DNA of 64,000 nucleotides, taken from assembly GCF_001447785.1 (NCBI RefSeq), contig NW_015160215.1, positions 1,045,616 to 1,109,615 on the forward strand, read 5' to 3'. Below the pieces are notes generated by a model that was not told the DNA's origin, made no database searches, and saw nothing but the letters and a program-made list of their open reading frames with translations. A program made the position numbers and the translations under genes. Below are positions 1 through 64,000 of this stretch, in pieces; the stretch's first letter is position 1; each line of letters begins with the position of its first letter. Origin of the DNA: Gekko japonicus (Eukaryota).

Positions 1-669
1 ATGGCAGCAATGTGTGTGTGGCCTGACATGCTCTCTCTTTAAAAAGACCAGGAAGGAAGTGACGAAAACGGTCCAGTCTGTCTACTCTAGGCTGTGCAAG
101 AGAGGAGCTGGCAAGAGGACAGGGGGACCAGTACTCACAAACTCCCCCCCCCACTGGGTTGTCCAACTGGACTCCCATCCCCTGCTGCTTACTCCCACCA
201 CTCCACAGTGTGAGTCATGTTGTTACATGATTTTTATATACAATTTATACATCACATGCCAACATAATGCCATGTCTAAGCAAAAGTGAAACTAAGTTAT
301 CAAGACATCTGGCAACATTCCTAATGTTTAGATACCTGTAATCCCATTCTGTGCAGGCATATACCAATATGTCCATCAAACACTGGCATGTTTTGTTCCA
401 AGGACCAAGATATAGTTTAACCTGCCCTTGCTAGCATGACATTTCAAGCAGACTCAAAGTATCACATGTATGCTTTCCACTCTTCTAACACTGAGAGCTT
501 AGCCAAAGAGGTTCCAGTTCACAGCACCGCATCAGGAGAAGTAGAAATACTTAGAAACAATGTCAGAATATCTAATCCCCTTCTATGGAAGAGCAAGGAC
601 AGAATGGGATTTATCCTTCACTTAAAATACATTCTGGCTTGATGCCTCCTAAAACTGGTTGAAGAAAAT

Positions 670-1090
670 TGTCAGCTATGCTGCCATGAAGGTTGGGGAG
701 GTTGGTCTGTGTCTGGTTAATTGCTATTGCTTTCCTTTCCGGTTAATTGCTACTGCATTCCTTTCTGTGCTGTCTCTGCTGTATGCCGAAATGCTTATCT
801 ATACAGATGTGCAGGAGGGTGTTGTAGTGTCTGGGATTTCCCTAGGTCCCGTGGGAGAGTGTTCGTTCTCAGCTTCAACTACCTAACGATCTCTAAGCCT
901 TATTACATGCGTGGGAGGGTGCCTAATTGGCCAGTGCTGGGGGGGGGCATATGAATACCCTATATCCTATTATGCCCATGGGGCTGCCGCCATTCTTAAC
1001 AGTGCCTATGTTACTGCATCTATAGCTCTGCAATAAAAGTATTACCGTTCCTGAATGCGTGTACTTCGTTGTTGGCTGTGGGTTCTGACA
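670..1090 (+). repeat. 5' LTR
   Basis: TG..CA termini; direct repeat of 3449-3877; TATA-like at 961; AATAAA at about 1032. Confidence 0.95.
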
Positions 1091-1092
1091 TT

Positions 1093-1103
1093 CTGTTAAG
1101 AAT
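1093..1103 (+). promoter_or_regulatory. Self-priming primer-binding site
   Basis: CTGTTAAGAAT is the exact reverse complement of ATTCTTAACAG at 992-1002 in the LTR; no TGG tRNA-type PBS. Confidence 0.8.
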
Positions 1104-1729
1104 ACTCCATTCTCTATCTCCGCGCACCTCTCTACAACCGAGATGAGCGACGGAGAGGAGAAACCAATTCCTGAGAATGACGACTCCGGGGGGGGGTCCC
1201 GACTCCTACAACGACTGGTCAGGGGACCCCCACGACCCAGTCGACGGTGCCAGTGACTACCACGCCGCCGGTAACTGCAGCTGACGGAGCCGTTCCTAAG
1301 ACGACATCGACCCTGGTGTTTCTGACCCCGACGGGGCCGAGGCGGCTGCCCGGCCATGGATATCGGCCAAACTCCAGCTGGAGCCAGTTTCACCCAGACT
1401 CTACTGCCGAGACTTATATGCTCATGCAGGGGCCACCGAGAGACAGCCGATTCGACTGGGGGTTTTCTGGGGCCGGGGGGTTCCCCCCCTTTAGGGAACC
1501 ATTCGAGTCTTTACCAGGGGCATGGGTGACAGAGAGGACGAAGGTGAAAAGTGGCCAGGTGTCCCCGGAGGAGGGATTGGAACTAGCCCAGCGGATGGAA
1601 GTGGCAGATCAGGAGAGACGGCAAATGCAGAGGACGCTGGAGGACGTCATCCAGGCGATCCCGCAGCTGGTAATCCAAGCCACCAGAGAGGAGAGGGAGG
1701 CCCGACCGGCGGTCCCCGCAGGGCCGGTT

Positions 1730-3396
1730 GCCATTTCCTGGGTTCTGCAAACTCTTTGGCTGACGCCTTGTCCCGCGTACCCCAACACAACAGCCAAGAA
1801 GATGTAGTCTTGGACTCAGTGTTCACATCCTCACAGCTGGGCAGGGCAGTGACAACTCGCAGCCAAGCCCGCCTAACTTCTCCTCCCTCTGTGATGTTGC
1901 ACCCGCCTCCTGCCAGGGTGCGGAAGGAGGTAACAGACACTTCTCCTCACTCTGTGATGTTGCACCCGCCTCCTGCTGGGGCAGGGAAGGAGGAAACAGA
2001 CACTTGGCACAGTAAATTCGCCTCCGCCCATTTGGAGGGGGATAAAGAAGTTCTTGAAGTGGAGGGGGATTTTGAAATGCAGGGCAATGGCTGTTGGTAC
2101 CGGGGACATAAGCTGTTCATTCCCCTCTCACTCAGGGGGGAGGTGTTACAGGCAGTGCATGGCTCTAAGCTGGCCGGACACTCGGGATTCATTAAATCCC
2201 TTAAATTACTCCAAAGGCAGTTTTGGTGGCCAAAAATGCGCAAGGATTTATCCTCATTTCTTCAGTCATGCCAAAGCCCGGGACTGTTACACCCACTTCC
2301 TAATCCGATTCGACCCTGGGAAGTTATCTCTATGGATTTTATAACTGACTTGCCCCCGAGCAAATCGATGACTCTGATTTGGGTGGTAGTGGATTTCTTT
2401 TCTAAGCAAGCACATTTCATTCCGTTCGCTTCACTACCCATGGTGAAAACTCTGGCAAAAGTGTTTCTCCTGCACGTGGTGAGGTTACACATGCTCCCTA
2501 CCAAGGTGGTCTCCGACCGGGGGACCCAGTTCGTCTCCCGGTTTTGGGAGGAGCTAATGAAACTGATGGGAGTGGAACGAGGCCTTAGCAGCGCTTACCA
2601 TCCAGAAACCGATGGCCAGACTGAAAGAGTTAATCAAACTTTGGAACACTATCTGCGTTGTTTTGCCAACTATCAACAGGACAATTGGAATGACTTGTTG
2701 CCCCTAGCCAAATTCTGTTATAATAATACTTGTCATTCTTCCACGGGGATTTCCCCGTTTAAGGTGCTGTATGGTTATGACAGCCCACCTGTCCCATTCC
2801 TGGAAGGGGACATGGACATGGGGCCGGGGGACACTGCTTAATGGTGTAAACAATTGCGGGACTCTTGGCCTCTACTGTGTAAGACTTTGACAGCTGCCAA
2901 AGAAGCATATAAGGTGCATGCTGATAAGAGAAAGGTGGAAGGTTGGGCTCTACAGCCTGGTGACTCTGTGTATGTTTCCACTAAAAATATCAAGATGTTA
3001 CGGCCAAGTCGGAAGTTGGGTTGGAAATACATTGGGCCGTTTAAAGTGAAAAATATCATTAGTGATGTTGCTGTGGATTTGGACTTGCCAAAGAATTTGA
3101 TAAAATTGCATTCTGTATTTCATTTCAGCCTACTGAAGAAAGATTCGAGTTCCAGCTCCTGGCATCCATCGAAACCGGTGCCCCCTCCTATCATGACTGA
3201 GGGCAAGGAACATTATGAGATATCTAAAATTTTAGACTCTAAGCTCAGACGGGGAAAGTTGATGTATGCGGTTGAGTGGGTGGATTTCGGACCCCAGCAC
3301 CTTGAATGGGTGGAAGTAGGGGATATTCGGGCCCCTGAACTGTTATGACAGTTCCATCGCGACTTCCCGGACAAACCGGGAGACCTTCCGGAATGA
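1730..3396 (+). pseudogene. pol: pol remnant: RNase H C-terminus, integrase, chromodomain
   Basis: NSLADALSR; GHSG..FWWPKM; ISMDFITDLP; SDRGTQF; HPETDGQTERVNQ; YIGPFKV; YEISKILDSK..YAVEW chromodomain; stops at 2839-2841 and 3346-3348. Confidence 0.92.
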
Positions 3397-3448
3397 CTGG
3401 GAGGTCTCCCGGAATGGTCGGGAGAAGCTGATTTTAGAGAGGGCAGTA

Positions 3449-3877
3449 TGTCAGCTATGCTGCCATGAAGGTTGGGGAGGTTGGTCTGTGTCTGGTTAAT
3501 TGCTATTGCTTTCCTTTCAGGTTAATTGCTACTGCATTCCTTTCTGTGCTGTCTCTGCTGTGTGCCGAAACGCTTATCTATACAGATGTGCAGGAGGGTG
3601 TTGTAGTGTCTGGGATTTCCCTAGGTGCCGTGGGAGAGTGTTCGTTCTCAGCTTCAGCTACCTAACAGTCTCTAAGCCTTATCTCGCATGCAGGAGGGTG
3701 CCTAATTGGCCAGTGCTTTGTGTGGGGGAGGTGCATACGAATACCCTATATCCTATTATGCCCATGGGGCCGCCACCATTCTTAACAGTGCCTATGTTAC
3801 TGCATCTATAGCTCTGCAATAAAAGTATTAGCAATTCCTGAATGTGTGTACTTCGTTGTTGGCTGTGGGTTCTGACA
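3449..3877 (+). repeat. 3' LTR
   Basis: Direct repeat of 670-1090, preceded by the PPT. Confidence 0.95.
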
Positions 3878-4706
3878 AATATACATAAAAGAATCCTGCA
3901 AGACCCACACCTGGTTCTTATTATAATAACCTTTCCTTGAGTTCCTCCCTGTTTCACTTCTCTAGCAAACCCAGATGACTTCTACGATTGTACCCCAAAG
4001 ATGGTTTAATTATTTGCCAATGCCATTCACTCCATTCCAAGGTTTATGATATCAGATCTTAGAGACATCATGAAAAAAAAACCACGATGATAAATCTTTA
4101 TTTTTGGCATTTTCTTCATAAATCCCAAGCCACTTTATGAAAGAAAGATGAGATGAAAGTGGCAGGAACTGGTAGGAATGGATTAGTGGAAACTCTATGG
4201 ACATCTGGAGAGAAAAATCACTGAGCCTAGAGTACCAGAAAAGGAGGTGGGAGTGCAGAGATACACTGAGCACCCAGAGAGGCAATACAGGTAGGAAGAT
4301 CAAGTTACTTTCACTCCTGCTCCTGCTAGCAGTACATAGCAACTGGAGGGCTCAGTGGAGAATCACCATTCGGTCTTAGATGCTGATGCAAGCATACTCA
4401 GCAGTGTGCTCAACTGTCAGGAAGTATGGGAGATGTATTTCCTGGACTCATTGTATGGAAGCATCTCATACCAAATGAAATCCACTGCATGAATTGTTTC
4501 TGCTGCCACCATCAGACAAGTTTGGATCAGGGAGACTGAAAAGAAGCAGTAAGAGATAAAAGTCCCAAACAAACTGAAAGGGACTTATCCCAGCTCAAAA
4601 TGGTGTCAGTGGTCTTTAAATACAGAAATCATCAGTTCAACTGTTTCCAATTTCCTCCCCTTTTCAGTTACTATGTCATAGGCTTTTTCTACACACATGG
4701 TATTAC

Positions 4707-4914
4707 CATTTGTATTTAATGTACTGTCATTGTAGAGAATCGCTGGAATGTGTGGCATTCTGAACACAAAAACGCTGACCTTTTATGAAAGGCACTGAGA
4801 GATGATTAAATTTCTGCTGTTCAGGAAAATGCTTTGTAATCCATGTTTCCAGGTGGTTGTTTTATTGTAGCTACTATTCCATGAAGCTCTTGGAGGGACT
4901 GATGAAGATACTCC
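4707..4914 (-). pseudogene. GREB1-like exon (start of TAGT domain)
   Basis: TAG acceptor 4917-4915; GTAATA donor at 4706; SYNKTTTWKHGLQSIFLN...MPHIPAILYNDSTLNTN with one stop. Confidence 0.5.
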
Positions 4915-5349
4915 CTAACAGTGCAAACCTATGCAGAGTTACTTCACAGTTCAAGACAATAGAAATCAAGGTGCTTAGACTGGAATAATTACTCTCCATG
5001 GAGCTGCATGGTAAAGCCAGACCTTAGATGTCTAGTTAAATTCCCCACGTAGGCTGGGAAGGGCGGTCAAGAAAGTCAATGAAATAAATAAATAATAAAG
5101 AAATAAATTACCCGGGAACTTCTTCCTTTTTCTTCCTTCCTTTCTCTCCAGATGGAGAGGAAGAGAAAGGCAAATGCTGAGCTACCAGTCAGTTTATTAA
5201 TCAACAACTTCTTTGCTTTAGTTTGATGAAATTAGGAACTTGCTGCTGCTGGCTCCAAACTCTGGGAGAATAAAATATTGTCTGGAGTCATAGAAACTAA
5301 TAAATCCTCCCCTGACAATTAAACAGGTTGGCAGAAGGGATAAAATTAC

Positions 5350-5588
5350 CTTTCATAAAACTGCTGTGCAGATGGTGAAGCCACAGGAATTAAGAGTGGA
5401 TCAAAATTCTCTGAAAACATCAAATCATGGAAATCATGAGAGAAATTGATTAATATGCTTTGAAATTGTTCCTGCTTTAAGATACTCTGAGGGCTTGTTC
5501 GGCTGTTTGGTATATATTCACCAAACTGCCTGGTGGTTTCCAAGTTGTGTCGTATTTTAAGACGTATAGAAGATTTTAATACCTAAGC
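5350..5588 (-). pseudogene. GREB1-like exon, frame still open
   Basis: TTTTCAG or TAG acceptor; AG|GTAATT donor at 5349; VLKSSIRLKIRHNLETTRQFGEY...FSENFDPLLIPVAS. Confidence 0.55.
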
Positions 5589-5748
5589 CTGAAAATCAAC
5601 ACTACTCAGAGAATTCAGGATATCATCTTGTAATTTATTCTGCAGTGTTACTGTATCACTACCTCTTTGTTTACTTTGTCTGATTTCAGCTTTCTGGAAA
5701 AGTCTCAGATTGATCACACTGAGGTCCTGGTCTTATATATGCAAGTAC

Positions 5749-6057
5749 CTAGATCCAAATCTAAATGCTTTACAGGATCCAGCTTTTGTTTAAATACTCA
5801 GTTTGCTAATAGAACTTAATCTGAGTACATCAAAAAGGCAAGATCCCTTTGCTTTTAACAAACAAATAAAAGGAAATCAAATATAATTCCCAGCAGTGCA
5901 ATACTTCTCCTGGGATGTAGAGAGTAATTTTCAAAGCACCAGTGACACAGAGGAAAAAGATTTAAAGACACTGACAGACAACATTATTCTTGAAATCTGT
6001 CTCAGAGGGCTTCACTCAGCATGATAGTGCCCTTGTCATTTTTTTCTAGCAAAGTAC
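5749..6057 (-). pseudogene. GREB1-like exon with the LHPRR motif
   Basis: TTTTAG acceptor; AG|GTACTT donor; TIMLSEAL*DRF...NLFPLCHW..ENYSLHPRRSIALLG read in one frame. Confidence 0.6.
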
Positions 6058-6991
6058 CTAAAGGCAATGCTATTCTCTGGAAACTTTCAACTTTTATTTT
6101 TGAGGCAGACAAAAGTACAAGCTTAGAGCATGGTATGACTACATTCAGAAGCCTATAGAAGTCTATGGTCAGCTGAGTCCTGCTGGAGAACTTACCCAGA
6201 ACATTTGGTTGGATGCCCTAAACACATTGAGTGCCAAGCTAGATAGATCATTGGTTTTACTCAGTGTAACAAGAAGAGTATTCTTATACCACTTTGGTTC
6301 TTCTTTCTTGTGTTTTTCCCCTGCTCAGGTATTTTAAAGAACTATTCATTTCTGATTCAAAACCAAATTTAGGGTAAGTATATATTACATTTCTACTTCA
6401 CATCACTGGAGTTTTCATTGCCATTTGGCAAAATGAGCCCCTGCAAGGACGTTCAAGGTGGCTTTTCTTACCAGAATAAATTAGTCATCTGTTCCATCCT
6501 GCAAGTGGTGAATGAAATTTTACTACACCTTAGATGCAGATATATGGTAGAATGGGGGGACAGATACATATTCCAAATAATTATATGGACACTGTGATAA
6601 ATTACCACTAGTAAACCAGTAATAGTGGCTTGGAGCCAATTGTGACACTTTTGACATGTCACTTGTGGCTCTTCTGAGCACTGTTTCCCAATCTGGCACC
6701 TGTCCCATGTTTCTAAAAAGTGGGAAAAGCCCTTGGCTGGTGGGTCTTGTTCCCACCTTGAAACAGTCGCTGCCAGAGGAACAGATAAGCTGCAAACCTC
6801 TCTGAGATGCAGGCCTTATGCCAGTGATAGAAGTACATGTAACTCTTTTGGTTGATGGCAGTTGCAAATATGGCTGCCAGTGCTGCAAAGTTAGTAACAC
6901 TGTAGTAAATTGCCTTATGTATTCAGCCACAGTATGATTCTGCCATGTGATAGAGACAACTGTATCACACAAGATGAGTCCAGATGTTTGG

Positions 6992-9341
6992 ACTTCCGGT
7001 ATGGCGCATCGACAAGCGGGCAGGAGCTTCGATTGCTCCATCCCCGCTTGAACCTCTTTCGTCCCGTTCGAGCCTCCCACTTTGCCGGGAGAGCCCAACT
7101 AGCACCCCGGTGGTGGGAGCTGGAGTAGGGGGCATTTTTCTGGCCCTCCCCCACAATTGGCAGGGTGGGGGAGGTGTCCGGAATAGCCCTGAAGCCGAGA
7201 CGTCTGCAGGGGGAACATGGCCGCCATGTTCCGCTAGATGTGGCCAGCTGTTTTTTTTAAATCTTAATTATATGGATAAAGTGCAGCAGTAACATGAAGA
7301 ACTGAAGTAAAGTGAGTACGGGTACAAGTCTATTGTTGTTTTGAGAAAAACCCCAATGCATTTGCCCAGAACAGAGGAGAGAAGCGACCAAGGAAACTAA
7401 TTACGGGCTGAATATTGGACGGATGTTGACGGGGAGAGAAAACGTATGTGGGCAAGGACTAACATATATTTAGTAGAAAAGTGATTTGTTAGAAGTGAAT
7501 GGACTTTTTGGCGGAGTAAACGGAAAGAAGTATTCTAGTAAAATGGCGTCTTCAAAGAGTAACAAGGGGGAGGAGAAAGACGAAGATGCAGAAGGAGGAA
7601 GGTTTACAGGGGAGCAGTTCTGGGAAACATTAGAGAAAAGGATTTGTGAAGGAATACATAGAGGGATGGAACAAGCGTTGGACAATATACTAGGAAAGTT
7701 ATCGAACTTACATGTGAGCATTGAAAATGAAGAAGATTTGGAAAGTGACGGACAGAATAGGGAGAAAGAACCGGAGACATGTCAGGGAAGTGTGATACGA
7801 GAGACTCCACAGCCAGCGATGGCAAAGGTGCAAAAGAACAGTATGCAAAGCATTGGCCATGAGGACTTAACAAAACTAGATTACATAATGAAAAGGAGGA
7901 CAATGAGAAGGAAAAAAAGAGGAAAAAAAGACAAGCAGAATGGTAAAATGAGGGGTGAGAAGAGCTTCAACAAAACCTACAAGCAGGTGAAAACAATATG
8001 GTTGAGGAAGAAAGGAGAGAGTGAAGAAAAAGAGCTATGTTTGTACAAACAAGATAGACATTTGGAAATGGTAGCCAGAAAGAAAAGACTGTTAATCTCA
8101 AGGAAAAAGATTAAGATTTATGAACTAACAATTTTGTTATTATGGTTTTTCTTTTGTGTAAAAGGAGAATGGCATGTGACATGAATTTGTAAAGTATGGG
8201 ATTATGAATTTGTTTAAAGGGGAATGTGGAGCCACGAATATATAGTTCTTGGTAGGAAATACTTAAATGAAATAATTGGAAGGTTCTTACTCGGGATATA
8301 CCAGGAGAAACTTATAGGTTTGTTTTCTGTTTCTTAGGTATAAATTAAGCTGTAGGTGAGAATAAAGAATAAAGGATGAAATGTACTCTATACCTGCTTG
8401 TTTAAAAGGGGGAATGGGAGTATAAATTGTTAGCAAGAAATAGTTAAGGGAAGTTACTTGATGATTGCTTTTGTGGTAGTAGTAGTAGGAAGATATAATC
8501 CTGTTCTGTCTTGTTTTTGTATTTAAATACCTAAGAACACTAATAACATATGAATACAGTTGCTAGTAGGAAATAGTTAAATGATATAATTGGAAGGCTA
8601 TTATCTTGGGATATATCAGAAGAAACTTCTTGGTTTGTTTTGTGTTTTCTGTTTCTTATGTATAAGTTAAGTTGTAGGTGAAAGTAAATGACGAAAGGAT
8701 GAAATGTTTTTTATAGTTGTATGTTTAAAAGGGAAAATGAGATTATAAATTGTTAGTAAGAAATAGTTAAATGAGGTAACTTGGTGATGGTCTTTGTGGA
8801 AGCAACAGGAGGAGGATATAAGCCTGTTCTGTTTTGTTTTTGAAGAAAGAGAAGTTATGAAGGGGGGAAGTAGAACAGGGCTTAGAGGTAGTAAATAAGT
8901 AAATTTTGTATGAGTAATTAATTAATTAGGATGTCTGCTGGAAAATATTAAAACACAGGACTGTTTGGATAAGCAAATAAGGCGTATAATGTTGGAAAAA
9001 AATGTTTAGGCCAGATAAAGTTAAGAAAGGGAAATCTGAAGGTGTAATTAAAATAAAAAATAGATGTATTTGGTAGAGTAGACTAACATTTTGGTGTAAA
9101 TGGGAAGGCTTGATGTAAAGGCTTGCCTAATTAGAGAACCTAGATATTATTGTTGATTTATGAATTAATATCAAGATATATGGATTGATTGGAAAAAATG
9201 AATTTATGTGTAGTACCTAAATTGTGTTCGAGAAAACTCAGTTATGTTACTGCTTAGATGATACATTCATGATGTATTTGTGGTGAATAGGTGGTGGGTA
9301 TGTACATGTTTAAAAAACCCAATAAAAATACCTTTAAAAAA
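6992..9341 (+). mobile_element. Non-autonomous L1 derivative (HAL1-like, ORF1 only)
   Basis: 21-bp TSD AAGATGAGTCCAGATGTTTGG (6971-6991 and 9342-9362); GACTTCCGGT-type CpG-rich 5' end; AATAAA at 9321 plus A tail; no RT. Confidence 0.8.
7486..8184 (+). CDS. ORF1-like acidic/basic protein of the HAL1-like element (ATG probably 7543)
   Basis: 232-aa ORF with a helical acidic N-half and K/R-rich C-half, directly after the 5' UTR. Confidence 0.45.
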   Translation: MLEVNGLFGGVNGKKYSSKMASSKSNKGEEKDEDAEGGRFTGEQFWETLEKRICEGIHRGMEQALDNILGKLSNLHVSIENEEDLESDGQNREKEPETCQGSVIRETPQPAMAKVQKNSMQSIGHEDLTKLDYIMKRRTMRRKKRGKKDKQNGKMRGEKSFNKTYKQVKTIWLRKKGESEEKELCLYKQDRHLEMVARKKRLLISRKKIKIYELTILLLWFFFCVKGEWHVT

Positions 9342-9412
9342 AAGATGAGTCCAGATGTTTGGTAACATACTGATTTGTATTTAGCCTGTCCTTTTGTTTA
9401 GGGTACAATACT

Positions 9413-9721
9413 TGTTGGAAGTGTTAGGGAAAGTTTCCTTCCTTCTGGCTTCTTCCTCGTTCTCCACACAATGCCTCTATTCTCTATCTTGGCAACATGA
9501 GAGCAGGGTGTCTTTCCTGCATCTCTTTCCATCTAGCTAGTTAGACTAGAGACCCTATCTCTCCTCTATTTTATCTAGAATGAAGTTCCTTAAATAAAAG
9601 GACTCATATTAGTTTGCAACTATAAAGAGACTCCATGTATAACTTTGTTTTTTTCTCACACACACACTGTGCCAGATGGCTCTTCTGTGCTTGTGAGCCT
9701 TTGAACGTTCTGCTACCAATA
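9413..9721 (+). mobile_element. Probable solo LTR (Copia-like)
   Basis: TGTTGG...CCAATA termini; internal AATAAA; about 310 bp; TSD only partial. Confidence 0.5.
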
Positions 9722-9804
9722 TAATCCATCAGTACTAACTACTAGAGTATATAAACAAAATGGGAATGTATTTGGCATTTCTCTCTACTGTACCTGTTTT
9801 CTTT

Positions 9805-10276
9805 GGCTGTGGTCACATGGAGCATTTGCCACGCTGATGATATGGATGGTAGGAGGACTTTCCGGGCGTGATCACACCACAACATCTGGGAAGCGTAGAG
9901 CTCCCGTGGCTAACCCGAGGCTTCCTGCCGAAGATGCGGAGTAAAAAACTAGTACCTCCGAGGTACTAGTTTCCAGAAACCGTGGGCCAAGGGCAGGCAT
10001 CTGATCACGTTTCCGGTAGACTTACGTGGCATCCGGCGCCCGTCTCTGCAGGTTGCGCTACAGCGCCCAACAGCGCATGCACACAAAGAGCGATTGCTAG
10101 TGCGATGGCACGATGTGGCTTCTGTGCCGCGCTGCAGGATACCCATCTGGTCGGCATCTCCCCCCTAACCATGGGACCTCGACCGGGACGTGTGCTTGGG
10201 CGGCCGCGCATTAGTTTCCTCCAGGGCAATTAGCCACGCCTCCCCCCTGCGATATCTGGCCCATGTGACCGGGGCC
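9805..10276. mobile_element. PIF/Harbinger-type MITE
   Basis: TIRs GGCTGTGGTCACATGG / CCATGTGACCGGGGCC; 3-bp TSD TTT. Confidence 0.75.
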
Positions 10277-10720
10277 TTTGAATATCTATAAAGCCTTGAC
10301 CATTCCTGGGCCACATAGGTGTAGGCAAGAGGAAAAACAGATGTTTAAGTAAGAAAGGTCTGGATAAAATAAGATTATCCAATGTCCAATTGATGGAACT
10401 AGCAGAAGATAAATATGACAATTATACAGTATAATCAGAATTAATTTTAGCAACAGTTTTCCTGGCATAATTTAGAAGGGATACATGGTGTTTGTTCCTA
10501 TTTCTCCCTGCTGTATCACATTTAAAAAAACCTCATGGAGATCTACTTTTTAGCCCATTTATTTTAATCCTATTTCTTGTTTCAGTTTCTTAAAGCAAAC
10601 TCAAATACACAGGTTCATTCCATTTCTTCTTTGTGATTCTGCAATTGACTGAATGCTGAACCTGGACATGGAAAACCCAGAACCCTGAATTCCGTTCATT
10701 GGTAGCTGGCAAAAACTCAC

Positions 10721-11925
10721 TTTCTCTCAGCCTAAACTGTCTAATTAGTTATGAATGTTGGATTGTATCCATTGACTTCCTTCATCCAGAAGAGGAGGTA
10801 TGATAAAAGACTTCCTCAGTCTAAGGAAGGTTTCATCTGTCAGAGTAATGTCATCTTATTAGCTGGGGGGAATAGAATCTAACCAACTGGTTGCAGGAAC
10901 AACAACTACAATTGAAATTACCTCTGGTTTTTAACAAGGCATTATTCACTTATAAAACTATATAGATGATCCAGAGCAACACTTATATTAGTGCAATCAA
11001 ACAAGAAAAACTCANNNNNNNNNNNNNNNNNNNNNNNNNNNNNNNNNNNNNNTTAGATGAAACCCGTAACTGAAGGCTCCTGAAAGCAATATACATGCTG
11101 ATTTACAAAGCTGCTGTAAAGCTGCCATAATCACACTCCTGAAAAATCCACTAAGACCACAGCTATGAACATTAAAATGCCTCTTGGTCCCTTGGAGAAA
11201 GAGCCAGCAGGTACAATGGTTATAAATAATGTCTGTGAAACATTGTGTCTGCTCTGAAGGATTTGAATTGTCCGGTGTGGCAAATATTTCTCATATTAGC
11301 ATCAAAGTAAGAGTACCTTGCCTCCTACTGTGTTTAACTAGGACTAGAATGTTTTCAAGCATTTTGGTGCTGCTTTACTGAGAGATTCACAGGATGCCTG
11401 AACAGTCTGTAGTTGTTTCTTTTCAGAACAATATTGCAAAGGGATTGCAAGGTGTTTTTTTAAAAACAAAACAAAACCCTGATTTTGTGGAAAACAATTG
11501 GCCATCTCTTCTGCAGATTTTATTCTGTGATATGGTATTTTCAGAAGACTGTTAACATTGTTAACATCTGAAGCCATCAGCATTGACTCACATTGTTGCA
11601 GTGATGCATTTGGCCCAGAAGGTGGAGTTTGAGTGGTAGCTCCACAACCTTTAGTAAGATACAGGAGAATCTCATTAACTTGTGAAATGATGCTTTTGAA
11701 CCACTCTCTTGTAAGAATGTGCATTCAGTGTTTCCTAGCCAAATTAATGCCTTTTTGGCATAATTCAGGCATTAGTTAAACTGAATCAGATTCTCTGATC
11801 TGATTCAGTTTACCAATAAACTCAACACTAGTAAGTTGGCACTGGATTCTGTTGCTGGGCACCAGTAGGTTGGCATTGGGTCCTGCTGCTGGGCACTAGT
11901 ACATTGCACTGGTTCTGCTGTCCTA
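10721..11925 (-). pseudogene. Large GREB1-like exon
   Basis: 126-aa ORF 11344-11724 (HILTREWFKSIISQV..RIKSAEEMANCF) continues through stops to FLFDCTNISVALDHLYSF..PEVISIVVVVP; GTGAGT donor at 10720. Confidence 0.55.
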
Positions 11926-13020
11926 CATATCACAATGCTCATAACAATTTGGGATTATATTCAACAAATAGATTTCCAGTAGCAGTTTTAAATTGATATC
12001 CAGTATTTCAATTATTATCTTATTGACATTTTGCCAAAATCTATATATTTTTCCACACCTCCATCACATATGAAAAAAAGTTCCTATAATAGTTTTACAT
12101 CTCCAACAATTCTTAGAGGCCGATTTATAACTTTTAGCAATTTTGTCTGGTGACCAGTACCACCTATGGAATAGTTTGTATATATTTTCTTTAAATGAAG
12201 TTGCTCTTAGCAATTTCATTATCTTCCATATTTTAAGCCAATCATCTAACTGGATATTATACCCTATGTCTTGCATCCATGTTATCATACAGGTTTTTAT
12301 TATTTCATCTTGCATGTAGTCTTCTATGAGAAAGTTGTATATTTTTGTATCAATTTATCATTGGATGAGTGCCATATTTTATCCAAATCTGATTTAGTCA
12401 TATAAAAACCAACTACTTTATCTTTACTATATCTTGATTGTAATTGAATAGATTCCCACCAAGTGAGATTTATATCAATCCGTTTTAAGTTTTCTGTTGT
12501 TCTTAAATTATTGGAGTCATCTAGCAAAATATCATAAGATCCTCTCTTTTTTCTGTCATGAGTGTTGGTTTTATGAATGCTTCTAATGGGGAAATCCATT
12601 TTGGAGTTTTTGTATAGTATTTTTCTTTTATTTTCTTCCAGATTTTTATTAATGCTTCTCTAATGATGTGTTGGTGGAAGTTTGCATGTATTTTATCTTT
12701 CTCATACCAGATATAAGCATGCCACTCCATGCTTAAATCATGAACTTCTAAATGTAATGTTCTCCAATTTTCGAGTAATATCCATTCTTTGATCCATCCC
12801 AAAGCGGTAGCTTGATAATATAGAGACCAGTTGGGTACTCCAAATCCACATCTCTCTTTTTTGTCTTGTAGCACTTTCCATTTAATTCATGTTTTTTGGG
12901 GGAACCAAATAAATAGTCTAATAATTTTGTCAAGATCTGAAAAATATTGAACTTTTTTTAGAATTGGTAAGTTTTGTGCCAAAAATAAAAAATGGGGAAG
13001 TATGTTCATTTTAATTGTTG
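11926..13020 (-). mobile_element. Degraded L1 ORF2 3' fragment
   Basis: IKMNILPHFLFL, GFGVPNWSLYY, CWRCK..GTFFHM; homologous to the C-terminus of the 47057-50809 ORF2; frameshifted. Confidence 0.9.
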
Positions 13021-13729
13021 CTTCATCCACCAGCTGCCTTGCCATAGCATGGCCACACCTCCCCAACTGGGTCCACATACTATGAGCCCCCATCTATGCT
13101 GGAGCCATCCTCAACCAGAGGCCTCCAAGTTTACACTGACCCACACAAGACTGCTTGCCTATATGTGAGGATAACCACTCCTCATGAGAGGCTTGAGTGG
13201 AGCATAAATGGCTCCAATTGCTCACTCACCTGGAAATGTCTGGGCTTCGGATGCAGATGTGCACTGTGGCACTTAAATTGCTACTGTCTGGCTTGTGGCT
13301 TCATTGTGGTTTTGTATGTTAGCTTCCTTGGTCCCTCTCACATCTCTGCCAGTCCAGGAAGGCCCAGAACTGCATCAGGCAGCCATCAGGGGGCAGGAAT
13401 TTCACTGGAACATGGAGTCTCCCTCCTGACCAAGCCAGGGTAGCCAGGTAAGTGCAGGGGAGAGGAGATGTCACACCCAGAGAGTACATGTGTCTGAAGA
13501 GAGCTTATGCTAGAATAACCTTTTTACTCATTAAGAAGCCACTGGACTTCTCATTTATTTTACCACCTAGATTAGTTATCAGCTGTGGAAAATATCTGCA
13601 GCTCAACACATGTTTCCAGAGATCTGAAAGCATATTCTGGAGATGAGGTCCCTCTTCCTCCAACGCAAGTGCCATCACTAAGGCCATGGAGGGGGGGTAG
13701 CAGCAAAGCATCCTTTGACCATCCATGGA

Positions 13730-14868
13730 TTTATTTCATTTTATTTATATCCTGCCCTCCCCCGCAAGCAGGCTCAGGGCAGGTCATAGGATGTCAGTTG
13801 AACACATAATATATTAAAACATTAAAAGATAGCAAACAACAAAGCAACAATAAATTGACCTATAAGAGCCAAGTTCCATCAGATCACAATGAGACAGCAA
13901 TTATTCAGACCGTTCATGATGCCACCTGGAAGATGCTAGATTGAATGGTAGTTAAGAGTAACCTATTTACTGGTAATGCTCTGTTGACCTGTAAGTGGGC
14001 AAGTCACAACGGGCACTATAAGCACTGCAAAGTAGCACAAACCATGCAAGCAGTGCAAGCAGGAGAAGCCAAGATGAATCAGATGTCCACCACCTAAACA
14101 AAAGTCCTGGCAGAATAACTCCATTTTACAGTCCCTGCTGTACAGCTTCATTTTACAAGCCCTGACCCTTGTTGAGGCTAGATGTACATCTTTTGGGCCA
14201 GGAACTACCAGAAGGTGTTGCTCAGCTGAGTGTAAAGCTCTTTGGGTCACATATGACAAGCGTCGGTCCCATAAGTATGTTGGTCCCTGGCCATGTGGAG
14301 CTTTAAAGGTCATTACCATAACCTTGAACTGTATTCGGTACTCAATTGGCAGCCAGTGCAATTGACACAACACCAGGTGACTGCACGCTTGCACAAATGC
14401 TGCCGTCAGTAGCTGTGCTGTCACATTTTGTACTAGCTGCAGTTGCTGGATCAGGTTCAAGCGCAGCTCTGTGTCAAGCAAGTTATAGTAATCCAACCTG
14501 GAAGTGACCATTGCATGGATCACTGTAGCCAAATCCCGGGAGGTGAGGTAGGGAACCAATTGCCTGACCTGTTATAGATGGTAAAAGACTGATCTGGCAA
14601 CAGTGGTGACTTGGGCCTCCATGGAGAATGAGACATCCAGGATCATCCCTAGGCTCCTCACTCTTGGCGCTGACATCAACGGTGCCCCACCAAGGGTTGG
14701 GAGACATATTCCCAATCCCAGACCCCCATGATTCAGCCCAACCCCCCAGACTAGCTGGATGAGAAGGCACATATAGATGTTAAACAACATAAGTGAGAGG
14801 ATCATCTTTTGCAGTACACTGCACTCCAGTGGGTATTGCAGCAGAATCCTCTCCCCAAGTGCCACCCT
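13730..14868 (-). mobile_element. L2 LINE, 3' half
   Basis: VIHAMVTSRLDYYN, LQLVQN, LHWLPIEYRIQFKV; L2-type tail near 13730. Confidence 0.9.
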
Positions 14869-14930
14869 CAGGGCCGTAGCTAACAACTTTTTGCTCAGGG
14901 GGCCCAATTTTTGCTCAGGGGGCCCACCAC

Positions 14931-15882
14931 CAATGTTCCCTCTAAGCTGTGGAGTTTTGTGAGCAAAATTTCTACTTTGTGAGCTACTGCCATTAAAGTT
15001 GTGAGAGAGCAATTTGGCTGCCGCATAAATTAGGGGAGCCGATGATCGAGCCTGCCAAGAGGTAGATTACAGTGGGACACAACACAACCACTTGCTCTCA
15101 CAGTGGGCAGCAATCCAGCTCAGAGGTTCACCTTGCCATTAGTTTAGCAACTTTTGATGCCTCAGATTGGGTGTGTACATGCACACACACTACTAAAAAG
15201 CCTGCATGGAGAAACAACCTCCAGTGGGCCAAAGAAGAGGGTTCCTTTAGACATTGCACATTGGAAATGCCAGATCTCCTTGGGTTCTTTTTCAATGGTA
15301 GGTGCAGATGCCACAGAACGTTATGGAATTCACTTCAGATGTGCATATTATCTGCAGCTTCTGAGGGAGAAATGACACACCCAAAGCCATACGACACCAG
15401 AGATAATTTGGAAAAGGATAATAGAGGCAGCAGCAAGGTCCATGTTATTAAGGAGTCCTGCCAGCCCAGATGAACTCAGAAAAGACACCTTAATTGCACA
15501 AAGAGTGCAGCTTCCCAAGGAGACCCATCCCGATGCTACAAATGCTCTGTGGCCATTTTCCCCTTCACAAACCTCAATTCCACACAAACCCATCCCTGGA
15601 CCTTGAACTTCCAGCACGCAGCACCTTAAGAGACCACCCTTCAAAGCAGCCATTTTCTCCAGGGGAACGTATGTCTGCAATACTCCCTCTAAACTGCAAA
15701 GTCTTGTGAGCAAAAATTCTACTTTGTGAGCTACTGGCATTAAAGTTGCGAGCGAGTGATTTGGCTGCTGCACAAATTCGCTTGCTCTGGAGCCATCCTC
15801 CTTGAGCTAAGGCAAAAATGTGTGAGCCAGATGTTTAAAAACTGTGAGCCAGTTCACACTAACTCAGTTTAGAGGGAACTCT
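14931..15882. mobile_element. Nested MITE of the 'TGTTCCCTCTAAGCTG' family
   Basis: Inverted ends AATGTTCCCTCTAAGCTG / CAGTTTAGAGGGAACTCTG; related ends at about 21055-21116 and 33263-33465. Confidence 0.65.
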
Positions 15883-17497
15883 GGATCAGCTGGCAATCCA
15901 GGGGATATCTAGGCTCCTCCTGAAATCTTACTTCATTGGGCCCAAGCTTTCCCAATCAAGTGTAGACCCTTGCAAACTTTCTTTTCCCAGCCTGCCCTAT
16001 CCTAACTCTCTTCTCCCCCATCTGTGGGTTTCCCCGTTGTCCAGGCCACCCACCCTTAATTGCAACATGCCGTCAGGGGTCATTTCGTAGAAAAAGAGCT
16101 AGGGGAACTCATTAGCATAACTCATTAGCATATGCCACACCCCGACATCACTGGAAGTGTGTCATAAGACCACACCCCCTGACATCACCGGAAGTGTGTC
16201 ATAAGGCCACACCCCCTGTTGCCTGTGTAAAAGAAGCTATCCCACTGATCATGTGCAGAATCTCTTACTCACCAGTGAATAAGCATGGTCAAGTTCCTGT
16301 CTTCATCCCCCCTGCACCCTCCAAATCTCCCATATGGATAAAATGACAGAAAAAGCATAACAATAAGGGGGGAGGGGGGAGGGGGAAGACTCATCCTGGC
16401 GGCTTCCAGCGACGTGGGGAGTCCTGGCTGTGACGTGGAGAGGGGGAAGGGGGAGGTGGGGAGGACTCGTGGGGAGGGGGGAAGGGAAGGACTCGTCCTG
16501 ACCCCAAGCACCGAGGATGACCCAGCAACGTGGGGAGGTGGGACTTCGCCAGGGCAGACAAACAGAAGAGCCTCCTCGGGCAGCGTGAGCCCGAGGCAGC
16601 AGGCGAAACTGCTCAGGATCACGAGAAAGCCGTGAATCTCATAGCCAGGAGCCCCAGGAGAGCTCCCAACGCTGAAGTTTGGAAGACGTCGAGGCACCAG
16701 CAACCCAGGCGTTGCAGACCAGCCTAAGTACAAAAGGTGGAGCAACTGCCAGTCGCTCCAATNNNNNNNNNNNNNNNNNNNNNNNNNNNNNNNNNNNNNN
16801 NNNNNNNNNNNNNNNNNNNNNNNNNNNNNNNNNNNNNNNNNNNNNNNNNNNNNNNNNNNNNNNNNNNNNNNNNNNNNNNNNNNNNNNNNNNNNNNNNNNN
16901 NNNNNNNNNNNNNNNNNNNNNNNNNNNNNNNNNNNNNNNNNNNNNNNNNNNNNNNNNNNNNNNNNNNNNNNNNNNNNNNNNNNNNNNNNNNNNNNNNNNN
17001 NNNNNNNNNNNNNNNNNNNNNNNNNNNNNNNNNNNNNNNNNNNNNNNNNNNNNNNNNNNNNNNNNNNNNNNNNNNNNNNNNNNNNNNNNNNNNNNNNNNN
17101 NNNNNNNNAAAAAGGGATTGACGTGCCATGGGATCAAAAGGGTGGGGGGGGGGGGGGAAGCATAAATATGGCATGCACAGAAGTTATTACATGGATTTTG
17201 TTTCATGCATATCTTTGAACAGCCAGAGCTCAGTTTGATGACAGGGGCTGAGATCGTTATTGACAGCGAGGGGAACAGTCTCTTCTCAATCCCAAAAATA
17301 AACAGAAGCAGGGAGTGATTTTGAGAGTTCACACTCTCAGAAACTGAAATAGTGCCGGTAGCCGGGATAGCCGGCTCCTCAAGCAAGTCTTAAGCATTTG
17401 CACCAGACGTGATCTTATAGTCTGACCATCCCAGGGCGAGATGGAAGGGATCATCTGGCTCTCTTTGACCACCAGCCATTCCCTGCCGTATCCCTAC

Positions 17498-17763
17498 CTG
17501 TCGCGAAGGTCTCCTTTGCGGAGCCCCATCCAGGTCACTTCGGCCCGCTGCACAGACACCCCCCGGCAGGACTTGACCGGGCAGATGAAGAGCTCCGACA
17601 CCGACCCCACCTGCACCAGCTCTCCACGAGCCCGCCGTCGACGCCAGGCCGCGGCGGCCCCCAAGGCCACACCCCCGACAGCAGCGAGGGCGCAAAGCCA
17701 GGCGAACTGCGCCTGGCGCAAGAGAGGCAGCGCACATGGGGAAACGCCAGCGGACCCAGCCAT
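17498..17763 (-). CDS. MTARC: Exon 1 of a mitochondrial amidoxime-reducing component (MTARC1/2, MOSC); no further exons seen in the window
   Basis: ATG at 17763; N-terminal hydrophobic anchor plus RRRR; VGSVSELFICPVKSCRGV..MGLRKGDLRDR; phase-2 donor AG|GTAGG at 17497; CpG-rich. Confidence 0.9.
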
Positions 17764-18424
17764 GGTCCGAAGACACCGTGCGGGCCACCGACCTCCCTCT
17801 CTCTCCCTGACACTTTTACAGCCAGGCGGGGAGGGGGAGAGAGGCCTCTTTCAGTGCAGCCCCCCTCTGGCCCCGAGACGCCACAGGAACATCCCCAGGA
17901 CGCTACCGTTGCTCTTTCTTTCCTTGGCTCCAAGCACAGGCTGGGCACACCTCCCCCCCCACACACCCCTCGCATCTCAGACGCATTCCCAAAATAACAC
18001 AAGGGGCCTCTCTCCTGAAACCTGAAAGACTNNNNNNNNNNNNNNNNNNNNNNNNNNNNNNNNNNNNNNNNNNNNNNNNNNNNNNNNNNNNNNNNNNNNN
18101 NNNNNNNNNNNNNNNNNNNNNNNNNNNNNNNNNNNNNNNNNNNNNNNNNNNNNNNNNNNNNNNNNNNNNNNNNNNNNNNNNNNNNNNNNNNNNNNNNNNN
18201 NNNNNNNNNNNNNNNNNNNNNNNNNNNNNNNNNNNNNNNNNNNNNNNNNNNNNNNNNNNNNNNNNNNNNNNNNGAGCCGCTCCCGGGACGCCCCAGCAGC
18301 CTGCGGGATGCCGGAGGCAGCAGCAGCGGCGATGATGGGCGGGGGGGAGGGGAGCAGAGGGAGGGGGCCCGCACGCCCAGCAGGGGGGCCGGGCCCCATG
18401 GGCCCCACTCGGGCTACGGGCCTG

Positions 18425-19372
18425 GCCACCCTCTGTTCCTGACCATGGAGAAAGGAGGAAAGCCATTGTAAGCGATCCCCCGTATCCCTATGTCAGTGAG
18501 GCAGTGGGTCAGAAGATCATAATCAACCATGTTGAATACTGCTGTAAGATCAAGAAGCAACACCAGCACCAACCTGCCCCGATCCAGGTGTCTCCAGAGG
18601 TCATCTGTGAGAGTGACTAACACAGTCTCTGTCCCACAGCCAGGGCAGAAACCAGACTGGAATGGGTCCAGGATAGAGGTATCATCCAAGAAAACCTGGA
18701 GCCATTCAGCCACCGCTCTCTCAACTACCTTGCCCAGGAATGGAAGGTTCGATACTGGGCAGTATTCATACTATGTTTGTATTGTATGCTGGTCTTAAGA
18801 CCGTAATAATAAAACTAAACTGCTGGACAGTAATGAGCAAGGACTGCAGAGTACAGTGATAGGTTTTTTTCAAGAGCAGACACACCACTGCCTCTTTCAG
18901 ACCCAATGGAAATATCCCTAAAGACAGGGATAGATTGATTATATTCCCCAGTGGGGCCCAAACACCATCTTCACATGCCTTGACCAGCCAAGATGGGCAC
19001 CAATCAAAGAGGCAAGTGGTGGGCTTTACAGCTGACAAGATCTTGTCAACTTCCCCCTGGGAGAGTCAGCTGAAGTGGTCCAAACCTGGACCAGAAGACA
19101 GACAAGGGTTCCCTTACTGTATTAATTGTGGCAGGGAAGTCCTGGCAGAGTGACAAGACTTTTTCTTCAAAAAAGCTCACAAATACCTCACAGCCAATTC
19201 ATTATAATTTTGTTTGCCCTCTGGCAAAAATGTTAAAGACCAAATTGTCCTAAATAATTGGGCCAGGCAAGAGCTAGCAGACACAATGGAGGTCACCTAC
19301 AAATTCTTAGCAGCCTTCACTGCTACCTTATAGGCTTTCATAAACATCCTATAAGATGTTCTTATAGCTTTT
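18425..19372 (-). mobile_element. L2 LINE, 5' half (RT)
   Basis: IINLSLSLGIFP..KEAVV; LDPFQSGFCPGCGTETVL; LLDLTAVFNMVD. Confidence 0.9.
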
Positions 19373-19459
19373 TCAGGGCCGTGCCATCACCCTCGCTGCA
19401 GTCATATGAGTTGTCGCTTCATGCTCCATAGCTCTGGGGTGTACCATGGAGCTAGTTTG

Positions 19460-19716
19460 AACATAAGAACATAAGAACATAAGAGATGCCAATGTTGGAT
19501 CAGGCCAAAGGCCCATCCAGTCCAACACTCTGTATCCCACAGTGGCCAGAAATACCAGTGCCATCAGGAGGTCCACCAGTGGGGCCAGGACATTAGAAGC
19601 CCTCCCACTGTTGACCCCCCCCCCCAAGCACCAAGATGACAGAGCATCACTTGCCCCAGAGTCCCTATCTATACCTTGTGGCTAATAGCCACTGATGGAC
19701 CTCTGCTCCATATGCT
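19460..19716 (-). mobile_element. CR1 3' end with (TTCTTATG)n tail, fused to the PDCD5 retrocopy
   Basis: Reverse complement of the 3' part of the CR1 copy at about 22700-22950. Confidence 0.9.
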
Positions 19717-19854
19717 AAAAAATTTGTTTTCCCTTTCTGTAAAAAAAAAGTGTACAGAAAAACCGTGTAAACATTCCATTTATGGTTCGGTCAGGACAGA
19801 ATACTTTCCTCGACATCTTCCAGATGATTTGCAGTCGGCAACCACCTTTCTATC

Positions 19855-20244
19855 TCAGTCGTCCTCTTCCTCATCGGAATCCAATACTTTTCTTCTGTTG
19901 AACTTTACTGTTGTTTTCTTTTCGGTTTGCTGAGTCACTTTTTCAAGTATTTCTATCAATCCTTGATCTGATACCTTCCCACTTAACTGTCCAAACCTTG
20001 CCATCTGTATGAGATAATTCTCAACTGCTTTCGCCTTTTCCGGCTTTACAAGTGCTAAATTACTTAATCTGGCATGAGCTGCCTGATCCAAAACCTGAGC
20101 CAAGATGTTATTCCTCATTTCCACCTCCCTCTGCTTTGCTTCTTGTTGTACAACTTCACCAGAGGGATCCCTGTGCTTGGCCTGCAGCTCGGCCAACCTC
20201 TGCTTGCGCGGCGCCTCCAGCTCCTCCAGCTCCTCGTCCGCCAT
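19855..20244 (-). pseudogene. PDCD5: PDCD5 processed retrocopy, intronless, ORF still open (129 aa)
   Basis: [74 protein letters not shown]; UTR-like flanks out to about 19717 and 20294. Confidence 0.95.
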
Positions 20245-20751
20245 CGTCGCGCCAAGTCCAGGGACCGCGGAGGGGAGCGAGAGAGGCCGCCGAGAGTTTG
20301 GTACAAGAGTGAAGGTCAGTGGGCATGGAGGATGGGGTTACCTCCTTCTGGGGCACATAGAATTGGACTCCCTGGTCCAATCTTTTTTAAACTTAGGAAG
20401 GTTTTTGAGGAGAGGCACCAGCAGCTATGTTGAGAAATTGGTGACTCTACCTAAAAAACCACAGCCCTCAGAGCCCCAAATACCCTCAGATCAATTCTCC
20501 ATTATAGCCTATGGGGCCTATTGACTATAATGGAGCAGGAAAAAATTGATATGTTTTTGCACAACCCTATTGTGTTTTTCAGTATGGTTTGTAAGCTGCC
20601 TTGAGTCACAGATAAAAGTGGGGTATAAATATTTGATAATAAGTATTTTGGGCCGGTTGATAACTTCTGACACCAATTTCTGACAATCATTCCTCTTCTG
20701 TTATACTTGACCTGTAATGCTGGTTCTCATATTTCACTGCAAGAACCCCCC

Positions 20752-20895
20752 GGTGGGTAGCTCTATTCTCTGGAGGCCAAGTCTGCCAATACAGTGGAAA
20801 AGGGTGGGTAGACCTGTTCTCTAGAGGCAAAGTCTACCAATATAGTGGACTGGTTTGGGTAGACCTTTTCTCCGGAGCCAAGCCTGCCAATACAA
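20752..20895. repeat. Three degenerate tandem copies of a unit of about 52 bp
   Basis: GGGTAG(AC)C..TTCTCT.GAGGC.AAGTCT.CCAATA.AGTGG repeated. Confidence 0.7.
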
Positions 20896-21492
20896 TATTT
20901 TCTCTTATAATGTTTACATTATTCTTAAAATATAGTTTAAATATAATTTAAAATAATTTATTCTGAGATTTTTACGTTATGGAAGTAATTTTCTAAAAAA
21001 ACTAATTGATGTGATAGTCAAATGTAGACTCGCTCACAGGTTTAATACTACTAGCTTTTTTTTGCTCATGAGGCAGAATTTCTGCTCACAACACTGTGGA
21101 GCTTAGAGGGGACATTGGTGCTGGGGGCGATTTTGTCAAAATTTTGCTTCAGAGAGCTGGCCATTCTCCACCAGCTCATCCAACAAACTGCCAGGGGGCA
21201 TCGAATCCCACAGAGCATTCTGGAACCTACTGAGTTCCTTTAGTCTCTATGGGTGAGCATAAATCTGCTTGCCACCTAAACAGGGAGGGTTATGCACAGT
21301 CAGCCAGGTCTTCAGGGTGCATCTTCAGTTTCCAGATTCACATTTATCCCTACGCCGAAAATAAGATCCAGCATGTGGCCCACTTGATGTGTGGGATCCA
21401 AAACAAATTGGGAGAGTCCCAGTGCTGCCATGGATGACACTAGGTCCCTGGCTTGAGAGGAAGCCGCATTATCAACATGGACATTGAAATCT

Positions 21493-21545
21493 CAGCACAA
21501 CTGAGAATTCAGAGCACAACTGAGAATCCAGCACAACTGAGAATT
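21493..21545. repeat. Three copies of AGCACAACTGAGAAT
   Basis: Direct inspection. Confidence 0.85.
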
Positions 21546-21833
21546 TACGTCACAGGAAACATTTTATATTGCATTTTAATCATTATTTGTATTAGATTCT
21601 GATACCTGGGAACCATCTTCTCACTGAAAAGCAGGGTTAAAGTAAAAATCAATAAACATTCCCCAAGTGTTCTGTCAAGGAATGAAAGTTCATTGTGCAT
21701 CCAATTGAATTCCCATGTGTACAAGCTGTGTACAAGCTAACTGTTAGCAAAGGGTTTGTTCCAAGAACACCATGCTGTTCAAACATATGAAGCTTCCTTA
21801 TACTGTGTCAAGTCACTGGTCTGTACTGGCTAC

Positions 21834-22080
21834 CCTTCAACCAGACTTCCAGTCTCTGAAAGCTGCAAAACAACACCAGCCATCTTGTTACATGACTCAG
21901 TATAGTAAATAAACAAACATATCTTCTGTAGACTGAATAAATGACGTAGTATTACTGTTTTTCAAATGTATGCTGTTGTGAGTGATACAAAGTCATTTAA
22001 AAACATTACTCAGTTCATAGTAGCTTTTTGTTATTATGTATTTTCTCAAGCAATGGATATTAATAGTATAACTACTATCA
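21834..22080 (-). pseudogene. GREB1-like exon; 5' boundary uncertain
   Basis: YELSNVFK*LCIT...FIQSTEDMFVYLLY; GG|GTAGCC donor at 21833. Confidence 0.4.
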
Positions 22081-22493
22081 CACGGGGGGAGTCTGCAAAA
22101 CTTTTTGATGTTAAAAGGGGTCTTCATATTCAAAAAGGTTGGGAACTACTGGCCTAGAGAAAGATGTGAATATGTGAGTTAAGATTCATTATGATCAAAA
22201 CCCTGCTTGCTCAATACATGTCCTACTCTCTGGTCATGAACAGGAGCCAGTCTGGTAAGCCATCTGGATAATGCCAAATGAACTTGGATATGTCCATTTG
22301 CATAATTTCAATGCTTTCTTCACATGATTGGACAGCTTTTTTTGCAGCAACTTACTACTTAGTGTACCTGTGTACCTATGATATCTGTCCATGAATCCGG
22401 TGCTCAGTTCTTGCCATCACTTTTTAAATGAATGGTACTGACTGTGCAGGTGCAAACAGTAGACAATGCAACCTAACAAATGTTATTATGGGA

Positions 22494-22950
22494 AAGAGCA
22501 GGTAAAGAAAGAGGTACTTTTCTCCCTTTCTCACAATACAAGAACTCGTGGGCACTCCATGAAACTGCAGAGCGGTCGGGTTAGAACGGATAAAAGGAAG
22601 TACTTCTTCACCCAAAGAGTGATTAACACATGGAATTCACTGCCACAGGAAGTGGTGGGTGCTACAAGCATGGACGGCTTCAAAAGGGAATTAGATAAGC
22701 ATATGGAGCAGAGGTCCATCAGTGGCTATTAGCCACAAGGTATAGCTAGGGGCTCTGGGGCAAGTGATGCTCTGTCTTCTTGGTGCTTGGGGGGGGGGGT
22801 CAACAGTGGGAGGGCTTCTAATGTCCTGGCCCCACTGCTGGACCTCCTGATGGCACTGGTATTTCCGGCCACTGTGTGACACAGAGTGTTGGACTGGATG
22901 GGCCTTTGGCCTGATCCAACATTGGCGTCTCTTATGTTCTTATGTTCTTA
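22494..22950 (+). mobile_element. 5'-truncated CR1 LINE
   Basis: TRGHSMKL..RTDKRKYFFTQRVINTWNSLP..FKRELD; TTCTTATG tail. Confidence 0.95.
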
Positions 22951-23474
22951 TTTGCTTGAAAGATATATCCAATTGTGCAAGTATGAATAGGGGACGAACA
23001 AACAATTTTCTGTGTTATAAAGTCATTCAGTGTAATGATATGATGACACCTATGGATATGGCATCTTCTCTAATAAATATTTTCATTCTTGCACTGGAGG
23101 AAAATACATCTTTTTAACCCAGGCTTTCAGTTAGGGGAGTTATTTTATCAGCTTTTTAATGGTCTGCTTCCACTTTACGGATAGTTTTCCTGCAACTTAA
23201 TGGCTTAGTTTTTGATGGCTTGTTTTAATGACTTTTTAAATACTGTGGTTTTTAATTGTAATCTGCCTCAAGCAGGATGCTGGTGACATAGAAATAATCT
23301 AAATAAATAAACTGCATCTTTACATTGTTTTATATGCGCACATGTACACACACACAAGTGGGAACCCACAAGGATTTGTAGGAGGCATCTCATTTCCACC
23401 CTCCTCCACTATTTCCTCTTTCGCTTTCCTGAAAGCCCTTGGAGCCTCTTCTGCCTCTCATTCCTTCTATCTCT

Positions 23475-23910
23475 ATGGTTGCCAACATCCAGGTAAGGCC
23501 TGGAGATCTCTTGGCATTACAACAGATCTGCAACTACAGAGATCAGTTCCCCCATTAGGGTTTCCAGCTCCAAATTGGGAAATTCGTGGTGATTTGGTGG
23601 AGGAGCCTTGGGAGGGCAAGGTTTGGGGAGAGAAGCAACTTAAGCAGGGTATAAGTCCACCAACCAAAATGGCCACTTTCTCCAGGGGAACTGATCTCTG
23701 TCATCTGGAGAACAGTTGTAATTCTGGATGATCTCTAGCCCCCACCTGGCAGTTGGCAACCTTTGTTCCTTGAGGAAATCACTGTTTTGGAGGGTGGAGT
23801 CTATGGCATTATAACCTCCTGAGGGCCCTCCCCTCCCCAAACCCCACACTCCCCAGGCTCCACTTGCCCAAATTTCTAGGACTTTACTAACCTGGAGCTG
23901 GCAACCCTAT
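23475..23910. mobile_element. 'TAGGGTTGCC' MITE family, nested copies
   Basis: GGTTGCCA/TGGCAACC ends; shared GGGGAACTGATCTCTG core also at 24536-24768 and 53760-55820. Confidence 0.7.
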
Positions 23911-24223
23911 CTCCTTCTCACTGAACAGCCAACCTACTTCTATCTGTGTTAAGTTTTCCCTCCTCACTCCAGCAAGCTCTCCCTAAGAGAACTGGGGTCC
24001 AGTTGTATGGCATCAGCTTCTAGACCAGGCTCACTTGTATGGTAGGAAAACTTCAAGGGCTTGAGGGGGGGCACCTCACTTTCCCTTGTACCCCACTCCC
24101 CACACCATTTCCTCTTTCTCTCCTCCTTGCAACCCCCAAATCCTCTTTCCTTTCCCTGATTTATTCTCTCCTTCTCAGCCATTCAATAGCCTACCTTTTA
24201 TCTGCCTCTCATCTTCCATGATA

Positions 24224-24456
24224 TTTATTATTTATTTATATCATTTATACCCCAGCTTTCTCCACAGTGGGGACCAAAGCAGCTTATATTATTCTCACAT
24301 CTTCCTTTTTATCCACACAACAACCCTGTGAGGTAGGCTAAGCTGAAAGTAGGAGACAGGTCCAAAATCATCCAGTGATCTTCCACAACAAGATGGGGAT
24401 TTGAACCTGGGTCTCCCAGACCCTACTCTGAAGCTTTAACCACTACACCACACTGG
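24224..24456 (-). mobile_element. tRNA-derived SINE, degraded
   Basis: Reverse A box (TGGTGTAGTGG) and B box (GGTTCAAATCC); AT-rich tail. Confidence 0.75.
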
Positions 24457-25843
24457 TTTTCATAAAGTGTCTGTACAGGAGCAAGCAGCCAGGTCTAGTT
24501 GAGTCATGCACGTCAGGTGGTATCAAGTCACCCAGAGGTTGCTGCCAGGCCTAGAGTTTCCATCCTCCAGGTGGGATCTGGAGATTTCCTAGAATTACAA
24601 CTGAACTTCAGACAACAGAGACCAGCTCCCCTGGAGACAATGGCTGCTTTGGAAGGTGGACTCTGTGGCATTATATCCAGTTGAGGCCTCTCTGCTCCCC
24701 AAAACCTGCCCTCCTCAGAATCCATCACAAAATTGCCAGGAATTTCCAACATCTTGCTAGCAGCCCTAGTCAGGCCTGGCCCCAATGAATTGTCCCTCAA
24801 TAGTCAAAACAGCCCTGAAAAGGACCCTGCCCCCTCCCCTTGCCTTTTTACTCACATAAACCCATCCTGGAGTACTGTGGTTGTTTAACAACAGCCAGTG
24901 AGATAATCCGTGGTTTAAAGCTACAGGAACTCCTTTTATCATTTTTGCATTTTTAAGGGGCCCCCTCCATGATTTTTTTTAGATTTCACATGTTTCTGCA
25001 AACCTGAGTCCCTTTTCAGATTTGCAGAAAGATCTGTCTTGCCCATCCACAGCTCCAGTCACTGAATTCAAGTATCCAAAGATTTGGCCGATATATAGAT
25101 ATAGATATATGGAACAATGTAGGGCCCTAATGTATCATCTCTTCTTTAGCAACAGGTATCCTAGGGATGTTTCTAAAATTGGAAGGCATTGGACCAATCC
25201 TAGACAGATGCAACTGAAAGCAATAGAAGGTGGCATTGACATTTGAAATGCATACCTTCAGGTTTGATTGGTTTTGATTGACCATTTTCTTGCCTCATTT
25301 GGTCTGTCTGGTTGGTTTAGGCTTAAATATATACAAAGATCACCTTCTGTTAAATGGAATGCATAAAAACAAAAAACAGAACACTTTAGCACTGTTCATG
25401 TTACAGTTAATGCATAGACAACCTACATGAATATACATACATCTATTTGTAAGAAAGAGCCAATGAGTGTTCACTTTACAAGTAACATCAGGAACCAGTG
25501 TCTGGATAAATGCAGGGTTTTAATCTCATGTTTAGCTGTACATGCATTGAAAGTAATGCATAAATTACTTAGCACATGTATACAGAACAATCAGGTATAC
25601 AATATGCACAGATTGTACATATGTTCACTTTAAATTGTGAACAGGGCTACAAAGTTTAATGTTTGCTTACCTTAACATTGTGAATGGATACAAAGTTTTT
25701 AACATTTTTTTTCAAACAGGGCTGCTAGAAAGCACATCATTTAGATATTTAGATAGTCCTATATTTCTGCATACTATTTGATGGTTAATATTTGCCACAT
25801 TTGTACCGCAGATACAGGCCCAGCTTTAGTCATATCAGTGCAT

Positions 25844-26270
25844 GAATACAAAAGTATCTGCAGTATCTTCTTCATGTACAAGGACCGAAGGGTCAGGGAT
25901 CTTACTATGGATGGTCAATGAGAAGCAGGATAAACTATGGCAGCATGATAGCCAATACAATATTTGTATTGTGTAGCCAATACAAACTATCAGTACCCGA
26001 ATACAAAAGTATCTGCACCATCTTCTTCATGTACAAGGACTGAAAGGCCAGGGATCTTGCTATGGATGGTCAATGAGAAGCAGGATAAACTACGGCAGCA
26101 TGATAGCCAATAAAATATTTGTATTGTATAGCCAATACAAACTATCAGTACCTGAATACAAAAGTATCTGCACCATCTTCTTCATGTACAAGGACTGAAG
26201 GGGCACAGTTCTTACTATGGATGGTCAGTGAGAAGCCAGTGAGATAGACTATGGCAGCATGATATCCAAA
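25844..26270. repeat. 155-bp tandem repeat, about 2.8 copies
   Basis: GAATACAAAAGTATCTGCA starts at 25844, 25999 and 26154. Confidence 0.95.
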
Positions 26271-26344
26271 GCAATTTTTTTTTGTAGTAATGTGCAAAAT
26301 GTATCCACTCCACTCAGTGAAAGTTATGTGCGGCTTTCATGGAT

Positions 26345-27395
26345 CTGAAACCGGCATTCGATTAAATTCCTAGGACGTTTATGATAAAACTTCAGGAAAA
26401 CCACAACTGATCAAAGATTGCTGTGATTGATACAGATACTTTATGCTAATCTAACAACCCAGGTTAGATGTGGACCAGAGGGACAAACAACAGGAAAATT
26501 TACTATGAAGTCTGGAGTCAAACAGGGATGTCTGATGACTCCACCACTTTTTAATCTGTTTTAAATGGTCTTAGCACCTGCTCTTAAATGAGACAAATTT
26601 CACTTGCCAAAATTTGGGCCCTAGAAGTACCCATTTTATTACATGCTGATGATGTGTTATCATGATCTCCTATTGGACTATGAAGATTAATATGGTCCTT
26701 CTCTAGCTACTATCGGGAACAAGGTCTGACAATTAATTCTGTTAAGTCGAAGGTGTTGGTTTTTACAAAAGTGAGCAGAGATCCAAGATATAAATGTATT
26801 TTAGGCATAAATGAATTAGAGCAGATTAGGTCTTTTAAATATCTCAGCATAATCTTAATGCACATTTAACTTGGAAACCTCAAAGTAAGGCTGTGATGGC
26901 ATCAGCCGTCTGCTCTAGAGCAGTGATAGTGTGCTTTTTCTACAGGAAAGGTAGACAGTACCTTCCAGCTGTGATTGCAACTTTCAGCACAAAGTATTCT
27001 CTCATCTACTATATGGAGCTGCAATCTGGGTCCACATGATAAATGAGTCCATTGATTGGTCACTAATACAATTCTTGTGTTGGATCTGTGGGATCCTGAA
27101 ATATGTGGCTGGTTCTGCACTTAGACTGGCACTTGACCAGCATTCCATTGAATCTAGGGCTTGGATACTGGCATTAAATCTGAAACTGAAAATAATGTTC
27201 TCTGAGAATGATAACTTATTATATTATATGAAAGAAGATAATTTCTCCAGTCCATGGAATCAGGCTATAACAGAAATACCAAATATATGATGCCTATAGA
27301 AAGCAGTTTTTGGGTTAGGGTGGCCCCTAGCTCATAAGACTATCAAGAAGTTGATTATGAAGACTGATATCAATAGGACCATCTGCCAGGCTAGG
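26345..27395 (+). mobile_element. Degraded LINE RT fragment (RTE-X/Daphne-like)
   Basis: KSGVKQGCLMTPPLFNLF and LLHADDV-like motifs, frameshifted. Confidence 0.75.
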
Positions 27396-27464
27396 TGTGT
27401 TTGTGGCATTATATCCAGTTGAGGCCTCTCTGCTCCCCAAAACCTGCCCTCCTCAGAATCCATC

Positions 27465-27465
<1 letters not shown>

Positions 27466-27531
<66 letters not shown>

Positions 27532-27533
27532 AG
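27466..27533. repeat. (GAAA)n microsatellite
   Basis: Direct inspection. Confidence 0.98.
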
Positions 27534-27846
27534 CCAAAAGAAATAGAACTACTGCAAGTATGCAATTAGTGGTTGTAATAATACTAGTCTTCCAAGCGAG
27601 TACAAAATTAGCAAGGTATATTGTTCCGAAATAACTGTAAGAATGTTTCTTGTTAGGAGTTTTGATGTGTGAGGAAGTCATCACGAAACGGAACACCAAC
27701 TCCGGGGAATTTCGTCCATCTATATATTATCTGGAATACAAAATGTTGCTATTACTGTATATTTTGTAATTTTGTACTCGTTTGGAAGACTAGTATTATT
27801 ACAACCACTAATTGCATACTTGCAGTAGTTCTATTTCTTTTAGCTT
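27534..27846. mobile_element. Penelope-like terminal fragment with inverted duplication
   Basis: About 27534-27612 is the reverse complement of about 27766-27845; core TGAGGAAG..CACGAAACG. Confidence 0.6.
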
Positions 27847-27852
27847 ATTTGT

Positions 27853-28083
27853 ACTGCAACCCCCTACCTGCTTGTAGGGCATGAGCCACAGCCTGATGGC
27901 TCCCATTCGGGGCAAGGTGGCTTGCCCTATTTCACATGGGGTATTGGGACTCCTTGCCTTGACTATACCGCAAACATGTTTTGACCTTGCCATTTTTTTC
28001 AGTTAATGTTGATTGTTAATAAAGTGGCCCTTGAGTTAACCCAACATTGGTGTCTGCCTCTTCATTCTGGCTTGGGGGGCAAA
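27853..28083 (+). mobile_element. Ngaro/DIRS terminal repeat fragment
   Basis: AATAAAGTGGCCC..GTGTCTGCCTCTTCATTC..GGGGGCAA, the reverse of the ends at 29762 and 37176. Confidence 0.75.
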
Positions 28084-28456
28084 TGCCACCATCCTTGTTT
28101 CTATTTGAAATGAACATTTATTTTAAATAGTAGATATTACTACTCAGAATAGCAACCATCTGACAAGATGTTTTTAGTATAACAGCTGAAGTGAAATTTG
28201 GGCTGCAAAGTTATTAGTTTTAATAGGACTTGTGGTTCTTATGTAATCAAATAGGATTATCTTAGTATTTTTGTCTATTAGGACAGGTCATGGTAATATC
28301 ATTATTTTGCCAAGAAATCTAAATGATGCCTGTATATTAAAATAGCCAGAAGGTATGCACTATCCTGCTATCCTGTCCTGCAGCTGGGAATCTCTAATGT
28401 ATATTAATTGACTGTGATATATCAAGAATAACCAACATCAGTATCCATCACCTTAC

Positions 28457-28645
28457 TTCCTCCTCTCAGGCTGCTCAGACTGTCTCTGTGTTACCAGCTG
28501 CTTCATTTCTCATTCTCTTTGAACAGTCTGCACTCCTTCTTGGCATTCTAGGTTTTAGTCAGCAGTTGCAACTTGCATCATTACTTCTTTGCAGACTATG
28601 TGACCTCTGTTTTGATGTCCCCACTCTCTCTCCAGGAATACTATG
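28457..28645 (-). pseudogene. Possible GREB1-like exon 2 (low complexity, E/Q-rich)
   Basis: GTAAG donor at 28456; IVFLEREWGHQ..ECQEGVQTVQRE*EMKQ. Confidence 0.3.
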
Positions 28646-28661
28646 CTATGGTTTAGAGGTA

Positions 28662-28664
<3 letters not shown>

Positions 28665-28700
<36 letters not shown>
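28665..28700. repeat. (GT)n microsatellite
   Basis: Direct inspection. Confidence 0.98.
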
Positions 28701-28701
<1 letters not shown>

Positions 28702-29229
28702 GAGGGGGGATATCTGTACTGGAATAAAATCTACATCAAATCATCAGGGTTTTTTGGACTGTGAGAAACACTAAGAGCTTATTCAAGTTGTCTTGGAATG
28801 AAAACATGTAAATGCTGACAGCCCTGAAATGTCAGATGTGATAACTTAGTACACTTTTCAACAAGAAGGACTATAAATCCTCTGTATTTTAGTGTTTTTC
28901 TTTTTCAGAATAGTATATTAGAATACTGAATGTAATGCCAGGAATATTGGGATGTTTTGCTGACGTGACCCTGCATCGACCTCAAAACGTGCTGTTAAGT
29001 CATCTTCACACCTGGGAGGACAGAATGGAGATTCTTGGTTTGCTTCCCACATCTTCCCACAATTAGAAAAGTCACCTTTGGACATTTATCTGCTATTTGG
29101 ACATATTTATTGCTTTATAGCTGTTGACCTTATAACCTCAGCTTTTTATTTTGGACTTTGCATATCTTAAACATCATCATGTTACATGTTAATTACCCTG
29201 TCTATAAATTTGAGCCTCACATACCATTC

Positions 29230-29362
29230 CAATGTATTTGGAAAAGTGTGCCTTAAACACAAAAGCTCATACCTTGAATAAACTTTTGTTGGTCTTAAAG
29301 GTGCCACTGGACTCTAAATTTGTACTGCTGCTTCAGACCAACATGGCTGCCCACCTGGATCT
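29230..29362 (+). mobile_element. Penelope-like 3' fragment
   Basis: AAAGCTCATACC..AATAAA..GGTCTTAAAGGTGCCACTGGACTC..CAGACCAACA motif typical of sauropsid Penelope ends. Confidence 0.65.
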
Positions 29363-29385
29363 TAGTACACTTTTGTCTACAATTC

Positions 29386-29631
29386 CTATGGAACTGGGGA
29401 GGAGGCATATTTCATGAATGCACAGCAAATATGGGATTCATTAATTTTTCTGTCTGGGCATTGACATCTTTGGGAGCAGATTAAGAGGTGGTCTTCAGAG
29501 GTCTCCTTTTCTTGGATCATGATGGGATCTGACAATCTGAATTCTTGAAATATTTTTAATGAACTATTATTGGCTGTATGGATGTAGTTGGTGATATTAA
29601 CTGAATCAGCTGCAGTTGAAGAACACATCAT
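29386..29631 (-). pseudogene. Putative first coding exon of the GREB1-like gene
   Basis: MMCSSTAADSVNITNYIHTANNSSLKIFQEFRLSDPIMIQ resembles the recalled GREB1 N-terminus; no clear donor before the Penelope insertion. Confidence 0.45.
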
Positions 29632-29761
29632 GATATCTAAGGATTTTTAAAACATGTTTATGATCTGCATCTGTCCCCCGTGTCATGGTATCTACAGTAT
29701 TTTAGATGACTTAGTGTGTTTTTATGCTGTTATGCCCCAGCTGTTTCAAGCACATTGGCTG

Positions 29762-31570
29762 TTTGCCCCCCTAGCCATAATGAAGAGACAGATGGTGATG
29801 TTGGGTTAACTAAATGGACCACTATATTAACTATTAACAACCAATGAAACCATGGTAAGGGCTAAATGCAATACGGAATGATCAAGGCCATGGGTCTGAA
29901 GACCCATCCCTTGCCATCTGAAACAGGGTGAACCCCCAGCCCCAGACAGGAGACAACAGGCTGTGGCTTCCACCCAGCCAGTGTGGCCACCAAATAACCT
30001 CCCAGGAACACCAACCCTCGAGCCACAGGGCTCAATGGGAGGATCTATCCTGGGAGGTCCCATAGGCAGTCTGCTTTCCCCACCCTGGGCCCAAGGACTG
30101 TATTCACAAGACCCCTTGGACCCCAAAGAAGAGGTGTCAGCTGGTGCTCACCAGACCGCAATCTGTATCCACATACAACCCTGCCAACCTATAAAGTGAC
30201 TAACCTAACACGGCTGCACCATGAAAAGTTCCCTGCATCACTGCCACAGTACAAGGTAGGCAAAAACACCCCCTCCAAAGAGCCAATTCAGGAAAGGGCA
30301 AAAAAAATCCTAACCAGCCCCAAATGGGTGACCGGCAAGAAGACTGTGCTATAAACAGGGAGGGGAGGGTGGGCCAAGCAGAGGGTGAAGACTGAAGCAG
30401 GGAGGGCGGGAGCTGGGTATAAAAGGCCTTTGGCCTCATCCCCCAACAAACACCTGTATGTGGCTTGTTTGATGCTGTTTTAAATGGCCTCTCTTCCTTG
30501 CAGGGAGGCAAAGGCAGCCCCCAGGTCACACAGCTGCAAGGGCCAGCGGCCAGAGGAGCTGGATTGCCCCCCTAGCAAGAATGAAGAGACAGACATTGAT
30601 GTTTGGTTAACTAAATGGGCCAATTTATTAACTATTAACAACCAATGAAACCACGGCAAGGGCTAAATGCAGCGTGGAATGGACAAGGCATGGGTCCAAA
30701 GACCTATCCCTCACCATCTGAAATGGAGTGAGCCCCCAGTCCTGGGTGGGAGCCAACAGGCTATGGCTTTTGCCTAGCCAGTGCAGCTATCAGATAACCT
30801 CCCAGGAACACTGACCCCTGACCCCTGACCCTCAAGGCTCAAAGCGAGGATCTATCCCGGGAGGTCCCGTAGGCAGTCTGCTTTCCCAACCCATGCAGCA
30901 AGGCCCCCGGACCGTACTCACAAGACCCCTAACACCGAAAAGGGTGTCAGCTGGTGCTCATCATACCACAACCAGTATCTGAATAAAACCCTGCCACCGC
31001 AAAAGCCAAGCCTCTGCTTAGGCCCTTGAGCCCATTCTGAGCCTCAACCCCCCCCCCCCCCCCACAGCCCTTGCCATAAATCTTCCAAGAAACTATCCAT
31101 CCCAACTTCAGACAAATGAACACCATCACTCTGGTATAGGCCGGAACAGCCAGCACTAATACCCAGATGCGGTAAGAAGGGGCCCAAATCACCTTCAAGA
31201 AACCACTGCAACTTGCAGTTGGCCTTGCAGTGAGCCCTATCAATGGTCAAAGGGTTCTCAGCCCCACGCCAAACCAAGCGTGGCACCATGGCAGACCATA
31301 TGATCAAGGTCCCTGGCCAGCACTGAGCAATAATGTGGAAATCAGCCTGCACCTGCAAAATCAAGGCCTTCCCCTTGATGAGGCCCAAATCATTGCTCTC
31401 ACCCCCAGACGGGCCAGGGGGTGTAACAGCGATGGCCCTCTCCACTGCTCTGAGCCTTTCCAGAATGGCCTGTTGTGCCATGTCGCCCTCGTCCTCGTCA
31501 AAGAAGAGAGGGCAGGGGCTGATCTCTTGGGGGGAGTCTTGGGCACTGGCTGCTTCCCCTTGGCTCTCCC
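29762..31570 (-). mobile_element. Non-autonomous Ngaro (tyrosine-recombinase retrotransposon) derivative
   Basis: Split direct repeats at about 29762-30150 and 30563-30960; gag-like fragment joined to the SGNH hydrolase C-half (NDLG..DGVHLS). Confidence 0.8.
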
Positions 31571-31571
31571 A

Positions 31572-32120
31572 GCAGAGCTGGAAAAAGAACAGAGGAAAGC
31601 AACCAAGATGATTGATTCCTATGAGGAAAGGATGAAGAGTTTGGGACTTTTCAGTTTAGAAAAGAGACAACTAAGTGGGGACAGGAAAGAAGTTTATAAA
31701 ATTATGCATGGGTTGGAGAGAGCTGACAAAGAGACCCTTTTCTCTCTCTCCCAAAATGCAATAACTCGAGGACATTCAATGAAGCTGAGGGGCAATAGGT
31801 TAAGGGCAGACAAAAGGAAACACTACTTTACACAGAAATTGATTAAAATGTGGAATTAGCTGCCAGAGGATGTAGTGATGGCCACAGGAATAAACAGTTT
31901 AAAAGGGGGATTTGATAGATTCATGGAGATTAAGTCTATCAATGGCTACTAGCCATGATGGCTAAGGGGAACCTCCACATTCAGAGGCACTAATCCTCTG
32001 AATCCCGGAGATGGGAAACAACATCAGGGGAAGGCCTCACGAGGAACTGGTTGGCTACTGTGTGATACAGGATGCTGGAATGGATAGACTTTTGGTCTGA
32101 TGTTATGTTTTTATGTTCTA
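31572..32120 (+). mobile_element. CR1 3' fragment
   Basis: SYEERMKSLGLFSLEKRQL.GD..VYKIMHG..TRGHSMKL. Confidence 0.92.
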
Positions 32121-32557
32121 ATATACTTCATTTATTTATTTATTCAATATCTAAACTGCCCTTTCCTGAAGGGCAGTGTACATCAAGTTAAAACATACAA
32201 CAAATTAATTATACAACAGTCAATTAAGCTGTTACAAATAAAAACATTACAATAGTCATTGGTGGCATTCAGTGCATCTTTCTCCCTCTGTAGGAGGTGA
32301 AAACATGGGGAGGGGCATTGCTGTCCTCAGCCATAGGCCTGGCAGAACATCTCTATCTTGCATGCCCTGTGGAACTGTAGTGAGTCCCACAGGGCACAGG
32401 TGTCACTAGGTAAAGAGTTTCACCAGGCAGAAGCCAGGGCTGAGAAGGCCCTGCCTCAGGCTGAGGCTAGCCAGACATCTTTAGGACCAGGGACCACCAG
32501 CAAGTTCTGATCTTCTGACTACAAAGCTCTTCAGAGGACATACCTCTGGATTCAGTC

Positions 32558-32870
32558 TAGGGTTGCCAAGTGCTTTTTGAGCTGCAGCGGGGGACTCCCG
32601 GCAGGCGGCTGGAGTGCACGCACGTCACCCGGAAGTGACGTGACGATGCCGGGCACGCTGAGGCGGGGCCACGGCCATCCGTGGGAAAACCATAAAGTTT
32701 TCCCTCAGATGACCGTGGCCCCGCCCCCAGCATGCCCGGCGTGGTCGCATCCCTTCCGGGTGACGTGCACATCGGGGTGGGGTTCCCCCCGGGGCCCGAT
32801 CTGCCAGCAGTGGTGAACGGGGCTCTGGGGTGGGGGTTTCCCTGCCCCCCGGGGGGACTTGACAAGCCTA
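32558..32870. mobile_element. CpG-rich hAT MITE
   Basis: TAGGGTTGCCAAG / CTTGACAAGCCTA; TSD ATTCAGTC/ATTCAATC. Confidence 0.8.
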
Positions 32871-35286
32871 ATTCAATCTCAGCTGCCTCTATCTCATGGC
32901 CTCCAGTTCCTCAGTCATAGTAGATGGGGCGGAGTCCATCCATTCATCCACCCATCAACAGACACAGCTGTTATCCCTCCGCACATTGATTAAATGCATG
33001 GAAAGGGAGAGTAGGCATCAGTGCAGTGTCCCCACCTTATGTGTTCGCATCACTGCTGGAGCATGACACCTATGTGTGGAGGAAGTATCTACAACTATGC
33101 TCCCTCCCATGATAGGAAAGATTCAGAATGCAGCATCTCCTATCATGGGGAGAGAGCACGGACACTTCCTCCACATGTTTACATCATGCAGATGACCCAA
33201 CAATCACCTGGTGGTAAGGAGGCTCATGTTCCTCCTATGGATTCAGTCAGCACATAGAGACAGCAGTGTTCCCTCTAAGCTGAGTTAGTGTGAGCTAGCT
33301 CACAGTTTTTTAGCCTCCAGATCACACATTTTTGTCTTAGCTCAGGAAGGATGGCTCAAGAGCACACTAATTTATGCAGCAGCCAAATTGCTTGCTCACA
33401 ATTTTAATGTGAGTAAGCTCACAAAGAAGATTTTTTGCTCACAGGACTCCACAGCTTAGAGGGGTCATGAGTAGAGGTCAGGAGTAGAGAATTAATCTGG
33501 CAAATAACTGGTCTTGTTTATAACAGTTATAAAACAGACCACAAGCTGAATCAATGGTTGATCAAGTATCCCCATTAGGAATATCAACATTGTTAAAGGA
33601 ATTCGACATCATCTAGAAATCGGTTGTGCGAAGATAGTGGAAGACACCTTGAGAACAACAACAACAAAATCCCTGAATACTGAATTTACTTGCAAATCAT
33701 AATTATCATTATTTCAACAGTGAGAATACATAGGATAAGAAGAAAGGATATTCATCATGGAGACTTTAAGGATACCAGGTGCTTGTTTATTAAAGTTAGT
33801 TTCTTACATTTATGATAGCTAACTCAATAAATAGGGGGTGATGTTCAAGAATATGGTACACCTGCAAATCCCAGCATCATCTCATGGGGAGCTGTGCACA
33901 TCATTTGAGATAATTAAGCCTTCCAAAACTTAGATTTTCTGTTACAGCATGCAGTTGTTTTGAATTCCTTCATATTTGCAGGTGATTCCAGCTACTAGTT
34001 AGTTATATGTCCCAACAAAAAAAGTTAAGCATCAAAACAAATGTTTACAAATCTTTATTTCATTCTCAATCCCTTCAATTGTAGGATGAAGGAATTGTGG
34101 ATAAAATGAAAACATATCAATAAAACAATAAATATTAAAATTATTTTAAAAACATATGCAATAAATCTAGCAACAGTTTCCAGCCACCCCACATCATCAT
34201 TTGAAAACAACAGTTTCAGAATAATATAATTCATAGAGAACTGGACATGAGAGTTGATAAGAGATCCCAATACAAGAGATCCCTAGCTTCAATAATCAAA
34301 GCACATGGAAGATAGTTTCCATTGGTCCAGGTGCACAAGAACAATTTCTTTCAATCCATTTAAGCCTTCCTGTGTATTTGGCTGTTAGGAGGGAATTAAA
34401 TTTTGCCAAAAGAATCAAATGTCTGTTTTTGGATTTTTTTTTTTTAGTAACCAATTAATTAGCAACTGTAAAGGAAGTTGTAGGGATAGCCATAACACAA
34501 AGGAGAGCACTTCCTGTATGAATCACTAAGTAACCAATCAAATCATGTGATAAAATTGCTCCTGCTATTGTTTTCAATAGGTGATCAGAGTAATAATTCA
34601 ATAGATTATCATCTAACGAAAATCCCGGTTCACACAATTTGTCACTTGATAATAAAAATTAGCACTTGATGATAAAAATAAGTCTTGCCTCATTAGATAT
34701 ATTAGTTGACTCAGGGGGGTTCTAATAGGAATATTTCAACCACAACTTAATGGCATATTTCCTTGTGATTGATTGTAAGGAGTACAGTCCAATTTCTAAT
34801 CAAATTACTGAGTTGGTGACACAATTGGGAATTCCCAAGATGGTTTGGAAGAAGCTAGTTTGCAGCCTCTCAAGATCTTTAGTAATCACATGTTGCCATA
34901 ATGGTAATCCATATATGGCTGCAGGTAAGATCTTGAAATTGTATAATTTGAGCAATGCTGGAAAAGACTGTCCACCTTTTGTAAAACAATATTTCTTCAA
35001 GGTTATGGACAAAAGCTGAAAGCTATTTATGATACGTTTTAGATTACTTTCCCTTGATTCACCACAAATGTAATGATCATTTTGTAACTGTTTTCATTCA
35101 TGCTTTACTAAGTACTGTTTTGTTTTTTATTTCAATATTCAATAAATAGTTTAAAATTTTAAAAAGCTACTTATGATATGTTTTAGATGACTTTGACATG
35201 TCATTAGAGTGTCAAAATGGATGCCCAGATATTTGTAAGAATTAACTTGTTCAAACTCCATTCCTTGCAACTCCCAAGGACACCCT

Positions 35287-36055
35287 GGCTGTGCTCAGAC
35301 AGGCAGTTTGACCCACTGTTGCCCTGCCTCTAATTAAGCCAAGTTATTTTATAACAGAGAATCCTGATCAGACTCACCCCTTTTAGCACTCTTCAATGTG
35401 CTTTTACCCAGACTTCAGTGATCAGATGGCAGCAGGCAGGGAGTCAGCCCGTCGGCCATTATTAAAAAGTGTATCCTTTGAGTGTGCCCACAAACACTGA
35501 TGATCATGCTGGGATATGTAGTTCATGGGGCTGTTGGCCTTTTTCTAAAAGTGTGTCCTCTGAGCATGCACGCAAGCGTTGATCAGCTTGCTGGGACATG
35601 TAGTTCTCCGTCTCTAAACTTTTCAATTTACCCCTTCCCCAAGCCACAGAAAAAAGCTGCAGTACAGGGGTGTCTTTCTTTGAAAGTTCTTATGAAGAAA
35701 ACAAAGTTTAGAGCAGCACCTGTAAGAGAGGGGGAGAGAGAGAGCAGTGCAAATATGCAGTTATGCACAATTCACTAAGGAGTAAAAAAAATGGCAGACC
35801 GGAAAACAAGAGACCAGTCATACCTGACTGAAGGCTTGGGTGTGCAACAGAGTGATCAGACAATAGGAAATCCATTTTGGAACCAGCTCAGACCAACAGG
35901 ACCAGACTTTCTCAGGTATCAAAGAAAATTTCAGTAAAGCGGTGGGAACATGACTCAGACAACTGGGGCACAAAAGACAGATGTTGCTGTCTGATCATGC
36001 ACTTTAAATCTATACAGCAATGACAACAGATTAAACTGCATGTCTGATCACTGCC
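35287..36055. mobile_element. Harbinger-type MITE
   Basis: GGCTGTGCTCAGACAGGCAGTTT / AAACTGCATGTCTGATCACTGCC; TSD CCT. Confidence 0.75.
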
Positions 36056-37175
36056 CCTGTCTTCCTAGGGTCTCCAAACGGTAGTATTTTACATTTGTTT
36101 TGGTTTATCCTAAATTGCTCCATTTCACAATAATTAATAAATTGATTGATTCAGTTTCTTAACGTCTGCCTAGTCAATGATAGTAGTAAGACATCGGCAT
36201 AAAGCATTATGCTAATTTGATGCTTCCTAATGATGGAGCCATTACATACACTTTTGACAGGAAGGGACTCAAATAATTTAAGTAGAGTACATAAAGTGTT
36301 GGAGTCAAAATGTAGCCCTGGTGCACTCCTTTTAACAGGTATACTATCTGTTAAAAGACCTTTCCTTGACCACCTGACTTGTAGAGTTGTACTAGTGTAC
36401 AGTAATTGAATTAAATACAATAAGTGTTTTGAAATTGCATACTTTTGTAGTTTGGCCGAATACCTTTTCTCTACTTATAGTATCATATGCCAATTTTAAG
36501 TTAAAAAAGGCAGCATATAGCCCATCCATCTTTAAATATTTCTCAGCCAAATGTGACAAGATTATATCATTATACATTATAGAATAGCCCTTCCTGAAGC
36601 CAAATTGTTCAGGTCTCAAAATATTGCAATCATCCATCCAAGAATTCAATTTGAGTTCCAAATGAATGCCATACAGTTTGCCCAGCACAGAAAGCAGGCA
36701 AATAGGCCTATATTCACAGGATCTAAGCAACTACTCTTGTTTTTGTAGATGGGTACCACAATTGATGACTGACAATCTTCAGGGATTCACCTGTTTGATC
36801 TAACACAGTTGAAAAAACAGCCAGAAGGGAAGCCCACCAAGTGGGGCTGAAGAGGAACAGTTCAGATGGAATGCCATCTGGACCTGCAGCCTTACCAGGT
36901 TTTAGGTGATTAATCAGCCTAAGATCCTCATCAGGTTCAACTTCCTCCCATATTTCTGTAACAAGGCTTTCAACTCAGAGATCTTATCACTGGCTTCAGT
37001 ACCTCTACTCTCACATATGAAACAGTCCACTCAAATTTCTGGAGAGATTTCCTCTTTGCTTTCAAGATTTCTCTGTTGCCTATTTAAATCATTAAGCGTT
37101 TTCCAGAACAATTGTGGGTGTTTTGATTCGGCACAGTTATCCAATTTTAGCAACATCAGTCTTGCACGTCTCTGC

Positions 37176-40100
37176 TTTGTCCCCCCAGTCGGAATAAAGA
37201 GACAGACACCAGTATGGATTTAACAAAGGCCACTTTATTAATTATTTAATAACAACAAATATTAGCAAGGGGTTGTCAGAAATGTACTGGGGAATATGAC
37301 AGGTGTCAAGCTCCTCCTGACCACCTTCATTTCCTTCTGGGCGATGCACCTGCTTCGATTGCAAGCCACCGAAGGTAGCTTTTTGACCAGCAGCTTGGCA
37401 TGTTCAAAAGAACCCCTGACCCACCACCACAGAAGTCGCAAAGGCCCGCTAAGGTAGGCCGGACCAGATTGTTTCAAGTATGATCACCCCTTCCCAGTCT
37501 TGAGCTGCAAAGGCCCGAAAGCCATTCCTGGAGGACTCTTTATTTCCTTTATTACAATGCCCCAGTGCTCACCATTTCCATCCTGATCGCGCTACCCAAG
37601 CCTCTGCTTAGGCCTTGGCCCCCACCATGCAATCCAGTGCCACCAGGACACCTCACCTTAGATCTGAAAGAAAAATGTTGTTGCCCTTGTTAGAAAGGTG
37701 CACCTCATCCCTCCTATACAGGTCAGGGAACTCGACCCATATATCAGGGTGCAACAGAAAGATGCCCAAACCACCCTCCATGGTGTTCTTAAGCTGCCGG
37801 TTGGCATTCCGCCTCGCCCGGTCCAAACACCTAGGATCTCCTAGGCTGCACCACACCTGCTGACAGGACCAGTTGCACCCCAGGCCAATGGTCCACAATG
37901 CCAGCCAAATCCACCTTGGCCTGAATGACTAGGGCCTTACCTTTCATGAAACCCAAGTCATTACCACCAAGGTGTATCAGGAGGACATCAGGCGGAGGAC
38001 CACGTCTATCCCCAAACAGTAGCGGCATCAACTTAGGCCAGTGCATGCCTCTTCGGCCGAACCACTCGACCTCTGCCCGCTCACTGCATCCCAACTGGGA
38101 TACGATGGTCATTCTCTTGGCACAGTGCGTGGCCCAGAACACCATACTGTGGCCACAGATAAGCACCCGGCTCCTCTGATGGCCACCAACAGCACCTGAA
38201 ACAGAAACTAGATTAACCATAACAAGACAAGAGCACTAGGCTCAAAAACTGCATGCTCCATTCCTGTTATAACAAAACTGAATGAGCAGCTCAGACTTTG
38301 CAGGTCCGCACATACGTCTTATAACCTGCTGACCTCCACCTGCCGATTCTTTGAATATCAGGTCCCTGGGAGGGCTTTAATGTCTTGGCCCCACTGGTGG
38401 ACCTCCTGATGGCACCTGGTATTTTTGGCCACTGTGTGACAGTGTCGGACTAGATGGGCCTTTGGCCTGATCCAACATTGACATCTCTTATGTTCTGATA
38501 TCCCATAGCTGCAGCAGTGGAAGCCGCCCCAATTCTGAAAGAGTGAGTACCAAATTGGAAATTACCAAGGCTCAAAGCAACCAGAGCCCTCTTGGTAATT
38601 GACCAAAATTGAAACCTGGTCAAGGGCAATCCATCTTTGTGCATAAACAGGAGACCTGCACTACTTCCCCTCAATGCCAAATATGAAGTAAGTGACACAA
38701 CCGGACACAGGTTGGACTCAAAACAAGGGCCCACTGAAATCATAAAATCTTAGAATGCCTAACTGTAATTTGTCGGCAATCCTCACTTACCTGGACATCC
38801 CCTATGCCTAACGCATAGCCCGACTTCTCCTGTCAGGATCGAGCCACCAGCTCACTGATTCTCAGGACCCCAAAGAATGCAACCAAGGCAGCCACATGGA
38901 ACAAGGCAGCCTCGTATGCATCTGTACATAAGGAAACCCATTGGGGTTTCAATCCCTTAAGTACAGGGGGGAAAGGTTCCCTTGTGTCCCAAGGAGCACC
39001 ATTCCCTTGGGCCCAGCCATCCAGCATTTTCCGAATACGGAAATCCCCAGTGTCATCCCTGAAACCCCTGGCCTTACTTGCAAAGGCAAGGGCTGATAGC
39101 TTGCCCCAGATGGAATGGACAGACAGACCCTTACCTTTCACAGACACGCAGAATTGGATCAGATGTGACACTGGGATAGGCCAGAGCTGCTGAAGGCCTA
39201 CTTCCTGTCTAAAAGCCACAAACTGTTGGTCGGCCCACAGATAAGCCCAGCATGTGCTGGGTGAAAGAGCTAAGCCCATTGTCCTCTCAGCTTCAGCCCT
39301 CCAATCTGCCACAGGCCTTCAGGCATTCTTACCGCTACTAGGTCAGAGTCCGGAGCCAACTGATGAAACCTCTCCATCTGTTTCTGAGACAGAGCATCAG
39401 CGACCCCATTACTGGTACTCCTGGCACGTGCCTGGCCTTAAACAATATATTATAGTGCAAGCATTGGAGGGCAAAAGCCCGGACAAGCACCATTACCCTG
39501 GGGGACCTAGACGTTAGGGAGTTGATGACCTGTACTGTTGCCATGTTATCACACCAAAAGTGAACTGTCTGGCTAGCCAGGTCATCAGCCCAGATGTACG
39601 CAGCTACCACTATGGGAAAAAAACTCCAAAAATGTCAGGTTCCGCATCCTCCCAGCATGAATCCACTCAGATGGCCAGTCCTCAGCAAACTAGTGAACAC
39701 CAAAGCCCGAAGAGCCTGCTGCATCAGAGGTGACCTGCAGTCCAGCCTCAAGTTGGAGATCATTCCTCCAAAAGGACACCCCATTATATGAGGTCAAGAA
39801 CTCCCGCCAAACTAACAGGTCATCTCTAATTCCTTGGGTAACCCTGGTCCTATGATGTGGACATTTTAAGCCTATCGTCAAGTCGCACAGTCTGCGCAGG
39901 AAATGCTCTCCCTGGGGCCACCACTCTACATGCAAAATTAAGGTACCCAATAAGCTGTTGCAACTCCTTGAGTGTCAATTTAGTTTTGGTACATGCTTCC
40001 TCCACTAACCGAAAAAGGTTAGCCAATTTATCAGAAGACAGGTGTGAAACCTGCTGCACAGTGTCCAACTCAATGCCTAGAAAAGTTAAGACCTCACTAG

Positions 40101-41535
40101 GGCCTTCCGTTTTCTCAACGGCTAATGGAACTCCAAGTTTGCTCAAAAATGGACAATAACTGTGCGCAAATTCCAGATCCAGCAGGGCCGACAAATAAAA
40201 AATCATCCAAATAATGGGCAGTACTGAACAAGCCTGTGTGTGCACGCAAAGCCCATTCCAAAAAGGAGCTGAACCTTTCAAATGCAGTGCAAGACACAAA
40301 GCATCCCATTGGGAGGGCCCTGTCTATCAAAGGAGAAACCCAGAAGGACAAAGTCAGCTGGATGGTCCGGCAGAAGACAAAAGGCTGACATGATATCACA
40401 TTTAGCCAACTCGGCCTCTAGCCTGCAGCTATGGACCATACCAACCGCCTCATCAAAAGAAGTGTACCTAACTGAGCAGAGTTCACTAGGTATGGCATAA
40501 TTCACCGAGCTGCCATGAGGATAAGACAAATGGTGAATGAGGCAATACTCCCCAGGTGCCTTTTTTGGTATTACACCTAAGGGTGATACCCGCAGGTTAG
40601 GCACCGGAGGAAAGGAAAAAGGACCAACTACCCTGCCTTCCAAACATTATTTCAGAATCTTGGCTCTAACCACCTGCTCCATGCCCCACACTGAGGGCAA
40701 GTTAGGAGCTGAAAATGAACACCTCTCACCCACATAGGGAATGTGAAACCCAAACTTAAACCTGTACAACAAATACTGCCCATCGGCAAACTTTGGGTAA
40801 AGGCGCAACAAGCGCTCTAACACAGGAACTTTTGTCAGGTAAGGCCTGACCGCCCCCCTGACGTCTGCCACCCTTGCCACCCTTGCCTGCAGGCCTGGGT
40901 TTTGCTTTGGGGCAAGATGGAAAAGCATGGGGGCCGGCACAGAGGGGGCATTCATGCCAAAAGGAACAAGGTTTCCTACTGCAATTCCCATGTGAGGAAA
41001 ACTCATAACACAGGGAATGCCTTTGGATTACTTGGCCACCCGGGGAACGCAGAATTGCATAGGCCGCATTGGCCCTCTTCACAACATGCCCACTGTCTGA
41101 ATGCTCCCCAAGCGTAGGCCTGGCAGGGGACATCGTCTGCATCCAGATATGTGGATGGATTAGGTCCCAACGGAGTGCCGGGTACATAGCTGCCTTCATA
41201 CGGAAGGCCCTATCATATTCCATCCAGGCGGACCCGGCAAAATCCAAATAACCTTTATGGATTCTATCCCTATACTGAAGCAGCGATGAAGCCCTTTCTG
41301 GCCTTGCCCTAACAATCACCCCAGCATAAATTAAGAAGCCGAGGTACCAATTAGCATAGATTTTGTCTACGCTGCGGCGCTTCAAGGGCTCCTTATCCCG
41401 TTTGTCCAATTCTTCCCTATCCTTCTTATCCAATGCAGGGCTTTCTACTTCCAAGAAGTCTCCCTGTCGCCGAAGCTGCTGCTGCTGCCGAGCACACCAA
41501 AGGACTGGTAAAGTAGGGGGCAAGAGCCAGACCTA
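37176..41535 (-). mobile_element. Ngaro/DIRS retrotransposon (gag, RT/RNase H, tyrosine recombinase, SGNH hydrolase), 5'-truncated and frameshifted
   Basis: gag zinc finger CYEF..C..C.FWHECPLC..H; RT LIHHLSYP, HYLDDF; RNase H SDAAG, FWCDN; YR FFGVLRISEL, HSFRIGAA; SGNH ICGHSMV, HLGGND, DEVHLS. Confidence 0.93.
38369..38494 (+). mobile_element. Short CR1 3' end inserted in the Ngaro YR gene
   Basis: Matches about 22808-22940; YR frame GYQ|GPDIQRIGRW rejoins across it. Confidence 0.85.
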
Positions 41536-43635
41536 AACATAAATAAAGTTATCTATCTAATTGGATGATATTAATTTCTGGAGTCCATTTAAAGTTAAAT
41601 TTTGCTGTTAAATTCAGCAAACAGGTGCCAACAACATTAATGCCCCCTATGGAAAGTTATTCTACTGTTGCCCAGTTGAGAGAAGGCCAAGCCCTCTCCA
41701 AACCTAGATTTCAGAAAATCCACATTTCTGGCACCAAATCTCGCATTCATGAGAATAATCTGTGCTGTTGCATATCTGATAACCACATTTCCAACATATT
41801 TATCAAAAGCTAACCAGAATTTTGTAATAAGAACTAAAGTTTTTAAGCAAGGAACATACATATTAACTATCAAAAAAGTTCCACCTAATATCTTAACTAA
41901 GAGAGTTATTGCACTATTGTACAAAAACAAATCTGAATTATGTTTAAATTTAAATCCTTTATCACCCAGGTTTAAGGCTACCCTTTGGATGTCCTCTATT
42001 AGTCACACTACAAGAGACTTGTAGATTAAAAGTTTCAAAGCCATCTAGTTTAATTGGGGTTTTAGCCCAAGTCTCTTTTAAACAAATGATGTGGAAATCC
42101 TTCAACATTTCTATCACCTCTCAATCCCCTTCTTTACTGTGCCAACCATGAATATTCCATGACAATAATTTAATCATATCATTCCATAAGGGCATGTCTC
42201 ATTGTTTGCAAGTAATTTTATTTGTATCTGGATTGATAACAGCAACATTGGATCTGTGAACAGCAGGTTTAGACAAAATAACGTCCCCTTTTGAAGATAA
42301 GTGGGAACCAGTTGACAGTAACTTTCCCTCACTTGGTTGCTTATGAATTATTAGGGCAGATTCCTCTGTGATTGTGATTAGTTTTGGCCCAGTTGCTACA
42401 GGAACAGTTTGTTAATTTGCTCTTGTGGTATTGCTGTGTTTTGTGAGGAATATATAAGACCAATTAGGTCCATGGTTTCGAACACCTCTTGCGATTCTGA
42501 CTTCAGAGCAATTGTGTTATGCTCCATAGATGTTGTAAGATCATATTCATCAGCTGAAATGTGAGTTTTGTATTTTCAATTTTTGTAAGCATATCTTTCT
42601 GTTCTGCTCCACACAGAGCAGATTCACACAGCATTTCTTTGTCTGAATCTTCCTGGGGGATCTCCTTAGAACGAACAAGTAGATTATTAGAGTGAGCTGT
42701 CTTGGGCTCATTGCCCTCTTGTGCAAAAACATCTACTGATCTTGCTTCTTTCATCCCCTCTTTTTTCTAGACATTAGGGGATTGATGTTTTGATTCCTAA
42801 AAACCCTAGCAAGGTAAATACCATTAGAGCCTAACACATTAAAAGATTCAGAATCATAGAAGTTTTAAAATTAAGCATAACTCTCTGAGTTCAAAAAGTT
42901 TTCCTCAAAACTGTTTGATCTATCAGATTAATTCTGTTCATAGGTAATTGTAGTAATTTGGCCAGATGAGATTTAATCTGGTACCTAGGTCCCCAGACTG
43001 GAAGAATACCACTATAAGAAGTGATTAGTAGGTTGACCATATATGGCTAAACTGGAATGAATACTTATAGTCCTCAATGGAAAGTAGTATCAGTTTTGAT
43101 TCTAAGCCTGGAGATGAAAGATTTTTTCTTTGGTACCCCATTGTGCCTCCAGCTGCTCTCTGTTTTATACTAGTTTACATTTTGTGAGTTTTTAATTCCT
43201 GCTCTGAATGAATTTCCCCCAAAATTTCCTCCAATTTTACATAAATCTTGCTCACAGTATCTGGAATTAGCAGGGCCTGAGAAGCTAACAAGGCTAAAAC
43301 ACTATTCTCTTGTCCAGAAGAAATTTCATTTCCACCCAGATTATCCAGATGTTGCTCCCCTTGAAGAGAGTCACTTTAAAGTCTTGACATCTTGTATCTG
43401 TTCTTAGGAGGAATGTCATGGATGGAGGATTAACTCTTGAGACGTAACTATCCAGTCTTAATTGCTTAGGGGGAAGGTAGCTCGTAAATCAGAGTTTTCC
43501 TTAATCTCTTATTTGACGGCACCATTGTGTGTACTCTAGATATCTACAGAGATGCAGCTAGTGCCAGTCCTTCTCAGTGTTAACAACCAACAGCTGAGCA
43601 CTCAAAGATAGGAAACTAAATTGCGAAGATGTTCA

Positions 43636-43922
43636 GAGAGCCAGTTTGGTGTAGTGGTTAAGTGCGTGGACTCTAATCTGGGAGAACCGGGTTTGATTCC
43701 CCACTCCTCCACTTGCACCTGCTGGATGATCTTAGGCAAGCCATAGTTCTGATAACAGCTGTCCTTGAAAAAGAGCAGTTTCTGTCACTCAGGCCCACCT
43801 ACCTCACAGGGTGTCTGTTGTGGGGAGGGGAAGGGAAAGGAGTTTATAAGCCACTCTGAGACTCCCTTGGGTAGTGAAGGGCGGGGTATAAATCCAATCT
43901 CCTCCTCCTCCTCCTCCTTCTT
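43636..43922 (+). mobile_element. tRNA-derived SINE (Squam3/MIR-like)
   Basis: A box TGGTGTAGTGG; B box GGTTTGATTCC; GGGCGGGGTATAAAT plus (CTC)n tail; close relative at 52016. Confidence 0.9.
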
Positions 43923-46314
43923 CCGAGTTCTTTAGTTGTTTCACTCTTCTTTCACTCTTTAGTCCCACAGCTGACATATTATGAACAGGAGTGTAGCTGT
44001 TATCCCTAATAATTTGCCTTGTTTTAAAAGAAACTCCAGTTTGCTGCTTCTCACAAGCAATGTGTCAGGAGTCAGGAATCCTGGAGTTCAAAGGGAAGTC
44101 CAAACATTCCAGAATACTTCTTGTAGCCAAGGAAGCAGTCTGTAAACTGGATTTCAACAGTTATTCAAAAGCATAGGAAAAAAGAAAACTTTTCAAAAGC
44201 AAGGCAAGAGGAGCTTAACAGGAAGCGTCTGCTCAAGTGTCCATCTTGCCTCTCCCAAAGCAAATGTCTACAGTTTGAAACACGGCATTCTTGTTGTCCA
44301 ATTGTAACTTTTTCAATATGCTTTTGAATCCACTCCCTCCATGGCTCAGAATGGAATACTGGTGTCTTTGAGGCTTCTGTTCCTCCTTTCATTTCCCAGT
44401 AACACAATTTCAGTATAGCTATCATTTCTCTTGAAGCTCTTTCATACATTATTGCAATCCTGTCTGGATAAAAGTATTTCCAGACCTTTCGCTCATTGCA
44501 GACTTTCCAGGTGTTTAGTTCTTTCTTTCTCCTCTCTTCCCTGCCTACCCAAACTCCAAGATAATTTTTCATGTCATTACAGTTTTGCCCTGTTCAAATT
44601 TGGTTATTTTTACCTACCTGGTTCTGAGGCTATTAAGCAGTTTGCAGCCTGGATGTTTTGAAAGGGAAGTAATCAGTGTAATATGATGTCATTGAATACA
44701 GACACTCCAAAGTGAAAATTTCCAATTAACAATAGCCAATATTGTCCTATTTGGGAGTGAGGGTGGGGGGTGGAAACAGAGTCAAAGGTATTTTGTCAGA
44801 GAAAGATTTCTAAGTAGCATGGGGTCTCTTATTCTCAGCTGTCAAAATGTGAAGAAAGGGATTTACCAGTACGACTTCCAAATTGTTGTGAACTTGGTGA
44901 AACAAAATTACCACCCAGAGAGAGGGCAGCAAAGAAGACTGCTTTACATACAGAAAACTGGGGAAAGACTCAAATGCTAAATGGATGGACAAAAAGAGGC
45001 ACCAAGCAGAGAGGAATGAAGATATTTAATATGTCGTGGCTTCCGGTCTGGCTAAGATGGAGGACTGAAGCGTTTCGCGATCGTGCGAAGCGAGCGACGG
45101 CCACTTTTGACAGTTTGGGCAATACACAGCCCAACGCATCACTCCCCAGCGAGGGGGAGGGACAAGCAGGCAGCAGCGCCCTAGAGGGAGTGTGAGGTTG
45201 GCGTAATCCAGCTTCGGAAGAAGCTGAATTGGGCTTTGACCTCCTCCCACGAAGAAGGCAAGTGCCAAGCAACTCTATAGTGGCCGATCGAGCCGGATTA
45301 CCGGCATAAATTCTTCGTCAGCCGACCTCTTTGAAGAAGGACAACAACTGTGAGTTAAAAGAAACAATGCGAAACCCGTTTTGAACATGCTAGATAACAA
45401 AAACGTGCCGCTTACCTGAACTGAGTTTGGAGTCAATTTGAATTAAGCGGTTGAGCGGAAAATGAATAGTAAATCCCAGAAATCCGATTCCGGAGAGAAA
45501 AAAGTTGATTGAAGCCTTTAAAAACTGTAAAAACGCTTATTGTTTAACATTCCTGTGGTGAAGATGGAGCCGTGTGCGCAACTGTAAAATCGAAACTCAC
45601 GAACAATAGCGTGGGAAGAGCAGGCTGGTGTCACAAAGAAAGAGGTCCGTGTGAAACATCCAGGAAGTTGAATTCCTAGACGGGCATTAGCGAAAGGAAG
45701 ACAGTGGAACTTTTAAAGGTGCCGGACCGGAAGTGAGTTTTATGCGGAAGGAAGGGCCTGCAAAATACCAATCTGACCTACTCTACATGAAATTACCATA
45801 GAGAAGTTGCGCCCGACATTTTGAGGAGGACTTCAACTAAATTTGCTTTTTTAATATATTTCTAAGGGTCTTTGGAAAGCGTAAACAGAGAGGCATGGAG
45901 GACTAAATCTTATCATCTAGAAGAGTGCTTTATTTTGCGAATCTGTGAATTGGAAAGAAATCGCCAAGACGGAGACCAGGAGAGGCAAGAAAAGAGCCGA
46001 CTCAGACCCAGAACTTAAACCGGTTGTGAGACCTAGGATTGGATCTACTTCAACCCCCAAAATGTCAAGAATCAGCCCTTACATTTGAGAACATCTGCAT
46101 AGCGACTGAGGCAAACCCAAGATTTATACTATGGTTCATGTGTGTCCAGAGCAACAGAGATGGTGCCAAAAGTGCCCCCAAAATGTTACCATTATTCATA
46201 AAGATTATTTCCTGGTTTAGTCTCTTGTGAAGTGAACATGGCTGGAGATGTGTGTCACATACACATTTTACAGGAAACTAATTCCATACATAATTCCCTT
46301 TTTCTTGCGTCATT

Positions 46315-47043
46315 GTGCCTTTTTCCTACAAAAGGACTAGTTGTCACGAAGTCCAAGAGAAGAACATAACAGCATTGAAGGAATTGGTTACTACAGAAAT
46401 AACTTCAATCAAGCAAGAAATGGAAGGAGTTAAGAAGGATGTTCAAGCAAATGCAACCAAGACTACAGAGACAGAGGAGAAGATACAAAAAATAGAAGAG
46501 AAACAAGATTCTTTGACTCAACAAATTACAAGATCAGAGACAATGATGGAGTTCAGAAGGATGCAGACTCATCTGAGATTCAGAGGCATTAAGGAAACAG
46601 AGAATGAGAACTTAAAAGAAAAAATGATGGAAGTGATAACGGCTTTTCTGGGCGAGGAGGAAGGGTCAATGGACTCAGACTTTGATTTGATTTATAGAGT
46701 GAACTCCAGAATTGCAGAAAAGAAGAATTTACCAAGGGATGTAATTGTACAATTTGTAACAAGATCAATAACAGAGGAGATATTCAAGAAGCAATTCAAC
46801 GTCCCTTTTGTAATAGAGGGAAACAAAATTATGGTGATGAGAGAACTCCCAAGAACAATACTGCAAGACAGGAAAAGGTATAAATCCTTGGCGGACAAAC
46901 TCAGAGCTTTGAGCATCAGATATAGATGGGAGATTCCACAAGGTTTATCCTTTACGTATCAAGGTGGGAGGATTCAGATCAGATCGATGATGGACTTTTA
47001 TAAATTTAAGGCGGACAATGCGGACGTCTTTGGAGAACTTTAA
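46315..47043 (+). CDS. L1 ORF1 (coiled coil, RRM, CTD); N-terminus apparently disrupted
   Basis: HLRFRGIKE, YRVNSR..LPRDVIVQF, YRWEIPQG. Confidence 0.85.
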   Translation: MPFSYKRTSCHEVQEKNITALKELVTTEITSIKQEMEGVKKDVQANATKTTETEEKIQKIEEKQDSLTQQITRSETMMEFRRMQTHLRFRGIKETENENLKEKMMEVITAFLGEEEGSMDSDFDLIYRVNSRIAEKKNLPRDVIVQFVTRSITEEIFKKQFNVPFVIEGNKIMVMRELPRTILQDRKRYKSLADKLRALSIRYRWEIPQGLSFTYQGGRIQIRSMMDFYKFKADNADVFGEL

Positions 47044-47056
47044 AATAAAACGCATA

Positions 47057-50000
47057 ATGGAGTACAAATTGTTGTCATGGAATGTTAATGGATTAAATTC
47101 ACCAAACAAGAGGAAAAGAATCAATCATTGGATACAGAAACAGAAATGCAACGTGATATGCTTGCAAGAAACACATATTAGAAAACAGGATATAAAATAT
47201 TTAAAGAATGCTTTATTTGGAATTGAATTTTGTTCTGCGGCCTCAAACAAGAAAAAAGGAGTTGTGACATATGTGAAGAAGGAGTTACAACCTACAGAAA
47301 TTTTTAAGGACATAGATGGCAGATACGTGGGTGTGGAATTAATGATTCAGCAGAAAAAAACATTGTTGATCAACGTGTACGCACCCAATGGAGCAAAGGA
47401 AAAATTTTTTAAGGATATAACTGACCAATTACAACAATTGACTTATGAGCAAGTTATTATGGCCGGAGACTTTAATGGGACAATAGATCGTCTAGACAGA
47501 AAACCACAAAAGGACAACGAATTCAGCGGAAAATTGCCAAAGAATTTTTTTGAATTAGTTAAGCAAGAAAAATTAGAAGATGTTTGGAGGAAATGGAACC
47601 CGATGCAGAAAGACTTTACTTTTTATTCCAATAGACATTGCTCTTTTTCCAGAATTGATATGATTTGGATGTCTGAAGAATTATCAATGAAAACACATAA
47701 GACTGAAATTTTGCCAAGATGTAATTCAGATCACAATCCGGTGGTATGGAGTTCCACAGAAAGGAAAAAACCCTTTCTGTGGAGGATTAATGAAGACTTG
47801 TTGGATAAGAAAACGGTAATTGAGATGTTAAAGGAAGAAACGAAACAATTCTTTCAACAAAATTTAAATAAAGAAACACCGATACAGATTGTATGGGATG
47901 CTTATAAAGCGGTGATGAGAGGAATTCTCATCTCGCAAAACGTGAAGCAAAAAAAGGAAAAACTTCAAAAACAAACAGAAGTGTTAGAAAAAATTGCTCA
48001 GAAAGAAAAGGAATTAAAAAAGAAGCCTGGAAAAAAGCAAATTATTAAAGAATTAAAGTTGCTGAAGGAACAACTGAATGAGACTTGGAATCAGGAAATG
48101 TATTGGAATTTAAAGAAGTTACAACAGAAATCTTTTGAAGGGGCGAACAAACCGGGAAAATACTTAGCTTGGCAACTTAAGGCTAGAAGAGAGAGAAGAA
48201 TGATAACCAAAATAATAGAAGATGGAAAAGAGTTCGTTGATCCTAATGGAATAAAGAGATGTTTCTTCAAGTATTATGCTAAACTATTCCAAACAACTAG
48301 AGTTGATCTTGAGAAGATTAAAACATATTTAAAGGAGATTCCACTACCAAAAATAAGTAAGGAATACAAAGATTTATTAAATGGTCCAATTCAAAAAGAA
48401 GAAGTGATGAAGGCAATAGAAGAGACAAAGTTGGGGAAGGCGCCTGGGCCGGACGGATTTACAGCGAAATTCTACAAAAAGATGAAAGAAGAAATTTCCC
48501 CGGTCCTGGAAGCTTTAACCAACGAAATAAGAGAAAACAAAAAGGTGCCGGACTCATGGAAAGAAGCAATTATTTCTTTGATTCCAAAGGAAGGACAAGA
48601 TTCAACAAATGTAAAGAACTACAGGCCAATATCTCTTTTGAACAACGATTATAAAATCTTTGCAAAAATTATTGCAGAAAGGGTGAAAAACTATTTACAA
48701 ACGGTAATTTCTGAAGATCAAGCGGGCTTTTTACCCAAAAGGCAGATTAGAGACAATGTAAGAATAGTAATGGACGCAATTGAATATTATGAAAAGCACC
48801 CAGAAAAAGAAGTAGCTTTTCTGTTTGTTGATGCAGAAAAAGCTTTTGACAATCTTAATTGGAATTTTATGCACCAGATGATGGAAAAGATTGAAGCGGG
48901 ACAACATTTTAGAAATTGTATTGAAGCTATCTATTCTGAACAAAGAGCTAAAATAAATGTGAATAAAGAACTGACAGATAACTTCAAAGTACAGAAAGGA
49001 ACAAGGCAAGGTTGTCCGTTATCACCGTTATTATTTATCTGGGTATTGGAAATACTTTTACAAAAAATACAGTACGATCAAGAAATAAAGGGCTTGACAC
49101 ATAAAGGACACCAATACAAATATCGAGCATTTGCAGACGATGTAATGTTTATGGTGGAAAACCCAACAGAAAAATTGACATTGCTTTTTCAAAAAATAAA
49201 GGAGTTTGGAGAATTGGCCGGCTTTTACGTAAATAAGAATAAAACAAAACTTATATGTAAAAACATGATCAAACAAAAACAAGTGGAACTACAAGAACTG
49301 GTACAATGTGAAGTAGTTAAAAAAACAAAATACCTTGGAATTGAATTAACGGCAAAAAATATAGACCTATATAAGAATAATTATGAGAAATTATGGACTA
49401 AGCTGACTCAAGATTTTAAGAAATGGGATAAAATGAACTTATCACTGATGGGAAGAATATCAGTTATAAAAATGAATGTCCTACCACGTTTGATGTTCCT
49501 GTTCCAAACAATACCAATTCTGCATAAAACGGATTTGTTGGCCAAGTGGCAACAAGAGTTGTCAAAATTTGTTTGGGCAGGCAAGAAACCAAGGATCAAA
49601 ATGAAAATACTTTGTGATGCCAAAGAAAGAGGAGGTCTACAAATGCCAAATCTTAGACTATATTATGAAGCGGTTTGTCTAACATGGATGGATCAATGGG
49701 TGAAGCTTGAAAATGACAGATTGTTGGGGTTGGAAGGGCATGATTGTAGATTTGGCTGGCATGCATATTTATGGTATGACAAGATAAAAATGGACAGTTT
49801 TTTTAAACTTCACTTGGTGAGAAAAGCTTTGTATATGGTATGGACAAGATATAAGAAGTACCAGAGTGACTTAAGACCATTGTGGATTGTACCAGTAGAA
49901 GTGTTGATATCTTACTCAAGACAGCGAGGTAGAGACTGGTTGCCATATAGAGATTTAATTAAAAAAGAGGGAACAGAGTGGGTAATGAAAAAGCAGAATG

Positions 50001-50809
50001 AAATTGAATATGAATATGAGTGGTTGAAATATATGCAGATTTATGATCTTTTTAGATCTGACAAAAAAAACTATGGTTTTAGAGAGGAAAAAAATGAAAT
50101 TGAAAAGGTATGGGAGAGTGGAGGAGGAAAAAATATTTCTAAAATGTATAAGGTGTTGTTAAAATGGTATACTGAAGATGAAACTGTTAAAGAACAAATG
50201 TTAAAATGGGCTATTAATATGAATAAGGAAGTGGATATGGAAACTTGGGAATATTTGTGGAAAAACTCTATTAAGATCTCGACATGTACTAATGTTAAAG
50301 AAAATTGTTATAAGATGATGTATAGGTGGTACATGACACCTAAGAAGATTGCAAATATGAATCAAAATATGTCAAACAAATGTTGGAAATGTAAGAGGCA
50401 TGAGGGCTCATTTTATCATATGTGGTGGACTTGTGAGAAAGCTGTAGACTTTTGGACAAAAGTCCACAATGAAATGCAAAAAATACTGAAATGTTCTTTT
50501 AAAAAAGCACCGGAAATTCTGCTTTTGGGACTCAAAATGGAAGAAGTCAATACGACTAAAAAAACTTTACTCTGGTACCTGATAGTGACAGCGAGAATGA
50601 TTTATGCTCAGTTTTGGAAGACGGAAAAGGTACCAGAGGTTGAAGAATGGATACAAAAAGTTCTGTTCATGGCACAAATGGATAAGATTACAAAAAAACT
50701 GAATAACAAAGAAGACGATGAGTTTTTTGGAGAATGGAATGATTTTAAAATTTATCTGGAAAAGAACTGGGATGTGAAACAAAACTTAATATGTTTAGAT
50801 CAATATTAA
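47057..50809 (+). CDS. L1 ORF2, uninterrupted endonuclease-RT-zinc knuckle
   Basis: SWNVNG, LQETH, GDFN, SRID, SDH; YRPISLLN, DAEKAFD, QGCPLSP, FADD; CWKC..HMWWTC. Confidence 0.97.
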   Translation: MEYKLLSWNVNGLNSPNKRKRINHWIQKQKCNVICLQETHIRKQDIKYLKNALFGIEFCSAASNKKKGVVTYVKKELQPTEIFKDIDGRYVGVELMIQQKKTLLINVYAPNGAKEKFFKDITDQLQQLTYEQVIMAGDFNGTIDRLDRKPQKDNEFSGKLPKNFFELVKQEKLEDVWRKWNPMQKDFTFYSNRHCSFSRIDMIWMSEELSMKTHKTEILPRCNSDHNPVVWSSTERKKPFLWRINEDLLDKKTVIEMLKEETKQFFQQNLNKETPIQIVWDAYKAVMRGILISQNVKQKKEKLQKQTEVLEKIAQKEKELKKKPGKKQIIKELKLLKEQLNETWNQEMYWNLKKLQQKSFEGANKPGKYLAWQLKARRERRMITKIIEDGKEFVDPNGIKRCFFKYYAKLFQTTRVDLEKIKTYLKEIPLPKISKEYKDLLNGPIQKEEVMKAIEETKLGKAPGPDGFTAKFYKKMKEEISPVLEALTNEIRENKKVPDSWKEAIISLIPKEGQDSTNVKNYRPISLLNNDYKIFAKIIAERVKNYLQTVISEDQAGFLPKRQIRDNVRIVMDAIEYYEKHPEKEVAFLFVDAEKAFDNLNWNFMHQMMEKIEAGQHFRNCIEAIYSEQRAKINVNKELTDNFKVQKGTRQGCPLSPLLFIWVLEILLQKIQYDQEIKGLTHKGHQYKYRAFADDVMFMVENPTEKLTLLFQKIKEFGELAGFYVNKNKTKLICKNMIKQKQVELQELVQCEVVKKTKYLGIELTAKNIDLYKNNYEKLWTKLTQDFKKWDKMNLSLMGRISVIKMNVLPRLMFLFQTIPILHKTDLLAKWQQELSKFVWAGKKPRIKMKILCDAKERGGLQMPNLRLYYEAVCLTWMDQWVKLENDRLLGLEGHDCRFGWHAYLWYDKIKMDSFFKLHLVRKALYMVWTRYKKYQSDLRPLWIVPVEVLISYSRQRGRDWLPYRDLIKKEGTEWVMKKQNEIEYEYEWLKYMQIYDLFRSDKKNYGFREEKNEIEKVWESGGGKNISKMYKVLLKWYTEDETVKEQMLKWAINMNKEVDMETWEYLWKNSIKISTCTNVKENCYKMMYRWYMTPKKIANMNQNMSNKCWKCKRHEGSFYHMWWTCEKAVDFWTKVHNEMQKILKCSFKKAPEILLLGLKMEEVNTTKKTLLWYLIVTARMIYAQFWKTEKVPEVEEWIQKVLFMAQMDKITKKLNNKEDDEFFGEWNDFKIYLEKNWDVKQNLICLDQY

Positions 50810-52015
50810 GTCAAACGATGTTATCTTTAGATTGTAATGATGAAAAACTGATATTGTTGATGATATGAAGTAATTTGGAGCAGGGGTGGAAGCATTGTGG
50901 GAAGCCATTGGAGGGAGGGGAGGAACTGGGAATGGGGTAGACAATTGATAGAATGAAATGTTTTATATGTTGTATTCCTGAGAAAATAAAATTTGTTTAC
51001 CAAAAAAAAAAAAAAGATATTTAATATGTCACCACTAAGTAGCCATCAAAAGACAATAGGTGCTCCGGCCTCCTGACGGTGATGCAGCAAAGAGTTCTGA
51101 TTGCAAGAAAAGGAGCTGCTGTCAACCCCGGCTCTTTCATTTTAAGGTTGTTTTGCAAATCCCCATTAAACATGATCCTTACAAACTCACTGATCCAGCT
51201 TACACACTTTCTTTCCAGAGTAGGTGACAGCAGAGGGCATGAAGAGAGTGAATTCTTATAAGGGGGGGGGACCTTTTCCAATGTGTTTTCATGGCAAGCA
51301 CTGGGTGGTTGCTGACCTGCATTTCCCTTTGTGCTTCCTTTATTCTTTCCTAGCCATTGTACCATATGGCAGGAATTGACCTTTCGAGCAGAAAACCTCA
51401 GATTGCTGCTCCAAAAAGCACTGTAGATTATATTTGTCAAGCTACTCTATGCTGATACGCAGCTGGACTGGGATGTAACTGTAGGCATTGTTCTATGCTG
51501 TCCTTCCAAAAGCAGGGCTCCCTTCATAACACTTATTAAACTGTGGCTGGAGGCAGACAATAGTTTTTTTTCCCCCAGAGACTCATGGGGTGGGTCTAAA
51601 GGAACATCCCACTCCCTACCCCTAAGTGCCACTGAAGGGGAAGAGAACATGGTGCCATTATGAGAGGGTGTCAGGAGGCAGCAACAGAGCTGCTGGGGCA
51701 CAGCTGCAGCTGTGTGCCAAACATAATTACTAAGCAGCTAGATACCAGCAATGGCAAGTGAAATTATCACCCAGTGTGCTATTTTCTGCTAGCCACTCAG
51801 TAGCTGCACACCTGTTGTAGCTGTGGCCCTGACTACCTTACCACATATTCCAGTGATGTGCTGTGCCACCTCTTCTTTCAGTGGCACTGAAGTTAGAGAT
51901 GGGATATTCTCTGTAACCTCCCCCCCTCCAGCAATCCACTGCTAGATCTGAAAGAGGTATGATAAAAGACATAGCTGTACCTCAACATAAAACCCTTCTG
52001 CTACAGAGTTATGCT

Positions 52016-52307
52016 CTGAGCCAGTTTGGTGCAGTGGTTAAGTGCGTGGACTCTAATCTGGGAGAACCGGGTTTGATTCCCCACTCCTCCACTTGCACCT
52101 GGCTGAATGACCTTGGGTAAGCCTTAGCTCTGATAACAGCTGTTCTTGAAAAATAGCAGTTTCTGTCAAGAGCTCTCTCAGCCCCACCTACCTCACAGGG
52201 TGTCTGTTGTGGGGAGGGGAAGGGAAAGGAGTTTGTAAGTCGCTCTGAGACACCTTTGGGTAGTGAAGGGCGGGGTATAAATCCAATCTCTTCTTCTTCT
52301 TCTTCTT
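52016..52307 (+). mobile_element. tRNA-derived SINE, same family as 43636
   Basis: A and B boxes; (TTC)n tail. Confidence 0.9.
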
Positions 52308-52318
52308 GAAGACACATG

Positions 52319-52929
52319 GGCTGAGTTCAGACTGGCAGTTTGAAGTGGGAGGGAGTTGTGGCAAAAAAGAGCTGGAACAAACTGTTCCGGGTTTTCCCGG
52401 TCACACTGCGCGGACTGATGTGGGAGCATACCGGGAGGAGGTGTGAGGGAGCGTTCACACTGTTGGCCCAGAGGCGCGGCTGTAAGCAGCATTTTCCTCA
52501 TGGCAGATGCCTAGGTGCAGCGGCAAATAGGGCAGGATCTGGCTGCTGTGGCCAATAGGCACATCTGGCAACAGCACTACCCCCTATTCAAGGCAATCAC
52601 CTGCACTTTCCTGGTGCCAGAGTGAGGCTAGGAGGTCAGTCAGTGTAAACAGCCAGTGCACATTATTAACGCGGGCTGTTCGTGGCTTTTAGCGGTTAGC
52701 ATTCACCCTTCCGGGAAGCAGAATTAAGCGGGATAAACGGGCTCTCCAGGGTTTGCTACCACTTTCACCAGGTATCTTTTAAACCCTGGAGGCAAGCACT
52801 ACAAGACAGGTGGAGTACAGGTGGGGAACACCAGACAGATGTGCTTGTGTGAACAGCCCCTTTAATCCACTTGTGAAACGTTCCTCACATGCACCTATAT
52901 CGGGGCAAACTGCCAGTCTGAACTCAGCC
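52319..52929. mobile_element. Harbinger-type MITE
   Basis: TIR GGCTGAGTTCAGACTGGCAGTTTG with a perfect inverted end; TSD ATG. Confidence 0.85.
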
Positions 52930-53759
52930 ATGATGGAGCAATCTTGCTGAAGATAAGCTGGTGTGGGTCTGGTCAGTGTCTGGATGTGAGACTGTCTGGG
53001 AACCCTATGCATGTTGTCTTGAGTTCAGAAATGAAATATTAATAAAATAAATGAAGCTAATATCTTAGATCCACTGATCTGTAAATGGCACTCTGCTTGT
53101 GGAATGGAACCTTTTTGGCTCCCCTATTACTGCAAATGCTGGGTATGAAATTGTGGTCTGCAGCTGAAAGGAGACATAAATGAAAATTGTCCTTCTGCAC
53201 CAGTGGAAGTGGCTTTGTGCTGGAAGAAAATAACTACAGGATCCATTCTGAGTCTGTGAAAGTTTTGCTCCAGAAACCTTCCAGGTGTATATCTTAACCT
53301 AATTAATATGCAATCCTATATACGCCATTGAATGTAAGGGACTTACTTCTGACTAAATAGGTTTAGGATTGCACTGCACAGCTGAAGAACATCTCTTGTA
53401 TCACATTTTAAGACTGTTACAAACGGCAGGCTATTGGACTTTTATACACTACATGAAATATCTTTTTCTCTTAGTCCACTCATTTCAGATTTTTTGTTTT
53501 ACTGAAAATCCCATCTGAAGTGTTCTGAGGAATTCTGAAGTTTGCATATTACCATCAGATGCTTTAGTTTCATTATGAAAAGTAATGACTCTGTAATTCC
53601 ACATCAACTCTCCTAACATTATTGACTGTTTCCATTTTATTTAGCATTATGATATAACTAGCAGTAAAGCCCGTTGTGAAAGCAATACAACGGGATCTAG
53701 AAAGAGGCTCTGGGGCAGTGCTCTGGCTTTGGGCAAACAGTGTCAATTTGCTGTGGTGA

Positions 53760-55820
53760 CCTCAGCAGGGTATAATGACAGAGTCCACTGTTTTCTCCAG
53801 AGGAACTGATCTCTGCTACCTGAAGAGCAGTTGTAATTGTGAGTAATCTGTAGCCCTCACCTGGAGATTGGCAACAATTGTTACCCAGGACAAAATGGCT
53901 GGTTTGGAGGGTGGAGTCTATGGCATTCTACCTGTCTGAGGTCCCACCCCTCTGCAAACCCCACCCTCTCCAGGCTCCACCCCTCAAATCCCCAGGAATT
54001 TGTCAGCATGTAGTTGGCAACCCCATCTCCTTCCCAGCTAGCCACCAACCTACCATTATCTGCCCCTTTGACTTCAGCTGACTTCTGCCCTCCCTTCTGC
54101 AGAACAGTTGTAATACTGAGTGCTCTCCAGCCCTCACCTGGAGATTGGCAACAATGGTTCCCTATGTGAGACTGACTGGTTTGGAGGGTGGAGTCTATGG
54201 CAGTGTACCTGTCTGAGGTCCCACCCCTCCTCAAACCTCACCCTCTTCAGGCTCCATCCCTCAAACCTCCAGGAATTTCCCATCTGGAGTTGGCAACCCT
54301 ATCAGGATTGGCCCCAATGTGTTTTCTCCCAAAGGCCAAAGTAGGTGACAGGACCAAGCTTAGTTGCCTACCAACAGGCACTGAGGGGAATGTAGGGTTG
54401 CCAGCTCTAAGGAGGGAAATACCTGGAGGTTTGGGGGGTGGATTCTGTAGAGGGCCGGGCGACGGAGGCATCGGCCTTCTGTCGCCCGCCTTGCCCCCCC
54501 AATCTCGGCCCGGGCGACCGCGGCTCCCGCCAGCGNNNNNNNNNNNNNNNNNNNNNNNNNNNNNNNNNNNNNNNNNNNNNNNNNNNNNNNNNNNNNNNNN
54601 NNNNNNNNNNNNNNNNNNNNNNNNNNNNNNNNNNNNNNNNNNNNNNNNNNNNNNNNNNNNNNNNNNNNNNNNNNNNNNNNNNNNNNNNNNNNNNNNNNNN
54701 NNNNNNNNNNNNNNNNNNNNNNNNNNNNNNNNNNNNNNNNNNNNNNNNNNNNNNNNNNNNNNNNNNNNNNNNNNNNNNNNNNNNNNNNNNNNNNNNNNNN
54801 NNNNNNNNNNNNNNNNNNNNNNNNNNNNNNNNNNNNNNNNNNNNNNNNNNNNNNNNNNNNNNNNNNNNNNNNNNNNNNNNNNNNNNNNNNNNNNNNNNNN
54901 NNNNNNNNNNNNNNNNNNNNNNNNNNNNNNNNNNNNNNNNNNNNNNNNNNNNNNNNNNNNNNNNNNNNNNNNNNNNNNNNNNNNNNNNNNNNNNNNNNNN
55001 NNNNNNNNNNNNNNNNNNNNNNNNNNNNNNNNNNNNNNNNNNNNNNNNNNNNNNNNNNNNNNNNNNNNNNNNNNNNNNNNNNNNNNNNNNNNNNNNNNNN
55101 NNNNNNNNNNNNNNNNNNNNNNNNNNNNNNNNNNNNNNNNNNNNNNNNNNNNNNNNNNNNNNNNNNNNNNNNNNNNNNNNNNNNNNNNNNNNNNNNNNNN
55201 NNNNNNNNNNNNNNNNNNNNNNNNNNNNNNNNNNNNNNNNNNNNNNNNNNNTTCTGTAGAGGGCAGCATTGGGCGGGGGGGGGGCGGAAGGACTCAGCAG
55301 GTATAATGTCATAGGGTCTACCCTCCTAAAGCAGTCATTTTCTCTAGGGGAACTGATCTCTGTCATCTGGAGATCAATTGTAGCAGTGGGAGATCTCCAG
55401 GTCCCACCTGGAGATTGGCAACCCTAGGGGAAAGTCAACTCTGCACAGCAGGGGGTTGAAGAGAATGGTTTGATGGCTGCTGGGCCAAGATTGGCAACAA
55501 TAGTTCCCCAGGAGCCCCATCGTAAATGCACCAAACAATTCCTCAAGATTTTCCAAAACACTACTCTGTTTTGGGCTCCTGGGGAACTTTGTAGTAGCAC
55601 CAAAGCTTTAAGATCTCTCCAGCTGTCACCTGGAGACTGGCAACAGCTTGTCTGGAGTGTGGGCAGCATGGCATTGTATCTGTCTGAGGTCCCCCTCTTC
55701 CTCCTCCTCCTCAGATCCCACCCTCAGCAGGCTTCATCCCTAAAATATCCTGGAAGTTTCCAACCTGGAGTTGGCAACCCTATGTCCTGGAGTTCGAACC
55801 TGGAGTTGGCAACCATCAGC
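53760..55820. repeat. Cluster of tandem and nested 'TGGCAACC' MITE units around an assembly gap
   Basis: Repeated CACCTGGAGATTGGCAAC and CTGAGGTCCC..GGAGTTGGCAACC units. Confidence 0.75.
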
Positions 55821-58800
55821 CAACGTTTATCTGCCTGTCTGTCTTTACAAACTCCCCCCCCACACACACACAGCCTCTGCCTAGGGAGCAGCTGACATCA
55901 TTCTCCTCTCCCAACTGAAAATTCCAACTTGCGGGGGGGGGGGGGAGTTTTAGGTGTGGAATGGAGTGTAGTCCAATCAGCTTCCATATGTAAATGACCT
56001 TGGAACGCTGGCCGGGACTGCACAAAGCAGCCAGTGAACCCAGCCAGTGTCTTCCGAGTGGCAGTTTTTTCGGCCTAACACTAAAGGGGCCAATTTTAGA
56101 ATTCTGGCACCCACTACTCTTTTATAATAAGGGAGAGATTATTCTTAGTGGCATATTACATTATTTTACCTACCAGTCACCACTTGGAAGGAAGTTTGAT
56201 ACGGTTCCAAGGTAAACTCAGCCACTGCATTTTTCCTTTATGGCTATGACTGAATAAAGCAACATGCATGTGTTGGAGACAACCCTGTCCACACTGAAAG
56301 GGGATGCTTTTGTATACTGCTGAAGAGACAAGGGCCTTGTTTGTTTGAATCTTACATGGAAATGTGGGTTGTCTCTTCAACATGTGGAAATGTCAATAAA
56401 CATCTATGTTTAGCTTTTCTAGAGATTATTTTTTTGGGCTGCTGGCTATTTGAAACTACACCAAGGATAATTGCTGGACCCCAGATCTCTTTTTTAAATT
56501 TTATATATCCTTTAACAACACATATACAAATAACAAGTAACAATATCAGCCTGTAGGACCGATATTAAAAAGGGTGTAGGTTTGGATATACATTGTTTCC
56601 CCACATTTCCATTACAAAGAAGTTCTATTACTGAGGTCTGAATGATACCGAAAATAAAGATGGGTGTGGGTGGTAACACTACGAAGGGGAATGCACTGCT
56701 TTTCTACAAGTACCTTTCAATGGAGAGTAAAAATAAGCAACATTTTTTTTTAATCAAGTGGCAAAAAAAATTGTATTTAGGAGTGCTATAGGATTAAGGC
56801 TGCAATCCTATGCATGCTTACTTGAGAAGAAACTCCATTCAAATGACTAGACATTCCTTCTGACTAAGCATTCATCGCATCAAGCTGTATGGCGCCACCA
56901 ACATGTTTCTGGACGAATCATTCTTTCTGTAAAAGTCTAATTTCCTACTGATCCTCTTCCCCATTCCTTTATACTGTTTTAAACACAGACAAGGTAGGAT
57001 TACCAACCAACCAACCATAAAGAAAGAAAAATGTCCTCACCTTCTAATTTCTTTTTAATAGAGATCTGATAACATCAGAAATCAGTAGGTGAAACTTTTC
57101 ATGCCATGTCACTGAACCATGCCATATGAATTTCTGCACAACAAACTGAATCTTAAGAGACAGCAACAAGGTCAGTTCAAAAGCTGGCAACCCTAACAGT
57201 ACAATTCTAAACAGAATTACACCTATCCAAATCTATTAAGTTAATAGGCTTAGAAGGGAGGCCATATCTCCTCCTAAAAATGGGTTTCTCCTCTGACTCC
57301 TAATATTCTGGCAGAGCAGTTTTAAGGTGTTTTCCATCTTGCCGACCATCTTGCAGTTGAAAGCATGACAGTGTAGTCCTAACCAGAGTTACACTTTTCC
57401 AAGCCCATTTAAGTCAATGGGCTTCAAAGAGTATACCTCTATTTAGGATTGCACTGTTAATTTCTTAAACTACCTAAGGATCTCTCTTCCTTGAAGTTAT
57501 TTTCAATGTACTTTTAAAATACTCATCTTCAGTTCACCCCATATCAATAACCTATGCTGCCCATCGCCTATAGTCTTTTAATCTGAAAAAAAAAATTGGA
57601 TTGAATTTTCAGTGTAAGAGTAACTTGCAGAATGGTTTTTATAAACATCACAGCATAAAACATATTATCAATTGTCTGTTTGTCATAATTATTCTTTCAA
57701 AAATAAATAAAGGAAGGTATGGACCATGATTCTTATGAAGTTAAGCATTTGCTTAGTACCTGCTTACTTAAAATTGCTTAACTTTAGTTTAATCTTTCGA
57801 TTTCCAAAAAAAAGCAACACCGAAGAATGTTTCATGTAATCGAGAATAAAATGCAATGTATAGAATTGCATACTACAAAGCACTTTATCACATCAAACAC
57901 ATTTAAGAAAATATCTTACAAGGTTTTACATATAATTTTATCAACAATATGGACTAAAATCAACATGGTCAGATATTGATTTAAAAAAAAGATATTTTAT
58001 ATATATAAAAAAACAGGGACTATCTATGACAAATTTGTTTTATACCAGAAACCAGCATTCAGGCAATAAAGATAATGTTGGTATTGTGCAGGTAGGGCAG
58101 ATGTTGTTCATAAAAAAAAGTCTGCCAGGAAATGGCATTTTCCCAGAGCTGACTTAAAGCTATACAGAGGTGTTCTGTGGAATGTGAGCTTGATTTGGAA
58201 CTCTTCATAATCGATTTGCAAACCTCTGGATTTGAATTGCAAACTTTTGCCTTGAAGTAGGAAGATTAAATCCTCTCATGAGGAAAAATGTCTGTGGATT
58301 CTGGAATGAACTGTATGTTAAATACAGGAACATAGGTATCAGAGTTAAACTCTTGGCAGGCAGGAAACTTGTTTTGCTGAATTTCTCTATTGTATAGCCA
58401 GCATTATTGCCATTCTGCTTCTAGGGGATGAAATGGCTTAAAATATTCACTGGACCATAGTTCTCTATAAGGTCAGATTCTTTGGACCAATCCACATTTG
58501 TGACTGTTGGTGATCTGTGTCTCCCTGGTAACATTTCATTAAAGATAAAGAAGACACATAACATTGTGGCACACCACACATCTACTTTAATTAAAAATTT
58601 CGGGGAGGAGAAGGCATAGGTCAACGGAAACCTCGTGTTTCTTGTAACATGTGATTTGTTCCTTATCACTGGTGAATGTGCTCCTTACACAGCCTTTTCA
58701 AACAACTATTTATCTACTTATGTGAAAGAGAAAACATCAGAGGACACTCATAATATTTCTGTTCCTCTTCTCTTGCTAAAAATCGGGTGTTTGTTTTTTG

Positions 58801-58867
58801 CTGCCACAGAGTAGAAATGGCTCACAGAAGGAACTTATTCCCTATGAACAGTTATTTGGTAATCTAG

Positions 58868-59300
58868 GGCCCCAGTCACACGGGAGGATTTGCCCCGCAA
58901 AATGGATGGGTTGAGGGCGCATCAAATGGGCGTGATCATATGGCAATATCTGGGAAGCGTAGCGCACCCGTCACCAACCCGTACTGTCAGCCTTAAGAAG
59001 CTGATTTTAAAAGTACCAGCAAAAGCGTAGTAGCAACCGAAAAACGCAGGTCGCAGGCGAGCGTCGGATCGCGGAAGCGGAGTTAATCCGGCGAATCCAG
59101 CACGCGCACACACATCTGATTGCACTATGCCGGTTCTTCCTGGCCTTTGTTGTGCTTCAACATCACCATGTGATTGCTGGCTATTGCCGTATGCGCAGCA
59201 CCTCGGGGAACGGTATTATCGCGTTACTGCAAATCTTTTTGATCCAGCGCTAAAATGCCTCCCTTCCACTGCAGATTTTCCCGCTCGTGCGACCGGGGCC
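58868..59300. mobile_element. Harbinger-type MITE, related to 9805-10276
   Basis: GGCCCCAGTCACACG / CGTGCGACCGGGGCC; TSD TAG. Confidence 0.8.
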
Positions 59301-59569
59301 TAGCTATAGTAGTATCCATACCACTTTTAAATTATTGCAGTGAAATCAACTCTAATTGCCTTGTGAAGGGCAGAAGGGATCACTGTCTCCACATCATCTG
59401 ACGTCTGGACTAACATTGGCATTTGCTTTGTTGCATTCGTTCAACATGAATGTTGTGTTTAACTGGCTTGAAAGGACCATTGCATCACTTTACTGTCATC
59501 ACCTGTGCTTTCTTTCTGTACCTTTCTGATAATATCAGAACCTGTTTATGTGCTGGTTCAAGTGGGCAT

Positions 59570-59751
59570 CAGGGCTCTTTTTGTAGCAGGAACTCCTTTG
59601 CATATTAGACGACACGCCCCTAATGTAGCCAATCCTCCAAGAGCTTACAGTAGCCCCTGTAAGAAGAGCTCTGTAAGCTCTTGGAGGATTGGCTACATTA
59701 GGGGTGTGTCGCCTAATATGCAAATGAGTTCCTGCTACAAAAAGAGCCCTG
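59570..59751. mobile_element. Near-perfect palindromic MITE (second copy at about 60281-60460)
   Basis: CAGGGCTCTTTTTGTAGCAGGAACTC...GAGTTCCTGCTACAAAAAGAGCCCTG. Confidence 0.85.
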
Positions 59752-61031
59752 GTTAGGTGTCCCAGGGGCTTGTTCCCATGTTACTTCACAAGTATATGGA
59801 TGAGGAACCACATAAATGGGGCCATTGCAGTGGTGCCTTTTCAGTAGCAGTCTGAAAGTGGTTGAATGTTGAGTTAGTAAGCATATCATCAGTCTCTCCT
59901 GCTTGATATGAATTATTGTATATTACAAGAGTAGCTAAAATAAATCATGGTGGTCATATATCCGTACCTCATGTGGAGATAGTGGTTCATACAAATAGCA
60001 CTTTCTCGTGATCCCAGCCAGGATGTGATCTTTTCTATGATCATGTGCTCCAGGAGATGATTACTTGGGCCTTCCATACTATATAAATCCTATTTCAGTG
60101 GTGTGGCATTGCTGTTGTATATATAGATAATGGTGGAGTTTACTGATGTAGCCCAGTGCATATCAACCAGGCTTACCCACAGAGGAAATGGCAAAGAACC
60201 TAACTGACAACAACAATGGAGTGCTCATCCCACTGTTTTATGGGGAAATTATTTTTAAGTCAATTGGCTTCGGGCCTTAACAAGTCTCTTTTTGTAGCAG
60301 GAACTCCTTTGCAAATTAGGTGACACACCCCTAATGTAGCCAATCCTCTAAGAACTTACAGAGCTCTTCTTACAGGGGCTACTGTAAGCTCTTGGAGGAT
60401 TGGCTACATTAGGGGTGTGTCGCCTAATATGCAAAGGAGTTCCTGCTACAAAAAGAGCTGCAGTGGACCACATGTGATTACTTCTGTTATTACATGGGCA
60501 TGAACAAGATCACAGCTGGGCTGAGTTCACATGGAGGTGGTACTTCTATAAACTGCTGTCCCCACACAACAGATCTCCACATGATCACCTTGATTCCCAC
60601 CACTGTGATGGTCCCTTCCACATCAATCAGATTACATCATGTAGCAGCTGCTTGTATAGTTCCCTATGGAATACCAATTCATGCAAATGGCTCCTCCACA
60701 TGAGCCTAGCCAGTCGAGGAGCCCAGCATCAGACCTGCACATTCTTGGAGTTCATTTTTATCTCACTGTTATGTAAAAACAAGCTCAAATCTTCCAGCTT
60801 TGATTGTTTGTACAAATGATGCCAAAGCAGTTTTTACGCTGTCTATTATTTATATGTATAAAAATTCTATTAGCTATAATAATAAGTCAAGTTGAAAGTG
60901 GTTGCTCTGCTTCTATTTGTCTTAACATTATTCACAAATGTCTCATTCCAGAACAAAAGGTTTTTCAGCATCATTCATAAAAAATTTTTTTTTTAAGATT
61001 TGGTTATCTTTAAAACTTAAAAAATGCAAGT

Positions 61032-61072
61032 TCCTCCTCCTCCTCCTCCTCCTCCTCCTACTACTACTACTA

Positions 61073-61107
<35 letters not shown>
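61032..61107. repeat. (CCT)n(ACT)n compound microsatellite, tail of an antisense L2-like fragment
   Basis: Direct inspection. Confidence 0.9.
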
Positions 61108-61108
<1 letters not shown>

Positions 61109-61240
61109 TTATACCACCCTCCCCACAGAGTGGGCTCAGAATGGTGTACAGCATTTAATATCAAGAAACATTAAACACATATACAAATGAAATACAGAAA
61201 TCATAAAAACAGGCAGATGATACAAAAGAAGCATAAAGCC

Positions 61241-61553
61241 CAGGGCTCTAGTCGGGGGGGAGCTCTCAGGTACGGAGCTCCGGAAGAGAACCTCTAGGGG
61301 GCGGGGCGGTCACGTGGTGAAGCCCCGCCCCCTTCTTTACCCCGCCCTCTGCTTCGATCCTCATTCCGTTTGGGAATGAGGATGAAGCAGGAGGGTAAGT
61401 AGCCGGGCCTTCTGACACACTTCCGGTGATGTCAGGGGGTGTGGCCTTCTGTCACTTCCGGTGATGTCAGGGGGCGTGGCATATGCAAATAAGTTATGCT
61501 AATGAGTTATGCTAATGAGCTCCGGCAGCTCTTTTTCTACAACAAGACCCCTG
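61241..61553. mobile_element. hAT MITE, same family as the element starting at about 16074
   Basis: CAGGG...CCCTG ends; 8-bp TSD ATAAAGCC. Confidence 0.88.
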
Positions 61554-64000
61554 ATAAAGCCTATATGGTGTAACAGTACAAATTTGACCCCCAATGGTGG
61601 GTCTTAAAGGTTGAAACTAGAACCTTGAACCTGACTTGGTGCTCAATCTGGAGCCAGTGCAGCTGGCAGAGCACATAAATGTAAGATAAACTGTGCCTTA
61701 ATTGTTTCATGCATATGAACATGAACATTGTTATTGAATACTTTGCCTTAAAATACTTTCTTGATAAGTACTATTTTATAGAACCAAAGTATTCTATGTG
61801 ATTTAAGTAGTGATGAGTCAATGCTTCCTATTTCATCATTTTTATATTCATTTATATTTTTGTCACCAATTTTGGTTCTTTATTTTTCACTGCTGGTTTC
61901 ATAGATTTATAAATGCTTCATGGTTTTTGTATCCAATTTGTATGATATTTATCTTTACAATACATGTAATTTATCCATATATACCATAATACTGATTTAT
62001 TGATGCAGAAATAGGGTTTAAAATGTGTGGATTTTACAGGGCAAAATACTAAGGGGAAACAGACAATGATGAAAAACTGAAGACTCAAGCATTTGGTTCA
62101 CATAAATCTGAAGAAAAATGGAAAGAGGAGTTTTTGAATCAAACAGGATGGGGAGGGTAAAATATTTTAAATAAATTTTAAAAGAGAGCAGGGGCGAGAA
62201 ACTGAAAAATCATCCTCTCGATTGAGGTAATAATGTTCTTAAAGGACACACAGCATCCTTGGAACAGATTGTTTGAGAACCACAGCCTTAGTTTAGTAAC
62301 AGCTTTGATTCTGAAATGTAGATGTGCATAAGGAACCTGAGATCTGATTCACACACACACACACACACACACACCCACACACACACACACACCCTTTTTT
62401 TGTTCAGAAAATTGTAACAGCCACAGCAACAAAAGGTAGCATGCAACATTTGAAAGAGATTGTTTACTTTCGGCAGAACATAAGGAGAGCTTTGGAAACC
62501 AGCATTATAATGGATCACTGCCTTCAACTACCAGATAACTACTGCTACTCCATAATCAAGAAATGATTAACTGCATTGCTTGGGTGTAGGCTACCTGTGA
62601 GCATATGGGTGAGTACCAGTCAGCTCAGAAGCAGTATGCTTACCTTTCCCCATAAACACACAAACCAGTTATGTACCGGCATTTTTTTTAAACAACCAAA
62701 TAAAGATGCCAAATAAATTCTTACTAAAATCCTAGACCTTTTTTCTGTCATACGGCTGCCGGTTACCCTCAGCCTTCTCCCATTTGACAGCCAGGATTTG
62801 TAACACTGTATTCAGTGTCACTTTGTCATGTATTGTCTTTAAGACAAACATGGGAAAGAAGAAGCTAGACCTTTCTGAGTCTTTGCTTATCATTCTGCTG
62901 CCACATTTAATTTCTTTTTTAAAGTGATTAACATGATCATGAGCTATCAACCTCTTTGTTTTGCTTTGTTTTGTTTTCAGGCAAGCTCAGTGCTTTCATT
63001 CTCTCCAGTTTATTTGGGGAAATTAGCCGATCGTGTTTCTGACAGGTTGGCTCAAATCAAAATGAGAAAAGTGAAGCTGAACACATTTCTTGTTCAGAAG
63101 TTATTTATCTTTTTTTTTCCTTAAAAAGAGAGAGGTTCAGGGGCATAATCCCCCCTGGAAACTCTGCTGTCTGGAAGTTGTGCTTCCTTAACCAGTTATT
63201 TGGAGGCTTAGCGTGGTTGGGTGCAGAGGTCAACAAAGTCAGACATTTGTGAAGGATTCAGAATTACTGAAGGGGTCACCACCTCAACACGGCTACTATT
63301 CTTAACTGGCATAAAGTATGAAAGAGAGAATTTTTGGTTTGTGCACCCCATGTTGGGATTAAGGAGAAGAATTTCTTATCAAAAGGACCCCAAAATCTAC
63401 ATTAGTGTTGCATGAGAGAAAGGCATTCTGCACATCCGTGATGTAATCCAGCTATGCGTACTACACATAGTGAAGACAAACTTCAGCCCACAAACTGCTA
63501 TCTGGATGCAGAACTGTGGGCATCCAGGCACTATGCACAGGGTTCCCTCTCTAATCTACCAATCAGTGTAGGTAGGGTTCTTCATTAAGCAAAATCTAAA
63601 AGACTAGCTTCCAGCATCTGAGGAGGGGAAACAGGGCTGGATCCCGTCTTTCCCTCTACTCCCTGTTCTCTGTCAAATAGTTGATCAGTGGGATGTTAGG
63701 TTTTTAAAAAGGGGTTCTGTGTATTCAGTCACAGCTGCTCCCCATGTCCACTGTTGGATTGGGTCATTTAGGACTATCTGTGTTCAAAGGTAACCTGTAT
63801 GGACACCTGGTGTGGGATGGATCCTGGCAAGACTTAGACTCTATTCTTCTTTCCCTGGAAGTCCCAGCACTGATAATTCTGTGTTGGAAGGTAATCTTAT
63901 TTCACCATGGATTGAAACCCTGTGGGAGGCAGGTTTCTTAACATATACACCCTGGTCCATAAATACAGCCTGACGACCATGAATGATTGATGCAATTGGC

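Follow-up and report, generated by a model that had tools for sequence, protein, structure and literature searches.

A probable mosaic hAT element carrying a diverged copy of MTARC exon 1 in the genome of Gekko japonicus

DNA transposons are known to capture genes in animals, yet few descriptions come from reptiles. Among the animal Pack-TIRs surveyed by Tan et al. (2021, PMC8277862), hAT elements are the commonest carriers (208/370), the median cargo is 224 bp and only four cases are multicopy. For lizards, a single row (anoCar2) was located there, with 0 Pack-TIRs, and gecko terms did not turn up in 12 supplement files. Lizard hATs take up genomic DNA, and short TIRs starting YARNG have been given for the superfamily (Novick et al., PMC3014272). 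In rice Pack-MULEs, copies that are not expressed are heavily CG-methylated (PMC5861414). A search that left out most subscription journals found no paper on a gecko DNA transposon with a captured gene fragment.

Here we consider a 3.56-kb unit that interrupts a LINE in a 64-kb stretch of G. japonicus DNA (the window; Table 1). The unit is flanked by an 8-bp TSD, GCCACCCT, identical at 8/8 positions (14861-14868 and 18425-18432), and ends in TIRs, CAGGGCCGTAGC (14869-14880) and CAGGCCCGTAGC (18413-18424), that match at 11/12, so that the CAGG(G/C)CCGTAGC termini and the perfect TSD reported in a first-pass annotation hold. No other pair of ends in the 64-kb window combines an 8/8 TSD with TIRs matching at 11/12 or better, and such a pair occurred in 2/100 dinucleotide-resampled windows. 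The left TIR starts CAGGG, which fits YARNG, and the right starts CAGGC, deviating at base 5, the sole TIR mismatch. With one TSD removed, the LINE RT frame runs QRVA/LGER unbroken, as that annotation had read it. On the right LINE arm, Pfam places RVT_1 positions 11-98 (E 1.9e-6) with 28.2 bits, slightly short of the 29.6 cut-off, and the left arm alone gave no Pfam match; we provisionally take the LINE to be an L2 rather than a member of another clade. Pfam found no transposase in the nine interior frames scanned, the remaining 588 bp of gaps being too short for one, and an Rfam search of 13500-20500 gave no match. The unit is likely a non-autonomous hAT element that has picked up several host fragments. 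As in a Pack-TIR, both ends belong to one TIR element, with 11/12 TIRs and one TSD, and the interior, about 3.5 kb, lies between 100 and 5000 bp.

Table 1. Features of the interrupted LINE and of the 3.56-kb unit (window coordinates).
Feature	Position	Strand	Remark
Host LINE (presumably L2-type), 3′ arm, decayed RT frame	13966..14860	-	Frame continues across TSD; left limit approximate
TSD, left, GCCACCCT	14861..14868	+	Identical to right copy
Outer element, left end, TIR 14869-14880	14869..14930	+	
Second TIR element (CAATG-type, very abundant), left end	14931..15033	+	No TSD of its own
Cargo module 1, host-like	15049..15614	.	Contig depths, unaligned flanks
40-bp scrap of abundant repeat	15629..15668	+	Loose ends on both sides in 4/4 runs
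CAATG-type element, body and right TIR, left TIR missing	15678..15883	+	83.5% to 33264-33463
Cargo module 2	15918..16074	.	99-100% identical copies
Third TIR element (CAGGGG-type), left end	16075..16217	+	Relative elsewhere in window
Cargo module 3, GC-rich	16302..16762	.	Depth ratios, partly rough bin sums
Assembly gap, 346 N	16763..17108	.	Presumed to hold intron-side capture junction
MTARC intron 1 start (copy)	17109..17496	-	Aligns to native contig from 17148
MTARC exon 1 copy, hydrophobic N-terminal anchor region and MOSC_N start	17497..17763	-	89 codons
MTARC upstream/5′ region (copy)	17764..18031	-	Both natives have about 47-55 nt more at 17773-17782
Assembly gap, 242 N	18032..18273	.	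Presumed to hold promoter-side junction
Outer element, GC-rich right end, TIR 18413-18424	18274..18424	+	
TSD, right	18425..18432	+	Identical to left copy
Host LINE, 5′ arm (RT start)	18433..19065	-	RVT_1 11-98 on 18433-18770; right limit approximate

The first-pass annotation listed only MTARC sequence in the interior, which is in fact a mosaic of at least seven pieces. The first CAATG-type end, present at very high depth, shares 85% identity with 15678-15778 and 88% with another copy (33367-33463), and the second CAATG-type piece makes an inverted repeat with 14930-14949. The 40-bp scrap, which we take to be SINE-like, has more copies inside the window, and the CAGGGG-type end has a complete 313-bp relative with an 8-bp TSD at 61241-61553. 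Simple nesting of intact MITEs was rejected because a relaxed TIR and TSD scan found no nested element with a TSD of its own within the unit. Between these scraps lie three modules for which depth implies many copies, though no ends of those copies were seen; a related gecko (organism B), where modules 1 and 3 are about single-copy, serves as the comparison. Module 1, for which protein searches gave no match, has about 29-41 copies in organism A and about 1-2, with other flanks, in organism B. Module 2 has about 8-11 copies in organism A, on contigs that extend into the adjoining repeat. Module 3 (no Pfam match) has about 4-7 copies in organism A and is about single in organism B. The inner part of the right end is present at roughly 170-210 copies in organism A and lacks cover in organism B, by rough bin sums. 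The sequence is gap-free from the left TSD to 16762, so modules 1-3 are physically inside the element. Because this gap-free left half holds stretches that are single-copy in the related gecko and amplified about 4-40-fold here, we read the element as a cargo-carrying mosaic.

A second allele of the site appears to exist. In the public DNA run X3, whose LINE flank agrees with that of the window at about 99%, contigs covering 14508-14860 differ from the window at 3/353 positions, the longer of them at single-copy depth; one (record 10; 99.2%, depth 67.9) departs from the window exactly at 14860 and continues with 92 other letters. The point at which this match ends suggests a non-insertion allele at the LINE. 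On a single-copy Pack-TIR route, a short hAT MITE might have inserted first and later been filled at this site, gap repair drawing on an older cargo element, the 3.56-kb unit never having jumped whole. Such filling is the origin given for most animal Pack-TIRs (PMC8277862), and it would suit both the outer family's mere 62 bp at the left end and the three orphan inner TIR ends without TSDs. It predicts, however, a cargo-free MITE allele here and a nearby parent, whereas the one other allele seen has no left end at all and the 64 kb contain no MTARC parent; we regard it as very improbable.

The MTARC sequence lies on a separate contig, 17109-18031. The exon (17763-17497, minus strand) has 89 codons with an ATG and ends in a GT donor; its translation matches MOSC_N (E 2.4e-7) and human mARC1 (E 2e-10) and is 93% identical to G. 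japonicus mARC1-like, so that by its MOSC_N start after a hydrophobic N-terminus and its orthology to the gecko mARC1-like protein it is MTARC exon 1. Relative to the G. japonicus protein P0002 it carries R10C, P19Q, A31G, R51Q, Y61C and R78W. The upstream sequence and the intron start both align to a native MTARC contig, 17109-17147 probably being a low-quality contig edge. In the upstream deletion, the X3 native has 65 letters for the window's 10 and the X4 native 78 for 31. These results bear out the first-pass annotation on the exon and its immediate surroundings, as they do on three further points: a CpG-rich flank (CpG observed/expected reaches its maximum, 0.86, in 17601-17800), the reading ICPVKS for IYPVKS (the site is Y in 7/7 gecko homologues and in human mARC1), and the lack of further MTARC exons downstream, none being found in the 64-kb window by tblastn with three full-length proteins (next best E 0.19). 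A protein search found no proteins like the exon alone (48-156 aa).

The same annotation had left two options, capture or a scaffolding artefact, and it is capture that the comparison with the native gene favours. In X3 the native MTARC gene is on a contig of its own (2542 nt, depth 70.6) that runs on into other sequence and differs from the window's contig at 34/874 aligned letters (about 96% identical; 3.3-3.9% different). At 6/6 differing codons the native letters encode the G. japonicus residue. Two MTARC paralogues align over the exon alone, where they show 23 differences in 125-173 nt. Since a near-identical genome thus holds a distinct native contig with the annotated residues, the window exon is, judged by sequence, most likely a diverged duplicate rather than a misplaced native exon. 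The simple artefact, in which the sole native exon 1 has been misplaced, is disfavoured for that reason; amplified host-like cargo in the gap-free part of the unit also speaks against it. A Pack-TIR's unique non-TE parent should be at least 90% identical and lie elsewhere; the parent here is about 96% identical over 874 nt and comes from a different sample than the window's assembly. In a further sample, X5, the native locus is split into three pieces whose unaligned tails lack an explanation, and it was left out of the structural comparison.

The placement of this duplicate in the element depends on the N gaps (346 and 242) that the annotation had noted on both sides of its contig, and which none of the data examined bridges. 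Both flanks are multicopy (about 4-7 and about 170-210 copies), and such flanks are where scaffolders err. The contig could therefore be a real diverged duplicate from elsewhere, whether a small segmental duplication or a different cargo-bearing element, placed here falsely by links through the multicopy flanks, the element itself being a mosaic hAT without MTARC. X3 and X5 have modules 1-3 and no window-type MTARC contig, which would fit, contigs showing presence and not absence. Both gaps, however, are short and adjoin G-rich or 80%-GC sequence, in which short-read coverage falls; a stray first-exon copy moreover must have been carried by something, and cargo is demonstrably present in this element. 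We consider misplacement of this kind unlikely.

The window-type letters also occur in low-depth fragments of X1 and X6, two other samples from two studies, and the variant is therefore real DNA. X1 and X6 yielded window-type fragments only and none of X3 type, a biased result since both were picked by window words. X3 and X5 show the other type only, yet a copy about 4% old might be expected to be fixed. This pattern would suit a deeply diverged allele of the native exon 1, perhaps introgressed and perhaps null, that was assembled apart and misplaced. So would the roughly even spread of differences over the two sides: among the 29 listed, 12 are common to organisms A and B against the window, as are two 3-nt indels and the upstream deletion, and about 10, outside the C-tract, are not common to organism B and may be native-side changes, which fits two alleles too. 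With differences on both branches, faster mutation confined to the copy was not retained as an explanation. Against an allele stands the contrast between the cargo (34/874) and the LINE flank (3/353, 0.85%), with Fisher p 0.003, or p 0.016 without five C-tract differences, for one flank only. The native neighbours, too, do not resemble the gap flanks, so that it is hard to see where false links would have come from; on its 1423-nt intron side, the native contig lists no long match to window 14300-16762. Y61C, three CpG-type Arg losses and the loss of about 50 nt upstream likewise sit poorly with an allele, and we think this account quite unlikely.

Those same features bear on selection. C/G-to-T/A transitions fall at CpG in 5/10 cases against an expected share of 0.18 (p 0.023, post hoc). 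dN/dS is 0.46 overall, and the window branch, with 5 nonsynonymous to 3 synonymous changes, is indistinguishable from neutral or constrained (p 0.69). The relaxed selection hinted at in the first-pass annotation is thus suggested by the radical changes at conserved residues and by CpG decay, and receives no significant backing from dN/dS. In two runs that we guess to be RNA, X1 and X6, the exon-covering contigs (two in each) come from two paralogues. Spliced forms of the native orthologue or of the copy did not appear there, which reflects absence of cover only, and promoter activity of the copy was not seen either. A run search listed no run sharing half of the query words and none recorded as RNA, which carries no information on expression.

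Taken together, we think it probable that the unit is a mosaic Pack-type hAT that carries MTARC exon 1 as a diverged copy, together with the adjoining upstream region and the beginning of the intron. Host fragments may have been captured stepwise at another locus, through template switching while a broken or excised element was being repaired, and the assembled unit would then have transposed recently, in trans and as one piece, into the old LINE. That the transposition was recent and in trans is suggested because the divergence of the cargo from the native gene is about four times that of the flank from its counterpart, and because a non-insertion allele appears to exist. Methylation and decay would have left a silent pseudo-exon, not a working gene, and as the copy looks decaying it probably has little biological effect itself. 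A first exon captured along with an anchor and a donor provides raw material for exon shuffling, and the nested cargo, at about 30-40, 8-11, 4-7 and perhaps one copies, offers a dated series on which stepwise capture could be tested. More tentatively, and with considerable doubt, geckos and perhaps squamates broadly may host active, still polymorphic mosaic Pack-hATs that build cargo module by module and prefer CpG-island promoters with first exons. If so, they would be a vertebrate counterpart to the GC-rich bias of plant Pack-MULEs, and this copy would be a mobile cassette, combining a promoter, an ATG, a mitochondrial anchor and a splice donor, that could supply the anchor to any exon lying downstream of a new insertion.

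Among described systems, the closest in plan are the multicopy animal Pack-TIRs, such as Pack-hAT-N8_XT with the CAPSL 5′ UTR and the fly Ssk-FB4 (PMC8277862): as there, TIRs and a TSD would enclose a duplicated 5′ gene fragment, the parent is distant and capture would precede transposition. That class is marked by repeated cargo insertions with different TSDs, whereas no second MTARC-carrying copy was seen here. Unlike the animal Pack-TIRs as surveyed there, the gecko interior is a mosaic of several donors with three other TIR ends, its cargo of 0.9-1.5 kb exceeds the median of 224 bp, and it would include a complete coding first exon, from the ATG to the splice donor (PMC8277862). The Pack-TIR length filter asks that the interior be 80-120% of one parental copy's length; MTARC makes up about 0.9 of 3.5 kb here, the rest coming from other donors, and we therefore file the element as a variant that works like a Pack-TIR.

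Rice Pack-MULEs also duplicate GC-rich gene pieces, from parents that are open and lowly methylated (PMC5861414); they are of the MULE superfamily, in plants, with thousands of cases and many expressed, as against short TIRs and an 8-bp TSD in the gecko. In the main text of Novick et al. (PMC3014272) the filler of the non-autonomous hobo_AC hATs of Anolis carolinensis is TE-containing and the words 'exon' and 'gene fragment' do not appear, unlike the gecko unit. By description rather than by sequence, the two are nonetheless alike: hobo_AC elements are lizard hATs of 1.3-3.4 kb with 8-bp TSDs, assembled through uptake of genomic DNA, TE scraps and recombination between elements (PMC3014272).

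The 3.56-kb unit carries the duplication GCCACCCT at both edges, and its inverted-repeat ends match at 11 of 12 bases. This strict pairing of target-site duplication (TSD) and terminal inverted repeat (TIR) is the only one within the 64-kb window and was found in 2 of 100 dinucleotide-resampled control windows. Removal of one TSD makes the frame of the interrupted LINE, which we take to belong to clade L2, continuous across the junction; on the right, the flanking sequence aligns with the beginning of RVT_1, and the left arm by itself gives no Pfam match. Thus the TSD-flanked TIR unit splitting a LINE reverse transcriptase, as described in the first-pass annotation, is real. That annotation had further reported MTARC exon 1 with its splice donor on a contig between N gaps, with no other MTARC exon recognisable downstream, and these points were borne out: the copy matches MOSC_N, human mARC1 and, at 93%, the Gekko japonicus mARC1-like protein, a GT donor follows directly, gaps lie on both sides, and no further MTARC exon was found within the 64-kb window.

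Coordinates of features in the window (window positions)
Feature	Position	Strand	Remarks
TSD copies of the unit	14861-14868; 18425-18432		
Module 1	15049-15614		host-like cargo, gap-free half
Module 2	15918-16074		host-like cargo
Module 3	16302-16762		host-like cargo
Gaps beside exon contig	flanking 17109-18031		346 N and 242 N, one per side
Exon contig edge	17109-17147		by poly-G run; letters unlike relatives', resembling sequencing slippage
MTARC exon 1 copy	17763-17497	minus	MOSC_N and human mARC1 matches
PDCD5-like open frame	19858-20277	minus	intronless; Pfam dsDNA_bind, E 4.9e-32; probably a retrocopy
Tandem repeat	25833-26269		155 bp, 2.8 copies, 90% matches
Short TIR elements	32558-32870; 54393-55426; 61241-61553		8-bp duplications, 0-1 mismatch; the second includes a 716-N gap
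TIR and duplication match	44174-46328		probably chance
ORF1-like and unbroken 1272-codon ORF2-like frames	46294-50806	plus	presumably L1-like; possibly young
Broken retroelement frames	1181-3345	plus	presumably Gypsy-like, from translation
Broken retroelement frames	about 37650-41550	minus	presumably DIRS-like, from translation

The PDCD5-like frame lies upstream of the captured MTARC exon, not downstream, and its exact sequence is absent from the protein collection searched.

The stretch between the left TSD and 16762 contains no gap and is a mosaic. Behind 62 bp of the unit's outer end comes the left end of a second TIR family; module 1 and a 40-bp fragment of a repeat follow, then the body and right end of that second family. 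A third TIR family, represented by its left end, lies between module 2 and the closing module 3. No inner TIR end has a TSD of its own, and the modules match no protein or RNA family. Copy numbers, which are rough ratios of contig depth to that of the native MTARC contig, are about 29–41 for module 1 in organism A (DNA run X3), at 98–99% identity to the window, 8–11 for module 2, and about 4–7 for module 3 (partly bin sums). In organism B, a related gecko (run X2), module 1 is present in 1–2 copies, running on into 587 and 428 other letters, and module 3 in about one. The inner right end reaches roughly 170–210 copies in organism A, partly as bin sums, and has no cover in organism B. Independently of the gaps, this shows that the lineage has amplified host-like single-copy DNA and that this DNA lies inside the TIRs. 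The guessed-RNA run X1 also contains pieces of module 1, at depth 4–9.

None of the public runs searched contains half of the exon contig's words. In X3, compared at 80% likeness, three MTARC contigs cover the exon: two are paralogues matching the exon only, and the third, the native contig (2542 nt, depth 70.6), covers 17148–18031 with 34 differing letters in 874. Because the window's LINE flank differs from X3 at only 3 of 353 positions, organism A is either the same species as the window or a very close relative. The native contig is further from the window than that flank is (p 0.003, one flank only), as it is without five C-rich-tract differences (p 0.016, again one flank only). At the letter level 29 of the 34 differences are listed; 11 fall in the exon, six of them changing amino acids, and at 6/6 of these X3 encodes the residue found in P0002, an annotated G. 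japonicus mARC1-like protein whose gene is complete (334 aa) on a 1.77-Mb record. Three of the six remove Arg codons by CpG-type changes, and among the listed differences C/G-to-T/A transitions at CpG number 5/10 (expected share 0.18; p 0.023, post hoc), the pattern that would be expected had the CpG island become methylated. Y61 is conserved in 7/7 gecko homologues, so the motif ICPVKS does depart from a conserved tyrosine, as first noted. Relative to both organisms, the window copy lacks roughly 50 nt directly before the ATG. Neither the overall dN/dS of 0.46 nor the 5:3 split on the window branch is informative.

Low-depth fragments in X1 and X6, guessed-RNA runs from two studies, bear window letters at sites differing from X3, among them derived letters at 17218 and 17860; the window-type variant is therefore real DNA. 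Both runs contain window-type MTARC fragments only, the differences split about evenly between the two branches, and neither X3 nor X5 has a window-type contig, whereas a copy of this age could be expected to have reached fixation. These points count against a mosaic Pack-hAT and bear on a diverged MTARC allele, misplaced, which we consider distinctly unlikely beside the excess divergence over the flank. Also against the mosaic are unexplained breaks in the native locus of X5, where native-type MTARC at 17256–17783 is split into three contigs that leave 340 letters unaligned at 17256 and 1282 at 17772, possibly sample-specific insertions. In X2, loose ends at 17214–17218 show that MTARC intron 1 has independently received an insertion whose inverted ends are CAGGG-type and which seems to have produced an 8-bp duplication. 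At 17491–17669, X1, X6, X3 and X2 reveal at least three MTARC paralogues in the geckos sampled, two with exon-joined contigs in guessed-RNA runs.

The native contig reaches beyond the copy by 1423 nt towards the intron and by 208 nt upstream. Among the pieces listed, no long part of it lies on the window's gap flanks, which places the two capture junctions within or beside the gaps. No reads bridge the gaps around the exon contig, a point against the mosaic that bears on a genuine MTARC duplicate wrongly scaffolded here; beside the gap-free modules, we regard this as unlikely.

An X3 contig (record 10; orientation verified via loose-end lengths) has single-copy depth and follows 14598–14860, differing at 2 positions, before it runs into 92 letters unlike the window from 14861. 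As joints are placed leftmost, an empty site would end exactly at 14860, and the point where the piece ends suggests an empty LINE allele in X3. In that case this is a young, polymorphic insertion whose MTARC cargo is several times older, so that capture would have happened earlier and elsewhere. A resident MITE filled in place would have acquired its cargo here, and we hold this to be highly improbable. The right TIR is off YARNG at one base, which counts against the mosaic. The data directly support the unit's ends, its TSD, the split in the LINE, the identity of the exon, its divergence from a separate native contig, and amplified modules in the gap-free half. The unit is most likely a mosaic Pack-type hAT with a decaying MTARC first-exon copy. 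Host fragments would have been taken up stepwise by template switching in repair, the assembled whole moved later by hAT transposase in trans, and the MTARC copy methylated and then decayed; we think this whole course of events probable.

No report of such a capture in a gecko was found in the literature searched, most subscription journals lying outside its coverage. The survey figures of Tan et al. 2021 give 370 Pack-TIRs, 208 of them hAT and 4 multicopy, with 13.4% exonic and a median cargo of 224 bp; the single lizard row located there counts 0 (PMC8277862). The gecko unit would work like their multicopy cases, but falls outside the one-parent length filter described there because it is mosaic (PMC8277862). 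Mosaic non-autonomous hATs of 1.3–3.4 kb that incorporate genomic DNA are described in Anolis, in passages that mention no exons (PMC3014272). GC-rich cargo and methylation of a silent copy would parallel what is described for rice Pack-MULEs (PMC5861414).
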